Source of the DNA: Dictyostelium discoideum
Taxonomy: Eukaryota
Length of the DNA: 64,000 nt
Direction of reading: 5' to 3'
Assembly (NCBI GenBank): GCA_000004695.1
Contig: CM000154.2
Span: 1,280,001 to 1,344,000 of the forward strand
The notes under the pieces were generated by a model that was given only the letters and a program-made list of their open reading frames with translations, did no database searches and had not been told where the DNA came from. The translations under genes were made by a program, and so were the position numbers. Each line of letters opens with the position of its first letter. Positions within the stretch are counted from its first letter, which is position 1. Positions 1-64,000 of the stretch are shown in pieces.

Positions 1-290
<290 letters not shown>

Positions 291-869
291 GTGAATTTGA
301 AGTGGAGCCACTATTTGATGAATGGTCTTCTTCTTTTTTCTTTTTAAATATATTAAACAATTTTTTTTTTTTTTTTTTTTCTTCCTATGTATTTATATTG
401 TTATGATTCCCCCAATTATAATTGTATTTTTTTATTTTTTTAAATATGGCTGATCTGAAATATAAAAAGAGGAAAAATTAAAGTTAATAGAAAATACAAA
501 AAAAAAAAAATATAAAAATATAAAAATTAAAAAATATCTTGGATTGGTGAGAAATGAATTTATATAAGATTGAGGGCAAAATGAAAAAAGTAAAAAAAAA
601 TTAAAAAAAAAAAAATTAAAAAAAAAAAATAAAAAAAAAAAAAAAATAATTTGTAAGATTTCGTCAATTTTATAAAGCCACAATTATTAACACACTCAAA
701 TGAAAAAGAAAATAAAAAATACAAATAAAAAAATAGTTAAAAAGAAGCCACAACCTGTAAATAATAATAGTAATAAAAATAAAAAACCCATATCAATTAA
801 TAATAAGATAAATAAAGAAGTTGTTAAAATAGAAAATAAATCTGAAAAAGGAGATGATGTAATTATATT

Positions 870-907
<38 letters not shown>

Positions 908-992
908 AAACATTCTAAATTAAAAACAAAAACTAATAAAAATTCTTATTTATAGTTTTTATATGTTGGTGAATTTATAAATAATGAAAAGT

Positions 993-1101
<109 letters not shown>

Positions 1102-1179
1102 CATACAATCATACAATTTATTTGAATTCAAATAAATTATTAAAAATATTAATAAAAAAAAAAAAATAAAAAAAAATAG

Positions 1180-2179
1180 AAATGGTAAAGGTATAATTTA
1201 TTATGAGGATGGGACATTAATTGAAGGTAATTGGAAAGATGGTGAATTAAATGGGCAAGGTATATTTAAAACAACGGAATTAATAATTAGTGGAGAATTT
1301 ATTGATGGTGAATTAAGTGGACAAGTTGAAGAGATTGATAAAGAAACTGGCAAACTAGTATTTAAAGGTGAATATTCTCAAGGTCAAAGACATGGTCGTG
1401 GTAAATTAATAATGATTGAAGATGGTGGAGAACTTACAGGCACATGGGTCGATGGTAAAATGACAGGATACGCAGAATACACATTCCCAACATGTAATGG
1501 TAGATTTAAAATCCAAGGTCAATGGTTGAATGGAGATTTGGTTAGTGGTAAATATAATATAAATTATCAACCTTTGAGAAATGAAATCGATGGTAAGCGA
1601 CTCCCCATCGATGACAGGGAGAGAGAGTACATGAGAAGACTCGAGCATTATCAACAGAAAGAGTTAAGCAAGGAATGTAGAAATTTCATATTAAAATTGG
1701 ATGAATCCAACCAGAACACCATCTCAACATCACCATTACACATTGACCTATACGAGAGGTTTCATTGTTTTGTAGGAAAGCAATCAACTATACCGAATTC
1801 AGGTGAAGGTTTATTCGCAAAGATTTTCATACCAAGTGGTACTATCATCTCATTTTATAATGGTATTAGATTGACTCATCAATTGGTGAACTCAAGGTCA
1901 TGGAGTGAAAATAATAATACAATTAGTTTAAATCATGAAACTGTCATCGATGTACCGCCCCATCTAAATGACACTGTCACTCAATACTCTGCTACTATAA
2001 GTCATAAAGCAAATCATTTAGTGCCAGCTAATAATTCTGTATATGCAAGTTTCTATCACCCAAGATTTGGTGATATTAAATGTATCAAAGCAATTAAAGA
2101 TATTAATGAAAATGAAGAAATTTTTGTTGATTATGGTTATTCAAATAATGATACACCTTCTTGGTATAAAGTAAAATAA
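1180..2179 (+). CDS. Histone-lysine N-methyltransferase SETD7 (SET7/9)-like: N-terminal MORN repeats plus C-terminal SET domain. The 5' exon with the initiator ATG is not resolved.
   Basis: Frame 2 is open from about 1172 to the TAA at 2177-2179. It encodes MORN repeats (GTLIEGNWKDGELNGQG..., GEYSQGQRHGRGK...). The C-terminus aligns closely to SETD7: GEGLFAKIFIPSGTIISFYNGIRLTHQLV...ISLNHETVIDVP...HKANH...YASFYHPRFGDIKCIKAI...EEIFVDYGY. There is no in-frame ATG before 1412. The only acceptor-like site is aaaaaatag|a at 1179/1180, which implies an upstream exon (phase 2) that I could not place. Confidence 0.7.
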
Positions 2180-2530
2180 AAAAAATAAAAAAATAAAAAA
2201 ATAAAAAAATTAAAATTATAAAAAAAAAAAAAAAAAAAATAAAATAAAATTCTTGTAAATGTGGAAAAAAAAAAAATTTTTGGTATAAAGGATATAAAAA
2301 AAAAAAAAATAAAATAAAATAAAATAAAAATAAAAATAAATAAAAAAAAAATATTAAAAAAAATAATAAAAAAAGGTAAAATATGGCTTGTGAAATTAAG
2401 AATAATAAATCTATTCAATGAATTTAACACCTATAATAGTTTTACTTAAGTTCCAATAATAATAATTTCATCACTCAAGCCAATCTTTAATAATTGGAAA
2501 AAAAAAGATATTTTTTTTTTTTATTTTTTT

Positions 2531-2580
<50 letters not shown>

Positions 2581-2808
2581 AATTCAAAATTTTTGAATAA
2601 TAAAAAAAAAAATAAACAGAACCCTACAAACTCATGGAACAAACAAATACTAAAAATAAAATAAAAAAAAAATAAAACAAAATAAAAATAAAATAAAATT
2701 AAATAAAATAAAATAGAATAAAAGATAAAATATTAAATAAATAATACTAAACATAAATTATTATTCGAATTTTAAATTTTAAAAAGTAAAGGGAAAAATA
2801 TCAAAAAA

Positions 2809-2855
<47 letters not shown>

Positions 2856-3160
2856 TTTTTTTTTTTTTTTTTTTTTTAATTTATTATTTATTATTTTCAT
2901 AAAATTAAAATATCACCAACATTATTTATTATTTTCATAAAATTAAAATATCACCAAAAATAATTCTTTTTTTTTCTTTTCTTTTTTTTCTTGAACAAAA
3001 TAATTTAAATAAAACAAAAAACTATTTAATATTATTATTGTAATTATTATAAATGTAAGAATTAATACCAACTTCCACATTAACAACCACCATCGTCGCT
3101 ACTCCCCACATGACACCATTTCACATAATACTTTCACAAATAAATTCAATACCATCATAT

Positions 3161-3238
<78 letters not shown>

Positions 3239-4244
3239 TTTTTTTTTTTTATTTTTTTATTTTTAATTTTTTTTTTTGGGAAGGGCCCCCCTTTTTTTTT
3301 TTAAAATTTTATTAAATTTTAATAAAAATTTTTTTTTCCTTTTAAATTTTTTTTTTTGTTTTTTTTTTTTAAAAAATTTTTTTTTTTTTTTTTTTCTTTT
3401 TTTAAAAAAAAGAAAAAAAAAAAAAAAAAAAAAATCATTTTTAATCGATTAATATTTTCATCTTATCGCATTATTGCCTTTTTTTTATATTTCAATAAAA
3501 AAACCAAAGGAGGGGTCAGTTTTTTTTTTTTTTTTTTTATTTTGTTTTTTTTTTTTTTTTTTTTTTTTTTTGATTTTTTTATTTTTTTTTTTATTTTTTA
3601 TTATTTTTTTATTTTTTTTTTTTTATTTTTTTCAAATAGTGTGGTGCCTGTAAAACAAAATAAAATAAGATATTATTATATTTTTAAAAAATATAAACAA
3701 AAATAAAATAAAATTAAAAATAGTATTCTCAAGGTAATTAGGTTAAAATATTACACACATTGTATTATGATGAATTTGTTTTTGTTGTCACATCATATTT
3801 CATTCACTCACTTCCTTTTAATTTGTTAAGTTTTTTTTTTAAAATAATAAAACCCAACCAAAATTTAAATTTTTTGTGCATATTAAGTTGTGTATGTTTT
3901 TTAAAAACATATGGATATATTTGTGTGTGAATATAAATGTGCGTGGTTTGAATGGGAAAATAGAGTGTGTTTGGAAAATTATAAAATATTATCTTTTTTT
4001 TTTTTTTTTTTTTTAAAATTTATTTATTTATTATTTTTTTTTATTTATTTTTATTTTATCATTATATTACATATATAATTTTTTTTTTAATAATAACACA
4101 TAACATAAAATTTAAATTTATTAGTTTTTTTTTATTTTATTTTATTTTATTTTTTTTTTTTTGGTTCTTTTTTTCATTTATTATATTTAAATTATTATTT
4201 TTTATTTATTTTTAATCAATAATATAGAACCTTAATAATAGATA

Positions 4245-4282
<38 letters not shown>

Positions 4283-4582
4283 TACCCACATACTAATTTT
4301 AATTTCTTTTTTTTTTTTTTCTTTTTTTTTCTTTTTTTTTTTAAAAAAAAAAATAATTATAACAATAATATAGTAATACAACTTATAAATATAATATTAA
4401 TAGTGTATAAATAGATAAATAGTAATACTATATAGTTTATATAGAAATATATAAATAAATAGATAATTAATTAATAAATAAATAAAAAAAAAATATATAT
4501 ATATAATATCAGTAACATTAAAAAAGAAAGGTTAAAAAAAAAAAAAAAAAAAATAATAAAAAAAAAATAAATAAATAAAAAA

Positions 4583-9862
<5,280 letters not shown>

Positions 9863-10028
9863 ATCGATTCATTAAAATTTAATAAAAATAAAATGAAATA
9901 AATAAATAAAATAAAATAAAAAACAAAAAAAAAATAACCTATTTAATTAAACTATGGCTCCTTTTCCTTTTTTTTTTTTTTTTTATTAATCTCTTTTTTT
10001 TATTATCTAAAATCTAAAATAAAATTAA

Positions 10029-12032
10029 TTATTTTTTTTCAAGTTCAATAGATTTACTATCGTTGTCACTATTATTACTATTTTTACTATTATTACTATT
10101 TTTACTATTATTACTATTTTTACTATTATTATTTTTTCCAAAACTGATATCAGTTCTACTATTGTTTCTAGAAATTCCAGATTCACTTTGGGAAAGTCTG
10201 CTTCTTACTTCATCAAATACAACCTCTGACCAAATATCTCTTGCAACTCTTGAGGTTCCATATATTGAAAAGAATAAAACACCAAAAACTCTAATAAAAA
10301 AATAAAAAATGAAAAAAGATGCATAGTTCGGTCCAGTTGTAAAACAAGTTTCTTCTGACCCACCACTTAATAAACAAAGTACATAATCTGCCACAGCAGC
10401 TTTATATGAATCAATTTTCCTTTCAACATCAAAAAAGAAAATAAATAAATACAAAAATGAGCCAGCAACAGAAAAAACTAAAGAAAAAGGTTTGATTTGT
10501 CTTAATATAAATTCACTCTCTCTAATGTTAACTTTTTTTGAAATCTTAAAAAAAAGTTTTTTTTTTTTAAAAATATTAGTTAAAAAATATAATGAAAAAT
10601 AATTTAATGTTAAATATTTACATTATAAATCTCATGAATAACGCCACCAATACAGAAAATACCAATTGAAAGACCAATACCACAAGGCAACCAAAAAAGT
10701 GTAATAACAAACCTGGAATTTTAATAATATAAAAAAAATAATAATAATAATTTAAATATTAATAACTATCAATATTAAAATTAAATATTTTAAAATTAAT
10801 TTAATAAATACAAACCATCTTTCTCTAACCCAACATTCAATATAACCTGTACCAGCAACCATCTTTTTTGCTGATAAAAGTATAACAGTTGTTATTATAG
10901 TAAAAATTGTATTTCCAATCATAAAATGTCTAAAATAAAATAGTTTTATTCTTTTTACACTACAAAATAATACTATACTCATTGTCATTGCCCAGCAACA
11001 ACAATAGGTTATACCAAAATGAAACATTGCTCCGGTAATTCCACATGCAGCATCATTTTGAACAGCACTTCTACCTGGCTCTGGACATAGAAACTCCTCA
11101 ATACCATAACCAAATTTAATAATATCAGTTAAATAAACCAATGCAATAGAAGTAGACATCAAGGTGATACATATATTATATTTTGATTTTCTTTTTCTAT
11201 TTAAAATTCCAAATGTTAAAATATTATAACAAGCGCAAATAAAACTAATTGATGATAAGGTTTTAGCCATATCATAAACTCTTTTCCATTGGGTTTTTGT
11301 ATAATTTGGCATTGGACAAGTTAGAACGCAGTTTGTTGGTGGGAGATAGGTATAACCTTTATTGGGTGAATATTTTGGGTCACTTGAATTTTTTAAAAGA
11401 AGTGGGTATGGACAAGCTTGAATTAATTCCATTTGGTTGGAAATATTATTATACCCGTCTGTTGGATCAATACATGGTACCTTATATAATCCTTTATTTT
11501 CAGTATACCCATATAGTGTTAAATTATATTCAGTTCCAATCTCTGGAAATAAAAAGGAAATTGAACAATCAATTTTCAAAGAAAGTCTTGGACAATTTGA
11601 GACCATTCTTTCACATACAGATTTACATAATCTTTGAGGCAATGAAACATTTTGTAGAGGTGTAATTTTGGGTATCGTTTCAACACAAGGAGAAAAATTT
11701 AAATCGCACAAACCGAATTGGGTAAATAATAAATCATCGCATTGGTCTTGTAAAAATGTTAAAGCTTCAAAAGATTTTAAAATTTCTATTTTTGAAAGTT
11801 CCTGGGAAGAAATATTTTTATTATCAACAAGTGTAACAGTTGAATAAATTTTTTTACCTCCATTAAATAATCTGTTATTACAAAGTGGTTGGCCAATTGA
11901 ATCCCCGACATAGTTCAAACATTTTGAACCTGGAAATACAATTCCAACTCCATATCCTTTGCTATATTCATTATTTTCCCCATTAATTATTATTATTTTT
12001 AAAATTAAATAAATTAAAAAAATTCTAATCAT
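10029..12032 (-). CDS. Frizzled/Smoothened-like (Fsl-type) 7TM receptor with an N-terminal Frizzled cysteine-rich domain, paralog A. Three exons: 10816..12032, 10622..10712, 10029..10544.
   Basis: Signal peptide MIRIFLIYLILKIIIING. Frizzled-CRD cysteine pattern: C..LLF.QFGLC..NFSPC...LPQRLCKSVCERMVSNCPRL. Seven hydrophobic helices. Post-TM7 YGTSRVARDIW resembles the Frizzled KTxxSW region. Exon 1 ends ...RERW(tg) with a gtttgt donor; the 91-nt exon 2 encodes FVITLFWLPCGIGLSIGIFCIGGVIHEIYN (TM6), which is collinear with paralogs B and C; then gtaaat..ttaag|ATT into exon 3 (ISKKVNIRESEFILRQIKP...). The three-exon model gives about 607 aa. Confidence 0.6.
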
Positions 12033-12249
12033 TTCTTAAATGTTAAATATTTATATAAATGTTAAACTATTAATAATTAAATATAAAACAAAAAATAAGA
12101 TTGCTTAAAAAAAAAAAAAAAAAAAAAAAAAACAACAACGAAATACCCATTTAAAAAAAACAACCAATTACCAGAGCCACTTTTTTTTTTTTGAATTCTT
12201 TTTTTTTTTGATTGGTTCTTGAAATCTCAGGAAAAAATTAGATTCAAAC

Positions 12250-12285
<36 letters not shown>

Positions 12286-12297
12286 TTTTTTTTTATT

Positions 12298-14154
12298 CTA
12301 ATTAATTTTAATTGATTCTAATTCAACTGCTTTCTTTTCATTTAGATTTTTATCATTGTTATCATTTAAAATCATATTGTTATTATTTGTACTATTACTA
12401 TTAATTTTAGAATCACTATTTTTAGGACTGGATTTTGGTGTTGATTTTGGAGAAATTGAGGAACTAATACTTTTCCAGATTTTATTTTGAACCCAAATTT
12501 TTCTTGCAATATTAGATGTACCATAGAATAAAAAAAATATAATTCCAAACCATCTAATAACCAAATAAAATAAAAAATAAGGAACATAGCTTGGTCCGGT
12601 TGTGAAGCATTCTTCTTGGCTTCCATTTAATAAACATAAAACATAATCTTCAACAGCTGATCTATATCCTCCAAATTTTCTTTCAATATCAAAAAAGAAT
12701 ATAAAAAGATATAAAAATGATCCTGAAATAAATATAACAATTAAAAGAGGTTTTAATTCTCTTTGTAGTAAATCATTTCTATTACTAATAGATTTTTTGG
12801 ATGTCTTTTTTTTAAAAAGTATAAAAAGATTAATATTTGTTTAATAATTATATAATTTAAAAAATAAAAATAAAAAAAAACTTACTTTATAAACTTCATG
12901 GATTACAGCAATAATACAAAAAGAACCAATTAATAAGGCAATACCACAAGGAATCCAGAATAAAGATATAGCATACCATCTATCTCTAATCCAACACTCA
13001 ATAGATCCTAAACCAGCTTCGAATTTGGAAGTTGCAGCAGCGATAACAACAGTAGTAATTGTAAAGGTAGTATTACCAATTAAGAAATAATTGAACTTAA
13101 ACCATTTCTGACGTTTAACGCTACAATAAAGAACAAGACCCATTGTCATTGACCATAACACACAATAAGTAATGCCAAGGTGAAAAAATGCACCCGTTAG
13201 ACCACAAACTGGATCAAGTTGTTGTTTGGCACTTCTTCCAGGTTCTGGGCATAAAAGTTCTTCATAGCCAATACCATAGGTAATGATATCACACAGATTA
13301 ACCAATGCAATTGAACCAGAGAAAAAACATGTACATTTATGGGGATCTGATACTTTTTTATTTATTATTCCAAATGTTAAAACATTATATAAAGATAAAA
13401 TAAAACTAATTGTTGATAAAATTTTTGACATTGTTAAAAGTTGATCCCATTTTTGGTTTGAATAATTTGGAACAGGACATGGGAGTACACAATTTGATGG
13501 TGAAAGATATGAATATCCTTTATTAGCGGCATATTCTGGATCACTTGAATTCTTCAACAGTAACGGAGATGGACAAATTTCAATAAAACTAGAATTACTT
13601 GAAACTTGATTAAAAAAAATAGTAGGATCTGAACATGGAACTGCAAAGGTACCATTATCAATAGTATAACCATATGGTGATAGATCATAAAATGTACCAA
13701 TCTCTGGAAATAAAAATGAATTTGAACAATCCATTTGCTCTTCAAGTCTTGGACAATTTGAAACCATTCTATCACATACTGATTTGCAAAATCTTTGTGG
13801 CAAAGATATACTTTTCAATGGGGTTAAAGTTACTTCAATACATGGTGCCAAATAAATATCACAGATTCCAAATTGAGCAAATAATAAATCTTTACATTGA
13901 TCTTGTAAAAATGTTATTGCTTCAAATGATTTCTTTATGTTTGTTTGTGAATCTATTTGTGAATTTGTGGTTGTATAAATTCTATCACCATTATTTTGTA
14001 ATTTACTATTACATAATTGCTGGTCAATTGGATCTCCTATATAATTTAAACACTCTGCATCTGGTATAACTAATCCAATTCCAAATCCTTTTGGTATTTC
14101 AAATCCACTAATATAACTAATAATAAAAATAATAAAAATTATTAAAATTTTCAT
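12298..14154 (-). CDS. Frizzled/Smoothened-like (Fsl-type) 7TM receptor, paralog B. Two exons: 12886..14154 and 12298..12804.
   Basis: Same architecture as paralog A, with blocks of 50-60% identity (FEAITFLQDQCKDLLFAQFGICDIYLAPC...LPQRFCKSVCDRMVSNCPRL). Donor ...HEVYK|GTAAGT (plus-strand acttac at 12882-12887). Acceptor aaaaaaaag|ACA TCC at 12805/12804, phase 0. Exon 2 encodes TSKKSISNRNDLLQRELKPLLIVIFISGSF...DIERKFGGY...YGTSNIARKIW. About 591 aa. Confidence 0.6.
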
Positions 14155-14448
14155 TTTTTATTATTTTTTTATTTTTTATTTATTTATTTTTTTATTTATT
14201 TATTTATTGTTTATTGTTTATTTAATTTATTTTTATTTGTTTTTTTTTTATTGTTTGATTTTATTTTTATTTAATTTATTTTTATTTGTTACAGAGGTTT
14301 AAAAATAAACTTTCAAAAAAAAAAAAAAAAAATTTATAGCGTTCTAAAAAAAAAAGAAGAATTTAAAATAAAAAAAAAAAAATCATATCGCCCACAATGA
14401 ATTCAAAAATCTAAAATGGTTTCGCATCTTTGATTGACACATTATTAG

Positions 14449-14479
<31 letters not shown>

Positions 14480-14523
14480 TGAAAATATCTAAACCACATA
14501 TACCCAAATGAAACCAGTGTTTG

Positions 14524-14578
<55 letters not shown>

Positions 14579-14678
14579 GAGAAAATTATAATAAAATTTT
14601 TAAATTTTAATATCTTGTTTTGCTTAGTGTTTGGTTTTTTTTTTTTTTTTTTTTTATATATGAAAGATTTAAATTAAT

Positions 14679-15902
14679 TTAATCTAAATTTTCCAATGGT
14701 TGGATTGGTTTATTAATTTCTTTTATAGACTCTGTATTTAATTGGCCACATGCAGCCAAGATATCACGACCACGTGGTTGTCTAATAGTAACCTTTATAC
14801 CTTTATCATCTAAAATTTTAGAGAATTGGGAAATAGTTTCCTTTGAAGAAGATTTATATTGTGATCCAGGCCATGGATTAAAAGGTATTAAATTTACAAA
14901 AGATGGAAAAGATTTTGAAAGTTTAACTAAATCATAAGCATCTTGTTCTGAATCATTTACACCTTTTAACATTACATATTCGATTGTTATTCTTTCTTTA
15001 CAATTTTTTGAAAATTTAATACAAGCTTCAACCAATTCAGAGATTGGCCATTGTCTATTTGCAGGTACAATCTCTGAACGAGTTTTATCATTTGCACTAT
15101 GTAATGAAATTGCTAAACCAATACCAGGGAAATCACTACCCAGTCTATCGATCAAAGGTACGACACCACTTGTTGAAACTGTGATTTTACTCTTACCAAT
15201 TGCCAAACCATTTGGATCAGTTATGATTTTGATTGCCTTTGAAACGTTTCTATAATTATAAAATGGTTCACCCTGACCCATAAACACTATATTAGTTAGA
15301 GTTCTTTTTATTGAGGAATCTGTAAAATCATTTAAAACATGTCTTGTCGCTATTACTTGTGATACGATTTCTGATGCAGTTAAATTTCTAATGAATTTTT
15401 GGGTACCAGTATGACAAAATGTGCAGGCGAATGTACAACCAACTTGTGATGAAACACAGAGTGTACCTCTTTTACCTTCGGGTATAAACACACTCTCGAC
15501 TTCTGCACCATCAAATGAAATTAAAAGTTTTCTAGTTCCATCTACTGATAATTGATGTTTGGTAATCTCACCTATATTAACTTCATATTTTGATTTTATT
15601 TCTTCTCTTTTTTCTTTTGATACTCTTTCAAATGAATTTATATCCACAATGCCTTTATTATACATAAATGCCCATATTTGTTCACTTAAATATTTTGGAT
15701 ATCCAAGTTTTAAAACTTTATCTTCTAATTCATCTTTTTGAATTCCAATTAAATTAATTTTTTTTATTATATCTGTTTTTTCATTGGTGGTTGTTGTTGT
15801 TGTTAATATTGATTCATTTTTTGAATCAAAATTTTTAATCTTTGAAAATGAATTACAATCTCTTTTTAAAATTTGATTATTTATTAAAATTCTTCTTATC
15901 AT
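14679..15902 (-). CDS. Radical-SAM dual-specificity RNA methyltransferase, RlmN/Cfr family (probably organellar rRNA/tRNA A-C2 methyltransferase); single exon
   Basis: ORF of 407 aa with the radical-SAM CxxxCxxC motif in an RlmN-like context (GTLCVSSQVGCTFACTFCHTGTQKFIRNLTASEIVSQV) and C-terminal ...ILAACGQL. The N-terminus is basic and could be a presequence. Confidence 0.75.
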   Translation of the reverse strand: MIRRILINNQILKRDCNSFSKIKNFDSKNESILTTTTTTNEKTDIIKKINLIGIQKDELEDKVLKLGYPKYLSEQIWAFMYNKGIVDINSFERVSKEKREEIKSKYEVNIGEITKHQLSVDGTRKLLISFDGAEVESVFIPEGKRGTLCVSSQVGCTFACTFCHTGTQKFIRNLTASEIVSQVIATRHVLNDFTDSSIKRTLTNIVFMGQGEPFYNYRNVSKAIKIITDPNGLAIGKSKITVSTSGVVPLIDRLGSDFPGIGLAISLHSANDKTRSEIVPANRQWPISELVEACIKFSKNCKERITIEYVMLKGVNDSEQDAYDLVKLSKSFPSFVNLIPFNPWPGSQYKSSSKETISQFSKILDDKGIKVTIRQPRGRDILAACGQLNTESIKEINKPIQPLENLD

Positions 15903-16274
15903 TTTTTTATATTAAAATTAAAAACAAAAAAAAAAAAACAAAAAAAAAAAAAATCTATTTGAAAAAAAAAAAAAAAAAAAACGTTCGTTGGTCGTTTTTT
16001 TTAAAATTTTAACTTTTTTTTAAAAACTTTTTCTAAACACTTTTTTTGATTTTGGAAATAAACAAATTTATTTTTCTATTTTTTAAAATTCTAAAATCCC
16101 CAAACTATATTCAGTAATAAAGAAATAACAAAATAAAATAAAATAAAATACTTTTAAAAATAAAAAACAATTTCTTTTAATTAAATTTTATTATTATTTT
16201 TTTTTTTTTTATACATTTTTTTTAATTCTTTTTTTTTAATTTTTTAATTTTTTTTATTAATTTAAAATTTTAAA

Positions 16275-19200
16275 TTAAGTTTGAGTAAACATACGTGGAG
16301 CAATTGACATTGACATTAATTCTTGGAATAAAAGTTTTGCAGCATATGGCATTCTAATTTGAGAAATTTGAGTTTTATTTTTACATCTACGACATTCAAA
16401 TGAATTCTTTTTTAGATTTGCAATTGCAATGAGACCACAAATATCACAAATATGAACACGATAACTATCTGATTGATCGAATAAACGTTCTTTTAAGAAT
16501 TGAGCTGCACCATGAGAAATCATACAATCCTAAAATTATAATAATAATAATAATAATTTAAAATTAATAACTATTTTTACCTTATTTTTTTTTTTTTTTT
16601 TTTTTTTTTTATTAAAAAAACTTACTCTTTCCATCTCACCAAAACGTAAACCACCATCACGAGAACGACCTTCTACAGGTTGACGGGTTAAAATTTGAAC
16701 AGGACCTCTTGAACGACTGTGAATTTTATCATCCACCATATGTTTTAAACGTTGATAATAAGTTGGACCAATAAAGATTTGAGCATCCATACGACGACCA
16801 GTGTGACCATTATACATAACTTCATGACCAGTCATTTGATAACCAATTTTGTGTAGTGCTTGTGAAATAGCTTCTACAGTGACATCAGTGAATGGGGTAG
16901 CATCACCTTCATCACCAGTTGAAGCAGATACTTTACCAAGAAGACATTCAATCAATTGACCAATGGTCATACGAGATGGAATAGCATGTGGATTTACAAT
17001 GATATCTGGAACGATACCTTCAACAGTGAATGGTAAATCCTCTTGACGATAAGCCATACCACAAGTACCTTTTTGACCATGACGAGAAGAGAACTTATCA
17101 CCGATTTGAGGTACACGCATTGAACGAACACGAACTTTACAAAATTTGAAACCTTCACCACTTGTGGTGAGAATAACTTGATCGACAATACCAGTCTCTG
17201 AGGAACGGAGTGCTGTTGAACTATCACGTTTAGTGTGACGACGTGTTTTTGGACCTAAATCATCATCGGATGGTGGTAATGGAGTGGTTTTACCAATGAT
17301 AATATCATCACCAGCCACACGGACACCTGGAGCAACCAAACCATCGTCATCAATCTTTTCATAGGAACCATGACGCATACCAGCGCAAGTATCACGTTCT
17401 GGTTTTTCAAATACTTCTTCCATGAGTGAGGTTTGTTTCTTTTGTTCATCCTTGTATGCACGATAAAACATTGAACGGAAAAGACCACGATCAATAGCCG
17501 ATTGATTTAAAATTACAGAATCCTCTTGATTGTAACCAGAGTAACAAGCGATGGCTACACATACATTTTGACCGGCAGGTAACTCTCTGAAATGAAGATA
17601 CTCCATTGAACGAGTGGTTACCAATGGTTTCTGTGGATAGAATAACACATGGGCCATAGTATCCATACGAAGTTGATAATTTGTAATATAAACACCCATA
17701 GCTTGTTTACCCATAGCAGCTTGATAGGTATTACGTGGTGATTGATTATGATCTGGGAAAGGAATGATAGAGCAACAAATACCCAAAATCATCGATGGAT
17801 GAATTTCACAATGTGTATAGGTATGCACAATTTGCTCGTTTGGCATTGGCACCAAATCTTCGGGAGTCATTGCAATTAGAACGGTCTCTTCTTCTTCAGC
17901 ATCGATATATTCAACGATACCCTCACTTAGGAGATCTTGCCATTTGTATTCGTCATTGTTGATCAATTTATTGATATGTTGTTTCTTAATTTGAACTTTA
18001 TTGTCTTGAACCACAAACAATGGACGACAACATCTACCAGGATCAGTGTACAATCTTAATTCCTTCTCACGAATATCTCTAACAACTGAAACCTCTACGG
18101 ATACATCACCACAACGACGCAATAAACGAAGGGTACTTAATAACTTATCTGGTTGATGATGAATACCTACCCACATACCATTTACAAAGATCTTTGTAGC
18201 AGAGAAAATTGAAGAGAGATCACTAATCTCCTCGAGATTCTCTGTTGTCCATTCTTCAAGAAACTCTAAAATTGGTTGAGATGCTGAACCTACAGAAATG
18301 TAAGACATCATAGCAAGATTCTTTACCAAACCACATGCTTGACCTTCTGGTGTTTCGGATGGACAAACGATACCCCAATGAGTGTTATGAAGTTGACGTG
18401 GTTTTGCTAATTTACCCTCTCTACCGATTGGTGTATTCAAACGACGTAAATGAGATAATGTTGAGGCAAAAGTTAAACGATTCAATACTTGAGCTACACC
18501 ACTCTTTGTGCCACCACTCTTTGAAGAACCCCAATTACCAGTTGCCAATGAATATTTCAAACCACTTGTTATTGTTTTGGATTTAACAGCAGATGATGCA
18601 ATGAATTCTTTATCTTTATCTATACAACGTTGAAGATAAAGACGGACATCTTTTGTAAGTTTTTTAAAAAGTTGACGGAAAAGTGTACCAAGTAGTGGAC
18701 CAGCCAAATCCAAACGTTTATTTGCAAAATGATCACGATCATCCAATGGACGTCTTTCAAGTGAAGCCAATAAAAGACGATGAGTGATATAACCAAAGTA
18801 AAATGCTTTCTTTGTTTCATAGAATTCAGCGACACTAACATGTGGTAACATTTCCTTTTGTAATACTTCACGAGCGAATTTGATACGTTGTTCACGAGTA
18901 CCCATTGTGGAACCACGTTTACCCAAATAATCCAAAGCAACCTCTTGTGATTGAATGACAAAGGACTCCTCGAGTGATGGTCTCATAAGATCCATCATTT
19001 GGGCATCCTTGAAGTCATAACAAATATGTTCTAAAATATCTTTATCGGCAACAAAACCCAATGCTCTAAAGACAATGATAACGGGTACATCTTGTTTAAT
19101 GTAGGGTACAGTGGCTTTGATACCCACTGGACCCTTGTTGGTATTGTGTAACATTTTCAAATACATTGTTGAGGTTGGTCTTGAACCTGTCTCTTGACAA

Positions 19201-19643
19201 GAACGAATCTCTGCAACATATGAATATTTTGATGGTGGTGATTTCTTAAATACGTAAACATGATTGTTGTTCATCTTCTCTTGTGCAATCAATACCTTTT
19301 CACTACCATTAATGATGAAATAACCGCCTTGATCGAATGAACATTCTCCCATCGTTGTTAAATCTCTATCATCTGCTTCATTCAACATACAATATTGTGA
19401 ACGTAACATAATTGGTACTTTACCAATGAAAATTCTCTTTAATACCTCATCGGTTCTTCTTTCATCACCTTTACTCTTTGATCCTGTCATCACCGTTTTC
19501 GTAATATCCACAAATAATGGTGCTGAATAGGTTAAATTTCTAATTCTTGCTTGATTTGGTGTAACTTGTTGTGATACACCATCAATTTCTGCTGTTGGTT
19601 TACTAAGATAAATTTGTCCAAATTTAACTGAAAATGTTGATAC

Positions 19644-19677
<34 letters not shown>

Positions 19678-20079
19678 TAATAATAATAAATTATTAATAA
19701 ATTATAAATATTTATATTATGAGAGTGTGTGTGTATAATTATTGAAATAAATTCATACATTATTACTAACTACTGCTTGACCTGGATGATGTTGTGATTC
19801 AGGTCTTAATGTAATTGGTGGTGATTCATCTATAATTTCTTGCATTGTATTTTGAATAAACTCATCAAATGAATCTAATTGTTGTCTAACTAAACCTTTC
19901 TCTTGAAAATATGCACTAATAACTGTCCAAACATCCTCTTGCGATATATCTGCATGTGGATTATCTATAAAATCATTATAATTTAATAGTTAATAATAAT
20001 TATAATAATAGTAAATATACAATATACTATATATAATATACATACCTTGGGAATCATCATTCATCATATAATCAGACAT
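16275..20079 (-). CDS. rpb2: DNA-directed RNA polymerase II second-largest subunit (Rpb2). Four exons: 20046..20079, 19759..19964, 16626..19643, 16275..16529.
   Basis: Exon 1 is ATG TCT GAT TAT ATG ATG AAT GAT GAT TCC CAA G then GTATGT. Exon 2 encodes [36 protein letters not shown]..., matching the yeast Rpb2 N-terminus. The main exon carries [15 protein letters not shown]...GEMER then GTAAGT. The last exon is [16 protein letters not shown]...CRRCKNK...[16 protein letters not shown] (zinc ribbon). Overall close collinearity with yeast Rpb2. The model gives 80+1006+84 = 1170 aa. Confidence 0.9.
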
Positions 20080-20099
20080 TTTATTTTATATATATATAT

Positions 20100-20256
20100 T
20101 TGTTTTTGTTTTTGTTTTTGTTTTTGTTTTTGTTTTTGTTTTTGTTTTGTTTTCGTTTTTGTTTTTGTTTTTGTTTTTGTTTTTGTTTTTGTTTTTGTTT
20201 TTGTTTTTGTTTTTGTTTGTTTTTGTTTTTGTTTTTGTTTTTGATTGTTTTTGTTT
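20100..20256. repeat. (GTTTTT)n hexanucleotide microsatellite of about 25 units, starting about 20 bp upstream of the rpb2 start codon (on the rpb2 strand, (AAAAAC)n)
   Basis: Direct reading: 'tgtttttgtttttg...'. ORFs 20047..20244 and 20086..20316 are artefacts of the repeat. Confidence 0.9.
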
Positions 20257-20714
20257 AAGAAAAAAAAAAATTGAAAAATTTATGTGTATATATAAATGAA
20301 TATATATTGAATCCAAATTTCTAAAAGAATAAAAAAAAAAAAAAAAAATGATGTAATGAGGGTCGGGAAGTTGATTTACAAGTGATTTAATTCGATTTGG
20401 TTTGATATTTTTTTATTTTATTTTATTTTATTTCCCAAAAAAAAAAAGATATTTATTTTAGTTCAATTTTAATCTATCTTTTTTTTTTGGTGTTCACTCT
20501 GTAATGAATTAACAAAAAAATGAAAAAATTTGAAAAAAAAAAACTTTTTGAGAAATCCAAAAAAAAAAAAATTAAAAAAAATAAAAAAAAAAAAATAAAA
20601 AAAAAATAAAAATAAAAAATAAATTTCAACCTTTGAGGGGGAAAATCATTATTTGATATAGAATAATGATTTTTTTTTTTTTTTATTTTTAGAATTCTAT
20701 TTTTAATTTAATAA

Positions 20715-22137
20715 TTATTTATTTTTTGAGTTTTCAAAATAATAACTATCTAAAATTGAAGGAGAATTACTTTTCATTGCAAACACATAAACATAATGAC
20801 CTTGAATTAAATCCCATTCTTCAAATTCATCAAAAATTTCTAATTTTTCAGTTCTTTTTTTTTTTTTTAAAAAAAAAATATTTAAGTTAGTTTTTATTTC
20901 TAAAAGATTTCAATCCTTTTATATATATTAATTTGATACATACTCCTTTATTCTATTCTTATTTATAAAATCACTATATACATGTCTCATATCTAAAATC
21001 TCTGTTTTATTCCAACCAAGATTATTATATCTTTTTCTTTGATCATCAATTTCTGGAAATGATTCAATTGATAATAATGGACAACCTTTCATCTATTAAA
21101 ATAGTAATAAAGAATAAAGAATAATGATAATATTATTAATAAATTTTAAAAATTGATTATTATTATTATTTTTATAATAATTCTTACTTCAATATTTTTA
21201 ATCATCATTCTACCAAATTCATCATTTGGTTTAATTTGTTCATAAGTTATGAAACAAGATTCAGAGAATTTATTAGATGCCCATTGAATAACATCGTTAC
21301 CACATTTGGTTGGAATATAAACTAAAACACATTCTGATAAGAATAAAGTTGGTACATTATAATCTATCTCTAATTCATCGAAAATTTTAAATGTTTCTAA
21401 ATTGGTTAAATCAATTGAACCTAATCTATATGATTTCGATGATACTCTCTGATGATTTACCATTGATGCTAACTTTTCATTCGTATCATATTTACTATCC
21501 CATTCTTGATCAATCATTGATTGCAACTCTTTATGATTTTGAATTATCTTTATTTTATTACTAATCACTTGATCATAATCAACTTCAAAATATATAAAAT
21601 CCTTTTTAATATCTTTATTATTCTATTTTTTAAATTAAAAAAAATAAAAAAATAAAAAAAAAATAAAAAAAAAGTTAGTAAAAGTTAATAATAAAAAAAA
21701 AATTAAAAAATTATAAAAAAATTTTATTTTTTTTTTTTTACCATTAATCTAAAATAATAAGTATCAAAACCACAACCTAAACTAATGATTTGTTTTTTAT
21801 TTATATCTTTATATTGAGTAAAGAATTGTGATACTAATTGTTCAATACATTCAACTCTTGAAAAGAAACCACGATTGATTAATGGTTGTCTTCTAATTGG
21901 ATGTTTAACAAAATATTTTACAAATGGGTCTGAATAATATCCAACATTGACTGCTGATAATTTACATGAAGCTGCATCATCATTGGTTCCAATAATTGAT
22001 TCTTTATGACTTTTCTTTATTGAGGTTCTTGGTGCATGTGAATTATTATTATTACTATTATTATTATTGTTATTATTATTATTTTTATTATTGTTATGGC
22101 TACCAATACTACTTAATGGTGGTATTGAAAATGACAT
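20715..22137 (-). CDS. Leucine carboxyl methyltransferase (PP2A methyltransferase LCMT1/Ppm1-like). Four exons: 21742..22137, 21188..21622, 20944..21092, 20715..20853.
   Basis: Exon 1: ...DDAASCKLSAVNVGYYSDPFVKYFV...INRGFFSRV...ISLGCGFDTYYFRLM, with a gtaaaa donor. Exon 2: NNKDIKKDFIYFEVDYDQVISNK...TLFLSECVLVYI...KNIE, with a gtaaga donor. Exon 3: MKGCPLLSIESFPEIDDQRKRYNNLGW..., ending in phase 2 with GTATGT. Exon 4: (E)TEKLEIFDEFEEWDLIQGHYVYVFAMKSN...*. Collinear with human LCMT1 motifs (EINRGYFARV, NLGAGMDT, YFEVDFP). About 372 aa. Confidence 0.8.
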
Positions 22138-22174
22138 ATTTGGATTATTTTATAAAATAAATATATTTTTGCCC

Positions 22175-22205
<31 letters not shown>

Positions 22206-22379
22206 AAAAATAAAAAAAAAAAGTTTTATTTTTGGCAAATTAAAGTTGTGTGTGAAGACTGGAAATTTTTTTTTTTTTTTTTTTTTAAATTTAATTTTTT
22301 TTTTTTTAAATTTATTTTCTTTTTTTTTTTTTTTTTTTTTTGTTTTTTCAATTTTTTTTTTTTATATTTTCTTTATTAT

Positions 22380-22520
22380 ACACCCGTATTTTTTTTTTAT
22401 ATATAAACAATTCTCCATATATATATATATATATAACTTTTTTCTTTTCTTTTTTTAATCATATATATATATATATATATACATTCATTTATATACATAA
22501 TATATATAAATATTATATAG
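22380..22520. repeat. (TA)n dinucleotide repeats and poly-T low-complexity block (intergenic)
   Basis: Direct reading ('atatatatatatatat'). ORFs 22246..22705 are artefacts. Confidence 0.8.
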
Positions 22521-22979
22521 TTGCCAAGCCTCAAACCGCCCGAGAACAGTAGAAAGAAAAGATACGATTTGTTCAGAAAAACAGTAAAGAGAGAATCCAA
22601 AAAAAAAAAAAAAAAAAAAAAAAAAACAAAAAAAAAACAAAAAAAAAGAAAATAATAATAAATAAATAATCTCAAAGGTGACATTAACAAAAGTTTAATA
22701 ATCACTTTTTTGGTTTAAAAAAAAAAAAAATAAAAATAAAAGTAAAAAAAAATAAAATAAAATAAAAAAAAAAAAAAATATATATATATACCATATATAT
22801 AAAAAAAATAATACATTAAAAAAAAAAAAAAAAAAATTTTTATATAAATAAAAAAAAAAAATAAAAAAAAAAAACTTTATTCTTGTGAAGTATTTGTTTT
22901 TTTTTTTTTTTTTTTTTTTTTTTTTCTCCCAAGTGTTTTTAAAATTAGATTTTCGAATTATAATTTATAATTTTCAAAA

Positions 22980-23375
22980 ATGAATAAAAATGGTGGACCA
23001 CCAGTTGCCAATATAACAACTTCATCCACTACAATCACATCTACAACCACAACACAAGCAAAATCACAATTACCATCATCACTTTCGGTAAATAATTTAC
23101 ACACAACACAAGGTTCAACTGATCAACCAACCATTTTGGGTGTAACTGAGCCAATTTCAACCGCTCCACCATCATCTATTGATTTTAAACTTTCCACTGA
23201 ACTTGAGAATACATTAATTTCTTTCAATTTATTTGAATCACCAGAGGAGAGTAGAAAAAGAGAAGAGATTTTAGGTAAATTAAATCAAATTGTTAGAGAA
23301 TGGGCAAAACAAGTTAGTTTAAAAAAGGTAAATTATTATTATTTTTATTTTTCTTGTAATCATTATTTTTTTACT

Positions 23376-23436
<61 letters not shown>

Positions 23437-25635
23437 GGGTTATCCAGAACAAACTGCATCAGAAGTTGTAGCAAAAATTTTTACATTTGGTTCATATAGA
23501 TTGGGTGTACATGGCCCAGGTAGTGATATTGATACACTTTGTGTTGGTCCAAAACATATAATGAGATCAGACTTTTTTGATGATTTATCAGATATTTTAA
23601 AAGTTCATCCAGAAATTACAGAATTTACAGTAAATATTATTAGATAATTATTATTTATATTAAAATATAACAAATCAAATTAAATTTTTAATACTAATTT
23701 ATTAATTTTTTATTTATTTTTTTTATTTTTTATTTTTATTTATAGACAGTCAAAGATGCATTTGTACCAGTTATAACAATGGTATTTTCAGGTATACCAA
23801 TTGATTTAATTTATGCAAAATTAGCATTAACAGCAATTCCAGAAGAATTAAATGATTTAATTGATGAATCATTTTTAAAGAATATTGATGAAAAGAGTAT
23901 TCTTAGTTTAAATGGTTGTCGTGTGACTGATCAAATTTTAAAATTGGTACCAAATATTCCAAACTTTAGAATGGCATTAAGATGTATTAAACTTTGGGCA
24001 ATTAGAAGAGGTATTTATTCAAATATTTTAGGATTTTTAGGTGGTGTATCGTGGGCACTTTTAACAGCAAGAATCTGTCAACTCTATCCAAACTCTGCAC
24101 CAAGTACCATCATTCATAGATTTTTCAAGGTATATGAAATTTGGAAATGGCCAGCACCCATTTTATTATGTCACATTCAAGAGGGTGGTATTTTAGGTCC
24201 AAAGGTTTGGAATCCAAAGAGAGATAAAGCTCATTTAATGCCAATTATTACACCAGCATATCCTTCAATGAATTCCACTTACAATGTATCCAAATCAACA
24301 TTACAATTAATGAAGAGTGAATTTGTTAGAGGTGCAGAGATCACAAGAAAGATTGAAACTGGTGAATGTACTTGGAAGAATTTATTGGAGAAATGTGATT
24401 TCTTCACTCGTTATAGTTTTTATATAGAGATCGATTGTTATTCAATGAATGAAGAAGATTCTAGAAAATGGGAGGGTTGGATAGAATCCAAATTAAGATT
24501 TTTAATTTCAAACTTAGAGTCTACACCAAAGATGAAGTTTGCTGTGCCATATCCAAAAGGATTTACAAACAATCTTCATAAAGCAAATAATCCCGATCAA
24601 ATTTGTACCTCTTTTTTCATGGGTCTCTCTTTTAATTTTTCAAATACACCAGGTGCCGATAAAAGTGTTGATTTAACCAAAGCTGTGACTGAATTCACTG
24701 GTATAATTAAAGATTGGCTTAGAACTCAACCAAATCCTGATACAATGGATATTAAAGTACAATATATTAAAAAGAAACAACTTCCAGCTTTTGTAAAGGA
24801 TGAAGGTCCTGAAGAACCTGTAAAAACTACAAAGAAGAGATCTTCAACTGGTGAACCTTCTGCAACTAGAAAGAAATTAAAAAGTGAAAATTCTGATAAT
24901 AAATTAAATTCTCCAAAATCTCCAATAACTACAAATATTAATTCTACACCTACTACTTCCACTCCTACTACTACTGCTAATACTACCACTAATACTACCA
25001 CTGCTACTACTACTACCACTACTACAACTGTTCCGATCACTTCCACACCAACTTCAAATATTTCTTCACCAACTATGAATTCTACAGAGTTAACTACACC
25101 AACTTCAACCTCTACAACAACTTCAAATGATTCAATTACAACTCCTCCTACCACTACAACTATCAACTCTGTACAACCACCATCTGCACAACCAACCGAA
25201 AATGGTTCATCAACATCTAATTCACCAACATCTACTTCAATAAATAATACCGCATTACCACCCAATCCAACCACAAACAGTGAGTCAACTATTGAAACAA
25301 CAATAACCCTACCAACAACATTAGAGTCACAAACATCAACATTAAAAGATAGTAACGAAATATCCACCAATGGTACAGCAGTTGCAACTGAACCAACAAT
25401 TACTTCACCATCTGTAAATATAAATGAATCATCAACATCAACATCAACAACAACTACAACAACAGTAACCGAACAACAAATTCAAACTGCACCAACAACT
25501 GCTACTCCAATAAATAAAACCATTGTAAACACTATGGAAGTTAATGAATTAAGCTTCATTTCATCTTCAAGTGAAACTTCTCAATCTAAACCACCACCAA
25601 AGAAACCAACTATCAGTATTATTAGAGGCAATTAA
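22980..25635 (+). CDS. Poly(A) polymerase (canonical nuclear PAP) with a long S/T/N-rich C-terminal tail. Three exons: 22980..23327, 23437..23628, 23746..25635.
   Basis: Exon 1 ...[22 protein letters not shown] then GTAAAT. Exon 2 [47 protein letters not shown]... (nucleotidyltransferase GS...DID motif), then gtaaat. Exon 3 from tatag|ACA: [27 protein letters not shown]...[62 protein letters not shown], almost identical in blocks to vertebrate PAPOLA. The minus ORF 24726..25370 is an antisense artefact. Confidence 0.9.
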
Positions 25636-26169
25636 AATTTTCACAACTAAAACGACATCATCTTCACATTCCATCTTTTTTTTTTTTTTTTTATTTTTTT
25701 GGATTTTTTTTTTTTTCCTTTTCCACTTCTTTCCTATCCTTTCTTTTTTCTTTTTTTTTTTTTTTTCCATTTTCCATTTTCCTTTGATCTATTTTTCCCT
25801 TTTCTATCATATATTTTTTTTTTTTTCCTTTTACTAGGTTGGTAGGTATAAACACTCAAATCCAATAAAATAAAACTACAAAAAAAAAAAAATAAACAAC
25901 AAAAAAAAAACAAAAAAAAAAAACAACAAAACAAAAAAAAAAAGCAATAATAATAATAATAATAATAATAATAGTAATCAATTTTACCTTTTTTTTTTTA
26001 TCTCTTCAAATATTTAAATAAAGTTATAAAAAGTATAATTTTTTTAGACACTTGTTCTAAATTACTTTTTTAAAAAAAAAAAAAAAAATTAAAAGGCTTG
26101 TGTATGAATAATTACTATTTTTTTTTAAAAAATTTAATCTAATTTATTTTTTCTTTTTTTTTTGTTTAT

Positions 26170-27857
26170 TTAATGATGTTCATCGAAATCGATAGCATGT
26201 TGTAATTGATTTAAATCTTCGATAGTTCTACGTTTTAAGATGAGGTCACGAGCAGTATCCATTTTACCATAGTTACCATAACATAAGACACCAACGACAT
26301 TATTGTTATCATTCAAGTAATAGATGTTACCTTTGGTGTAGGATTGTTTAGTTTCATCAGAGGATGGCTTCTCCCAAACTGAAAATGTTTTTAATTTTGA
26401 GCTAGTATTACCAACAGCTTCAAAACCAACACCTGGTGTTAAATCTGACCAAAAGAATGGTTGATATGTGTATGGAGCTGGTGTATCCTTAGTTGACATA
26501 TTTGAACCAGCCATTTCACCAGTGGCACGTGCATGGTCATGATGTTCAACACGACGACGTACACCTAAACTGAAATCATAATAGGATGCGACATCACCAG
26601 CGACATATAGATCGGTACGAGCTTGAAGTTCTGGATTGACGACATAACCACCATTTATTGGATCTATTTCTAATGTTGTACTTTTAACTACATTTGTATT
26701 TGGAATGATACCGGCGGCAACAACAACATGATCAGTTTCAAAGGTTTTACCATTGTTTAAAGTGACAGTTAATCTACCATTTTCAGAGTTATCGACTACA
26801 TCTTTAATTAAAGTACCAGTGTGAACATTAACACCACTCTTAATGATTTCTTCAGTTGCATATTTACTAAGATAGTCTGGGAATAAAGTACTTAATACAC
26901 CAGATTCTGGGAAAATTTGATCGATTTTAATGTTTTTATCTTGAAAGTTTGAATTGATTGCACAAGTTAATTCACTACCTAAGAAACCACCACCTAAAAC
27001 GGTGACATGTTTACCACCATCCTTTACAACTTCATAAAGTTTTCTAAAATCTTCAACGGTTCTATAGGTTGAAATCTTTTTATCATTGGTTGATGTGAAT
27101 TTTAATTGACGTGGTTCACCACCTGTTGCAATTAAACATTTGTCATAACGAATTAATTTACCATCATTTAATAATACTAATTTTTCATCAATATGTAAAT
27201 CAATAACTTTTTTAGTTCTAATAAATTGTAAAATTTCATTACCATATGCTGATTCTTGTTCATATAATAAACTAAAAAAAATAAAAAAATAAAAAAATAA
27301 AAATAATTAATATTATGAAAAAGACTAATATAAATAAATAATAAAATGAAAATAACATACTTTTGTTTTTTACCAGACCAATCAGAGAAATTTAAAGTAT
27401 TTACAACATTATCATCTTTAGTAGCCCAAAGTGATTTTGTTAATGGTGGTCTTTGATATGGAACTTCATACTCTTTTGAAATTAAAAGGATAGTTGCTTC
27501 TTTATCATTCTCTAAGATTTTATCAATTGCATGGTAAGCTGCTGTTCCACCACCAATGATTACATATTTAAATTGTTCAATATCATATTCTTCATCCATC
27601 TTCTTTTGATAATCTTCTTTGGTTTTTGGTGGTTGTGATTTTTTTTCTTTGACATCAATTGATGGAGTTGATTCTGGTTCTTTTTCTTGATCTAAAAATA
27701 CACAACCAGCAAATAATGCTGATACACCAACTGATACACCAACAATTGATTTGAATGCATTGTTTCCATTTTTACCACTGAATCTTCCTTTTGATGAGGA
27801 TTGGTAAAATCTATTTCCAATTGTAAATTTTGTTAATTTTGTTAAATTTCTTATCAT
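26170..27857 (-). CDS. aifA: Apoptosis-inducing factor (AIF)-like FAD/NAD-dependent oxidoreductase, mitochondrial. Two exons: 27361..27857 and 26170..27271.
   Basis: Exon 1: presequence-like N-terminus, then FKYVIIGGGTAAYHAID (FAD GxGxxG)...PYQRPPLTKSLWA, ending ...GKKQ(aa) with GTATGT. Acceptor ttttag|T. I translated exon 2 completely and it is open: LLYEQESAYG...RYDKCLIATGGEPR...VLGGGFLGSELTCAI...TDHVVVAAGIIPN...DLYVAGDVASYYD...RRVEHHDHARATGEMAGSNM...YGKMDTARDLI...*. It is collinear with human AIFM1. About 532 aa. The intron is 89 nt, which explains the frame break in the ORF track. Confidence 0.85.
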
Positions 27858-27934
27858 TTTTTTTTATTTTTTTTTTTTGGGTTGGGGATGTTGAAAAAAA
27901 AAATAAATTAATGAATCAAATGATGTTAAAAATG

Positions 27935-27979
<45 letters not shown>

Positions 27980-28484
27980 AAAATTAATTTACACAACAAA
28001 TTCAAACGCGGAAATTATAAAAAATAAAAAAAAATAAAAATAAAAAAAAAAAATAAAAAAAAAAAACTTCTATTTTTAATCAAATAATTTCAAAACAAAT
28101 TTTCTTACAGAATAAAATTTTTAAATTATTTATAACACTTTAGATTTATAACCTTGTGTGTAAGAGTATAACAAATATATGGAAATAGTTTTTTACTATT
28201 TCTATATTTTTTCTTTTTCTTCTTCTTAAAATAAATAAAAAAAAAAAATTAATTAAATATTTAAGTACACTGTTCATCAAATTCAATAAGAGTTCCTTTA
28301 CCCAAATTAATTTCTAACCCGAACTTTAAAAATCTCATATCTTTTAATAATTAAAAATTAAATAAAATAAATAAAATCTATTTTTAGGATTAAAAAAAAA
28401 AAAATTAAAAATAATAAATAAATAAATAAAAAATCTATGAGCAAACCGAAATTATTAAAAAAAAAAAAAAAAAAAAATATTTTT

Positions 28485-28552
28485 GGAAGTTTTAAAGAAA
28501 AAATATTTGCTCATAATTAATTCTAAGCAAGTATTTTTTCTTTAAAACTTCC
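28485..28552. promoter_or_regulatory. 26-bp near-perfect inverted repeat (hairpin/palindrome) with a 16-nt loop, about 300 bp upstream of Fsl paralog C
   Basis: Left arm ggaagttttaaagaaaaaatatttgc (28485-28510); right arm gcaagtattttttctttaaaacttcc (28527-28552). One mismatch. Confidence 0.5.
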
Positions 28553-28842
28553 TCATTTATTTTTATATTTAATTTTTTTTTTTTTTTTTTAAAAAATAAT
28601 ATTCAATGATGGCTTTTCATGAAAATCATTCGAACCATTTTCAATTGGCTTTCCGATTAAAATATTTTTAAATTTTTTTTTTTTTTTTTGTCAGATGAAG
28701 ATCAAGATCTTGTCAAAAAAAAAAAAAAAAAAAAAGGATTTTTTTAAATTAATAAAGATTTTATATTTTATAACAAATTTTTTTTTTTTTTTTTTTATTC
28801 ATAAAAAATAATAAATCTCTTTTTTCTTTTAAAAAAATAATA

Positions 28843-30648
28843 ATGAAATCAATAATATTTATAACTTTTTTTATTTTTTTTTTAAAAAAATTAAATGGAT
28901 TACCAAATGGATATGGAGTAGGATTAGTTGACCCAAATGGGCAATGTATGAATTATATTGGTGATTCAATTGACCAACCATTATGTAAAAACAAATTATC
29001 AAATAATGGTGAATTTATTTATTCTACAATTGGAAATTCATTAAATTCACAAACTTTATCACAACAAACAATAGCAAAATCATTTGAAGCATTAACATTC
29101 ATTCAAAACCAATGTCAAGATTTATTATTTGCAGAATACGGAATTTGTAATATTTATTTATCACCATGTATTATAACAACTGTAGCACCATTGAAAAATA
29201 TATCGCTGCCACAAAGATTATGTAATTCAGCATGTCAAAGAATGGTTACCAACTGTCCAAGGCTTGGAGAAAAAATTGATTGTTCAATTTCATTTTTATT
29301 TCCAGAAGTTGGGACACTGTATAACCTATCTGATTACGGCTATAAAGCCAATGGTGGTTTATATGAAGTACCATGTTTTAATCCAACTGCTGATTATGAC
29401 AATTCCTCTAGTTTAAATGAATTTATTGAAATATGTCCCTCTCCATTATTATTAAAGAATTCAAGTGATCCGAAATATTCAAAAAGAGGCTATACTTATC
29501 TTCCACCCACAAATTGCGTACTTCCATGTCCAGTTCCAAATTATACAAAAGAAAAATGGAATCAAATTGAAAACTTGTCAAAAGTATTATCAACAATTAG
29601 TTTTGTATGTTCAATTTATAATATATTATCATTTGGAATTTTAAAAAAAAAAAAAACTAAATATACAATTTGTATATCAGCACTTTCAGCATCAGTTGCA
29701 TTGATCAATCTTGGAGATATCATAAAGATTGGGGTTGGTTATGAAAAAGTACTATGTCCAGAACCAGGTAGATTTGCAACACAAGTAGATGATCCTCTAT
29801 GTGGATTAACCGCTGCATTATTCCATGTTGGAATTTGTAGCACTGTATTATGGACTACAACAATGGCAATTTATTTATATTCAGCAATTAAAAATATTAA
29901 ATTATTTAAATTCCGTTATTTTATAATTTTTAATACTGGATTTTCATTAACAAGCTTAATAATTGCTGCATCAGCCTCAAAATTCGAAGCTGGTACTGGT
30001 TCAATAGAATGTTGGATTAGAGATAGATGGTATTCAATATGTTTATTCTGGCTTCCTTGTGGTATTTGTTTATTAATTGGTACAATTTGTATTGCTTCTG
30101 TCATTGTTGAAATTTATAAAGTATTTTTTCAAAATTTTTAATATATATTATTTTTAAAAATTATTTAATTTCATATTAATTATTTTAAATTTATTATTTA
30201 GGTTTCCAAGAATATTAAATTAAGTGAAAGTGAAACAATAATGAGACAAATTAAACCAATTATAAGTGTAATTTTAGTATCTGGATCATTTACATACCTT
30301 TTTATAATATTTTTTGATATTGAAAGAAACTTTGGAGGATATAGATCAGCAGTGACTGATTATGTTTTATGTCTATTAAACAGTACTGATAATGGTATAG
30401 AATGTCATACAAGTGGTCCTAGCTATAATCCTTATTTTATGTTTTACTTCTTTATGAGGTTTTTTGGAATTCTATTCTTTTTAATTTATGGCACTTCAAA
30501 AAATGCAAGAGATTCCTGGTATGAATTATTTATAAAAATTAAAGTCTCTCTTAGTGAAACCTCTTCAACAATTAGTAATAATAGTGGTGGTGGTTCTAGT
30601 CAACAAAAACAACAACAACAAAATGAAATAAAACTGGAAAAAATTTAA
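28843..30648 (+). CDS. Frizzled/Smoothened-like (Fsl-type) 7TM receptor, paralog C. Two exons: 28843..30120 and 30202..30648.
   Basis: Signal peptide. CRD: FEALTFIQNQCQDLLFAEYGICNIYLSPC...LPQRLCNSACQRMVTNCPRL. Seven TM helices. Donor ...EIYK|GTATTT at 30121; acceptor tttag|GTT at 30202, phase 0. Exon 2 VSKNIKLSESETIMRQIKP...YGTSKNARDSW. About 574 aa. Same intron position as paralog B. Confidence 0.6.
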
Positions 30649-30715
30649 TAATAAAAAAAAATAAAAATAAAAATTGCACAAAAAGTTACTTAAATAATTA
30701 ATTTATTATTATTTT

Positions 30716-31179
30716 TTAAAATTTAATTAATGAAGGATAATCATTTTTACCACCCAATTCAATCATTTCATTAGAATCATTTTGATTTTCACCCCAAAAT
30801 GATTTTGAATAGTCAATAAAAATCTGTTCACCTTTTTTAATTGATTTAGTTGCAGTGATGAGTGCTTGTTCACAACCATATTCAAATATACATTCACTTT
30901 CTGCATTTTTAAATTTACTTGAATGATTAATCATACCACCCATTGATCTATATTTTGAGGCATCTAAACCAAAATCTTCATTTGAAATCATCATATTATA
31001 ATTTGTAGTTTCCATTTTTTCATTCATTGTTATCATACCACCATATCTAACTATAAAATCACCACTTTTAAAATCCTTACCTGCAAATAATCCCCAACCT
31101 ACTGATTCTGAAATAAATCCTAAAATTATATTTTCTTCACCACCACTATTATTAATTAACTTTAAATATATGTTAATAA

Positions 31180-31273
<94 letters not shown>

Positions 31274-32160
31274 TTCTCACACCCCGTATTTTTCAAATGT
31301 ATTTTTATTATTATTTTTTTTAAAAAAATTATACAAACATTTAAATATTTATTTCTAAAATTTAAATCTGGATTAATTTGTAAACTTGAAAATAATAAAT
31401 CAACTAAATAATCATTTGTTGATAAAACTTTTGAAGTATAAATTATATTTAATTTTAATTGTAATTGTTCAATTGATAAATCTTCAAATGATGATGAATT
31501 ATTATTATTATAAGTTTTAATTGATTTTGGAGTTGGTGGAGTATTTGATGGTAATAATCCTTTTAATTTTGCATAATCGAAACCAGTTGCTCTAAATGAA
31601 TCAATTGTATCAAAAAATGTAAAATTCTTTAAATCTTTAATTTTTGGTGATTCTATTATATATTGTAAAATCTCTTTATTACCAAGCATCATTGCTAAAT
31701 GAAATATAGTTATACCAGTAACTGGATCACGAAATTCCACTAAATTATATCCACCTTGTTCAAAAATATATTTAAAAATTTCAATATCATTAGTTCCAAT
31801 TGAAAAAAATAAACTCATTCTATTCAATGATGGTGATTCTAATTCTTCTTCATTTTTTATTTGTTGTTGTTGATTTAATAAATCTTTAAAGAAATTTGGA
31901 TTTCTTCTTAATTCTGATGATAATTGATATTTAATACTACCTAAATCTTTTTCTAAAATTATCTCTGTTAATGATGTTAATTGATCTTCAAAAACTAACT
32001 TTGCTGCCATCATATAAATATCTGAGAATTCTTTTGATGCTTCTTTATCTTGTCCAAGTTTTTCAATATATTGATTTTCAAAACTAATATCTTTATCATT
32101 TATTTCATTTTCATTTATATTAAAATCTTTTTCAATTCTTTTTTTCCAATAATTATTCAT
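30716..32160 (-). CDS. SET-domain protein (SETD7-like SET fold) with N-terminal ankyrin-like region. Proposed two exons: 31339..32160 and 30716..31159.
   Basis: C-terminal exon: ESVGWGLFAGKDFKSGDFIVRYGG...MINHSSKF...ECIFEYGCEQALITATKSIKKGEQIFIDYSKSFW. This matches the core SET motifs (GWG, NHS, FIDYS) and resembles the SET region of the gene at 1180..2179. Upstream ORF 31162..32160 (...GITIFHLAMMLGNKEILQYII...) is in another frame. Proposed splice: ...NKYLN|gtttgt (31338) to ttaaaag|TTA (31159), both phase 0. This needs confirmation. Confidence 0.5.
31184..31274. repeat. (ATT)n microsatellite of about 30 units inside the proposed intron of the SET-domain gene
   Basis: Direct reading. The poly-I/poly-L ORFs here are artefacts. 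Confidence 0.85.
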
Positions 32161-32495
32161 TTTATTATTATTTCTTTTGTATATAAATATAAAAAAAAAA
32201 AAAAAAACGAAAAGCTAAAAAAAAAAAAAAGTTTTTTGTCCAAAGCCTTTTTTTTTTTTAATAAAAAAATATAAAAATCTGTTTTATTTTTAGATTTGGA
32301 AAAAAAGAGAATTTCTAAACACAAATTAATAATTAAATAAATTATTTAATTTTTATTTAAATAAAAATAAAACTATTATTGAGCTCTGAATTATCATAAA
32401 AAAAAAAAATTAAAGAAAAATAATAAAAAAAAATTTAAGGAAAAAAATATATATTTTTTTTTTTTTAAAAAGATAGAGTTAAATAAAAAATTTAT

Positions 32496-33538
32496 TTAGT
32501 TGGCAGCAGCGATATCTTTGGCGTATTGAGCAAGAGTACCGTGGTTGGTGATGACTTTAACGTTGGCACCATCGTTCATTAAACGACCGTCAGCTTTTAA
32601 TTTTTGGTAAGCTTCACGATTGTAGGCGGTGAAACCCCATTTCTTTGAGACAACGATCTTTTGACGACCTGGGAATTTGTATGAAGATCTACGTAAAGCT
32701 TCAACAACGTTGGCTAACATATTATCTCTGGTTCTGATGGAGAAAATGATTTGACCAATATTAACACGAGCAACAGTACCCATTGGTTTACCGAAGGCAC
32801 CTCTCATACCGGTTTGAAGTCTATCTGCACCAGCGCATGAAAGCATCTTGTTAATACGTAATACGTGCCATGGGTGAACTCTGACTCTCATGTGGAATGA
32901 ATCTTTACCACCAGTCTTTGAGATGTATTTGTTACATGAAATACGACCAGCTTCAATGGCTTCTGATGAAAGTTGTTCTTTTTCGAGGGAGATGAGATGA
33001 ACACATAATGGGAATTCATCAGTTGATGCTTTCTTACGACCTAAATCGAAAATTCTGATTTTAGCATCTGGTACACCACGACAATATCTAGATTTGATGT
33101 ATGGTTTGTTCTAAAGTGAGAGAGGTTAGTTCTCTTCTACTTTTTTTTAAAAAAAAAATAAAATAAAATTAACTTACTTTGCAATATCTGTAGCTATTTT
33201 TTCCAATTGGTTTATAATTTTTTTTTTATAAAGTTGAAATTTTAGTTAGTATCTATATTCATCATAATCCTTTATCTGTATAATAAGTCCAATATAAATA
33301 TATCCTCATTCTTCAATCAATCCAATATCATCATAAATAATCTATAATCAATCCTATCAATCTTTATTTCTCAATCCCATATCTAACCTATTGATAATTA
33401 CCATCTAGCTGGACCTAAATATTTTTAAAAAATAATGTTAGTTTATTTTATTTTTTTTTATTTTTTATTTTTTTTTTTAATTAATTTTTTATGTGATATG
33501 TGATATAGTGACACATACGACGACCCATTTTTTATATT
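32496..33538 (-). CDS. rpl10: 60S ribosomal protein L10 (uL16/QM), with three 5' micro-exons. Exons: 33529..33538 (10 nt), 33402..33414 (13 nt), 33178..33193 (16 nt), 32496..33110.
   Basis: ATGGGTCGTC|gtatgt, then tttag|GTCCAGCTAGATG|gtaatt, then aatag|CTACAGATATTGCAAA|gtaagt, then tttag|AACAAACCATAC... The splice yields MGRRPARCYRYCK|[109 protein letters not shown].... This is an exact match to the universal RPL10 N-terminus. 217 aa. Confidence 0.88.
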
Positions 33539-33629
33539 TTGGTATGACTAAAACTAAGAGTGAAGAAATAAAATTTTAATGTGAAAAAAAAAACGACAAG
33601 GTTTGGGAAAAATTTTCAAAAAATTTTTG

Positions 33630-33665
<36 letters not shown>

Positions 33666-34367
33666 ATTGAATGTAAAAAAAAAGTTTGTTACAAATTTTT
33701 GGACTTAAATATTTTTTTAATTTTCATTTTTATTTTTTTTTTCTCAATAAAAGAATAAAAGAATAAAATTAAAGAACACCCTTCATGAAGTGTTGGTTAA
33801 TAATAATTATGTTTTTTTTATTTATTACTTTATTTTTTTTCATTTTTTTTTTTTTTTTTTTGTTTATTAATTATTATTATTTTTATTATTTTTTTTTTTT
33901 TTTATTAATTATTATTATCATTATTATTTTTTTTTGTTTTTTTTTTTTTTTTGGGGATCCTATTCTATTATTTTTATAATTTTTTTACTATTTTATTTTT
34001 TTATTTTTTCATTTTTTCATTTTATAATTTTTATTGTTTTATTTTTTTTATTTTTTTTTTATTATTGTTTAATTTTTTTTATTATTGTCATTATTATTAT
34101 ATTTTCATTATTTTTTTTTTTTTTTTTTTTTTATTATTTTATATTTTTATTATTTGTCCCCATTTCATATTTAGAAAATGGATAAAATTCTTATATATGA
34201 ACTGTTGAAAATGAGCACTCAAATTTTTTTTTTTTTTAAAAAAAATAGTTCCCAATTTAGAAACATTTTCTTTTTTATTTTTTTTTTTTTTTCAATTCCC
34301 AAAGCCAACAAATAAATTTTAATTAAATTTTAATTTTTTCAATTTTTCAATTTTTTTTTTAAATTTT

Positions 34368-34423
<56 letters not shown>

Positions 34424-34542
34424 GGTTCAACGCAACATCATTTTCACCAAATCACTTTACTCGTTTATTTATTTTAAAATTTGGTTTTATCAGTTTATAG
34501 ATTTAAAAAATTAAAAATTTTTTTTAAAAAAAAAATATAGAT

Positions 34543-35018
34543 ATGTCTGTAGGTATTATTTTTTATTTTTTTTTATTCAATTTTTTTTTTTTTTAATTTT
34601 TCCAACAATAATATTTTATAAAGTAACGTTTTTATTGTTTATTTTTTTTTATTATTTTTTTTTTTTTTTTATGTATACTAACAAAAACAAATTATAATTC
34701 TTCATCTAATTGTAGGGTGTTAAAAAATTTATTCCATTATTAGATCGTATATTAGTTGAAAAGATTTCAAATCAAGCAACTAAAACTTCAGGTGGTATTT
34801 TCATTCCAACCAACAAAGATGCACCAACAAACAATGCTAAAGTAATTGCAGTAGGTACAGGTTCAGTTAAATTAGATGGTTCATTTATTGATCCAATCGT
34901 AAAAGAAGGTGATATTGTTTTAATTAATCCAAAAGCAAGATCAAATACTGTTCCATGGGGTGATAAAACTTATCACTTACTCAGTGAAAATGATATTTTA
35001 GGTATAATTGAAAATTAA
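34543..35018 (+). CDS. 10 kDa chaperonin (Cpn10/Hsp10/GroES-like), mitochondrial. Two exons: 34543..34548 and 34716..35018.
   Basis: ATG TCT|gtaggt ... ttgtag|GGT GTT AAA AAA TTT ATT CCA... gives [52 protein letters not shown]...[10 protein letters not shown]...[15 protein letters not shown]. About 102 aa. The GroES signature (P-L-xDR-[IV]LV, GGI, mobile loop) is clear. Confidence 0.85.
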
Positions 35019-35342
35019 ATAAAAGAACAATAATAATAAAATAAATAAATATATATATATAAAGAAAAAAATTAAAAAAAATAAAAAATAAAAAAAAAAA
35101 AATAATAAAATATTAAGTTATTATTATTATTATTATTATAATAATTATTATAATTATTATCACTATTTCTATTCTTTTATTTATTTTTTTATTATCACTA
35201 AATTTTTAATTAACCATTTAAGGTTTCCTTTTTTTTTTTTTTTTAGTTATTTAAAAATATTATGAGGTAAACTAAGAAAGAAACTTTTTTTAAACATTTT
35301 TTGACTTTAAAATATATTTTTTTATTTTTTATTTTTTTATTT

Positions 35343-35783
35343 TTAAACAATAGGTCTGGTTGCAGCCTCTAATACTAGTGATATATTATCACCTTTTAAT
35401 AAAATTTGACCTAATGGTTTCTTTGTTTTCTTTTTAATTGATAATTCTGATGCATTATCTAAAACTAAATTCATATATTCATCAAGACCCTAAAAATATA
35501 AAAATATAATAAAAGTTAGTAAAAGAATAATTTTTTTTTATTTTTTATATTCATATATAAACATACAATGATTACACCTTGAATTCTAATATCTGTATTT
35601 TCAAAAAGCATAATTTGTACTTCTGTTTTTTGGGTTAAAAATTTAAAAATTAATGTCTAAATTTAGAAATAAGGTTAGTGGTGAATTGAAAGGTTTTTTT
35701 TGGATGAAAATATTAGCTTTGAAAAAAAAAAAAAAACTTACGATTGGTTTAATCATAACAGATTTTGCATGATGTCTACTCAT
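35343..35783 (-). CDS. Small nuclear ribonucleoprotein E (Sm-E). Three exons: 35742..35783, 35567..35656, 35343..35489.
   Basis: [14 protein letters not shown]|gtaagt ... tttag|[30 protein letters not shown]|gtatgt ... ttag|[48 protein letters not shown]. 92 aa, the same length as human SNRPE. Clear Sm1/Sm2 motifs ([17 protein letters not shown] / LGRIMLKGDNI). Confidence 0.8.
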
Positions 35784-37087
35784 TTTTTATTATATATATA
35801 TTTATTTTATAATTTACAACTATACAAAGGAATTTTATTGGTTTTTTATTGAATATATTTGATGTGTTGGGTTTTATTGATGTTTTCTGGTCTTGAATAT
35901 TGATTAAATCTTTTAAAAAACAGATCTATAACCAAAAAAAAAAAAAAAAAATTGTTGTTATTTATATATTCGTGAAAATTTAACAATCATCATTTTTTTT
36001 TTTTTTAAAATTTTTTATTTTTCATTTTTCATTTTTTTTTTTTTTTTTTTATTTTTTTTTTTTTTTTTTTTTTTGGTCAATTGGAAATCAAATTAAAAAA
36101 AAAAAAAATAAAACAATATTGTTTATTATCTAAAAAAGGTGATTAAAAAAAAAAAAAAAAAAGAAAATCATTGGATTATTTATTAAATTTTAATCAAAAA
36201 TTTTATTTTTAGGATTTAGATATATACCATTCATTTTTTGTAATTGTTTTTTTATTTTGGAGAATGGGAATAAAATTTATATAAAAAAAAAAGATAAAAA
36301 AAAAAGATAAAAAAAAATTTGATTATTTGATTGAATTGGTTTATAAATTTTTTTTATAAAACTAAAAAAAAAAATAATATTCATAAATTTCTTAATTTCA
36401 TTTATTTATTTTATTTTTTTAAAAAATAATAAGTGAGTTTTTTTTTTGATCAAAAAAAATAAATGAAAAATATTTAAATATTTGGATTATTTTATTATTT
36501 CAAGTTTGACATTTTAAAAAAAAAAAAAAAAACACCAATTCAATCAAAATCAAATTTTTTTTTTGGTTTCTTTTTAAAATCTATTTTTTGAATAAAATAA
36601 ATTCCCCCTTGTTCCTCAAAACAAAAAAATTAATTACAAAAATATGGATGATAAATAATTAAATTCAAAAAAAAATAAAATTTTTGATTAAATATTACTT
36701 TTTTTTTTTTTTTTCAATCCCCAAATCTTAATCTGTTTTTATCAATAACCCTTTTTTCACAAAATATAAAAATATCTTAACCCCCATGCCTGGAATTTTT
36801 TTTTTTTTACAATTATCACCCCCAAACAGTTTATTATATTTAATTTTATTATTATTTTTATTATTATTATTATTTCCATTAACCCCACCAAACCTTTTAT
36901 TATTATTATTATTATTTTAAACCGTTTTTTTTTTTTGAACTGTTAAAAAAATTCAATTATATTTATTTTTTTTTTTTTTTTTTATTAATATTTTTTTTTT
37001 ATTTTTTTTTTTTTTTTTTATTTTGGAAGTATAAATAAAATTATTTTTAATAATAATTTCCTTAGTTTTTAAATAATAATATAAAAA

Positions 37088-39928
37088 ATGAATAAATTTT
37101 ATTCATTACCATTAATTATTATTTTAATAATTTCGTGTGGTGCTTTTTTTATCCACGGAGAAGAGGCATATTTTGAATATAGGATTCATAATGAAAAATT
37201 TATTTTCAAACTTAGTGATGATATTAAAATTCAACATGCAAGAAGAGTATTATCTGGTGGTATGTATTTACAAATAAAAAAATAAATAAATAACTTAAAA
37301 AATAAACAAATAATTAATTAATTATATAATCGAATTAATAAATTAATAAATAAATGAAAAAATAAATAAACAATTAAATAAATAAAAAAATAAAAGAATG
37401 AATTGATTGACAACATTATACTAATTTTTTTTTTTTATAAATTCTTATAGATGAAATAAGTTTGTAAGTTGATAATAGTTATTTTATTATTATTTATTTA
37501 AATATCTTCTTAATATTAATATTTACTATAACCCAATAATTATAAAAAAATAGAACAAACGTTGTAGGTAAAATTATTAACAAACCAATAGAATATAATA
37601 TTAATTGGGATTTTCATCTTGACCCAGACTCAGTTACTTTTTTTGAATCTGAAACAGAGGTAAATTTATATTTAATAATATTTTTATTTTATTTATTTAT
37701 TTTTTAAAAAATATTTAACAAAGTCAATTAACATGTAAATTAAAAATATTTAAAAAAAAAAAAAAAAAAAATAGTTTTGTAACCAAAAATTCCAGTATGT
37801 AAATGGATATATTGATAAACTTTGTGAAAGTGATAATTGTTATTTTTGCCCATGGGATGGTTCACTTGTTAGGGAATTATATTTTGGAGATATTAAACAA
37901 GATCTATTACTTCGTAATAATGAAAATCAACAAGTAAAACAAGTATATGAAGGTGATATTAAACAAGATTTAATTCGTCGTAAAAATAAAATTCATCCAG
38001 AAAAACAAATGCATGAAGAGGATATTAAACAACAAGTTTTTTTCCGTATCAAAAATATTCATGAAAAACCAGTTTATGAAGGTGATATCAAACAAGATTT
38101 ATTACGTCGTAAAAATAAAAATAATCCAGAGAAACAAGTATATGAAGGTGATATTAAACAAGATTTATTACGTCGTAAATATTATGATAAATCTCAATCA
38201 ACCCAAGTATATCAAGGTGATGTGATTCAAGATATATTACGTTCAATAAATCGTCAAGAAAAAGAAATTTATGAAGGTGATATCAAACAAGATTTATTAC
38301 GTCGTAATAATCAAAATAATCAAGAAAAACAAGTTTATGAAAGTGATATCAAACAAGATATTTTACGTCGTAAATATTATGAAAAATCCCAATCAACCCA
38401 AGTATATCAAGGTGATATGACTCAAGATATATTACGTTCATTAAATCGTCAAGAAAAAGGAGTTTATGAAGGTGATATCAAACAAGATTTATTACGTCGT
38501 AAGTATTATGATAAATCTCAATCAAACCAAGTATATCAAGGTGATGTGATTCAAGATATTTTACGTTCTATAAATCGTGATAAAAAACCAGTTTATGAAG
38601 GTGATATCAAACAAGATTTGTTGCTTCGTAATAATCAAAATCCACAAGAGAAATCAATATATGAAGGTGATATCAAACAAGATATATTACGTCGTAAAAA
38701 TCTTGATAAATCTCAATCAATACAATTTTATCCAGGTGATATTATTCAAGATATTTTACGTGTTTTAAATCGTGAGGAAAAAGAAGTTTATGATGGTGAT
38801 ATTAAACAAGACTTATTATCTCGTAAAAATCTTGCCAAATATCAATCAACAGAAGTATATCCAGGTGATGTCATTCAAGATGTTTTACGTGTATTAAATC
38901 ATGATGAAAAAGAAGTTTATGAAGTTGATATCAAACAAGACTTGTTACGTCGTAATAATAAAAATCCACAAGAGAAACCAGTATATGAAGGTGATATTAA
39001 ACAAGATATTTTACGTCGTAATAATCTTGATAAATCTCAACCAAAACAAGTATATCCAGGTGATACTATTCAAGATATTTTACGTATTATTAATCGTGAT
39101 GAGAAAGTTTACGAAGGTGATATTAAACAAGACTTATCAGGTCGTAAAAATCATCAAGAGAAAACTGTTTATGAAGGTGATATCAAACAAGACTTATTAC
39201 GTCGTAAAAATCTTGATAAACCTGATTCAAAACAAGTATATCCAGGTGATGTTATTCAAGATATTTTACGTGTTATTAATCGTGATGAAAAAGAAGTTTA
39301 TGAAGGTGATATTAAACAAGACTTATTACATCGTAATAACAAAAATCGTCAAGAGAAACCAGTATATGAAGGTGACATTAAACAAGATTTATTACGTCGT
39401 AATAACAAAAATCATCAAGAAGAACAAGTATATCAAGGTGATATTATTCAAGATATTTTACGTGTTTTAAATCATGAAGAGAAAGAAGTTTACGAAGGTG
39501 ATATTAAACAAAATTTGTTGCGTCGAAAAAATCATGATCATCCAGAAAAAGAAATTTATGAAGGTGATATTAAACAAGATTTATTACGTCGTAATAACAA
39601 AAACCATCAAGAGAAACTTGTTTATGAAGGTGACATTAAACAAGATTTATTACGTCGTAATAACAAAAATCATAAAGAAGAACAAGTATATCAAGGTGAT
39701 ATTATTCAAGATATTTTACGTGTTTTAAATCATGGAGAAAAAGAAGTAAATGAGGATGAAATTGAAAAAGATTTGATGCAACGTAAAAATCACCATCAAG
39801 AAGAAGAGGCTTCTGAAGACTTGGAAGAAGAAATTGGAAAACTTTGGAATAAACAAAGTCAAGCATTTGTTGAACAACATCCAAACCAACACAACAATCA
39901 AAAAACAATTCACTTGTCAAGACAATAA
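37088..39928 (+). CDS. Secreted tandem-repeat protein of unknown function: signal peptide plus about 28 copies of a 22-25 aa charged repeat (consensus ..[22 protein letters not shown]..). Four exons: 37088..37259, 37451..37463 (13-nt micro-exon), 37554..37659, 37775..39928.
   Basis: Exon 1 [26 protein letters not shown]... (signal peptide) ends in phase 1 with GTATGT. cttatag|ATGAAATAAGTTT|gtaagt restores the frame into aaatag|A ACA AAC GTT..., giving [35 protein letters not shown]|gtaaat. The final exon starts either at atag|TTT (37775) or ccag|TAT (37796); both are in frame. It encodes ...[33 protein letters not shown]... followed by the repeat array (ORF 38009..39928). The overlapping small plus ORFs (38013.., 38577.., 38901.., 39474..) are repeat-frame artefacts. 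Confidence 0.6.
37880..39760 (+). repeat. Coding tandem repeat array of about 66-75 bp units (consensus gtttatgaaggtgatattaaacaagatttattacgtcgtaa...)
   Basis: Direct reading: more than 25 near-identical units in alternating A/B forms ([15 protein letters not shown]... / [20 protein letters not shown]). Confidence 0.85.
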
Positions 39929-40045
39929 ATTTACTATCAATAAAAATAATTATTATGTTTATTTTATTTTATTTTTTTTTTTTATTATTATTATTTATTA
40001 GTAAAAAAAAAAAAATAATAATAATTGAAGAATTTTTAATTTATT

Positions 40046-41143
40046 TTATTTAAATTCTTTAACTAATTGTTTGAATTCAGAGATTAAGTCATTAACAGTT
40101 AAAGAACCTCTAACGACATTATCACGAGTACGAACATTGACGGTGTTACCATTAATTTCTTCTTGACCAACGACCAAGATGTAATTGTATTGAGCAAGTT
40201 GAGCTTCACGAACTTTTTTAGAGATAGTTTTATCGGAATCATCGATATCACAATAGAAACCAGCATCAGAGATTTCTTTACAAACCTTTTGACCGTATTC
40301 ATTGTGAGTTTTATTGACAGTGACGACGATAGCTTGACGTGGTGAGACCCATAATGGCCATTTACCACCGGTATGTTCGATTAAAATTGCCATCATTCTT
40401 TCGACGGAACCCAAGATAGCACGATGAATGATAACTGGTCTCTTTTTGAGTTCGGCAGCATCATCAGATTGATACTCTAAATCGAAACGAATTGGTAATT
40501 GGAAATCTAATTGAATGGTGGCACATTGATGACTTCTCTTGAGACAATCGGTGATGTGAATATCAATCTTTGGACCATAGAAAGCACCATCTTTTGGATT
40601 TAATTTCCATGGTTTACCAAATTTATTGAGGGCTTTCTCGAGGGAGGCTTCAGCAATATCCCATTGAGCGATTTCACCAAGGAAATTGTCTGGACGAGTT
40701 GAAAGTTCTAAACCAAATTCGAAACCAAAAATACCATAAACATATTGCATGAAACCTAAACAACTATTGATTTCATCTTCAATCATTTCGGTGGTACAAA
40801 AGATGTGAGCATCATCTTGTTGGAATTTACGTACACGAGTTAAACCAGTCAATGCACCTGCTAATTCATTACGATGTAAAACACCAAAATCTGCAAAACG
40901 TAATGGTAATTCACGATATGATCTTTGACGTGATCCAAACATTAAACAATGACCTGGACAATTCATTGGTTTCAATGAGAAATTGTCTTTATCAACTGGT
41001 AATACAAACATATTTTCGGAATACTTTTGCCAATGTCCTGATTGTTCCCAAAGTTTTTGTGAGAAAATTGATGGTGAAATAACTTCAGTAAATCCTCTTC
41101 TATGATATTCTTCCTTTATTTTTTTTTTTTTTAAGAAAAAAAA

Positions 41144-41183
<40 letters not shown>

Positions 41184-42570
41184 ATATTATTTTAGATGAT
41201 AATAATTATTATTTTTAAATTACTTACTCTAATAAATTCAACTAATTTATTATAAATTCTAGTGCCATGTGGTAAAAAGAAAGCACTACCTGGTGAATAT
41301 GGATGGAAAAAGAAGAGTTCTTGAGCTTTACCAACATTTCTATGATCACGGAGAGCAGCTTCTCTCATGAAATTTTCATATTCTTCCATTTGTTTTTTAT
41401 CTGGGAAAGAGATACCATAGACTCTTTGTAAATCATCATTTTCAGCTTTACCTAACCAATAAGCGCTTGAATTCTTGGTAACAGCAAATGATTTAATATA
41501 ACTAGTATTTGGTACATGTGGACCTCTACATAAATCAACTAAAGTACCACAACGATATAATGATACAGTATCCTCTTGTGGAATCTTTGAAATGATTTCA
41601 GTCTTGTATTTGTTAAATTTAAACATAGTTAATGCAATATCTCTTGGTACTGCTAATCTTTCAAATGGTTGTTTCTCTTGAACAATCTTTTGTGCTACTT
41701 CATTAATTAATTTATAATCTTCTGCTGATACAATCCTATAATAAATAAATAAATAAATAATTAATAAAATGATTTTGAATGATTTGATCAAATTGACAAT
41801 ATTGTTGTTTCATTTGGTATTATTGAAATTAATTTTGAATATTTACTTATCACCCATAGCCATATCATAATAAAAACCTTCAGAAGTGGCTGGACCAATA
41901 CATAATTGACCACCATAAATTCTTTCCATAGCTTGACCTAAAATATGAGCAGATGAATGCCAAAAAGTTTTTTTACCTTCTTCAGAATCAAATTTACATA
42001 ATTGTAAATTACAATCAGCTTCGAGTGGTCTAGAGATATCCCAAATTTGTTCACCATTAACTTTTGATGAAACAATTGAATCAGCAAGACCTCTTGAAAT
42101 ACCCTTTGCAATATCATATGGGGTGGTTTTATTTTTAATACCTGCTACAACTTTACCATCTGGTAAAGTAACATTAATTGGTTCTTCTTTCATATCTATT
42201 TAAATTTTAAAAAAAAAAAAAAATATATATAAAAAAAAAAATAAAATAAAATAAAAAGATATTAATAAAATATTATAACCTAAAAATAGTTTTTTTTTTT
42301 TTTATTTTTTTTTTTTTTTTTTTTATTTTTTTTTATTTTTATTTATTTATTATTATTATTACCTTTAAGTGATTCTAAGTGTTTTGCTTTTAAACTTTCC
42401 CAAATTTCAATTCTTTCTTTGACGTAATCTGGAGTTTGGAGAGTTTCCATGACACCAACTTTCTTTACAGCTGGTTTCTTTTCTTTCTTTTCAGCAGCTG
42501 GTTTCTTTTCAGCAACTGGTTTAACTTCAGTTGGAGTTTCAACTGGTTTATTTTCTTGTGAATCTGACAT
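40046..42570 (-). CDS. Threonyl-tRNA synthetase (class II, cytosolic type). Four exons: 42363..42570, 41847..42195, 41228..41735, 40046..41113.
   Basis: Exon 1 [12 protein letters not shown]...LESLK(g)|gtaata. Exon 2 (D)[18 protein letters not shown]... (TGS domain)...[29 protein letters not shown], ending in phase 2 with gtaaat. Exon 3 (K)[13 protein letters not shown]...EFIR|gtaagt. Exon 4 [40 protein letters not shown]...NCPGHCLMF...[38 protein letters not shown]...[18 protein letters not shown]...[18 protein letters not shown].... These are canonical ThrRS motifs 1-3 and anticodon-binding domain. 710 aa. Confidence 0.88.
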
Positions 42571-43199
42571 TTTATTAATTTTATATATAAATAAATTGAT
42601 TAATACAAATTAAAAAAAATAATAAAAATAAAAAACTATGAAAAAAAATTTTAAAAATTGGGCTTGATATCGAAAAAAAAAAAATAAAAAAATAAAAAAA
42701 AATAAAAAAAAAAATTAATTTATATAAAAAAAAAAAAAAAAAATAACGACCGCCACAAAAAAAAAAGAAGTTCATTTTAATAAATTTCTCAAAAAATTTG
42801 GTATAAAATTTATTTTGGCAATAACCTTATTGATTAGTTTTGTTTAGACACAAATCAAAAATAGGTAAAATAAAAAAATAAAATATAATATAAAAGAAAA
42901 TTAATAGAATAACCCCCACCCCCAACGATAATAAAAAAACAAGAAAAAAAAAAAAATCATGTAATTAAAATAATGAAAATTTAAATAAAGATATTTTAAA
43001 ATAAATGCTATTACTATATTATTTATTTATTTATTTTTTACAATTTTTTTATACTTGATTCTTAATAATTTCTCTTTGAAAATATACATATTTTATATAA
43101 ACCAAAGATATTTTTATTTTATTTTTATTTTCATCTTTTTTTTATTTTTTTTATTTTTTTTATTTTTATTATTATTACTATTTTAGTTTTTTTTTAATA

Positions 43200-43657
43200 T
43201 TAATAGAAATTATCAAGAAAATCATCAGTTTCTTGTGAGGCATGAGTAATGATTATGGTATTTGAAAATTTCAAATTATTGAGATTATTATTTTGGATGA
43301 ATTGATTCGCCATAAAATTTCCAATTTCTTTTTTAATTTCCAAACTATTTTCATCTTCATTGATGTATAACAATTTTTGATCACAATTATTATTATTGTT
43401 GATGTTATTAATTTCATTATTACTGTTATTAAAGTTGTTTTCATTATTTTTAATAAAACTATTATAAAATTGAGTATAATTTATATCTTTTCCAATCCAA
43501 ACATATAAAATCCTATCATATTTTGAAATTAAAATAAATAAACCATCATCAGCTAAATCTTCACAATCAAATACATCATATTCTTCCCATGAATTTTCTT
43601 CTTTTATGAAACGGTATAGATATGCTCTACCATTACCATTTCCATTACTATTATTAA

Positions 43658-43718
<61 letters not shown>

Positions 43719-45545
43719 TTTGCTATTATTATTTACAAGTTGTTCGGTTGTTGTTGTAGTTGTTATAGTAGTAGTTGTTGTAGTACTATTATTATTATTG
43801 TTGTTATTATTATTATTTGTTGTACCATTATGATTATTTATAAAATCAGAGATACTATATTGTTGAGTTTTAAAATCTTTATCATATGCAAATACTAAAC
43901 CAACACCACCTTCACCACCAAGGTGATCCCAAAACTTATCATCTTCATGACCTTGTCGAAGTTCGATAATATTGGTTGAATCATTTTCGTAGCGTTGAAA
44001 TCTTGAGATGGCAAGTTTGGCAGATTCCAAAAATAAGTCACCCAATTTACCAACACAGCCTTCACCACTCCAAATGTAGATACAATCGGTCACACGAAGT
44101 ATAAAACAACAACGTGCATCCAATGAAAGATAGGAAACGGTTTGAACTCTTTTTGGTACTATTAGTCCATCCAATAGTTGAACCATTCTATAGAGTAGTG
44201 GTTGCTCCTTCACAGAGGGATGTTGAAGATGTTTCAATAGAAATTTATTCCAATACATTAGTTGACCAGTGAAACCAGGATTTGGATTTGAAATGTATCT
44301 TCTCTTTTTGGTGAATTCGTGTGCCTGTTGAAAACTCCATTTATTGATCCACATTAGATAGAGTATAACGAATGCTGAGCTTCTTGAGATACCTTGATGA
44401 CAATGAATATAAACTTTACCATTGGTTTTGGTTGCATCTTGAATGAAATCTAAAATCTCATAGAATAAACAACTAATATCCTCTCCATTGCCATCACTAA
44501 TGAATAAAGTTTTATAAACGAAATGGTCTTGGAAATGATTCGGACAAACCATACCCGCACAATTTAGAATATGTGTTATACCTTCACCCTTTAACAATTG
44601 TAGGTTGGATGCTGGTATTCTACTACCTAAATAGAGTTCATCAACAATTCTATTCAATGTTGGTTCAAAAAATAATATTAACTCTTTTTGTGATAAATGT
44701 TGGAACTCTTCTTGACATTGATCAATTCTATGTGAGACACTTGGTGGTATCATTATATTATTATTATTATTATTATTATTGTGATAACTATTAAGATGAC
44801 TTAAATTTGGTGGTATGGTACCTCTAGGAGTTGATGGTGGAGTAATTCTTAAAGAATTTAAATCTGGTAATTTTAATGATTTCTTTACCCAATTTGTGTT
44901 ATTTGTAGTTGTAGTTGTGGTCGTGGTTGTTGATGATGAGGATGAAGATGTTGATGATGATGGTAATGGCATTGATGACATTGACATTTGCTTACCAAAG
45001 TTTAATGAGGGTACTACTTTTTTAGAAGCATTTGTTATTTGATTATTTGTTGAAGTTGTTGTGGTTGTTGTTGTTGTTGATGATGATACTCCATTACCAT
45101 TTGATTTAGTATTTGATAAATTTAATGAGAGTTTTGGAACCATTATTGGTTTAATTAATTTCTCTTGTTGTATTGGTTCTTGTGATGATGATGATGATGG
45201 TGGTGGTTGTTCTTGATGCTGTGTTATTGGCTGTTGTAAAGGTAAAGATAAGGATGGAATCTTACCTTTTGGAATTTGGATTTTTGGTATTATTGTTGTT
45301 GTTGTTGTGGTAGTTGTTGGTGGTGGGGATGATGTTACATTAATTGTTTTAGTTGGTGAATGTTGCGGTTGTGTTGATCCAGATTTAGAATCAGCTATTG
45401 GTATTGGTAAAAATAATGGGGATGGCGAAGACGATGATGATGAGGGTGATGTTGGTGGAGAGAATGAAAGTTTCTTTAATACTTCAAACAATGGTTTTGT
45501 ATTTATTGATGTATTATCACCATTAGTGATTGGCAGTGATGGTGG

Positions 45546-45625
<80 letters not shown>

Positions 45626-46039
45626 GGGATGGGGAAGGTGGTTGTGATGATTCTTTCTTTTTAACAGTATTGCTTTGGCTCTCATCTTTTTTATTTAAAT
45701 TGTTCAGGTTATTTGGATTGTTATTGTTATTATCATCACCACTACTATTATTATTATTATTATAATTATTACTATTACTAAAGTTAGAGTTATTACTATT
45801 AAAATTTCCATTATTATGATTATTTCCATTATTATTATTATTATTATTATTGTTTTGGTTATGATTATTGTTATTATTATTTTGGTTATTTTGACTATTG
45901 TTATCATTATTGCTATGATTATACTGATTGATTGTTTTTAAATTAACAAATATATTACTTATATTTAAAATAGTTGATGGTTGAGTTATAACCTGAACAG
46001 AAGATGGTATATTATTTCCATTATTAGTTATATTTTGAC

Positions 46040-46132
<93 letters not shown>

Positions 46133-46594
46133 CTTGATTATTATTACAAAAGGTATTAATATTAAAATTTGTCTTTAAAAATGTTGGTTGAAAATTATTT
46201 TTTATAAAATGTTTACAAAAATTGAAAAAATTTTTATTTGGTATTGAATCATCACCATCTTCACTTTGAAATTGAATTGAATTTTCAAAGGGTATTAATT
46301 CTCCATCAAATAAACTGAAATCATTATCAATAAAATAATTTGATATTGGCGAAAAATTTACAAAATTACTATTATTATTATTTATATTATTATTATTATT
46401 GTCAACTAAATAATCAATATTGTTATTACTATTAAGATTACTATTTACACCAATCCTCTTTTCAAATAATTTTTGTATAATTTGAGAGGAATTGTTTGGT
46501 AATTTCCAATATTTATTCGAGTCGTATGATGTAGTTTGAGTGTTGTTATTATTAATATTATTATTATTGTTATTATTATTGTTATTATTATTAA

Positions 46595-46691
<97 letters not shown>

Positions 46692-47096
46692 ATTATGATT
46701 ATTAATATTAATATTAATATTATTATGATTATTAATATTAATATTAATATTATTATTATTATTATTATTATTAGTGATAGCAGCGGTTGTTAATGATGAA
46801 AAAGATGATTCTGAAATGGTTTGTGGTTGTAATGATGATGAAGCTGCTGATGATGATGAAAAAGATGCAGAAGATGATGAGGATAATGATGTAGTTGATG
46901 AAGATGAAGATGTTGGTGATAATAAAGGTGATGATGAAGAAGAAGATGATGGCGACTGTTTTACAGCAAGACTCTCACTAAACTTTAGTGCTTTTGAAAA
47001 TTCAAGTGCTTTTGATAAACAAAATGCACGTGATAATGAATCTGAATTTTTACCATTCCATGTATATAAATCATGTAATAGCTTGCAATTTAATAA

Positions 47097-47130
<34 letters not shown>

Positions 47131-47686
47131 ATTAATACTTTATTTATAATAATAAAATAAAATAAAATAAAATAAAATAAAATAAAATAAAATAAAATAA
47201 ATACCTTATTATTTGAATCAAAATAAGAAAATAATGGATCATGTGATAAAATATTATTTAAACTTCTAGGTGATGATATATATGATTTATTAACATTATT
47301 TTGATTTGAATTAAAAACATGTAAAATTATATAACATTCCGATTGATTATAATTTTTATAATGAAGTAAATCTACAGATTGAAATTGTATTATTGAATCA
47401 CTATTTTGATCCACTAAAACCTTCCAAATAAATAAATAAGACCCAAATATTTCGGCTATTGGTGTTGATGTTGGTGTAACTAAATTACTATAACTACTAC
47501 CACCTCCATTACTATTACTATTACTATTACTACTAATATTACTATTATTATTATTATTATTATTAATATTATTATTATTATTATTATTATTTATATTATT
47601 AAAAAGGTGATGATGATGAATATTATGATTTATTATGGTTGTTGGTATTGAAACTACAAGTGGACTATTTTTACATTTATTTTTAT

Positions 47687-47718
<32 letters not shown>

Positions 47719-47954
47719 CAACTACTACTAACACTATTATTACTACTGTTACTGCTACTGCTATTACTATTATTACAATTATTAATTGTTGTCGTTGTAG
47801 TTGTAGTCGTTGTTGTTATTGTATTTTTAAGTTTTGTATTGGTTGTATTTAAATTTGGTGTTATTGTTGAATTTTGAAAAGATTTAAGGTCATGTACTTT
47901 AAATAAATCATCTAATTGAGGTGGGGAAACACTAACTCCAATTGTATTACCCAT
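43200..47954 (-). CDS. Large low-complexity protein with a dual-specificity protein phosphatase (DSP) catalytic domain and two gelsolin-like repeats. Proposed exons: 47205..47954 and 43200..47081.
   Basis: One long ORF (1584 aa as listed). The 123-nt segment 47082..47204 is bounded by AAG|gtattt and ttgcaag|CTA, consists of (ATAAA)n plus poly-T, and is a multiple of 3, so it reads through in frame but is most likely an intron. Domains: DSP active site VYIHCHQGISRSSAFVILYLM (HCxxGxxRS) with upstream EGITHILNCAG; gelsolin-like segments RCCFILRVTDCIYIWSGEGCVGKLGDLFLESAKLAISRF...ELRQGHEDDKFWDHLGG and LYRFIKEENSWEEYDVFDCEDLADDGLFILISKYDRILYVWIGKD. The rest is poly-N, poly-Q (Q29 from the (CAA)n at 45541..45627), poly-S/T and poly-H tracts. 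Confidence 0.65.
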
Positions 47955-48021
47955 TTTTTTTTTTTTTTAATTGTATTTACTTTTATAAACTTCAACTTTT
48001 ATTTATTTAATTATTCAATTG

Positions 48022-48160
<139 letters not shown>

Positions 48161-48231
48161 TTTGTGTGAGTGTGGTGTAATAACTAAATAAATAATTAAT
48201 TAAAAAAAAATAAATAAAAATTTTTTTTTAA

Positions 48232-48274
<43 letters not shown>

Positions 48275-48721
48275 AAAATTTAGATGATTTTTTGATGGTT
48301 GTTTTTTGTTCTATATTTATAAATATTTCGGTTCCTTTTTATAAGAAAAAAAAAAGGTGTGTTTATGTAGGTTTTTTAATTCTTTTTTTATTTCTTTATA
48401 AAACCTTTTTCTCTCTCTTTTGGATATTATATATAAATAGTATATATAATAATATATTATGAAAGATAATAAGTTTCTGTATTTAAATCACCATAACTAA
48501 TTCGTATTTTTTTATTTTTATTTTTTTTTTTGTTTATTTTATTTTGTTTTATTTATTTTATTTTATTTTTTTTTTTTTGTTTATTTTTATAAGAATAATT
48601 ATAAATATGTTATTATAAATTCGATGTGTGTGAGTGTGTGTGTGTGGAAAATTATTTTTATATTGATTATAAAAATAGAAAATTAAAAATTATATATATA
48701 GTAAAAATAAATAAATAGATA

Positions 48722-48752
<31 letters not shown>

Positions 48753-49696
48753 GATAATTTATAAAAAAAAAAAAAAGGGACAATTACACGAATTTATTTA
48801 ATTTATTTAATATGTCATAAAATAAATAAAAAAAAAAAAAAAAAAAAAAAATTAAAAAAAATTAAAAAAAAAATAAAAAAATAAAAAAAAAAATTAAAAA
48901 AAAAATTTTCAAATTAAAAAAAAAAAAATAAAATTAAAAATAAAAATAATGAGATATAAAAAAAAAAAAAAAAAAAAAAAACCCAATTTTTGAATCAAAA
49001 ATTAGTTTTTTTTTTTTTTTTTATTGAGTTATTGATTTAAATTTGAGTGTGAATTTTGTGTGTGTGTTTTTATGTGTTTTTGGAAAGTTGTGGCATGATT
49101 TATCATTTGATCAAATCAAAATTTTCAATTTTTTTTTTTTAATTTTTTTTGTAATATTTATAATTTTAAAAAGCCACCTCAATTTAAAAAACTTCTTTGT
49201 AAAAAAAAAAGTTTTCTCTCTCTTAAAATTATTTTTTATTTTTTTTCTTTTATTTTTTATTTTTTTTTGCAGATTTAAAAAATCACACTTTATTGGATAT
49301 TTTAAAACCTGATTTCGTAAAACAGCCAATCCACAATAAAATTTCTCCATATTCCAATAACAGATTTATCTCACAAAAAAAAAAAATAAAAAATAAAAAA
49401 TAAAAAATAAAAAAAAAAAAAATTAAAAAAAATTAAAAAAAAATTAAAAAAAATTAAAAAAAAATAAATAAAAAAAAAAAAATATCTTTTTGACAAAGGA
49501 GGAATAATAAAATAATTTAAAAATAGACTTTTTAGTTTTTTTTTTTTTTTAATTTTACAAAACATTCTCAAAATTGTTTCATTAGGAATTGATTTTTTTT
49601 TTTTTTTTAATTTTTTTTTTTGGTTTCCATAAAAGGTAATTCAGGAAAAGTAGCAGTTCCAATGCTTTTTTTTTATTAATTTTTTTTTTTTTTTTT

Positions 49697-50099
49697 CTAA
49701 AGAGTATCTTCGGCATCAGTAAAATATTCATCACTATCACTACTACTGCCGTCTATTTCACTAATGCTGATGAAAATTGAATCTTTGGAAACATTTGTAT
49801 CATTGTTGGTTTGAGATTCACATGTATCAATATCTTGATACTCATAATTTGATTCTAATGTTGAGTTTGTTTTTGATTTAAAAGAAACTTTTGAGGATGG
49901 TTTATTTTCTGGTTCTGATGAAATATCTGGTTCTGATAAATCTGATTCATCTGAGGAAGGTTCTATACCAGACTCAAAAGAAGAGCTCAAGCTCGATTCT
50001 GAATCAGAGTCAGAGTTCTGGTTTGATTCAGAATCAGAGTTCTGGTCTGAATCAGAGTCAGAGTTCTGGCCTGATACAGAGTTCTGGGCTGGGCACTCC

Positions 50100-50155
<56 letters not shown>

Positions 50156-51702
50156 AAGGGTGTGGTCATTATGATAATTATTATTATTATTATTATCATC
50201 ATCACCATCATCAACATCATCATCATCATCATCATCTTCTTCTTCTTCTTCTTCATTATCATCATCATCATAATTGTCCTCATCATCATAGTCGTCTTCA
50301 TCGTAATTATCGTCACCATTATTATTATCATCAAGGTTATATTGTATTTTTGGATGGTTCGATTTGATATGTTTTAAAAGGTAATCATTTCTTTTAAAGC
50401 TAGAATCACATATTTCACAACTGAATCTAGTGATTGTGTCAATTGATTTCTTGTGAAACTTTCTGATATGTTTGGTAAGATTGCTTTGAGTCGAAAAGAT
50501 TTTGTTACAATGTTTACATTCTTTTTTTTTTTTCAACTCATTCTCAATTTTACTGATTTCTTCACCATTAATATCAGTTTTTTTATCTTTATGAATCGCT
50601 TTAATATGTCTTATTAAATTATATCTTTTAGTAGAGTAATATGAATTACATAAGCCACATTTAAATTTTGGTTTTGGGTTATGTCCTTTTTCCATTTGGC
50701 AATTCGTACTACAATCATAGTGAGAAGAATTTTCATGTCTTAAAACGTGGTCTTTTGAATTATTAGTGAATTTGGAACCATTTGCACCCTTTAAACAAAT
50801 TTCATGTCTACACTCTTTTGTAGCCTCCATTTTTAAGGTTGAATTTTTGGTAGGAGTTTTACTTTTAATATTTTGAATTTTATTTTCTTTGTTCTGTATT
50901 TCTTTTTCTGTTTTCTTTTTTCTTTCGTTTTCTTTTTTTCTTTCGTTTTCTTTTTTTCTTTCGTTTTCTTTTTTTCTTTCGTTTCCATTTTCATTTTCAT
51001 TTTCTTTTTCTTTTTCATTTTCGTTTTCATTTTCATTTTCATTTCCTTTTTCATTTTCATTTTCATTTTCATTTTCATTTCCTTTTTCTTTTTCTTTTTC
51101 ATTTATTGGTTCAATACCACTATATCCATTGTGATCATCTCTATTATTGCTATGATTAAAATCGTTATAATCATTACTGTTATCACCACTAGAATTAAAA
51201 TCGCTGGTGGTATAGTCACTAGTCTTATTACTATCATTATCAGAATTCTTCATTCCATTATCATTTGCTATTGGTAGAGATGCAGTTGATGGGGTTTTAG
51301 CAGAAGTTGTAGTTTTTGTTTTGGATGGATCTATATTACCTGTTTGATGTTGTGCAGTTTTTTTGGGTGATTCTAAATATAAAGGTTGGTTTGTTTCCAA
51401 AGATTGATCTATTGAATTTGGTGTTTGTTGATCATTTGGTTCTAATGATTGATTTAAGGTTGATTTTTGGTGTGCTGTTTTTGATTTTAAATGTTGTTCT
51501 GTATATTTTGGTTTTGAGTCAGATGGAAGTGGTTTTTGTAATTGTTTATTGATGATTGAGTTTTGTAGTTGCTCTTTTGGTGGAGGTTTCTCAAGGGTTT
51601 TTAATCTAAATGGTGAGGTGGTTATTGAAGATATTGATTCAAAAGTTTTCGAAAGCAATGATTTTATGTTCTTTCTTTCATTTTCATTATTGTAATTAAT
51701 AG

Positions 51703-51736
<34 letters not shown>

Positions 51737-52090
51737 ACTTTCTTTATTATTTTTATTAATTGCAACATCTTTTTTTTTATTTTCACTTGAATCTTTAATT
51801 TGGATTCTAGCATTTTCATTGTTTTCATCGTCTTTGTCATTTTCATTTTCACCCCCATCATCATCCATTAATAAAGCATTTGTGATTTTATTAATTGTAT
51901 GCTTTTTGTTTGGTAAACTGAGTTCATCTGGTTCTGAATCTGAACCCCAAGGATCTTTTCTTTTATTTGTGAGGGGTTGTCTTTTTTTTGTAAGTGTTTT
52001 TTTAATTTCATTTTTTTCAATTCCCCCGCTATTGTCCCTTTTAAAAAATGAAAATAATATCGATGAGCTTGAAGTTGTTGTATTACTCAT
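49697..52090 (-). CDS. C2H2 zinc-finger protein with acidic and (ENEN/K)-repeat low-complexity regions; apparently a single exon
   Basis: ORF 49697..52180. The first 30 codons (MSHFFFLKNFFF...) look like AT-rich leader, so the likely start is MSNTTTSSS at 52090. It carries at least four C2H2 fingers: HYDCSTNCQ..., FKCGLCNSYYSTKRYNLIRHIKAIH, KECKHCNKIFSTQSNLTKHIRKFH, FSCEICDSSFKRNDYLLKHIKSNH. There is a D/E-rich tract, a (GNENENENEK)n tract and poly-N (from the (TTA)n at 50101..50150). The overlapping opposite-strand ORFs are artefacts. Confidence 0.6.
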
Positions 52091-52302
52091 TTTTATTTTA
52101 TTTTGTTTGAAATACTCTTGATATATGTTTATCAAATAAATAATGAAAAAAAAATTTTTTAAAAAAAAAAAATGAGACAAATTCGGCTCTTTAAGAATAA
52201 AAAAAAAAAAAATTTTTAAAAAAAAAAAATAATCTTTGCAATTTTAGTCAATTTACAAATTTTACCGCCTATTTTTTTTTTTTTTTTTTTCTCAATTTAA
52301 AA

Positions 52303-53472
<1,170 letters not shown>

Positions 53473-53498
53473 TTAATTGGGTGTGGTTTAAATAATAT

Positions 53499-54171
53499 TT
53501 ATTCGTAAATTGTGTCAACGGGTTTAGAAACAGAATTATTTTCATTTTTCTTCTTAAGTTTATCTGCTTCAATTATTTTTCTAATATCATCTTCACTAAG
53601 ATTTTCCAATTCTTCCAATGATTTCTTTGCCAATTCTATGGGATAATAAAAATAAAAATAAAAATAATAAAAATAATAATAATAAAAAAAAAGAAAGTTT
53701 TCGTTAATAATATGAAAACAAAGATAATAATAATAATAATGATAATAATAATAATAATTAATAGTTACGTAGTCTTTGATATTTCAAATACCAAATATAA
53801 TATAATATAGATAAACAAGCTATAGCAAGTAACATTGTAAAATAAATAATAAATGCTTCTTTTTTTGATTTTACAACAATTGGACCTCTTCCTGAACTTA
53901 ATGGTGGTGGAGGCTGTTTAAATGAACTATAAAATCTATTATTTTTAATATTAAATTGTTTTATTGTTGTTGTATTGATATTATTATAATTATTTTCAAA
54001 TAAAGATATTCTACTATTGTTTATGAATGATGAACTGTTTTTTTCATTCATTATTAAATTATTTGATGATTTTGTAAAAATTGAACGATTAATTGTGATT
54101 CCATTTATAAAAGGTGTGGAAGACTTTTGTATTTGTATATTCTTTAAAATGTTTAAACTATTTTTTATCAT
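53499..54171 (-). CDS. Hypothetical single-pass membrane protein of about 179 aa. Two exons: 53769..54171 and 53499..53635.
   Basis: Exon 1 MIKNSLNILKN...SGRGPIVVKSKKEAFIIYFTMLLAIACLSILYYIWYLKYQRL(c)|gtaact. ccatag|AA TTG... gives (Q)LAKKSLEELENLSEDDIRKIIEADKLKKKNENNSVSKPVDTIYE*. One predicted TM helix. The junction is tentative. Confidence 0.4.
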
Positions 54172-54322
54172 TTTTTATTCCTTTATTTCTTTATTTCTTT
54201 ATTTCTTTATTTTGAAAATGAAAATTAAAAAAAAAAAAAAAAGAAAAAAAAAAAGTTTTTTTTTTTTTTTTTTTTCGTTGTGTTTTTCGTTATGTTTTTT
54301 TTTTTTTTTTTTAAACACATTA

Positions 54323-56548
<2,226 letters not shown>

Positions 56549-56626
56549 AAAAAAAAAATCAAAATCTAAAATTTAAATAAAATAAAACATAATAACTTAA
56601 ATCAATTTTTTTATTTTTTTATTTAT

Positions 56627-58148
56627 TTATTTATTTGTTAAATTATTAATAAATGAATTATGATTATTTGATCTTGACCAAACTTTAATGGTTTGATCAT
56701 CAGAAGCTGAACAAAATATAAAAGGATTACAAGGTGACCAACAAACAGTATTAACGGTACCACTATGACGAGATAGAGTTTCCAATAGGATACCACTTGA
56801 ACGATGCCAAATATAGATTGTTGAATCTTCAGAACCACTTAATACAAAAGCTTGATCGACACCACCAAAACAAGAACGAATTACAAAACGACCTTGTTTA
56901 TGACCTCTATATTTTTGAACGATAATTTGTTTCTCTAAATCCCAAAGATGAATTTCTTGATTCGATGTATTAACCAATGCAAAATTACAATCATTTGATA
57001 GTTCCATTGAGGTTATTGCATCGGTTTCCATTAAAACAACCTCTGGTGTTTTTTCATTCTCTAAATCGTAGATTCTTAATTTCTTCTCTTGACATATTAT
57101 AATTAATTGTTTACCATCTTTATGAATTGATAAATCATTTACTCTTGCACATGCCCATGATTTAATTGGTGAAATATTATTATTATTATTACCATTATTA
57201 TTACTACCATTAATACTATTACCATTTATATTACTATTATTATTATTGTGATTATTATTATTATTATTACTGTTCGTTAAATCTAAATTTTCAATTGACC
57301 ATAAATAAATATTTTTATCATTACCACCTGAAACAAATCTTTTATTATCAGGATGCCAACCACAACAAGTTACAGCGTCGGAATGTTTTGTAAAAGTTTT
57401 TAGTAAAGTACCATCATTTGTGTTCCAAAGTTTAACGGTACTATCGTTTGAAGCACTTAGGAGATATTTATCATTTGGACTCCAAGATAAATGAGAGACC
57501 TCTTTAGTATGACCTAATAAAATGAACATAACCTTTGGTTCAGTAGGTTGATCCAAATAGATGGTTGACATATCCCAAATGATGATTGTATTATCCTTTG
57601 AGCTACTTGCTAATCTTTGACCATCATGAGAGAATGTAATGAACCAAATCTCATCACGATGTTTATCTTTTAATGTGAATAGAACGTCTAATGGCATTTG
57701 ACTCTTATCACATGTATGATCTTTAAATAGATTAATAAATTGCTCGGATGTATTGTGATAAAGACATTTACCCATTTGATATTGAATCGATTGTTTAATC
57801 AATTGTTCTAAACGATTCTCTGGTAACATTATATTTGGATTCACATATTTTCTAATATCATCCAATAGGTTTACACGTGATGATCTCTGTTTGATTTGTT
57901 TCTTTGTTTCACTTGAATTCGATGTCATTATCAATGATGTTAATACCTGTAATCTACTCGTATCCTTTGTATAAGGTGTTATCTCTAATCTTAAACATTC
58001 TAATGCTTCTTTTATTTTATGATTTTCTAAATATTCTAAAAATTTTTGACTATATACTAAAAATTTTACATTCTTTTTTTTTAAATTTAAAAAAAAAAAA
58101 ATAAAAAAATAAAAAATAAAAAAATATATATATATTAGTTTTTTATTA

Positions 58149-58233
<85 letters not shown>

Positions 58234-58932
58234 ATCAATATTCAATTATTACATTTGTGTCAAATTCATTTAATTTTAAAAATGGTAATAATTCCTCAAC
58301 TTTATTCCAATCACCACTAACTACACATTCTGAAAATTGATTAATTTCTTTTGATTGTAATGATATTCCACTATCTTTTTCTAAAAATTCTGCTGATTTA
58401 CTTTTTTTTTTTTTTTTATTATTATTTTTTTAATTTTTGTAAAGATTTGAGAAAAAAAAAAAAAAAAAATTAATAATTTTGATTTGAAAAATTAAAAATA
58501 AAAACAATTAAACCCTTACTCATAACCTAAACTATTTAATGATTGTATTAAAAGTCTAACTAATTCACTTCTATTAAAGAATGGTTCTTTATTATTATGA
58601 TTATCTTGAATTTTTAAATCTTCATCATTATTATTATTATTATTTACTTCTTTTCCATTCTCATTTAATTGTACTTTATTATCTAGAGGCATATTGAATT
58701 TTATATTTAATCTTTGTTTTTTATGTGGTCTATCTGATATTGGATGATTAGTTTCTTCTTCTTCTTCTTCTTCACCTTGTTGTTCTTCAACTCGCTGTTC
58801 TACTCTATCTTCAATATTGTTATTTACAATGGCGCTATTATTATTATTACTAATATTATCTATATTATTATTATTATTATTTTGTTCGCTATTCAAATTT
58901 GATAGAGGTGAATTTAACACCCTCCCACCCAA
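56627..58932 (-). CDS. WDR26/Gid7-like protein (LisH + CTLH + WD40). Exons: 58520..58932 (5' end unresolved), 58253..58400, 56627..58072.
   Basis: Exon 1 ...HKKQRLNIKFNMPLDNK...EPFFNRSELVRLLIQSLNSLGY(ga)|gtaagg (LisH). Exon 2 (D)KSAEFLEKDSGISLQSKEINQFSECVVSGDWNKVEELLPFLKLNEFDTN|gtaata. Exon 3 NVKFLVYSQKFLEYLENHKIKEALECLRLEITPYTKDTSRLQVLTSLIMTSNSS...LPENRLEQLIKQSIQYQMGKCLYHNT... plus 7 WD40 repeats. It is collinear with human WDR26. The track ORF 58516..58932 starts at TTG, not ATG. That frame stays open upstream to a TAG with no ATG, so the true initiator is undetermined (an upstream exon, or the internal ATG at 58692). The plus ORF 57904..58104 is an artefact. Confidence 0.75.
58156..58232. 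repeat. (ATT)n microsatellite inside intron 2 of the WDR26-like gene
   Basis: Direct reading. Confidence 0.85.
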
Positions 58933-59548
58933 ACTAGAATTATTATTTTGATCCGTTATGATTGTAATTTTGAATTGATCACTCCTATCTCTCTCTCTCT
59001 TTTTTTTTAATACTATACTATTTATTATTATTTTTTATTTTTATTAAATATGATATCAATAAGGAACTAATACACAACAATGAATTATTCCTTATCTTTT
59101 CCAATTTATAAAAATAACAATGATAATATAATATTATTAAAAAAAAAAAAAAAAAAAGAATTAAATGTGAAATTTGATTTAATAAAATTGAATTTTAATT
59201 TATTTTTTTATTATTTTATTTTTTTTTATTGTATCTTGTTTTATTTGTTTGTTTTATAAAAAAAAAAAAATAAAAAAAAAATAAAAAAATAAAAAAATAA
59301 AATTTTAAATTAAAAAAAAAAAAAAAAATTTTAAATTAAAAAAAAAAAAAAAAATATAAAAAACAAAAAAAAATAAAAAAAAAAAAAAACTTTTATTGAC
59401 TCTAGATTTAAACTTTTTTTTTATTTTTTTAAAAAATAATTAATAAATAAATTAAAATTTAAAAAGTGAATATATAAAAAATTAAAATTTATTATATTTA
59501 TTTTTAAAAAAAAAAAAATAGAAAATAATAATTAAATATTATTATTAT

Positions 59549-60470
59549 TTAATTTAAACCCAATAATTGTGATGAAATTTGATTTAATGGGAAATCTTTA
59601 AGTTCATCTGAATTTTCAATTATTGATTTAATTTGATTTTTACGATGTTGATAACGGACTGAATTGACGGTACTGGTTGGAAATATCTTTATAAATTGGG
59701 CCATTCTTGGATTGAAACTTTTATTTGACATACTACCATGTGGCATTTGTTGATTCCAAACTACTATACTTCCCTTTCTCATTGATATTCTTTTGGCATA
59801 TTTAAATGCGATATCTTTTTTATCGAAATTCCAACTTGGACTTGTGTATTGTGGTTTTTTCGATGTAAAATATTCGTTGAATATAGTGTGAAACCCTGGT
59901 GTCACACAATAGCCCCCATCAAGTTCTTGGTTATCCAACAGGTTTATCACACCTTGTAATTGCAAACCGTCATTTTGGGTGGGTTGGTTATTCTCCACAA
60001 TGAATTCACCCAATCTTGCGTATGTCAATTTACTCAATTCCTCTCTACAAATGTCGCCATTACCCATCCAATTGTATGGATTCATATCTAAATGAACATT
60101 GTCATTTGTCTTCCATTTTGGGTTCACCAATGTTGGTCTAAAGAAACATGCCCTGTCATGGTTTACCATTAAATCTTGATTCTTTAATAATTTAGAAAAT
60201 ACTTTATAAACATTTGGATTGGTACGATTCATTAAAAATTGTTTTTTAAATATTGGTGGTTTACTTGGTGATCCATACTGTGGTATTGACGAACCATCTT
60301 CTGAAAATGTTTGATCCCATGTACTTTGGTCATTTCTATCAAATGTTTTAACTTTACTTTCTATTATATCAAATATTTCACCAACTGTTTTATTACAATC
60401 TTCTTCACTTATTACATTTCTTATTACTAAAAATCCATATCTTTCAAAAAATTCATAAGGATTATTTTCT

Positions 60471-60513
<43 letters not shown>

Positions 60514-60598
60514 AGTTATCTAAATCCTCTAATGAAAATGATTTAGAATATCCTTCATTATCAATTGAAATTTTAAATGATTTTAAAATTTCTTCCAT
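59549..60598 (-). CDS. Phytanoyl-CoA dioxygenase (PhyH)-like 2-oxoglutarate/Fe(II)-dependent oxygenase; single exon
   Basis: 349-aa ORF. N-terminal FFERYGFLVIRNVISEEDC is typical of PhyH-family starts. Candidate iron ligands HLDMNPY (HxD) and a distal ...MPHGS... His. Poly-N insert. The family assignment is by motif only. Confidence 0.5.
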
Positions 60599-60726
60599 TT
60601 TATTATTATTTTTATTTTTTTATTATTATTACTTTTGATCTATCCTTGTTTTTTTTTTTTTTTTTGGTGGTTTTTTGACTTTTTTTTATTTTTTTTTTTT
60701 TTGGGAAATTTCACATTTTTCTTATT

Positions 60727-60774
<48 letters not shown>

Positions 60775-61245
60775 TTATTTTTATCACAATTAATTACAAA
60801 AAAGGAAAAACACTTTTTAATAAAAAAATAAAAAAAAAAATAAAAACACAAAAATTGTTGGGGTATTTTTTTTGTTTTTTTGTTTTTTTTTTTTTTAATA
60901 GATTTATTTCAAAGAGATTGAAAAAAAGAATTCCAATAATAAAATGACCCTTTGATAGCTAATAAACATTTATTTTGTTTTCATAGATACACATATATTA
61001 TTTGAATTTTTTTAATTTTTTTATTTTAATTTTTATTTAATTTTGATTTAATTTTATTTTTTTTTATTTTTTTTTATTTTTTTTATTTTTTTTTTAATTT
61101 AATTATTATTATTATTATTTTCACACCTATTTTTAAAAAAAAAAAATTAAAAAAATAAAAATAATTTTTTTTTTTTTTTCATTTTCATTTCAATTCAATT
61201 TTACTAAACACAACATAACCTTATTATAAAAACAAACATATAAAA

Positions 61246-61317
61246 ATGGTGAGTAAAATTTTAATTCTCATTAATTTATTAAATTATCAATATAATTGTA
61301 GTTCATAATATTAATTT

Positions 61318-61363
<46 letters not shown>

Positions 61364-61541
61364 CTTCTTTCTCTTCTTCTGTATTTAGACACACTCATGT
61401 AAATGCGGAGACTCTTGCCAATGTGGTGATAAATGTACATGTGGACCAAAGGAAACACCAAAATGTGGATGCAGTGACTGTAAATGTGGCGATAAATGCT
61501 CAAGTGATTGCAAATGCACCTCTTGCACCTGTAAAAAATAA
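61246..61541 (+). CDS. Metallothionein-like cysteine-rich small protein (51 aa; 17 Cys in C-x-C / C-x-x-C clusters). Two exons: 61246..61248 (ATG only) and 61389..61541.
   Basis: taaaaATG|gtgagt (the donor directly follows the start codon) ... ctgtatttag|ACA CAC TCA TGT AAA TGC GGA GAC TCT TGC CAA TGT GGT GAT AAA TGT ACA TGT GGA CCA AAG GAA ACA CCA AAA TGT GGA TGC AGT GAC TGT AAA TGT GGC GAT AAA TGC TCA AGT GAT TGC AAA TGC ACC TCT TGC ACC TGT AAA AAA TAA. This gives M-THSCKCGDSCQCGDKCTCGPKETPKCGCSDCKCGDKCSSDCKCTSCTCKK. Exon 2 is a local GC-rich island in AT-rich DNA. The minus ORFs 61303..61572 and 61385..61597 are antisense artefacts. It is below the 60-aa track cut-off. Confidence 0.5.
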
Positions 61542-62029
61542 ATTTTACCTTTAATAAATAAACAATTATCATTCAAAAAAAAAAAAAAAAAAAACAAAAC
61601 AAATTGTTACCAACTCAAATCAACCAATAAAATTTCAAAAATCAAGTTACTTTTCTATTTTTATTTCTTTCTATTTTTTTTTTTATATTTTTTCCTCTTT
61701 TCTTTCTATTTTTTTTTATTTTTCCTCTTTTCTTTCTATTTTTTTTTTTTTTTCTCTTTTCTTTCTTTTAAAATATTCATAAAATTTGGAAATAAATTAA
61801 AAAAAATAAATAAAATTAACAATTAATTACTTATGATATCTTTAATTGTTATCTTTTTTTTTTTTTTTTTATTATAAAGTCAATTTTTTTTTTTTTTTCA
61901 TAATTCAAAGATACCATACTTCACATCCTTTTGGGGAAATGACAAATAATAAATAAAATAAATTATTTTTAGAATTTCTAAAAACGTAAAAAAATGAAAT
62001 ATTTTTATTTTTTGTGAAATTTTTATTTT

Positions 62030-62262
62030 TTTATTTTTTTAAAATGTCCCACAATCATATTGAATAGTTGGTCTAGGTTAGAGCAAATTAAAGATTGTTT
62101 TTTTAAAATTTGAACAATTAAATGTGTACCCAAATACTCTTTCTTAAAATTAATTGGAAAGAGTCGTTCCTGTACCCAAGAAAAACCTTTACATGTATGG
62201 TAAAACACTGACTAGGAAGGCATCTCGCCAATTTTAGCTGGTACTTGGATTGTATTACATTC
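62030..62262. other. Block of about 230 bp with markedly lower AT content than the flanks; unassigned (possible ncRNA, UTR/terminal exon fragment or relic)
   Basis: Sequence ...tagttggtctaggttagagcaaatt...ggaaagagtcgttcctgtacccaag...ggtaaaacactgactaggaaggcatctcgccaattttagctggtacttggattg.... The minus ORF 62023..62208 (61 aa) begins with GTG, not ATG, and has a stop immediately upstream. No snRNA or tRNA consensus was recognised. Confidence 0.25.
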
Positions 62263-63369
62263 CCTAAAAATAATTTCTAAAAAAAAAAGAAAAAAAAAAA
62301 TATATGTGTATAATACACTCTTTTAAATCAACTTGACCTTTTACTCTAATATATAAATGTATCAAATAATAACAAAACTTTTTTTTTTTTTAAAAAAAAA
62401 TTCAAATAATATTACCTTAATTATTTTTATTTTTATATTTGTTTATTTAACTCTCCTTTACAGAAAAATTGCAAAATAAAACGAATAAATTTATAATTTA
62501 GATTGTAATTTTTTTCTAATTCGAGTAATGTTATCATAATAATAATATATTGATAAAGGCATTCAAGCCTGACACTTGAGAAAAAAATACTTTCATTCTA
62601 TTTTTTTTTTATTTTTTTTTTTTTTAACAACAATTTAATTTTTTTTATTTTTAAAAATGAACTAAGTATTGATAAATAGAACACTCAAAAATATACAAAC
62701 TATATAAAAAAATGAATGTAATAATAAAAAAATAATAAAAAAAAAAAAAAAAATAAAAAAAATAAAAAAAAATTAATTAAACAACTTAAATTATTTGCCA
62801 TCAAAAAAAAAGCTTTTTTTTTTTTTTTTTTTTATAAATGTTATAAAAAAAATAATAAATTATATAAAAAAAAGAAAAACCCTTTTTGAACATCATTTTT
62901 AACTGAAAACTTTTCTGATCTGTAAAATAATTATTACTGCGCAACGATTTGTTAACAAATGCAAAATTAGATATTTTCAAAAAATTTTGTTTTATTTTTT
63001 TAAATTTTTTTATTTTTTTTTATTTTTTTTTTTTTTTTTTATTTTTTTATTTTTTTATTTTTTTATTTTTTTTTTTGTGCCTTTTCAATATAAAAAATTT
63101 TTCTTTTGAAAAATAAAAAAAAAAATTTTATTTATTATTTTCTCATTATTGTTATTGTTGTTTTTTATTATTTTTATTTTCATTAATTAATTCAATAAAT
63201 AAAAAAAAAAAAAAAAAAAAAAAGAATAGTTTCAATTTGGATTAAATAAAAAAAAAAAAAATATGGAAGGTAATTGGTTTTTTTTATTTTTTTTATTTTA
63301 TTTTTTATTTTAATGAAAATAAACAAAATAGAATATATATATAATAATAAACACACAAATATCCAGTGT

Positions 63370-63388
63370 GGTGCTATGAATCATAGCA
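63370..63388. promoter_or_regulatory. Perfect 9-bp inverted repeat with a 1-nt spacer (GTGCTATGA a TCATAGCAC), intergenic, about 100 bp upstream of the next gene start
   Basis: Direct reading: ccagtgtgGTGCTATGAaTCATAGCACttt. This is a candidate dimeric transcription-factor site or hairpin. Confidence 0.4.
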
Positions 63389-63482
63389 CTTTATATTTAT
63401 ATCATATATTAACTTTATTTTTTTAATTATTTTTTATTTTTCTTTTATTTTTTTATGAAAAAAAAAAAAAAAAAAAAAAAAA

Positions 63483-64000
63483 ATGAAAATAAAAATAAAA
63501 ATAAAAAAAAAAAATTTAGTATTAGCATCAGAGATATCATCAAATGAAAAATCAGCTTTTACAGAGGAAGAAGATGATTATTATGAATTTTCAGACTCTG
63601 AAACAGATTCTTTAGATTATAACCTTGAAGATTCATCAAATGACGAGAATAGTGGGGATGGTGATGGTGATGGTGGTGTTGTAGAAAGTGATGATAATAA
63701 AAATTTAAAACGTAGAAAAAGATCAAAAAGACCAACAACATTAGGAGAATCAAATAAAGATGGTGAAACAGCCAATTCAGTATCGATTTCAGCAGGTACA
63801 TCAAAATCAAACATTTCATCACCATTAGTTGATGGTGCTGACATTTTATCAAAACCAAATAGTAGCCCAACAAGTAGTAGTTTAAGTGGTAGTAATAGTG
63901 CAAATGGTTTCTTATCAGATGATGATGATTTATTATTAAATGGTAATGAGCAATTAAATGAAAACCACAATACTAATTCAACCAATGGTGCTACCAATAA
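63483..64000 (+). CDS. 5' part of an acidic S/D/E-rich protein of unknown function; it continues beyond the window end
   Basis: The frame is open from ATG 63483 (MKIKIKIKKKNLVLASEISSNEKSAFTEEEDDYYEFSDSETDSLDYNLEDSSNDENSGDGDGDGGVVESDDNKNLKRRKRSKRP...) to position 64000 with no stop. The initial K/I-rich codons may be leader, so the true start is uncertain. The minus ORFs 63559..63903 and 63617..63997 are antisense artefacts. Confidence 0.45.
   Translation, partial: MKIKIKIKKKNLVLASEISSNEKSAFTEEEDDYYEFSDSETDSLDYNLEDSSNDENSGDGDGDGGVVESDDNKNLKRRKRSKRPTTLGESNKDGETANSVSISAGTSKSNISSPLVDGADILSKPNSSPTSSSLSGSNSANGFLSDDDDLLLNGNEQLNENHNTNSTNGATN

Follow-up and report, generated by a model that had tools for sequence, protein, structure and literature searches.

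SETD7 (SET7/9, KMT7) is usually treated as a vertebrate or animal enzyme, yet full-length homologues occur in Dictyostelia, in unicellular holozoans and in a few other protists. Two tyrosines, Y245 and Y305, restrict human SET7/9 to monomethylation, and mammalian SETD7 acts largely on non-histone proteins. In Dictyostelium, all detectable H3K4 methylation is due to Set1 (PMC8053100), and a transfer from animals has been argued for Dictyostelium Set8 (Kishore et al., 2013; PMC3598677). Within animals, annelids have been reported to be without SETD7 (PMC12153100).

The window analysed here, the whole stretch of 64 kb, is D. discoideum AX4 DNA or DNA indistinguishable from it, and contains two SET genes, one of the SETD7 type and one of another. 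Positions 1180..2179 are, with high probability, the last of the three exons of a D. discoideum gene that is already annotated as a histone-lysine N-methyltransferase (XP_636856.1, Q54J80). The AX4 reference annotation and UniProt already contain this gene, with its three exons and its family name. The reading-phase puzzle at its 5' end is thus solved in an ordinary way, by a micro-exon of 35 nt in an annotated gene, and we give it little weight as a discovery. Although known to databases, the gene appears unstudied in the open-access literature. There, full-text searches for SETD7 together with Dictyostelium or Amoebozoa, or for Q54J80, returned incidental co-mentions at most, and no biochemical or genetic data on Q54J80 were found.

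Three-exon structure of the SETD7-like gene

The window is very AT-rich (14-34% GC per 2 kb), and intergenic poly-A/T tracts and (ATT)n microsatellites are common in it. Against this background the gene is laid out as follows.

700..858, plus strand: exon 1 of the SETD7-like gene, 159 nt, with the ATG at 700 and a phase-0 donor, GTAATT, at 859
859..955, plus strand: intron 1, 97 nt, GT..AG, 10% GC, with a poly-T tract inside
956..990, plus strand: micro-exon, 35 nt, TTTTT...GAAAA between tatag and gtaatt, with canonical AG and GT
991..1179, plus strand: intron 2, 189 nt, GT..AG, 4% GC, mostly (ATT)n microsatellite
1180..2179, plus strand: exon 3, 1000 nt including the TAA at 2177..2179, behind an AG acceptor at 1178/1179

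A reading of the sequence alone had described 1180..2179 as a gene without an identifiable start exon. It rightly saw that the acceptor before 1180 needs two bases from an upstream exon, since the first base of 1180..2179 completes a codon. It was also right that the open reading frame at 700..858 ends in a phase-0 donor and has no direct join to 1180; a splice from 858 to 1180 is out of frame. The micro-exon solves this. Read in phase 0, it (tatag, TTTTTATATGTTGGTGAATTTATAAATAATGAAAA, gtaatt) yields FLYVGEFINNE plus AA, and the A at 1180 finishes Lys65, so that phase 0 is turned into the phase needed at 1180. The upstream frame, dismissed earlier as not fitting, is therefore exon 1, and the missing start is found in 700..858 and 956..990, which join in frame to give the product XP_636856.1. 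The frame had also been called open upstream, but an in-frame stop closes it after about 15 A-rich codons before 1180.

Joined, the three segments (700..858 + 956..990 + 1180..2179) make 1194 nt and encode 397 amino acids, identical at 397 of 397 positions to AX4 XP_636856.1 (EAL63344.1, UniProt Q54J80). Exon 1 codes for residues 1-53, a Lys/Asn-rich, basic tail that is predicted to be disordered. The micro-exon product opens the first MORN repeat and forms its first strand, and exon joining restores one complete repeat, YVGEFINNEKNGKG. The product of exon 3 comprises the remainder of the MORN-type beta-sheet domain, a helical linker, a SETD7-type SET domain and a C-terminal WY segment. The splice junctions 858^956 and 990^1180 are based on comparative evidence and the reference annotation, which together show the predicted exon structure.

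The comparative evidence comes from several dictyostelids. In a second genome of the D. discoideum complex, the protein is 96% identical and gap-free, the exons are the same and the micro-exon is identical. Length differences between the two genomes (8, 71, 28 and 7 nt) are confined to introns; the 8-nt difference falls in the T-run of intron 1, and the large ones lie only in intron 2. Exon 1 of D. firmibasis is also 159 nt long, and a 35-nt micro-exon with AG and GT kept lies at L004 2476..2510 (cattag, TATTTATATGTAGGTGAGTTTATAAATGGTGAAAA, gtaact). It was located by a targeted motif search, used instead of an unfiltered blastn of the 5' region, which returned mostly low-complexity matches. 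This copy carries two synonymous and three non-synonymous base changes, and the neighbouring introns are unalignable. Transfer of the three-exon model to D. firmibasis gives an intact 399-aa open reading frame. At the homologous position, Tieghemostelium lacteum, from another dictyostelid group, carries an exon of 42 nt. Both introns were lost from D. purpureum, whose orthologue is a single uninterrupted open reading frame that reads ...GKYIGERNENNEKHGKG... across both junction positions.

Judged by sequence, the 35-nt segment has the marks of a spliceosomal micro-exon, namely AG/GT sites, a frame-restoring length and an exon conserved while its introns diverge. Between D. discoideum and D. 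firmibasis, dN/dS is 0.22 for exon 1 and 0.26 for the micro-exon, values that come from small counts in short exons. Within exon 3 it is 0.24 before ATG 1412 and 0.08 after it.

Three annotated proteins are truncated at the N-terminus: KAK5578753.1 of D. firmibasis (334 aa), KAN0039249.1 of D. dimigraforme (334 aa) and KAM9947163.1 of a D. discoideum strain (324 aa). The sister-genome models are short because exon 1 and the micro-exon were missed, and with three automatic annotations lacking both, the micro-exon is evidently easy to overlook. At 35 nt it defeats naive exon chaining and at least three recent automatic annotations, and the truncated models could be corrected.

The genomic setting is shared as well. 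In D. discoideum, D. purpureum, D. firmibasis and T. lacteum, the same-strand downstream neighbour is a Roco (Roc-COR-kinase-WD40) gene, so the SETD7-like gene has kept its present place since a time before groups 3 and 4 diverged. Comparison of these genomes shows the gene, its micro-exon and its neighbouring gene to be conserved within Dictyostelia.

Family membership and the second SET gene

In the 397-aa protein, Pfam recognized MORN (1.2e-15, in four stretches) and SET (4.3e-9) but no pre-SET or post-SET domain, while SET7_N scored 23.4 bits, under its 27-bit cut-off. A phmmer search of the whole protein against the PDB matched human SET7/9 at E 4.6e-56, through both the N-domain (57 bits) and the SET domain (140 bits); the N-domain alignment to 1H3I covers residues 73-190. 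SET families besides SET7/9 were absent below E 0.01 from that search, the remaining matches being MORN proteins. The SET region alone scored 145 bits (E 1.6e-41) against 16 SETD7 sequences in the PDB, and the next family, Clr4/SUV39, reached 17.8 bits (E 0.021). Full-length matches that bear a family name are all called SETD7, with no other SET family among them. Our trees were built from SETD7-like proteins only, and the gap between 145 and 17.8 bits takes the role that other SET families would have had as outgroups. The MORN-plus-SET architecture of SET7/9 that the sequence-only reading had recognized in 1180..2179 is upheld by these searches. Sequence, fold and catalytic residues show that the gene belongs to the SETD7 (KMT7) family.

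The same reading had counted a second SETD7-like gene at 30716..32160. This gene is real; it lies on the minus strand and is interrupted by an intron, but the SETD7 label does not hold for it.

31339..32160, minus strand: exon 1 of the second SET gene, with the ATG at 32160 and the donor at 31338; N-terminal region and ankyrin repeats
31160..31338, minus strand: its intron, with an (ATT)n repeat inside
30716..31159, minus strand: its exon 2, coding for a generic SET domain, not of the SETD7 type, with the stop at 30716

The 421-aa product is an exact match to XP_636817.1 (DDB_G0288263, Q54J70). Other splice pairs, combining a donor at 31334 with an acceptor at 31103 or 31100, were rejected, because conserved residues would be lost and the 421-aa model is already exact. 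The splice-junction sequence KYLNLINNSGGEEN is kept in all dictyostelid orthologues. Named orthologues were found in Dictyostelium, Tieghemostelium, Polysphondylium, Acytostelium and Heterostelium; those of full length are dictyostelid only, with one metagenome protein (35% identity) in addition.

Pfam assigned SET (5.3e-14) and Ank_3 to this protein, the latter weakly from the single sequence (E 3e-4), and found no MORN repeats in it; the ankyrin signal was strong when the family profile was compared with the PDB. Ankyrin matches dominated the search with the full profile, which was rerun with the SET part alone. In this rerun EZH2, SETD8/KMT5A, MLL3, LegAS4 and SETD2 appeared at 28-37 bits and no family stood out, EZH2, SETD8 and MLL3 lying at 34-37 bits and the same three with LegAS4 at 32-37. 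SETD7 was absent among the best 60 PDB matches in both sequence and family-profile searches. Identity between the SET domains of the first and second genes is 25% over 112 residues, and a profile-profile comparison with the SETD7 family gave generic SET similarity only (probability 91.6%, 99 columns).

The canonical SET core of the second gene has the GxG, NHS and C-terminal Y motifs, as in EZH2, SETD8, MLL3 and LegAS4, and its pairing of ankyrin repeats with SET resembles LegAS4/RomA and G9a/GLP. Compared to SETD7, it is without MORN repeats, the SETD7-type insert and the WY tail, and so lacks the MORN N-domain and SET7/9-subtype SET domain by which we delimit the family. On its sequence features, the second gene is a predicted ankyrin-repeat and generic SET protein of a different SET family, and not SETD7-like.

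Distribution and origin of SETD7 outside animals

Full-length MORN-plus-SET homologues were found in several eukaryotic lineages. The dictyostelid representatives are D. purpureum, D. citrinum, D. firmibasis and T. lacteum, and the holozoan ones are Capsaspora, a filasterean (its protein carries the annotation "histone H3-K4 methyltransferase"), Chromosphaera, an ichthyosporean, and Salpingoeca urceolata, a choanoflagellate. Elsewhere they occur in Mantamonas, in Reticulomyxa, in the fungus Basidiobolus and in a Pyramimonas transcriptome, and the animal records include sponges, a cnidarian and Trichoplax. The suggestion that a SET7/9 orthologue outside metazoa would be notable is thus borne out in its substance, a SETD7-family gene in the amoebozoan D. 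discoideum, but not in its implied novelty, as homologues were already on record. Protein database searches returned no SETD7-like homologue for Polysphondylium, Heterostelium, Cavenderia or Acytostelium, an absence that could reflect loss or missed gene models.

Neighbour-joining trees of the SETD7-like proteins unite the dictyostelids and EukProt P0002 in one clade with 99% bootstrap, over a backbone of 12-53%. This clade falls among protist sequences and outside the vertebrates (a 100% clade), and it is nested in no animal group. Within it, EukProt P0002 groups with T. lacteum. Contamination from a frog was considered for the Basidiobolus ranarum SETD7 and rejected; the sequence has a long branch to itself (0.38), apart from Rana.

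Could the dictyostelid gene have been acquired horizontally, from an animal or another holozoan, rather than descending as a vertical orthologue? The distribution is patchy, and the four genera have no match although most of them yielded the ankyrin-SET gene. Vertebrate SETD7 is as close in identity (39-41%) as the protist homologues are, and the transfer from animals argued for Set8 offers a dictyostelid parallel. We nevertheless regard horizontal acquisition as unlikely. The dictyostelids and EukProt P0002 form their own well-supported clade among protists, with no animal nesting, and both the Roco-kinase neighbour and the homologous micro-exon are common to groups 3 and 4, so that any transfer would have to be older than the split between them. 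The homologues in Capsaspora, Chromosphaera, Salpingoeca, Mantamonas and Reticulomyxa also fit a eukaryotic family of great age that has been lost in places.

These patterns are read most simply as a family older than the metazoans that has been lost many times. That SETD7/KMT7, as a MORN-plus-SET protein, predates animals and has been inherited vertically in Dictyostelia, and that the amoeba offers a clean genetic system for its ancestral substrates, is a proposal that we hold with about equal measures of confidence and doubt.

Predicted structure and enzyme function, and comparison with known proteins

The AlphaFold2 model of the 397-aa protein has a pLDDT of 86.8 and a pTM of 0.83. Residues 1-53 fall below a pLDDT of 55, and the first beta-strand (residues 54-61) begins at the first residue of the micro-exon. 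Twelve strands are predicted over residues 54-192. In Foldseek searches of the PDB, the best 36 matches were all SET7/9 (E down to 3e-28, TM up to 0.88), with 309-330 columns aligned to full-length SET7/9 structures; MORN1 and radial-spoke proteins followed, matching the N-domain only.

For AdoMet binding, the lysine channel and catalysis, the residues kept from human SET7/9 are G227/E228/G229, Y245, N265, H293, K294, N296, H297, Y305, Y335, Y337 and W352, and the Dictyostelium counterparts, K294 aside, are G273/E274/G275, Y291, N311, H340, N343, H344, Y353, Y383, Y385 and W393. Human numbering follows a human sequence of the right length that was checked only for self-consistency, against residue positions in the literature and by its 78-83% identity to reptile (snake) and frog SETD7. 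In the substrate groove, R258, W260, T266, S268 and K317 (human numbering) are kept, and group-4 Dictyostelium shows two changes relative to human, D256N and E254L. Target specificity may therefore differ, and these group-4-specific substitutions might correspond to a shifted target motif.

By analogy with SET7/9 enzymology, the protein would be an AdoMet-dependent protein-lysine methyltransferase, most likely using S-adenosylmethionine to place one methyl group on lysines of its target proteins. The product is probably monomethyl-lysine, because both specificity tyrosines, Y245 and Y305 in human, are retained as Y291 and Y353. Since Set1 explains all detectable H3K4 methylation, bulk H3K4 is unlikely as the in vivo substrate, and the haploid amoeba would be a clean system for ancestral non-histone SETD7 substrates. 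The protein would probably act on targets other than histones. A non-histone role in Dictyostelium would parallel mammalian SETD7. For the Lys/Asn-rich tail, we can only speculate that it serves as a nuclear-localisation or nucleic-acid-binding segment. No papers on ancestral SETD7 substrates in Dictyostelium were found in the open-access literature, and Dictyostelium could offer a simple genetic model for the non-histone function of SETD7.

A catalytically inactive protein, or a pure MORN/SET scaffold, seems to us improbable. Reports of activity are absent from the open-access literature, the C-terminus is shorter than in human and ends in WYKVK, with K replacing human E356, and D256N and E254L sit in the peptide groove. 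Against this, every AdoMet-binding and lysine-channel residue examined is conserved, purifying selection on the SET half is strong (dN/dS 0.08), and TM reaches 0.88 when the model is superposed on SET7/9 ternary complexes. Least credible of all, and in our view next to impossible, is a gene without upstream exons that is translated from ATG 1412 and leaves the upstream MORN-like sequence non-coding, a case that the sequence-only reading had named as decisive against its own view; this ATG does head the longest open reading frame in the mechanical list (1412..2179, 255 aa), but every dictyostelid orthologue preserves residues 66-143 (1180..1411), which can be aligned with the N-domain of human SET7/9, are modelled as beta-strands with pLDDT of at least 94 and evolve under purifying selection at a dN/dS of 0.24 (0.22-0.26 over the upstream coding segments), and the D. 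purpureum frame runs continuously through the region from its own ATG, so that conservation, dN/dS and the structure model lead us to reject this start. The favoured reading remains a three-exon gene for a putatively active SETD7-family methyltransferase.

We also compared this protein with the known proteins closest to it. With XP_636856.1/Q54J80 of strain AX4 (UniRef name SETD7) there is no difference, as they represent the same locus. The N-terminal repeats share the Pfam MORN domain with MORN1, RSPH1 and junctophilins, and the structures of MORN1 and RSPH1 match them at E 1e-18 to 1e-11; these proteins are without a SET domain, and the match is limited to residues ~52-190. Human and vertebrate SETD7 (1H3I, 1N6C, 1O9S) is the much fuller counterpart, with the same MORN-type beta-sheet N-domain and SET domain, the SET7/9-specific insert in the SET domain, the C-terminal W-Y segment and 35-41% identity across ~85% of the length. 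The catalytic and AdoMet-binding residues are common to the human and Dictyostelium proteins, as is the absence of Pfam pre-SET and post-SET domains. Unlike human SETD7, the Dictyostelium protein starts with a tail of 53 disordered, Lys/Asn-rich residues that has an exon to itself; it also has a longer helical linker between the domains (residues ~199-232), a C-terminus shorter by ~10 residues, and the D256N and E254L changes in its substrate groove.

Gene structure across dictyostelids

Exon 1 and the 35-nt micro-exon of the SETD7-like gene (exons 700..858, 956..990 and 1180..2179, +) are missing from three deposited automatic models (P0124, P0125 and P0126 among the homologue proteins), all of which start within the first MORN repeats:

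KAK5578753.1, D. firmibasis
KAN0039249.1, D. dimigraforme
KAM9947163.1, a D. discoideum strain

When the three-exon model was applied to the D. firmibasis gene, an intact protein of 399 aa was obtained, its first two exons lying at the following positions of that species' locus (L004):

L004 2229..2387, exon 1
L004 2476..2510, micro-exon

The intron history of the SETD7-like gene is not the same from species to species. Both introns are lost in D. purpureum, where the gene is a single ORF of 1170 nt (locus L002, 3001..4170), and Tieghemostelium lacteum retains three exons (locus L005, 2501..3785), of which the homologously placed micro-exon measures 42 nt. At 1..290, 995..1098 and 31185..31275 the window contains long (ATT)n/(AAT)n microsatellites. 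Two of them are intronic, lying in intron 2 of the SETD7-like gene and in the intron of DDB_G0288263, and the former differs by 71 nt between two genomes of the D. discoideum complex.

Genomic neighborhood

The SETD7-like gene is followed directly, and in the same orientation, by a Roco kinase gene:

4583..9862, +, Roco kinase (LRR, Roc, COR-A/B, kinase and WD40 domains)

Because this neighbor is common to D. purpureum (L002), D. firmibasis (L004) and T. lacteum (L005) as well, synteny of the SETD7-like/Roco kinase pair spans dictyostelid groups 3 and 4. Other genes of the window were identified by Pfam:

14682..15902, -, radical-SAM protein
16539..19760, -, RNA polymerase second-largest subunit (Rpb2-type)
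23779..25632, +, poly(A) polymerase
32499..32891, -, ribosomal protein uL16/L10e
43203..47954, -, large dual-specificity phosphatase
49700..52180, -, C2H2 zinc-finger protein

For the ORF at 38009..39925 (+), Pfam gave solely NMB0315_dom_I and YopX, both without a matched stretch, and these matches look like low-complexity artefacts.

Substrate groove and family distribution

Where human SETD7 has D256 and E254 in its substrate groove, the D. discoideum protein carries Asn and Leu (N302 and L300; window ~1888..1896), and its D. purpureum orthologue Asn and Thr. Both acidic residues are kept in most other homologues examined and in the EukProt sequence P0002 (D244 and E242), which groups with the dictyostelid sequences; T. 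lacteum, read by eye, retains Asp at the D256 position. The substitutions may represent a group-4-specific change in target recognition.

Outside animals, SETD7-family proteins are patchily distributed, being recorded for Basidiobolus ranarum, a transcriptome of Pyramimonas parkeae, Mantamonas, Reticulomyxa and Capsaspora (entries considered: P0021, P0013, P0061, P0066 and P0175, some transcriptome-derived, including that of P. parkeae). The protein of the fungus B. ranarum forms its own long branch in the tree and is not frog-like.

An ankyrin-SET protein

The second SET gene of the window, DDB_G0288263 (30716..32160, -), joins ankyrin repeats with a SET domain. Among its PDB matches, LegAS4 scores 32 bits and is not set apart from EZH2 or SETD8. 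The Legionella effectors LegAS4/RomA combine the same two modules, in reversed order.

Follow-up and report, generated by a model that had tools for sequence, protein, structure and literature searches.

Three paralogous receptor genes in a 64,000-nucleotide window of the Dictyostelium discoideum genome, here called A, B, and C, belong to the Frizzled/Smoothened-like (Fsl) receptors, a known Dictyostelium family. It is very likely that they descend from an old tandem array in the order B-A-C, that this array was later broken by an inversion, and that A gained an additional spliceosomal intron. The window contains these three Fsl copies only. All positions are counted from the first nucleotide of the window.

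[quoted passage not shown] Exon 1 (10816..12032) encodes the signal peptide, the CRD (11472..11921; C38 to C187, with 10 invariant Cys), the linker, TM1-TM4, and ECL2, corresponding to residues 1-405 and 2 nt of the W406 codon. The A-specific extra intron (10713..10815) is 103 nt long, has 7% GC and GTTTGT..CAG ends, and lies in phase 2 within the W406 codon. It is followed by exon 2 (10622..10712), a 91-nt mini-exon for W406-N436 that is predicted to contain TM5, by intron 2 (10545..10621; 77 nt, GTAAAT..AAG, phase 0), which is common to B, C, and the FslB and FslD clades, and by exon 3 (10029..10544), which encodes ICL3, TM6, ECL3, TM7, helix 8, and a low-complexity tail. All of these features are on the minus strand. 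Gene B (12298..14154, minus strand) has two exons (14154..12886 and 12804..12298) separated by an intron (12805..12885), and its 591-aa product exactly matched AX4 FslF (Q54J77/XP_636810) in the protein collection. Gene C (28843..30648, plus strand) also has two exons (28843..30120 and 30202..30648), with a GTATTT donor in its intron (30121..30201), and its 574-aa product exactly matched AX4 FslG (Q54J71/XP_636816). The three gene spans and every exon/intron border proposed in an earlier note on this DNA were reproduced as uninterrupted ORFs of these lengths. The phase-0 intron described there as common to the three genes was found in each, but in A the motif preceding it is EIYN, not EIYK. 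A and B had been placed about 800 bp apart; the spacer measured from the B stop codon to the A ATG is 265 bp (12033..12297).

The D. discoideum Fsl family goes back to Prabhu & Eichinger (2006), as cited in PMC10445921 and PMC5821085, and its expansion in a Wnt-less organism is already established in these papers. Phenotypes of Fsl/Fsc genes were reported only for fslA, fslB, fslK, and fscE (PMC10445921). Among the names fslE, fslF, and fslG, fslF alone was met in the literature text, within a list of putatively deleted genes. Gene A is probably fslE, as judged only from the naming series. The closest paralogues of the trio are FslB, FslC, and FslD, and A grouped with the FslB, C, D, F, and G clades in a bootstrapped neighbor-joining (NJ) tree, the only tree method used, implemented in numpy. 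A showed 48-59% identity to this subclade and its orthologues, with a gap-free alignment through the 7TM core. It has all invariant Cys and the EIY(K/N) intron in common with them but differs in the additional intron at the ECL2/TM5 border. The earlier description of the genes as Fsl-type paralogues agrees with the exact FslF and FslG matches and with the family-profile and fold searches described below. These Fsl genes appear fused or wrongly modelled in several automated annotations.

Each of the three proteins has an N-terminal hydrophobic leader, a CRD, a Cys-containing linker, a seven-helix core, and a low-complexity tail, and the class F-like core carries conserved loop cysteines. The 10 ectodomain Cys were invariant across 17 family members, as were the Cys of the linker and loops. 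The Pfam Fz domain (PF01392) scored 17.3, 18.1, and 18.2 bits in A, B, and C, respectively (E = 0.004-0.007), all below the gathering score of 32.1. The Pfam Frizzled 7TM domain (PF01534) passed its cut-off of 22.3 bits in C (28.6 bits), stayed below it in B (19.4 bits), and gave no match in A at E ≤ 0.01 when searched as a single sequence. In the Pfam check suggested in the earlier note, only the 7TM core of C passed its cut-off. Because the single-sequence Pfam support was weak, class F membership had to be established by family-profile and fold searches. The family profile, which included A, matched only class F chains in the PDB (FZD4, 1.5e-7; SMO, 3.7e-6; also FZD5 and FZD6). Full-length FslG (AF2; moderate quality, pLDDT 64.5) and the exon-1 ectodomain of A (pLDDT 87.7) were modelled. 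The best structure matches of the FslG model were multi-domain SMO (1.5e-10), followed by FZD1, FZD7, and FZD4, and the SMO/FZD matches ranked above adhesion and secretin GPCRs. In a Foldseek search of the PDB with the A ectodomain model, the top 18 matches were all Fz-type CRDs (FZD8, SMO, FZD7, ROR2, FZD5, and Nrk), a specific result with modest scores (best E = 3.6e-3, TM about 0.5, probability 0.14-1.0). We conclude that the 7TM core of A, B, and C is of the class F (Frizzled/Smoothened) type, and the modelled ectodomain indicates a divergent Fz-type CRD fold. The 10-Cys Frizzled-type CRD recognized earlier in all three genes is consistent with both the invariant Cys and the Foldseek matches. 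The CRD had also been said to diverge between the copies as the ligand domain; its identity among them is 61-63% versus 54-60% for the 7TM core, and the CRD is not preferentially diverged.

The cysteine pattern of the trio (linker, ECL1, top of TM3, ECL2, and ECL3) resembles that of SMO and FZD, as compared with the disulfides of SMO. To our knowledge, Dictyostelium has no Wnt or Hedgehog ligands; therefore, the ligand and coupling of the trio must differ from those of metazoan class F. As suggested by the fold, the proteins are most likely cell-surface receptors whose CRD would bind a non-Wnt ligand and whose 7TM core would pass the signal inward. The trio has the same CRD-linker-7TM architecture and 10-Cys Fz-type CRD fold as metazoan Frizzled 1-10/Smoothened, whereas sequence identity is just 12-21% and the Fz scores are under the curated cut-off. 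The KTxxxW Dishevelled-binding motif of the metazoan proteins was not found after TM7 in A, B, or C, where the sequences are YGTSRVARDIW, YGTSNIARKIW, and YGTSKNARDSW, respectively. This motif has been reported only in FslJ and FslK (PMC10445921).

The origin of the paralogues by local duplication, as proposed earlier, is supported, but the duplications are old, with separate orthogroups for A, B, and C (100% bootstrap each) across three to four species. In the sister species, the genes are contiguous on one strand in the order B-A-C. Three sister-species loci follow the minus strand of the window to about position 9970 and continue on its plus strand from about 28780. This points to a contiguous same-strand B-A-C array as the ancestral layout, split in D. 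discoideum by an inversion. The inverted segment would extend approximately from 9970 to 28780, where the mapped breakpoint is that in the A-C spacer only. C is indeed 15 kb distant and on the opposite strand, as noted earlier, but only because of this later inversion of a contiguous array with its breakpoint between A and C. The locus-tag numbering of strain ACTFIW hinted at an un-inverted array; this was ruled out, as the locus is not un-inverted there. The array itself would be the product of a tandem triplication that took place before D. discoideum, D. citrinum, D. dimigraforme, and D. firmibasis separated.

The 91-nt exon of A aligned to the ECL2-Cys/TM5 stretch of FZD4 in the family profile. 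Residues 396-426 of FslG, the equivalents of A exon 2, are within helix 395-428, the fifth TM helix of the AF2 model. In these models, the mini-exon encodes TM5, alone on its own exon, and not TM6, which the earlier note considered to be split by the intron. TM5 is bracketed by two introns, the extra one at the ECL2/TM5 border and the shared one where TM5 meets ICL3. The observation that A alone has a 103-nt intron with a GTTTGT donor, which creates the 91-nt exon, was upheld by the coordinates, the clean ORF, and the comparison with the paralogues. Removal of this intron would be required for the full-length A receptor: when it is retained, the predicted protein ends at 426 aa, and when the mini-exon is skipped, a TGA arises at the junction and the predicted protein ends at 405 aa.

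The extra intron of A appears to be a real spliceosomal intron. A orthologues from four species and from the divergent strain ACTFIW have it at an identical position and in the same phase, with a length of 112 nt in D. citrinum, 126 nt in D. dimigraforme, 107 nt in D. firmibasis (GTATGT donor), and 102 nt in ACTFIW (GTTGGT donor). The ORFs of these orthologues are intact (598-611 aa). Our D. firmibasis model equals the annotated 598-aa gene exactly, and a D. citrinum annotation (P0026) splices both A junctions identically. The pair at 10713..10815 is the sole GT..AG pair nearby that restores the A frame; no alternative splice-site pair in the neighbourhood did so. Nucleotide identity between species is 0.73-0.89 in the exons versus 0.42-0.65 in intron 1. 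The interspecies dN/dS of A is 0.10-0.15 overall (dS of 0.6-0.9), 0.11-0.22 for exon 2 in five of the six species pairs, and 0.08-0.16 for exon 3; between D. discoideum strains it is 0.08. The Logan contigs carrying A (L011-L013) contain unspliced genomic sequence only, and the automated annotation of ACTFIW gives a different, 558-aa model for A. The donor of the extra intron departs from the consensus by a T at +3 (GTTTGT; GTTGGT in ACTFIW), whereas all 15 of the other family introns examined have A at this position.

Such a weak donor would also be expected if A were a decaying pseudogene, with the 103-nt AT-rich block as an insertion that disrupts the gene and truncates the protein at 426 aa. 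The absence of a Pfam 7TM domain in A fits this reading, as does the protein collection, which contains a 426-aa raw ORF for A but no AX4, RefSeq, or UniProt protein and no exact match to the 607-aa product. However, the frame beyond the block is intact in the four species and the divergent strain, exons 2 and 3 have dN/dS values of 0.08-0.22 at dS up to 0.97, and AX4 and ACTFIW differ by indels of lengths not divisible by three only in the two introns of A. The spliced product is annotated in other assemblies, and the annotation of GCA_054883475.1, another D. discoideum assembly, has a 607-aa gene with exactly the same span. The missing entry says little, since annotated A orthologues, for example the 598-aa gene of D. 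firmibasis, are missing from the collection as well, and we dropped the label 'unannotated or pseudogene' based on it. The selection data effectively refute the pseudogene reading, which we consider hardly credible. Given a real intron, its presence in A could reflect gain or retention. It was absent from all B and C orthologues examined, and from the D. firmibasis orthologues of FslB, FslD, and FslC, an Fsc-type gene, and the T. lacteum homologue. The criteria for intron gain of Logsdon et al., as quoted in PMC4683709, include absence in outgroups along a clear phylogeny, and here five outgroup lineages and all B/C orthologues lack the intron; for this reason, a gain on the A stem is favoured, and the outgroup comparison polarizes the presence in A as a gain, as the earlier note assumed. 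Clades A, B, and C are each supported by 100% bootstrap and (B,C) by 92%, but A as sister to (B,C) by 54% only. This weakly resolved position leaves some room for an ECL2/TM5 intron ancestral to the FslB-G clade, kept by A and lost independently elsewhere. Intron loss is about ten times more common than gain in Dictyostelium (441 losses versus 40 putative gains; PMC4683709), and not even the shared intron is left in the FslC orthologue. On the other hand, retention would require the intron to have been lost precisely and independently at least four times (on the B+C stem, in the FslD clade, in the FslB+C clade, and in T. lacteum), in addition to the loss in the Fsc type, versus one gain. Reverse-transcriptase-mediated loss usually takes adjacent introns together; thus, the intron kept just 91 nt downstream in FslB, FslD, FslF, and FslG counts against ancestral loss. 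A 7-nt repeat of the site across the intron is, moreover, a prediction of insertion. We therefore regard the ancestral intron as quite improbable and prefer the gain, in which A would have acquired its second spliceosomal intron after separating from the other copies and before the divergence of the four species, with the new intron landing inside a Trp codon at the ECL2/TM5 border.

How the intron arose is addressed by its flanks. The 7-nt repeat GGTTTGT flanks the extra intron, and the corresponding site in the uninterrupted paralogues, TG|GTATGTAA, resembles a 5' splice site. The flanking repeat suggests that the insertion duplicated its target and that the upstream copy became the donor. 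Insertion into this splice-site-like coding sequence, with duplication of a 7-8-nt target and the inserted DNA giving only the 3' end, is a possible scenario that we put forward tentatively. Transposon or 'introner' insertions and insertions during double-strand-break repair follow the same logic in other eukaryotes. No match to the extra intron was found within the window with up to three mismatches allowed, and local alignments with exon 2 plus the start of intron 2, with intron 2, and with the end of exon 1 gave nothing significant. Semi-global alignments with ten uninterrupted paralogue TM5 segments, assessed with shuffled and empirical intron nulls, gave nothing convincing past the first 8 nt. 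An identified source sequence, which is another of the gain criteria, was accordingly not obtained from the window, exon 1, exon 2, and intron 2 of A, or the paralogue TM5 segments. These alignments also bear on a tandem duplication of the TM5-coding segment (~91 nt plus GTAAG, the first 5 nt of the downstream intron), in which the upstream copy would have been spliced from a cryptic GTATGT donor and then decayed to an AT-rich intron. The ancestral site GGTATGTAA would be a ready-made donor for this, the GTAAG end would supply the AG, the expected unit of ~96 nt is near the observed 102-126 nt, and the D. firmibasis intron begins with 8/8 nt of the ancestral coding string. Nevertheless, past the first 8 nt the intron has no significant similarity to its own exon 2 (p = 0.03-0.82), and for the ten paralogue segments (p = 0.01-0.98) it did not exceed other introns in three of the four species. 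This joint claim of duplication, cryptic splicing, and decay is thus unlikely, and insertion with target duplication is the better, though doubtful, candidate.

We compared the A intron with documented gains. Similar to these, it is lineage-specific and polarized by paralogues and outgroups, it was inserted precisely with no codon gained or lost, and it has a short direct repeat at both borders of a splice-site-like insertion site. Short direct repeats accompany intron gains in Daphnia (Li et al. 2009, cited in PMC4683709), and an intron of a potato RdRp gene was gained by tandem duplication (PMC4974935). The border repeat distinguishes the A intron from two D. discoideum gains with identified sources, which were reported without such repeats (PMC4683709). 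The A gain is old, being common to four species, which would account for the absence of a source sequence among those searched. The survey in PMC4683709 required 1:1 orthologues in distant species, and its main text does not contain the word 'Frizzled'; because of this requirement, the expanded Fsl family was probably excluded.

The receptor genes are known family members, and little is added here to the well-documented expansion in a Wnt-less organism. For annotators, the practical corrections are the mis-modelled or fused genes and gene A, which was not found in a large protein collection. The locus itself is corrected to an old B-A-C tandem array that appears to have been broken later by an inversion. 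TM5 on its own 91-nt exon would provide a simple handle for testing regulated splicing of A. What is new is a well-polarized candidate for amoebozoan spliceosomal intron gain, dated to a defined branch, with a splice-site-like target and a border duplication. Few such cases are available, and a source has been proposed for no more than two gains in Dictyostelium. If insertion with target duplication is true, the mechanism of this intron gain could be read from the sequence; among Dictyostelia, hardly any gain has been explained.

We rebuilt the gene models of the three Fsl (Frizzled/Smoothened-like) receptor paralogues, designated A, B, and C, in a window of 14-34% GC, where ORFs are rich in poly-N/Q and introns are short and AT-rich. 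The junctions of the earlier note were taken as the first intron base and the first base of the next exon, and the spans and junctions it claimed gave reading frames without interruption. A (12032..10816, 10712..10622, and 10544..10029, minus strand) has three exons and encodes 607 aa. B (14154..12886 and 12804..12298, minus strand; 591 aa) and C (28843..30120 and 30202..30648, plus strand; 574 aa), two of the three predicted proteins, exactly matched the AX4 reference strain records of FslF (Q54J77 / XP_636810) and FslG (Q54J71 / XP_636816), respectively, which identifies the window as D. discoideum. All three are known genes. They share a phase-0 intron, as claimed, following the motif EIY(K/N). 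Between the B stop codon and the A ATG lie 265 bp, rather than the noted distance of about 800 bp. No further Fsl copy was detected within the window by a tblastn scan. Overall, the earlier observation was largely correct, with four factual corrections, and its interpretation was partly supported. Table 3 of PMC2643946 lists fslF (12298..14154) among the genes that some D. discoideum stocks or wild isolates have putatively lost by deletion or carry in highly diverged form, which suggests that fslF is dispensable or variable.

The 607-aa product of A was absent from a collection of 15 billion proteins, in which the sole 100% match was a 426-aa raw ORF ending inside the A-specific intron described below. 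This absence is weak evidence, because a newer D. discoideum assembly with identical DNA calls a 607-aa gene over exactly the span of A, and the annotated 598-aa D. firmibasis orthologue is likewise missing from the collection. The named paralogues closest to A are FslB, FslC, and FslD. Since fslA-H and fslJ-Q are listed as family members (PMC5821085), we infer that A is probably fslE.

The earlier note proposed Pfam searches for the Fz and Frizzled 7TM domains as a check. With single sequences, the Fz domain scored 17-18 bits in all three proteins, below the cut-off of 32.1; the Frizzled 7TM domain passed in C only (28.6 vs 22.3), was under threshold in B, and had no match in A. These weak scores agree with the report that Fsl domains are frequently under threshold (PMC10445921), where the expansion of the family in a Wnt-less organism is also established. 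In a 17-sequence family alignment, ten ectodomain cysteines were invariant (C38, 51, 98, 109, 116, 136, 140, 147, 156, and 187 of A), as were those of the linker (C207, 235, and 239) and of the loops and TM segments (C316 in ECL1, C330 at the top of TM3, C400 in ECL2, and C493 in ECL3); C503 in ECL3 was nearly invariant. In the PDB, the family profile matched class F receptors exclusively (FZD4, 1.5e-7; SMO, 3.7e-6; also FZD5 and FZD6), and every match ran through the 7TM core. The full-length AF2 model of FslG, of moderate quality (pLDDT 64.5), was closest to multi-domain Smoothened (1.5e-10), followed by FZD1, FZD7, and FZD4. The ectodomain of A was modelled confidently (pLDDT 87.7, pTM 0.82), and its top 18 PDB matches were Fz-type CRDs, followed by noise, with modest fold scores (best E=3.6e-3, TM about 0.5). 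The KTxxxW motif was absent from A, B, and C. Taken together, the evidence places the three among divergent class F-like receptors, and their CRD is genuinely of the Fz type; ligand binding and signalling are predicted from the fold. The CRDs of A, B, and C were 61-63% identical to one another, compared with 54-60% for the 7TM segments, 65-68% for TM5, and 26-39% for the C-tail. The idea that the ligand domain diverges between copies was not supported; judged by sequence identity, this domain is not the fast-evolving part.

Among the three genes, only A carries an additional 103-nt block (10713..10815, minus strand; GTTTGT..CAG, 7% GC), which leaves a 91-nt exon. Among all GT..AG pairs around the block, the borders of the block itself are the only pair that restores an open frame. 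The claim of an extra intron with a gtttgt donor was thus borne out at the level of the predicted gene structure, and the assignment of the 91-nt exon to TM6 was not; it encodes TM5. The family alignment has seven hydrophobic segments, of which W406-N436 of A is the fifth, and the family profile pairs this stretch with the ECL2 cysteine and TM5 of FZD4, followed by 'FKIRSN'. The helices of the FslG model span residues 236-267, 273-304, 318-350, 357-377, 395-428, 433-486, 502-523, and 526-550. In this numbering, the shared intron follows K426 and the extra intron falls at W396, so that the two introns bracket TM5. The GTTTGT donor of the extra intron is weak, and skipping the 91-nt exon would place a TGA at the junction.

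Orthologues were found through synteny. D. firmibasis has three same-strand Fsl genes (593, 598, and 582 aa) between radical-SAM and SET genes, which are the orthologues of B, A, and C by tblastn, and the arrangement is the same in D. citrinum and D. dimigraforme. The loci of these sister species follow the minus strand of the window collinearly through A as far as about 9970; from there the match shifts to about 28780 on the plus strand and runs on into C and the SET and L16 genes. This shift indicates that D. discoideum carries an inversion, one breakpoint of which lies within the A-C spacer, and the inversion is common to two other D. discoideum assemblies examined. The noted separation of C, by 15 kb and onto the opposite strand, is thus a secondary rearrangement of an ancestral contiguous B-A-C array. 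The second breakpoint should lie past the poly(A)-polymerase gene.

Several other features of these loci were observed. Directly past the 3' end of A, where the sister species have the FslG orthologue, lies a large ORF for an LRR-Roc-COR-kinase-WD40 (Roco-type) kinase (5408..9862, plus strand), to which other assemblies assign 1726-1727 aa. At 15557-16461 of the D. citrinum locus L002, corresponding to 30290-31219 of the window, the FslG orthologue has lost about 1.45 kb from its 5' end, and the annotations of two strains fuse the A orthologue to this remnant as chimeric 640-aa and 678-aa proteins (L002 gene 12279-15880 and P0026, a protein of the second strain). The shared intron of the D. 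citrinum A orthologue is expanded to 474 nt by an (ATT)n microsatellite (L002 13886-14359); it is 71-87 nt in other species and strains. In D. dimigraforme, the B and A orthologues are annotated as a single 1214-aa gene (4674-9062 of the locus L004), and Rpb2 is joined to the radical-SAM gene (L004 1-4246); both cases resemble errors of automated annotation, in which closely packed genes were fused. At about 37886..39820, the window contains coding sequence with internal repeats that matched the end of the D. dimigraforme locus (L004 20.3-21.8 kb) dozens of times in staggered blastn alignments, indicating a tandem-repeat protein gene.

The A orthologue is interrupted at the identical place, TG/G of a Trp codon, in all three sister species, by introns of 112 nt in D. 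citrinum (GTTTGT..AAG), 126 nt in D. dimigraforme (GTTTGT..TAG), and 107 nt in D. firmibasis (GTATGT..TAG). Three-exon models gave intact ORFs of 598-611 aa, that of D. firmibasis equalling the annotated gene in span and length, and both junctions are spliced identically in P0026. Nucleotide identity among the A orthologues was 0.73-0.89 in exons vs 0.42-0.65 in intron 1. Nei-Gojobori dN/dS was 0.10-0.15 overall (dS 0.59-0.91), 0.08-0.16 in exon 3, and 0.11-0.22 in the mini-exon for five of six pairs, the remaining value of 0.67 resting on 10 substitutions. In the divergent D. discoideum strain ACTFIW, the extra-intron donor is GTTGGT, and gene A has a dS of 0.156 and a dN/dS of 0.08 relative to AX4; indels listed as non-triplet (+1, -2, and -6 nt) are confined to the two introns, and the single exonic indel is in-frame (18 nt). 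Excision of the block is the only explanation for lasting purifying selection on the frame downstream of it, and these comparisons argue that the extra intron is spliced out. For the same reason, A as a pseudogene was rejected. Gene A of ACTFIW (GCA_054859355.1, L010 12166-14144) shows about 4.7% divergence from AX4, a high value for two strains of one species, and its annotation gives a different, 558-aa model. The annotated FslG intron (30121..30201) has the non-consensus donor GTATTT, indicating that the family tolerates weak donors even in its accepted gene models.

In uninterrupted paralogues, the insertion site reads AGA TG/G TAT GTA A.. (W-Y-V) and resembles a 5' splice site. An in-register G/GTTTGT repeat is present at both junctions of the extra intron (7/7 in three species, 6/7 in D. 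firmibasis), and the D. firmibasis intron starts GTATGTAA, identical at 8/8 positions to the ancestral coding string. Both features fit an insertion that would have duplicated its target at this splice-site-like TG/G site, leaving the border repeat; the signature is suggestive but unproven. Had the whole TM5 segment been duplicated in tandem, homology would be expected past the border repeat; no such extended homology was found, either to exon 2 of A itself or, with shuffled and empirical nulls, to ten paralogue TM5 segments. No second copy of the extra intron was detected in the window.

Alternatively, the intron may be ancestral, retained in A and lost from the other lineages. The B and C orthologues and the D. 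firmibasis FslB and FslD orthologues have the shared intron only, introns are lacking altogether in the FslC orthologue and in an Fsc-type gene, and the two N-terminal introns of a T. lacteum homologue are unrelated. In a bootstrapped NJ tree, each of the clades A, B, and C had 100% support and (B,C) had 92%, with only 54% for A as sister to (B,C); wherever A attaches, retention requires at least four independent precise losses vs one gain. cDNA-mediated intron loss tends to take out neighbouring introns together. The intron 91 nt downstream is kept by four of the lineages in which loss would be required, which argues against this route. Because introns in Dictyostelium are lost about ten times as often as they are gained (PMC4683709), we leave ancestral retention a small share of the probability and consider it unlikely. 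Gain of the extra intron in A is the favoured reading and adds a clean new case to a phenomenon already known.

Follow-up and report, generated by a model that had tools for sequence, protein, structure and literature searches.

The minus-strand feature analyzed here is almost certainly the 5' end of nuclear rpl10 of Dictyostelium discoideum, predicted to encode the large-subunit ribosomal protein uL16 (RPL10/QM), with a coding sequence split by three GT..AG introns and the first 13 residues of the protein spread over coding pieces of 10, 13, and 16 bases (Table 1). All positions refer to the window, that is, the whole 64-kb stretch of DNA that was analyzed. Joining the four coding pieces gave a 654-nt coding sequence (CDS) that is in frame and translates into a 217-amino-acid uL16/RPL10 protein with the N terminus MGRRPARCYRYCKNKPY and a C terminus ending in AAAN; the N-terminal peptide predicted from the gene model is GRRPARCYRYCK. 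The initial annotation had proposed that this N terminus is obtained by splicing the three short pieces onto the main exon, through canonical GT..AG junctions and with a closed frame. The proposal held, since the exon sequences were exact, the path was unique, the product equaled EAL63318.2, and the three introns, of 104, 208, and 67 nt, left the frame intact. Only the second intron, previously placed at 33199..33395 with a length of 197 nt, had to be redrawn, to 208 nt at 33401-33194.

TABLE 1 Coding exons, introns, and intronic motifs of rpl10 (positions in the 64-kb window)
Feature	Position	Strand	Length (nt)	Phase	GC (%)	Sequence	Remarks
Exon 1, coding part	33519..33528	-	10			ATGGGTCGTC, donor GTATGT	Met-Gly-Arg and first base of Arg4
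Intron 1	33415..33518	-	104	1	11.5	GTATGT...TTTAG
Branch motif, intron 1	33437-33441	-				CTAAC	About 23 nt from the 3' splice site; intron without internal AG
Exon 2	33402..33414	-	13			TTTAG, then GTCCAGCTAGATG, then GTAATT	End of Arg4, Pro-Ala-Arg, first two bases of Cys8
Intron 2	33194..33401	-	208	2	21.6	GTAATT...AATAG	G 36 versus C 9
GATTG cluster, intron 2	33314..33381	-				GATTG (5 copies), GGATTG (3 copies)	Sense-strand motifs
Branch-point consensus, intron 2	33245..33251	-				TACTAAC	Branch A at 33246, 52 nt before the final base of the intron; also kept in L001-L006 and L009
Exon 3	33178..33193	-	16			AATAG, then CTACAGATATTGCAAA, then GTAAGT	Last base of Cys8, Tyr-Arg-Tyr-Cys-Lys
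Intron 3	33111..33177	-	67	0	20.9	GTAAGT...TTTAG
Branch motif, intron 3	33125-33129	-				CTAAC
Exon 4	32496..33110	-	615			TTTAG, then AACAAACC...; first bases after the acceptor also given as AACAAACCATAC...	Residues 14-217 and TAA stop (32498-32496)

Identity of the gene and its product

The spliced product was 100% identical, over all 217 residues, to EAL63318.2 (P0121), which is named S60 ribosomal protein L10 of D. discoideum AX4 and carries the UniRef name uL16. The same 217 amino acids make up the deposited sequence of chain F (60S RIBOSOMAL PROTEIN L10) in the PDB entries 5an9, 5anb, 5anc, and 6qkl, which places the protein in the 60S subunit. Residues 12 to 166 matched the Pfam domain Ribosomal_L16 (PF00252) with 125.3 bits against a cutoff of 27.9 (E = 2e-36), and nearly the whole of this domain is encoded by exon 4. 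Compared with the uL16 proteins of other eukaryotes, the product showed 72 to 90% identity over 95 to 100% of the length, as expected for a member of the family.

At the DNA level, the gene in the window is identical to that in assembly GCA_054883475.1, and the public gene call in L004 (CM142511.1) shares its ATG and its stop with the window gene, spans 1033 nt, and agrees with it base for base. Since both the protein and the DNA under this ATG-to-stop call are identical, the public model must be built from these four coding exons. The micro-exon structure is not new, as it is that of the existing public gene model, whose product is also present in solved ribosome structures. No difference was seen between the window gene and the annotated AX4 rpl10 (EAL63318.2; chain F of 5AN9, 5ANB, 5ANC, and 6QKL); it is another copy of the same gene. 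The order cpn10 - rpl10 - SET-domain gene was also kept in the public assemblies that were compared. A literature search on Dictyostelium micro-exons and on the rpl10 gene structure returned nothing specific and no paper commenting on the rpl10 micro-exons.

A single splice path yields the conserved N terminus

Splice paths were searched exhaustively, allowing any GT...AG jump of 30 to 900 nt and requiring the exact protein. Even when every ATG up to 600 nt upstream was admitted as a start, exactly one path was obtained (10/13/16/615), in which the introns fall after CDS nucleotides 10, 23, and 39; no alternative ATG exon giving the same N terminus, the outcome that would have spoken against the proposed structure, was present among these ATGs. 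When the 418 nt of the 5' region were shuffled, none of the 2,000 shuffles yielded any splice path. The exon arrangement of rpl10 is not due to chance. Other 5' ends are used by the public models of two relatives (P0122 and P0124, described below), but the N termini of these models (MGRPTDIAKYCRG... and MKEDTNYNFIKNKKF...) are matched by no other uL16, whereas MGRRPARCYRYCKNKPY is common to animal and fungal uL16, and the micro-exon sequences and their splice sites are kept across species. With a single path encoding the conserved N terminus, it is exceedingly improbable that the true rpl10 mRNA begins in some other way, such as with a different ATG exon, or that one of the micro-exons is a computational coincidence.

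Internal coding micro-exons, understood as exons of 15 to 30 nt or less that are bounded by GT..AG introns on both sides and are needed for the frame, are represented here by exons 2 (13 nt) and 3 (16 nt). Exon 1 does not qualify as a micro-exon because it also contains the 5' untranslated region (5'UTR); the physical exon is longer, extending upstream, and the 10 nt are its coding part alone. Therefore, of the three micro-exons below 20 nt originally described, the two internal ones stand, and the first is a short coding portion attached to the 5'UTR.

Each of the three introns contains a CTAAC-type branch motif (Table 1), with no AG in the stretch from the motif to the acceptor, and in intron 1 of all group-4 species the acceptor is the only AG. 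Near the 5' splice site of intron 1 (33490-33511), three TCACATA-like units were observed on the sense strand (TRF period 7). The intron 1 block GTATGTGTCACTATATCACATATCACAT is almost unchanged in L002-L006 and recognizable in D. citrinum (L001) and D. firmibasis. In intron 3, the CTAAC motif is flanked by short complementary GAGA...TCTC arms, which might form a small hairpin; every one of the six assemblies with intron 3 (L001-L006) retains the arms, and no covariation was seen across them.

Distribution of the three introns among dictyostelids

The orthologous dictyostelid loci were run through the same splice-path search, which returned a single solution at each. In this comparison with related dictyostelids, which the initial annotation had proposed, coding exons of 10/13/16/615 nt were recovered again, in six further assemblies (L001-L006, comprising five with the AX4 protein and D. 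citrinum), and the 13-nt exon was also present in more distant species. Coding exons measured 10/13/631 nt in D. firmibasis and in both paralogues of Acytostelium subglobosum (L010 and L011), 10/13/98/533 nt in D. purpureum, 10/644 nt in Polysphondylium violaceum, and 23/631 nt in Cavenderia fasciculata. The 10 coding nucleotides of exon 1 and its donor were the same in all the dictyostelids examined except Cavenderia, from which intron 1 is missing; intron 2 is missing in P. violaceum. The 13-nt exon, delimited by introns 1 and 2, was found in the D. discoideum-type assemblies, D. firmibasis, D. purpureum, and both Acytostelium paralogues. Following the published phylogeny, we take these species to include members of both main branches of the Dictyostelia, and so of both sides of the deepest split sampled. 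The two Acytostelium paralogues encode an identical protein with the same exon structure and have unrelated introns.

The third intron, to which the 16-nt exon owes its existence, was detected in no assemblies other than those of the D. discoideum/D. citrinum type; the splice-path search found it absent from D. firmibasis, D. purpureum, P. violaceum, Acytostelium, and Cavenderia. We infer from P0122 that D. dimigraforme probably has intron 3 too, given that exon 3 is read out of frame in this mis-modeled protein.

Outside the dictyostelids, the 11-kb RPL10 gene of the echinoderm Amphiura filiformis (L013), whose structure was read by tblastn, has an intron after CDS nucleotide 23 in phase 2, coinciding in place and phase with intron 2 of the dictyostelids. 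The first coding exon of the echinoderm gene measures 23 nt (L013 501-523) and ends in ...CGATG, followed by GTAAGT. An echinoderm intron at this place suggests that the position of intron 2 may be much older than the Dictyostelia. Unlike D. discoideum, Amphiura has no intron after nucleotide 10 or 39 and thus an N-terminal stretch without micro-exons, and Cavenderia is arranged likewise. The Basidiobolus rpl10 copy is intronless and was uninformative as a fungal outgroup.

Overall, the micro-exons may have been created by introns accumulating in a coding stretch that is short and conserved. Introns 1 and 2 would lie on both sides of the deepest dictyostelid split sampled, and the position of intron 2 is used in an animal as well. 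Most parsimoniously, intron 3 is a recent gain in the D. discoideum/citrinum/dimigraforme lineage that separated 16 nt from the main exon, the alternative being independent losses in D. firmibasis and elsewhere; this reading builds on a small species sample and on the published species tree.

Mis-annotated relatives and short exons in the neighborhood

Wrong 5' ends were found in two of about 14 public dictyostelid rpl10 models. In P0122 (D. dimigraforme; 205 amino acids, starting with MGRPTDIAKYCRGV...), the 13-nt exon is skipped and the frame is regained via a cryptic acceptor in exon 4. In P0124, a 230-amino-acid model from a second D. citrinum assembly, the start is an ATG inside intron 2 and the acceptor is read through. 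Both models are correctable. With two wrong models among about 14, the expectation that most automatic gene finders would miss these exons was overstated. The exons are easily placed by protein homology because the introns are short and have strong signals in an extremely AT-rich genome. The gene is still a clean example of very short coding exons breaking automatic models, the conserved uL16 N terminus being lost or replaced in the public models of two close relatives.

The neighboring gene cpn10 (chaperonin 10), on the plus strand and divergent from rpl10, has only ATGTCT (6 nt, 34543-34548) ahead of its first intron (34549-34715, donor GTAGGT), and the joined open reading frame of 102 amino acids has the length of the Cpn10 called in the orthologous loci. 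This 6-nt first coding exon indicates that very short leading coding exons are routine in the D. discoideum genome. The intergenic region of about 1 kb between rpl10 and cpn10, presumably a shared divergent promoter, contains T runs of 38 nt (33628-33665) and 43 nt (34381-34423) on the plus strand. Elsewhere in the window, Pfam matches were obtained for a poly(A) polymerase (23779-25635, plus strand), a pyridine nucleotide-disulfide oxidoreductase fragment (27177-27857, minus strand), and the core of a class II aminoacyl-tRNA synthetase with an HGTP anticodon domain (40046-41011, minus strand). No tRNA genes or Rfam families were found across the 64-kb window.

Intron 2 as a possible host of a small RNA gene

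Intron 2 is twice as long as the neighboring introns, and a small RNA gene within it (a box C/D or H/ACA small nucleolar RNA [snoRNA], a microRNA hairpin, or a class I RNA) could explain both this length and its lower AT content. The scan for snoRNA motifs, which the initial annotation had recommended, came back negative. The sense strand carries the box C-like UGAUGA twice, but CUGA (box D) occurs nowhere in the intron, and UGAUGA is lost in L002 and absent from D. firmibasis and D. purpureum. Consequently, intron 2 does not combine a box C near the 5' end with a box D near the 3' end and a terminal stem, the arrangement of an intron-encoded box C/D snoRNA. A match to SNORD107 was very weak (E = 9.8; 16 bits versus a gathering score of 50); the E-value scan of 32400-33800 against Rfam returned chance-level matches only, and the gathering scan returned none in the 64-kb window.

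As for H/ACA snoRNAs and microRNA precursors, the shuffle test revealed no conserved stable structure of the kind they require: the minimum free energy of intron 2 was -22.3 kcal/mol (z = +0.52), and 137 of 200 shuffled sequences folded at least as well. In an RNA-seq-based catalogue of 47 D. discoideum C/D snoRNAs, all are intergenic with the exception of CD38, located within an intron of DDB_G0283293 (PMC8817022). This is the single intronic case, and rpl10 is absent from the main text of that study. The absence of box D, of an Rfam match, and of a stable fold led us to reject a snoRNA or other noncoding RNA in intron 2, and we consider a small RNA gene there very improbable.

Proposed splicing of the micro-exons

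Both internal micro-exons are likely constitutive, because leaving out either of them, or the two at once, would shift the frame of a gene for a core 60S component. They might be recognized by intron definition, in which exon length would matter little, since each intron is short, has its own strong donor (GTATGT, GTAATT, and GTAAGT) and a branch site of the CTAAC type, and takes as acceptor the first AG that follows. The spacing of 13 and 16 nt from acceptor to next donor would probably impose a sequential removal of neighboring introns.

Complementarity between introns 1 and 2, which would loop out exon 2, gave z values of about -1 to -2 in the group-4 species and -0.2 in D. firmibasis, and it was strong only in Acytostelium paralogue A (-3.9). 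Such pairing would favor the skipping of exon 2 anyway. A structured 5' pre-mRNA was also considered and rejected, the whole 5' region folding with z = -0.74 relative to shuffled sequences.

The GATTG cluster and the distal branch point of intron 2

The caatc/aatcc motifs noted earlier in intron 2, which read GATTG and GGATT on the sense strand, are indeed present, and the five GATTG copies within about 70 nt form the densest GATTG/CAATC cluster of the 64-kb window. The longer GGATTG occurs three times within 60 nt; its total in the window is 24, versus a chance expectation of 22.9. Tandem Repeats Finder (TRF) did not call the cluster in intron 2 as a tandem repeat. Across species, GATTG/CAATC is 7-fold enriched in the 5' introns of rpl10, with at least two copies in 8 of 10 lineages. 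In L003-L006, P. violaceum, D. firmibasis, and both Acytostelium copies (L003-L006 and L008-L011), the cluster in these introns is also the densest of the locus.

The cluster is most likely a decayed simple repeat of the (GATT)n type, common in dictyostelid noncoding DNA and without a specific role, because its strand is flipped in one gene copy, exact copies are missing in some species, and the same runs occur elsewhere. In Acytostelium paralogue B, both introns carry CAATC in place of GATTG, which argues against a conserved RNA motif; the GATTG-type repeats of intron 2 thus lie on opposite strands in the two paralogues. Neither GATTG nor CAATC was found in Cavenderia, and no exact GATTG was found in D. 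citrinum. Elsewhere, GATTGATTG/CAATCAATC runs, which are GATTG/CAATC repeats, are found in unrelated introns of Acytostelium and between genes in P. violaceum. Among close relatives, intron 2 was conserved no better than intron 1 or the upstream flank and promoter, a comparison that is uninformative with 95 to 99% identity everywhere. What weakens a reading without function is that the rpl10 5' introns hold the densest cluster of the locus in 8 of 10 lineages and that the 64-kb window has no other such cluster.

A functional intronic element made up of the G-rich GAUUG/GGAU/GAAGAAUGAGGAU cluster and the distal branch point, acting as a splicing enhancer or as a DNA-level enhancer, is unlikely when both versions are taken together. 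As a splicing enhancer, it would make up for exonic enhancers missing from the 13- and 16-nt exons and possibly permit a regulated, frameshifting skipping of these exons. As a DNA-level enhancer, its TTGA repeats in intron 2 may resemble the Dd-STAT site. The enrichment and the density of the cluster described above fit such an element, as does the excess of G over C in intron 2 of all group-4 species. An intronic splicing enhancer should be kept in strand and position, and the cluster, present in 8 of 10 lineages, is flipped in Acytostelium B and built from a motif that is common in other introns.

The branch point gave a similarly divided picture. The distance from branch point to acceptor in intron 2 is 42 to 92 nt in the six assemblies whose next exon is the 16-nt one versus 24 nt in D. 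firmibasis, which has no intron 3, a weak hint in favor of a function; but L011, at 72 nt, and Cavenderia, at 61 nt, have distal branch points without a micro-exon downstream. The complementarity between introns 1 and 2 was likewise inconsistent between species, with z from -0.2 to -3.9. We regard it as unlikely that the GAUUG/GGAU cluster and the distal branch point would form a lineage-conserved element required for, or regulating, inclusion of the 13- and 16-nt exons. If they did, an unproductive-splicing switch on uL16 output would be possible, since skipping either exon shifts the frame.

Comparison with known micro-exons

In vertebrates, G-rich enhancers in the downstream intron serve micro-exons. 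The rpl10 exons resemble vertebrate micro-exons in adjoining a G-rich intron and in having a distal branch point (52 nt) upstream of the 16-nt exon, and vertebrate neural micro-exons also show an extended region between branch point and 3' splice site (PMC12871342). Vertebrate micro-exons are alternative, tissue regulated, in frame, and dependent on SRRM4-type factors, whereas the rpl10 exons would be constitutive by the frame argument and their neighboring motif does not appear to be conserved in strand.

Plant micro-exons of up to 15 nt are constitutive, conserved, ancient, and fixed in size and phase; they are sometimes adjacent, are lost by intron loss, and are often mis-annotated (Yu et al. 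2022, PMC8831610). The case of rpl10 is similar in that the 13-nt exon is kept across the Dictyostelia and the models of two relatives are wrong, and it differs from the plant case in that it belongs to the Amoebozoa and most of its public models are right.

Implications

Taken together, the micro-exon structure of rpl10 is mechanistically unremarkable, and the observation is correct and ordinary. Its practical value is limited, and what is known of the rpl10 gene and protein is unchanged. Small additions made here are a phylogenetic survey of the three introns, two mis-modeled relatives, and a negative snoRNA result. For the dictyostelids, a 13-nt internal exon is common to species of both main branches, and intron 3 is a probable recent gain in a highly expressed gene, which could make it of interest to studies of intron turnover.

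Follow-up and report, generated by a model that had tools for sequence, protein, structure and literature searches.

The locus at positions 37088 to 39928 of the window (by which we mean the whole stretch of 64,000 nucleotides of Dictyostelium discoideum DNA that was analysed) raises the question of whether an exon for a hydrophobic leader, a 13-nt micro-exon, another short exon and a long repeat-bearing frame make up one gene, and of what kind of protein such a gene would encode. The original prediction that these four exons join in frame, at the coordinates given in Table 1, holds: together they form an open frame of 814 codons (2445 nt, 814 aa, TAA stop), and all three introns have GT..AG ends. 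The introns contain 6-12% GC, against 24-28% in the long exons (1, 3 and 4), and reading through intron 1 leads to a stop after 65 aa. The predicted product (97.7 kDa, mildly acidic) opens with a hydrophobic leader; a BP74_N domain containing four cysteines comes next, then a tandem array of 30 charged units, and a short polar tail ends it. On balance we consider it probable that the locus, cigA/BP74, is a four-exon gene for a secreted, elongated repeat scaffold with a BP74_N head.

Table 1. Features of the cigA locus, in coordinates of the window.
Feature	Position	Strand	Description
Three C-rich boxes	36776-36790, 36814-36828, 36880-36895	+	Candidate promoter elements; upstream DNA 12-15% GC
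Exon 1	37088-37259	+	172 nt, ends in phase 1; donor GTG|GTATGT; codons 1-24 (37088-37159) encode the hydrophobic leader
Intron 1	37260-37450	+	191 nt, 9.4% GC, GTATGT...TTATAG
Micro-exon ATGAAATAAGTTT	37451-37463	+	13 nt, frame kept; codes residues (D)EIS(L)
Intron 2	37464-37553	+	90 nt, 12% GC, GTAAGT...AAATAG
Exon 3	37554-37659	+	106 nt; middle of BP74_N, including an 11-residue motif
Intron 3	37660-37774	+	115 nt, 6% GC, GTAAAT...AAATAG
Exon 4	37775-39928	+	2154 nt; C-terminal third of BP74_N, repeat array, 39-aa polar tail, TAA
BP74_N part of exon 4	37775-37879	+	Carries Cys99/114/119/122
Repeat array	37877-39808	+	Residues 132-775; 30 units of 19-23 aa in tandem
Likely poly(A) signal AATAAA	39939-39944	+	First AATAAA 3′ of the stop

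The locus is almost certainly the cigA/BP74 gene of D. discoideum AX4 (DDB_G0288245, EAL63304.1, UniProt P14606), an assignment that we base on organism, domain name and the proximity of gene identifiers. Published supplements name DDB_G0288245 as cigA BP74 and P14606 as 'Cyclic AMP-inducible protein BP74' (PMC6198379, PMC12821622). The organism and the strain AX4 are the same, the name of this protein is the source of the Pfam domain name BP74_N, and its architecture, in which BP74_N heads a longer protein, agrees with that of the window gene. The identifier is also close to that of DDB_G0288255 (XP_636811), an AX4 gene which the window ORF at 14682-15902 matches exactly and which fslF adjoins. 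The description of the protein as novel thus has to be withdrawn, as it is almost certainly an annotated product, already transcript-profiled and detected by mass spectrometry, whose N-terminus is Pfam BP74_N. Judging from its early UniProt accession, BP74 has been catalogued since around 1990. With the gene already present in dictyBase, UniProt and transcriptome and proteome tables, the locus carries little weight as a discovery; our literature search on BP74/cigA found no paper treating the gene in its text, and its role has apparently been studied by nobody.

Overlooked in the original prediction was the known Pfam domain in the first ~108 residues of the mature protein. BP74_N (PF23621) matched residues 25-132 over profile positions 1-111 of 114 (E=3.8e-33), with scores of 114.2-117.3 bits (E=4e-33 to 4e-34) at a gathering score of 27 bits. 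The domain begins at E25, within exon 1. Its Pfam score was 117.3 bits with the micro-exon, compared with 112.0 and 96.9 bits in splice models that lack it, and both junctions around the micro-exon aligned without gaps with intron-less actinobacterial BP74_N genes, which supports the 13-nt micro-exon as claimed. The question of which of two in-frame acceptors opens exon 4 is answered in the same way: the acceptor at 37775 scored 117.3 bits and that at 37796 only 95.3 bits, and the former is favoured because it retains a conserved Cys. Homology therefore supports both the predicted micro-exon and the acceptor at 37775. The first bases of the micro-exon, ATGAAA, are also the start of exon 2 of the D. 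dimigraforme protein P0001, and the position and phase of intron 1 are common to two D. dimigraforme paralogues. The tryptic peptide VLSGDEISLTNVVGK would be diagnostic for the micro-exon, which makes a handy test case for gene predictors in AT-rich genomes.

An alignment of BP74_N from eight sequences has 19 invariant columns and no gaps at the exon junctions. All four Cys have equivalents in the dictyostelid members; of the bacterial members, most keep those of Cys99 and Cys122, and two keep those of Cys114 and Cys119. The domain occurs in stand-alone proteins of D. dimigraforme (P0001 and its neighbour) and of the actinobacteria Bailinhaonella, Nonomuraea, Marinactinospora and Streptoalloteichus. 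These share the ~110-aa domain and its 19 invariant positions, including YN..(W/Y)..H..P, and the Cys pattern of the window domain is common to the dictyostelid and some of the bacterial members; unlike the window protein, they are 113-170 aa long and have no repeat array. Several bacterial members are also without a leader, and in two of them two of the Cys are missing. The window BP74_N is the divergent member, with 41-48% identity to all stand-alone proteins, against 58-69% between the dictyostelid and the bacterial stand-alone proteins. The family shows an unusually close kinship between amoebae and actinobacteria. Sequence and profile searches of the PDB with BP74_N gave no match (the single-sequence search returned only a chance RNA 2′-phosphotransferase), and neither did an NCBIfam search with the BP74_N construct. 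The AF2 model of D. dimigraforme P0001 had a pLDDT of 49.5, and the best Foldseek match in the PDB had a meaningless E of 0.59. The gene neighbourhoods of bacterial BP74_N are not conserved and therefore yield no functional clue.

Of the repeat array as first described, the existence stands but the details had to be revised. It comprises 29 clear units and a degenerate one, not ~28, their measured length is 19-23 aa, not 22-25 aa, and in place of two alternating units there are three subtypes, of 22 aa (A), 23 aa (B) and 20 aa (C), which follow one another as AAAABCABCBCABCBCABCABCAACAAACA. Each unit consists of a conserved core V-Y-x-G-D-(I/V)-(K/I)-Q-D-(L/I)-L-R and, after it, a polar linker that is variable and 7-11 aa long. 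Conservation of the core among the 29 clear units is high (Y2 in 28, G4 in 26, D5 and Q8 in all 29, D9 in 27, L11 in 26 and R12 in 23), while linker length varies. About 39% of the array is K+R+D+E and 18% Q+N; it contains no Cys, and of its 14 RR and 18 dibasic sites no RR falls in a C-type unit. Tandem Repeats Finder scored the array at 634-1435 (threshold 50), including 28.5 copies at period 66. At the DNA level the units are 79% identical over the 13-codon core and 83-86% identical within a subtype, and one block pair alone (units 24-25 versus units 28-29) reaches 97%, so that the array had been overstated as highly regular. Between units, pS was 0.17-0.40 and pN/pS 0.32-0.80. Given a unit identity of 79-86% and these pN/pS values, we conclude that the array grew by block duplication and is constrained. 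Judged from its sequence, the array is not freshly expanded, and the proposal of recent expansion or concerted evolution is true in a weak sense only.

By inspection, the leader resembles the signal peptide that had been claimed: its n-region contains K, its hydrophobic core is 16 residues long, and the residues that precede E25 are small. It is the only hydrophobic segment of the protein (KD19 = 2.43), which has no hydrophobic C-terminus; the leaders of two D. dimigraforme paralogues stop just before EEAYF. We infer that the leader would be removed before E25 and that BP74 would enter the secretory pathway. The lack of any N-glycosylation sequon and the detection of the protein in whole-cell proteomes count against this. 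Each unit may form a tight VYxGD turn and then a short N-capped amphipathic helix (D-x-x-Q cap, I/L/L face), with consecutive units linked by the variable polar linker. Built in this way, the array would serve as a long polyampholyte rod or spacer of multivalent character and, during the multicellular stages, might present its BP74_N head in the matrix or the space outside the cells. The helical hydrophobic moment of a 12-residue unit segment is 2.41, and in the AF2 model of exon 4 the helices, where modelled, lie at unit positions ~4-13. The pLDDT over the array is 33, which makes the proposal of a fold a weak one, and the array could be disordered.

The claim that the repeat fits no recognised family was borne out, and by Pfam, MORN and IQ tests it is in no known family. 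NCBIfam gave for the repeat region only a sub-threshold, meaningless match (27.8 bits against a cutoff of 279), a metagenome scan with the repeat DNA pattern found nothing, and one with the protein pattern found a single chance match, KNHDHPEK, in a contig of 47% GC. We rejected YopX (PF09643) and NMB0315 domain I (PF22310), whose 36-39 bits are summed from many weak matches of ~31 residues (positions 58-88 of 128 and 4-35 of 83, respectively) with at most one stretch significant alone; the common part is no more than a vYeGDi-type motif. In the databases the array matched only MORN-repeat proteins (E=1e-8 and weaker) and one IQ array of the ASPM type (E=1.7e-20), and the units could on this account be diverged MORN or IQ motifs with which the protein binds membrane or calmodulin. 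BLASTP gave an in-register alignment of the units with those of MORN proteins (30-33% identity), and extracellular calmodulin in Dictyostelium is reported in PMC7079120. As in the array, MORN units (PF02493) have a ~23-aa period and start with VYEG(D/E), IQ arrays (PF00612; ASPM-like) repeat every ~23 aa in Arg-rich units with a 'VY-G' tetrapeptide, and the C-type units contain IQxxxR. However, Pfam MORN and IQ gave no match at E<=1. The MORN-unit HMM aligned VYEG(D/E) alone (positions 1-5 of 23), and its bias-corrected 9 bits were fewer than those of scrambled periodic controls, which reached 15 (19 without bias correction); all of the conserved MORN glycines are missing from the units, and so is the second β-strand half. 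The IQ pattern [FILV]Qxxx[RK]Gxxx[RK]xx[FILVWY], strict or G-less, was found 0 times in the array and 48 times in the IQ array P0002, and the IQ alignment matches VYxG to VYRG, not IQ to IQ. IQ arrays are cytosolic, whereas the window protein has a secretory-type leader. We therefore rejected MORN or IQ membership, the resemblance being 'VY-G' and a common period only, and regard such a binding array as extremely improbable.

Other readings of the array leave family membership aside. It might be an intrinsically disordered charged linker with no repeating fold, serving as an entropic spacer or a hydrated polyampholyte, and we allow this a minor but real chance. It would suit the pLDDT of 33, the high content of charged residues and of Q+N, and the fact that no homologue of the array was detected; single-sequence AF2 is, however, uninformative in both directions, and the 12-residue core is nearly invariant, including the hydrophobic V1, Y2, I6, L10 and L11, with drift in the linkers only, a pN/pS below 1 and a strong helical moment in C-type units. 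Fungal Kex2-processed repeat proteins and the alpha-factor precursor suggest a different analogy, that of a polyprotein precursor in which dibasic RR/RRK cuts would free many developmental signal peptides of ~22-45 aa. BP74 shares with such precursors a signal-like leader, many short tandem units and recurring, regularly placed dibasics, and its gene is cAMP-inducible and timed in development. We nevertheless think this improbable, as the ten C-type units, a third of the total, are without a dibasic site, RR lies not in a spacer but within the most conserved stretch of the unit, which is probably helical, and the name BP74, if the name alone is a guide, suggests that a large polypeptide was first seen. 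There is, lastly, scarcely any chance that the repeat ORF is a gene apart from the leader and BP74_N exons, or that the locus is a pseudogene or an untranslated repeat. Although the protein model has no exact match in the protein libraries searched and in-frame splice alternatives without the micro-exon exist, BP74_N spans all four exons, and its last 35 residues, which include at least three of its four Cys, are encoded where the repeat exon begins and in the frame of the repeats. An open frame of 717 codons in DNA of 27% GC is not chance, and both the mRNA and the protein of cigA/BP74 have been detected, so that the claim of a single gene is upheld.

For the secreted scaffold that we favour, published data indicate when and where it would be made. 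According to supplementary tables, growing cells contain no cigA mRNA; the transcript appears within 4 h of starvation and is most abundant at 12-16 h of development. It is about 2-fold more abundant in prestalk than in prespore cells (346 versus 158), and reaches 96 TPM in stalk and 57 in cup, against 3.5 in spores. In whole-cell proteomes, BP74 protein was detected by mass spectrometry at the mound stage and at culmination. Dictyostelium spore-coat proteins are enriched in prespore cells or spores and have Cys-rich repeats; cigA, with more transcript in prestalk and stalk and an array free of Cys, fits neither description, and the suggestion of a spore-coat-type protein is accordingly dropped.

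A wider reading, which we put forward as speculative and rather unlikely, is that cigA is a lineage-specific fusion. A BP74_N domain that passed between actinobacteria and dictyostelids by horizontal transfer would have been joined to a repeat born and amplified in Dictyostelium, and the repeat would represent a new structural class (a tight turn plus an N-capped amphipathic helix, ~22 aa) forming a multivalent extracellular rod for multicellular development.

Outside the coding region, the C-rich boxes upstream of exon 1 are candidate promoter elements of cigA. A similar C-rich box lies upstream of the neighbouring gene thrS (42910-42927), and such boxes may therefore be generic. A search for ThrRS homologues, made as a synteny route to other Dictyostelium, had no Dictyostelium protein among its matches. 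The thrS gene is on the opposite strand, with its stop 118 bp from that of cigA.

The gene at 37088-39928 is almost certainly cigA, which encodes BP74, and is therefore not the novel protein of the original prediction. This identification was made by name, position and architecture, and not by direct sequence comparison: it draws on the organism and strain, on the closeness of the gene identifiers (the ORF at 14682-15902 matches DDB_G0288255 of D. discoideum AX4 exactly and adjoins fslF), on the name of the Pfam domain, and on an architecture in which BP74_N forms the N-terminal end of a far longer protein. The entry 'DDB_G0288245 cigA BP74' appears in a supplementary table (PMC6198379), and a proteome supplement equates EAL63304.1 with DDB_G0288245 and with UniProt P14606, the cigA product 'Cyclic AMP-inducible protein BP74' (PMC12821622). 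The structural observation itself was confirmed with minor corrections and its splice model is supported; the remaining interest, only moderate, lies in the function of BP74, the fold of its repeat and the origin of BP74_N.

Within this strongly AT-rich window (14-34% GC), the four exons were correctly placed, and splicing them together gives 2445 nt of open frame, or 814 codons, ending in TAA. The introns have 6-12% GC against 24-28% in exons 1, 3 and 4, a contrast that is also seen in the neighbouring thrS. Residues 25-132 match the Pfam domain PF23621, 'BP74 N-terminal domain', over positions 1-111 of 114 (E=3.8e-33), and the match stretches over all four exons, with its last 35 residues and three of its four Cys encoded at the start of exon 4 in the repeat frame. 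Thus the leader and repeat exons belong to one gene, as had been proposed.

Positions of the features (window positions unless a locus is named)
Feature	Position	Strand	Remarks
cigA exon 1	37088-37259	+	
cigA intron 1		+	191 nt; starts GTATGT, ends AG
cigA micro-exon	37451-37463	+	13 nt
cigA intron 2		+	90 nt; starts GTAAGT, ends AG
cigA exon 3	37554-37659	+	
cigA intron 3		+	115 nt; starts GTAAAT, ends AG
cigA exon 4	37775-39928	+	large repeat exon
Repeat array	37877-39808	+	residues 132-775; split on conserved core
thrS	40046-42570	-	threonyl-tRNA synthetase; four exons, 710 aa; tail-to-tail with cigA
Paralogous ORF	10752-12032	-	signal-like leader
Paralogous ORF	12841-14154	-	signal-like leader
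Paralogous ORF	28843-30141	+	signal-like leader
D. dimigraforme BP74_N genes	L001 10001-10769 and 13641-14409		
Actinobacterial BP74_N	L005 3995-4345		
Actinobacterial BP74_N	L006 and L007 3824-4336		
Actinobacterial BP74_N	L008 3773-4345		
Actinobacterial BP74_N	L009 3884-4342		
Actinobacterial BP74_N	L010 1437-2246		

Splice models that skip the micro-exon and still stay in frame exist for cigA, and we compared the rivals by their score against the BP74_N profile. The model with the micro-exon and acceptor 37775 reached 117.3 bits, against 112.0 bits (donor 37263 to acceptor 37554) and 96.9 bits (donor 37259 to acceptor 37568) when the micro-exon was omitted, and 95.3 bits when it was kept with acceptor 37796, which drops a conserved 'E-x-C' retained with 37775. 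The first intron of the two D. dimigraforme BP74_N genes has a codon and phase identical to those of cigA, and in both genes exon 2 opens with ATGAAA, as does the micro-exon. The strongest evidence is provided by actinobacterial BP74_N genes that lack introns and were recovered by a genome scan; they align with the cigA protein with zero gaps from ARRVLSG onward past the micro-exon, and likewise across the exon 3/4 junction. By homology, then, the predicted micro-exon is well supported, as is acceptor 37775 over 37796.

Tandem Repeats Finder recovered the array with scores of 634-1435, counting 28.5 copies for a period of 66, along with longer, higher-order periods (195, 258, 324 and 381 nt). 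We counted 30 units of 19-23 aa (29 clear and a degenerate last one), slightly more than the 28 or so first estimated, and instead of two alternating types they form three subtypes, A (22 aa), B (23 aa) and C (20 aa), in the order AAAABCABCBCABCBCABCABCAACAAACA. Each has a near-invariant core of 12 residues (Y2 28/29, G4 26/29, D5 29/29, Q8 29/29, D9 27/29, L11 26/29, R12 23/29), followed by 7-11 residues variable in sequence and length. Nucleotide identity between units is 79% in the core; for whole units of one subtype it is 83-86%, and the closest pairs, 24/28 and 25/29, reach 97%. Pooled between-unit pS is 0.17-0.40 and pN/pS is 0.32-0.80. The array, therefore, was built by multi-unit block duplication, and its units have since drifted apart while mildly constrained by purifying selection. 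Being neither fresh nor strongly homogenised, it bears out the recent expansion or concerted evolution first suggested only weakly. A second frame within it (38013-39728, + strand; for example 38901-39470) is open for up to 189 codons; it results from the periodicity of the repeats and does not represent a gene.

Two known families had to be weighed for the repeat. A full HMMER search of the array against 1.84 billion representative proteins returned 24 matches at E<=1e-3, headed by an ASPM-like IQ array (E=1.7e-20), with the others that were checked being mostly MORN-repeat proteins, and in BLASTP the units align in register with MORN units. However, we rejected both memberships: the MORN-unit HMM covers only VYEG(D/E), positions 1-5 of 23, scrambled periodic controls reach equally high scores, and the array lacks the MORN glycines; a pattern search gives 0 IQ motifs in it, and what the IQ alignment matches is VYxG to VYRG. 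Pfam gave only summed weak matches to a piece of about 31 residues of YopX and of NMB0315 domain I, which come from a common 'vYeGDi' motif, and metagenome scans gave nothing. The repeat is therefore unclassified, in line with the original reading. The protein libraries contain AX4 proteins encoded in this window, DDB_G0288255 for one, but neither BP74 nor any close orthologue, and returned no Dictyostelium ThrRS either, so that finding no homologue there says little on close relatives.

Apart from its N-terminal leader, BP74 (predicted 97.7 kDa, pI 5.8) has no hydrophobic segment; it lacks a C-terminal anchor and any N-glycosylation sequon, and all four Cys lie in BP74_N. The leader is probably cut before E25, the point at which the Pfam domain begins and the paralogue leaders end. 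The invariance of D5 and Q8 would fit a D-x-x-Q helix N-cap, the segment past the GD turn would be amphipathic if helical (moment 2.41 in a C-type unit), and an otherwise unreliable AF2 model places putative helices at unit positions ~4-13. Together these features favour, over a purely disordered polyampholyte or a dibasic-processed peptide precursor, a tentative scheme that we hold at somewhat below even chance: BP74 would be secreted, its ~30 'turn plus short helix' modules making a long multivalent rod or spacer that carries the BP74_N head, and its site of action would be extracellular, in mound, slug and culminant, leaning somewhat towards prestalk and stalk.

Expression data of Parikh et al. 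(2010), reproduced in PMC6198379, give cigA mRNA values of 0.73, 198, 577, 1088, 1187, 587 and 426 at 0, 4, 8, 12, 16, 20 and 24 h, with 57 TPM in cup and 0.33 TPM in vegetative cells. By mass spectrometry, both replicates contained BP74 at the mound and culmination stages; it was absent from vegetative and aggregation samples and left a trace in one fruiting-body replicate (PMC12821622). Transcription and translation of the repeat region follow from these data, and the outcomes named at first as refuting the original prediction are not borne out. The spore-coat-type role once envisaged is unlikely, given 3.5 TPM in spore vs 96 TPM in stalk, and mRNA values of 158 in prespore vs 346 in prestalk (PMC6198379).

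We found no literature discussing BP74_N, and no solved structure was detectable by sequence. Among members found by a pattern-limited scan, the stand-alone D. dimigraforme domains share 58-69% identity with the intron-less actinobacterial proteins, whereas the cigA domain shares only 41-48% with any stand-alone member; the D. dimigraforme domains are thus nearer to actinobacteria than to D. discoideum BP74 (42-48%). This suggests that BP74_N passed between bacteria and dictyostelids and that the array-fused copy may then have evolved faster. The D. dimigraforme genes each have their own 13-nt micro-exon (L001 10595-10607, CTTTTCTCCCAGG, and ~14150-14162, CTTTCCTCCCAGG) coding part of AFLPG at a different position from that of cigA, which has no intron at that site and is two residues shorter. 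Both genes stand among cytochrome P450 genes (L001 2581-4767, 11201-12781) and the bacterial homologue at L005 is flanked by Rieske oxygenase, SDR and hydrolase genes, a faint small-molecule-metabolism theme that is inconsistent across loci; bacterial neighbourhoods are not conserved.

Cyclic AMP-regulated Dictyostelium promoters carry G/C-rich boxes. C-rich boxes (ACCCCCA / ACCCCACC type) at 36776-36895, upstream of cigA in promoter DNA of 12-15% GC, resemble these, yet may be generic; a like box lies upstream of thrS (42910-42927). Just 117 bp of 5% GC separate the cigA and thrS stop codons. The three paralogous ORFs have the motif 'C(L/M)NY(I/V)GD(S/P)I(D/G)Q' in common and, since one belongs to fslF (Frizzled and Smoothened-like protein F), form a local cluster of fsl genes.

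Follow-up and report, generated by a model that had tools for sequence, protein, structure and literature searches.

A two-exon gene of Dictyostelium discoideum, very probably DDB_G0288281, with a predicted Zym1-type metallothionein-like product

The DNA analysed here (the window) is a 64-kb stretch of Dictyostelium discoideum chromosome 5, in which three genes could be tied to annotated loci. A Roc-COR-kinase-WD40 architecture was recognised in the ORF at 5408-9862, whose kinase domain matches that of D. discoideum Roco4 (PDB 4F0F) with 100% identity; roco4 is DDB_G0288251. The Rpb2 ORF at 16536-19760 corresponds to polr2b (rpb2, DDB_G0288257) and the poly(A) polymerase ORF at 23779-25635 to papA (DDB_G0288259). 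The identifiers of roco4, rpb2 and papA ascend along the window, in steps of two. Three tandem ORFs of 407 to 437 aa occupy the minus strand at 10752-15902. The first two are 57% identical to each other; their N-terminal part is rich in Cys, and hydrophobic segments are located towards the C-terminus. A gene family seems to have expanded locally between roco4 and rpb2. The highest GC content of any ORF in the window (41%) was found at 32499-33110 on the minus strand, and the translation of this ORF resembles, as judged by eye, ribosomal protein L10/QM. For the 639-aa ORF at 38009-39928 on the plus strand, whole-protein Pfam E-values of 6e-12 (NMB0315_dom_I) and 1.4e-9 (YopX) were obtained, both bacterial/phage families, with no single stretch over the threshold; these matches are most likely a low-complexity artefact.

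Near the end of the window a PhyH-family gene (59549-60598, minus strand) and a short Cys-rich gene (61246-61541, plus strand) are divergently arranged. The promoter region common to both contains a 134-nt T-rich tract within 60603-60782. Just 3' of the Cys-rich gene, at 61651-61766, a T/C-rich unit of 30 nt (TTTTTTTTTTTTTTCCTCTTTTCTTTCTA) is repeated in tandem about three times, with 91% matches. Located 500 nt downstream of the gene is a second GC island at 62050-62300, with up to 33% GC. Within it, ACTCTTTC...GAAAGAGT make up a perfect hairpin of 8 bp, and TGTACCCAA is present as a direct repeat. No convincing ORF was identified on either strand of this island, and comparison with Rfam gave nothing at the gathering threshold, with E-values at chance level and folding z-scores of -0.6 and -0.4. 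The island might represent a small exon, a relic or a so far unclassified ncRNA.

The Cys-rich gene starts with an ATG at 61246-61248 in the context aaaaATG, and this codon constitutes the complete coding part of exon 1. Directly 3' of it, from 61249, follows a GTGAGT donor. The intron (61249-61388) has a length of 140 nt and a GC content of 12.2%, and it contains a pure run of 49 T at 61315-61363, then a TTTCTTC-type pyrimidine tract, and a TTTAG acceptor. Exon 2 (61389-61541) comprises 153 nt, that is 50 codons and the TAA stop. Reading of the sequence and a scripted splice confirmed these coordinates and thereby the architecture proposed in the initial annotation, namely a GTGAGT donor after an ATG in good context, a pyrimidine-rich intron and a GC-rich exon of 153 nt. 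Upstream, the interval 61165-61245 on the plus strand probably includes a promoter-proximal T run and the 5'-UTR: a run of 15 T at 61165-61179 is followed by C-containing, non-repetitive DNA as far as the ATG. Downstream, an AATAAA at 61553-61558 on the plus strand, 12 nt after the stop codon, is a likely poly(A) signal.

The predicted exon junction (61248/61389) reads ...ATATAAAAATG / ACACACTCATGTAAATG, and the predicted spliced product is a peptide of 51 aa and 5.3 kDa, MTHSCKCGDSCQCGDKCTCGPKETPKCGCSDCKCGDKCSSDCKCTSCTCKK, with the N-terminal letters MTHSCKCGDSCQ and the C-terminal letters CTCKK. Since the in-frame codon immediately 5' of exon 2 is a TAG that overlaps the acceptor, and no in-frame ATG exists inside exon 2, translation of this exon requires that it be spliced to a start codon further upstream. 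The sequence, as read from the DNA, allows only one gene model, which consists of the ATG, the intron and a single exon.

On both strands of the window the motif ATGGTRAGT occurred only once, at the start codon and donor of this gene. Its expected frequency is about 0.9 per window, and chance would place it within 300 nt upstream of the exon, on the correct strand, with a probability of about 0.002. Two further candidate introns in the window, identified by a script from splice signals and ORF continuity, share the form of this intron, with GTAAGT donors, 5-6% GC, lengths of 96-114 nt, and AAAG or TTTAG acceptors. Exon 2 is an isolated GC island, with 40.5% GC compared to 23.4% for the whole window and 5-19% for the flanking DNA. 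A six-frame scan of the window for other Cys-rich stretches revealed solely simple-repeat poly-Cys artefacts.

Within exon 2 the sequence CGDKC is repeated with different synonymous codons (TGT GGT GAT AAA TGT and TGT GGC GAT AAA TGC). TGC represents 7 of the 15 Cys codons of the exon, compared to 5 of 89 in seven neighbouring ORFs of the window (Fisher p = 1.6e-4). Gly codons are mostly GGA instead of the usual GGT. This atypical codon use might stem from a bias linked to expression, from avoidance of repeats in the DNA or from the origin of the gene.

Cysteine accounts for 15 of the 51 residues of the predicted peptide (29%), a count that corrects the 17 initially reported. The cysteines are arranged in seven C-x-C motifs (CKC, CQC, CTC, CGC, CKC, CKC and CTC) and one lone Cys. 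Six of them are found in residues 5-19 and nine in residues 27-49, and the linker separating the two blocks, GPKETPK, is free of Cys and contains proline. The peptide includes no aromatic residue and one His, Met1 is its sole hydrophobic residue, and no signal peptide was detected in the 51-aa product. Operationally, metallothioneins are defined by a low mass, about 30% Cys, C-x-C or C-C motifs, and few or no aromatic residues or His. All of these features are present in the peptide, and the metallothionein-type composition claimed for it holds with 29% Cys, seven C-x-C motifs and no aromatics.

Comparison of the peptide with Pfam gave a match to PF12749 (Eukaryotic metallothionein, Metallothio_Euk) of 41.6 bits (E = 1.2e-10), the curated gathering cut-off of this family being 22 bits, with residues 4-51 aligned to positions 12-59 of the 59 positions of the profile. 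Eight full shuffles of the peptide and the reversed peptide did not match PF12749. A shuffle that preserved the Cys positions reached 11.6 bits, below the cut-off, which corresponds to a loss of about 30 bits. The shuffle controls indicate that the score does not derive from composition or Cys spacing alone, and the drop caused by the Cys-preserving shuffle implies that it depends also on the residues between the cysteines. The profile score may be partly circular if the same protein sits in the family alignment.

Reference metallothioneins (human MT2A, yeast CUP1, a plant metallothionein and Schizosaccharomyces pombe Zym1) were included in the profile scan. Human MT2A, yeast CUP1 and the plant protein matched their own families, and none of them reached the PF12749 cut-off. 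Zym1 matched the full PF12749 profile with 44.2 bits; the sequence used is identical to the database entry 'metallothionein Zym1 [Schizosaccharomyces pombe]' (P0020), which carries PF12749. BLASTP of the peptide against Zym1 with compositional adjustment resulted in E = 4e-4 and 50% identity over 28 aa, the aligned strings being KCGCSDCK...DCKCTSCTC in the peptide and KCGCQDCK...NCKCSSCKC in Zym1. In a MAFFT alignment, 11 of the 12 Zym1 cysteines fell into Cys columns of the peptide. This pairwise match is independent of the circularity that may affect PF12749, yet modest in absolute terms. Profile and BLASTP comparison thus bear out the metallothionein-like reading, and they support assignment of the predicted gene product as a Zym1-type (PF12749) metallothionein-like protein.

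A phmmer search with the peptide, a short and biased query, against 1.84 billion representatives returned nothing at E <= 0.001. One candidate and nothing at E <= 1 resulted from a word-index protein search with the peptide, and word-index protein searches yielded no relatives beyond Zym1. No relative was found on metagenome contigs, either by protein scan or by exact DNA comparison. The loci of the PhyH orthologues of Polysphondylium violaceum, Acytostelium subglobosum, Cavenderia fasciculata and Tieghemostelium lacteum contained no metallothionein-like ORF; this four-species result says little, as the genes beside PhyH differ there. The best library relative of the PhyH-family neighbour itself was a P. 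violaceum protein of 61% identity. Because no exact entry exists for this neighbour, D. discoideum proteins seem to be absent from the libraries, and the negative library searches therefore say little on conservation of the metallothionein. The missing orthologues largely reflect library content and the way gene callers treat such a gene, which encodes 51 aa and whose first exon contributes no coding sequence beyond the ATG.

In the D. discoideum genome one gene, DDB_G0288281, is annotated as a putative metallothionein, and the question of whether it is a true metallothionein was left open (Bozzaro et al. 2013, PMC3777012). This identifier falls within the ID range of the window, where exactly one ORF is metallothionein-like. 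Counting genes from papA leads to an ID of 281 to 283; an exact count is precluded by the three tandem paralogous ORFs, for which only the IDs 253 and 255 are available. Atg101 (DDB_G0288287) lies outside the window, as its published peptide was looked for there and was absent. From the order of the IDs and the fact that the annotation is unique, and not from a sequence match, we consider it highly probable that the Cys-rich gene is DDB_G0288281, 'putative metallothionein protein'. The two agree in organism and, judged by the ordered IDs, in chromosomal neighbourhood. The novelty for dictyostelids that the initial annotation had envisaged has to be given up, since DDB_G0288281 was already annotated and appears in the 2013 review (PMC3777012) and in RNA-seq tables (PMC7078664). 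The gene is already known, and the present analysis sharpens its family assignment (Zym1 / PF12749, backed by controls) and does not amount to a discovery.

In the KpGe-versus-control sheet of an RNA-seq study, DDB_G0288281 is listed with an AveExpr of 6.66, a logFC of -0.72 and an adjusted P of 0.0012 (Lamrabet et al. 2020, Table S1, PMC7078664). These values are limma output on a log2 scale after voom, and the gene is among 8,553 reliably detected genes (PMC7078664). As this listing shows, the annotated DDB_G0288281 is transcribed in growing amoebae, and it is mildly reduced on exposure to Klebsiella. A chemical assay revealed no metallothionein activity in D. discoideum, as this result is cited in later papers (Burlando et al. 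2002, via PMC3777012 and bioRxiv 10.1101/356949). Metallothionein protein, if made, may be scarce or may have been missed by the 2002 assay. Upstream of the gene, no metazoan-type metal response element (TGCRCNC) was found. This element is specific to metazoan MTF-1, and its absence therefore excludes a metazoan-style promoter only.

We considered whether the peptide merely converges on the composition of metallothioneins and has another role, for example in thiol redox buffering or as a secreted or signalling disulfide-rich peptide. Such a view would agree with the negative metallothionein assay and with the mild change in the bacteria-exposure RNA-seq, an experiment without metals, and metallothionein families are described as notoriously hard to tell apart from composition (PMC3777012). 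However, the likeness to Zym1 extends beyond Cys spacing, as seen from the 30 bits lost in the Cys-preserving shuffle and from the BLASTP match obtained with adjustment for composition. Moreover, absence of a signal peptide and Met1 as sole hydrophobic residue make a disulfide-knot fold or secretion unlikely. Convergence is thus an improbable explanation, and we retain the Zym1-type metallothionein-like assignment.

It is very improbable that exon 2 is the final part of a larger coding sequence with another upstream exon, or that it continues downstream, although it requires an upstream start and although a GTAAAA in its last codons could in principle serve as donor. The 647 nt from the divergent PhyH start (60598) to the ATG consist of homopolymer and repeat DNA of 5-17% GC that contains no ORF; the sole other ATG in this interval, at 60944, opens an ORF of 3 codons, and none is present between 60944 and 61246. 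The unique ATGGTGAGT is positioned exactly 140 nt upstream of exon 2 in compatible phase. On the other side, the AATAAA follows 12 nt after the stop codon and no plus-strand ORF of at least 30 aa occurs before 61846. The initial annotation had weighed its stand-alone peptide against a larger Cys-rich protein; the surrounding DNA offers neither space nor coding signal for additional exons, and the stand-alone peptide stands. Finally, a chance ORF or a decayed, non-functional gene, as might be suspected from the very short ORF, the lack of a retrieved orthologue and the atypical codon use, is extremely improbable in view of the intact start, donor, acceptor, ORF, stop and AATAAA, the GC island formed by the exon, the different synonymous codons of the CGDKC repeat, and the expression of the annotated gene (AveExpr 6.66 among 8,553 reliably detected genes).

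Altogether, we have good confidence in the reading of this locus as a stand-alone two-exon D. discoideum gene, in all probability DDB_G0288281, that encodes a 51-aa Zym1-type metallothionein. The chain of the predicted peptide cannot form a hydrophobic core, because it has no aromatic residues and Met1 is its sole hydrophobic residue. As is typical of metallothioneins, it would be expected to fold only around metal-thiolate clusters. Two clusters are probably formed, one by the 6-Cys block (residues 5-19) and one by the 9-Cys block (residues 27-49), with GPKETPK between them. By analogy with known metallothionein clusters, these might approximate M2Cys6 and M3Cys9, which would accommodate about five Zn(II) or Cd(II), or more Cu(I). 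In analogy to Zym1, which buffers zinc in fission yeast, the peptide may buffer surplus Zn, Cd or Cu in the cytosol, protect against cadmium, copper or oxidants, and possibly act as an oxidant scavenger. We propose only tentatively, as possible rather than probable, that in Dictyostelium this Zym1-type peptide indeed works as a cytosolic buffer of Zn, Cu and Cd.

As a standard model, Dictyostelium is used to study how bacteria in phagosomes are poisoned by metals. Papers in this field state that no classical metallothionein activity was detected in D. discoideum (PMC3777012; bioRxiv 10.1101/356949). If the peptide were a working buffer, this would overturn the assumption, derived from one negative assay of 2002, that classical metallothionein activity is lacking and that the amoeba relies on the contractile vacuole and transporters. 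PF12749 would then represent an old metallothionein lineage common to Amoebozoa and fungi. A transcribed gene of the Zym1 type would also mean that the cytosolic buffering side of Zn/Cu handling has scarcely been examined so far.

Among known metallothioneins, the vertebrate (PF00131), yeast CUP1 (PF11403) and plant type-1/2 (PF01439) families resemble the peptide in being small, with about 30% Cys, C-x-C motifs and no aromatics, and the peptide did not match any of these three profiles. A search of PDB sequences returned the Cd-metallothionein of the snail Littorina littorea (6QK5) as sole match, which was not significant (E = 2). The two proteins have recurrent CxCGxxCxC motifs in common, a likeness of motif type only, whereas the snail protein is built from tandem 9-Cys domains and belongs to a different family. 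The closest counterpart is Zym1 of S. pombe, a metallothionein with zinc-regulated expression and a preference for divalent metal ions. Unlike Zym1, which has 12 Cys, the peptide described here has 15; at its N-terminus it has three additional C-x-C-G-D-x-C-type motifs in a row, and it is devoid of the first approximately 11 positions of the PF12749 profile. Zinc regulation of Zym1 operates via Loz1-controlled interfering RNAs, and nothing comparable is visible at the gene here. Both are small, cytosolic-looking, single-copy peptides of nearly the same length, with 50 aa in Zym1 and 51 aa in D. discoideum.
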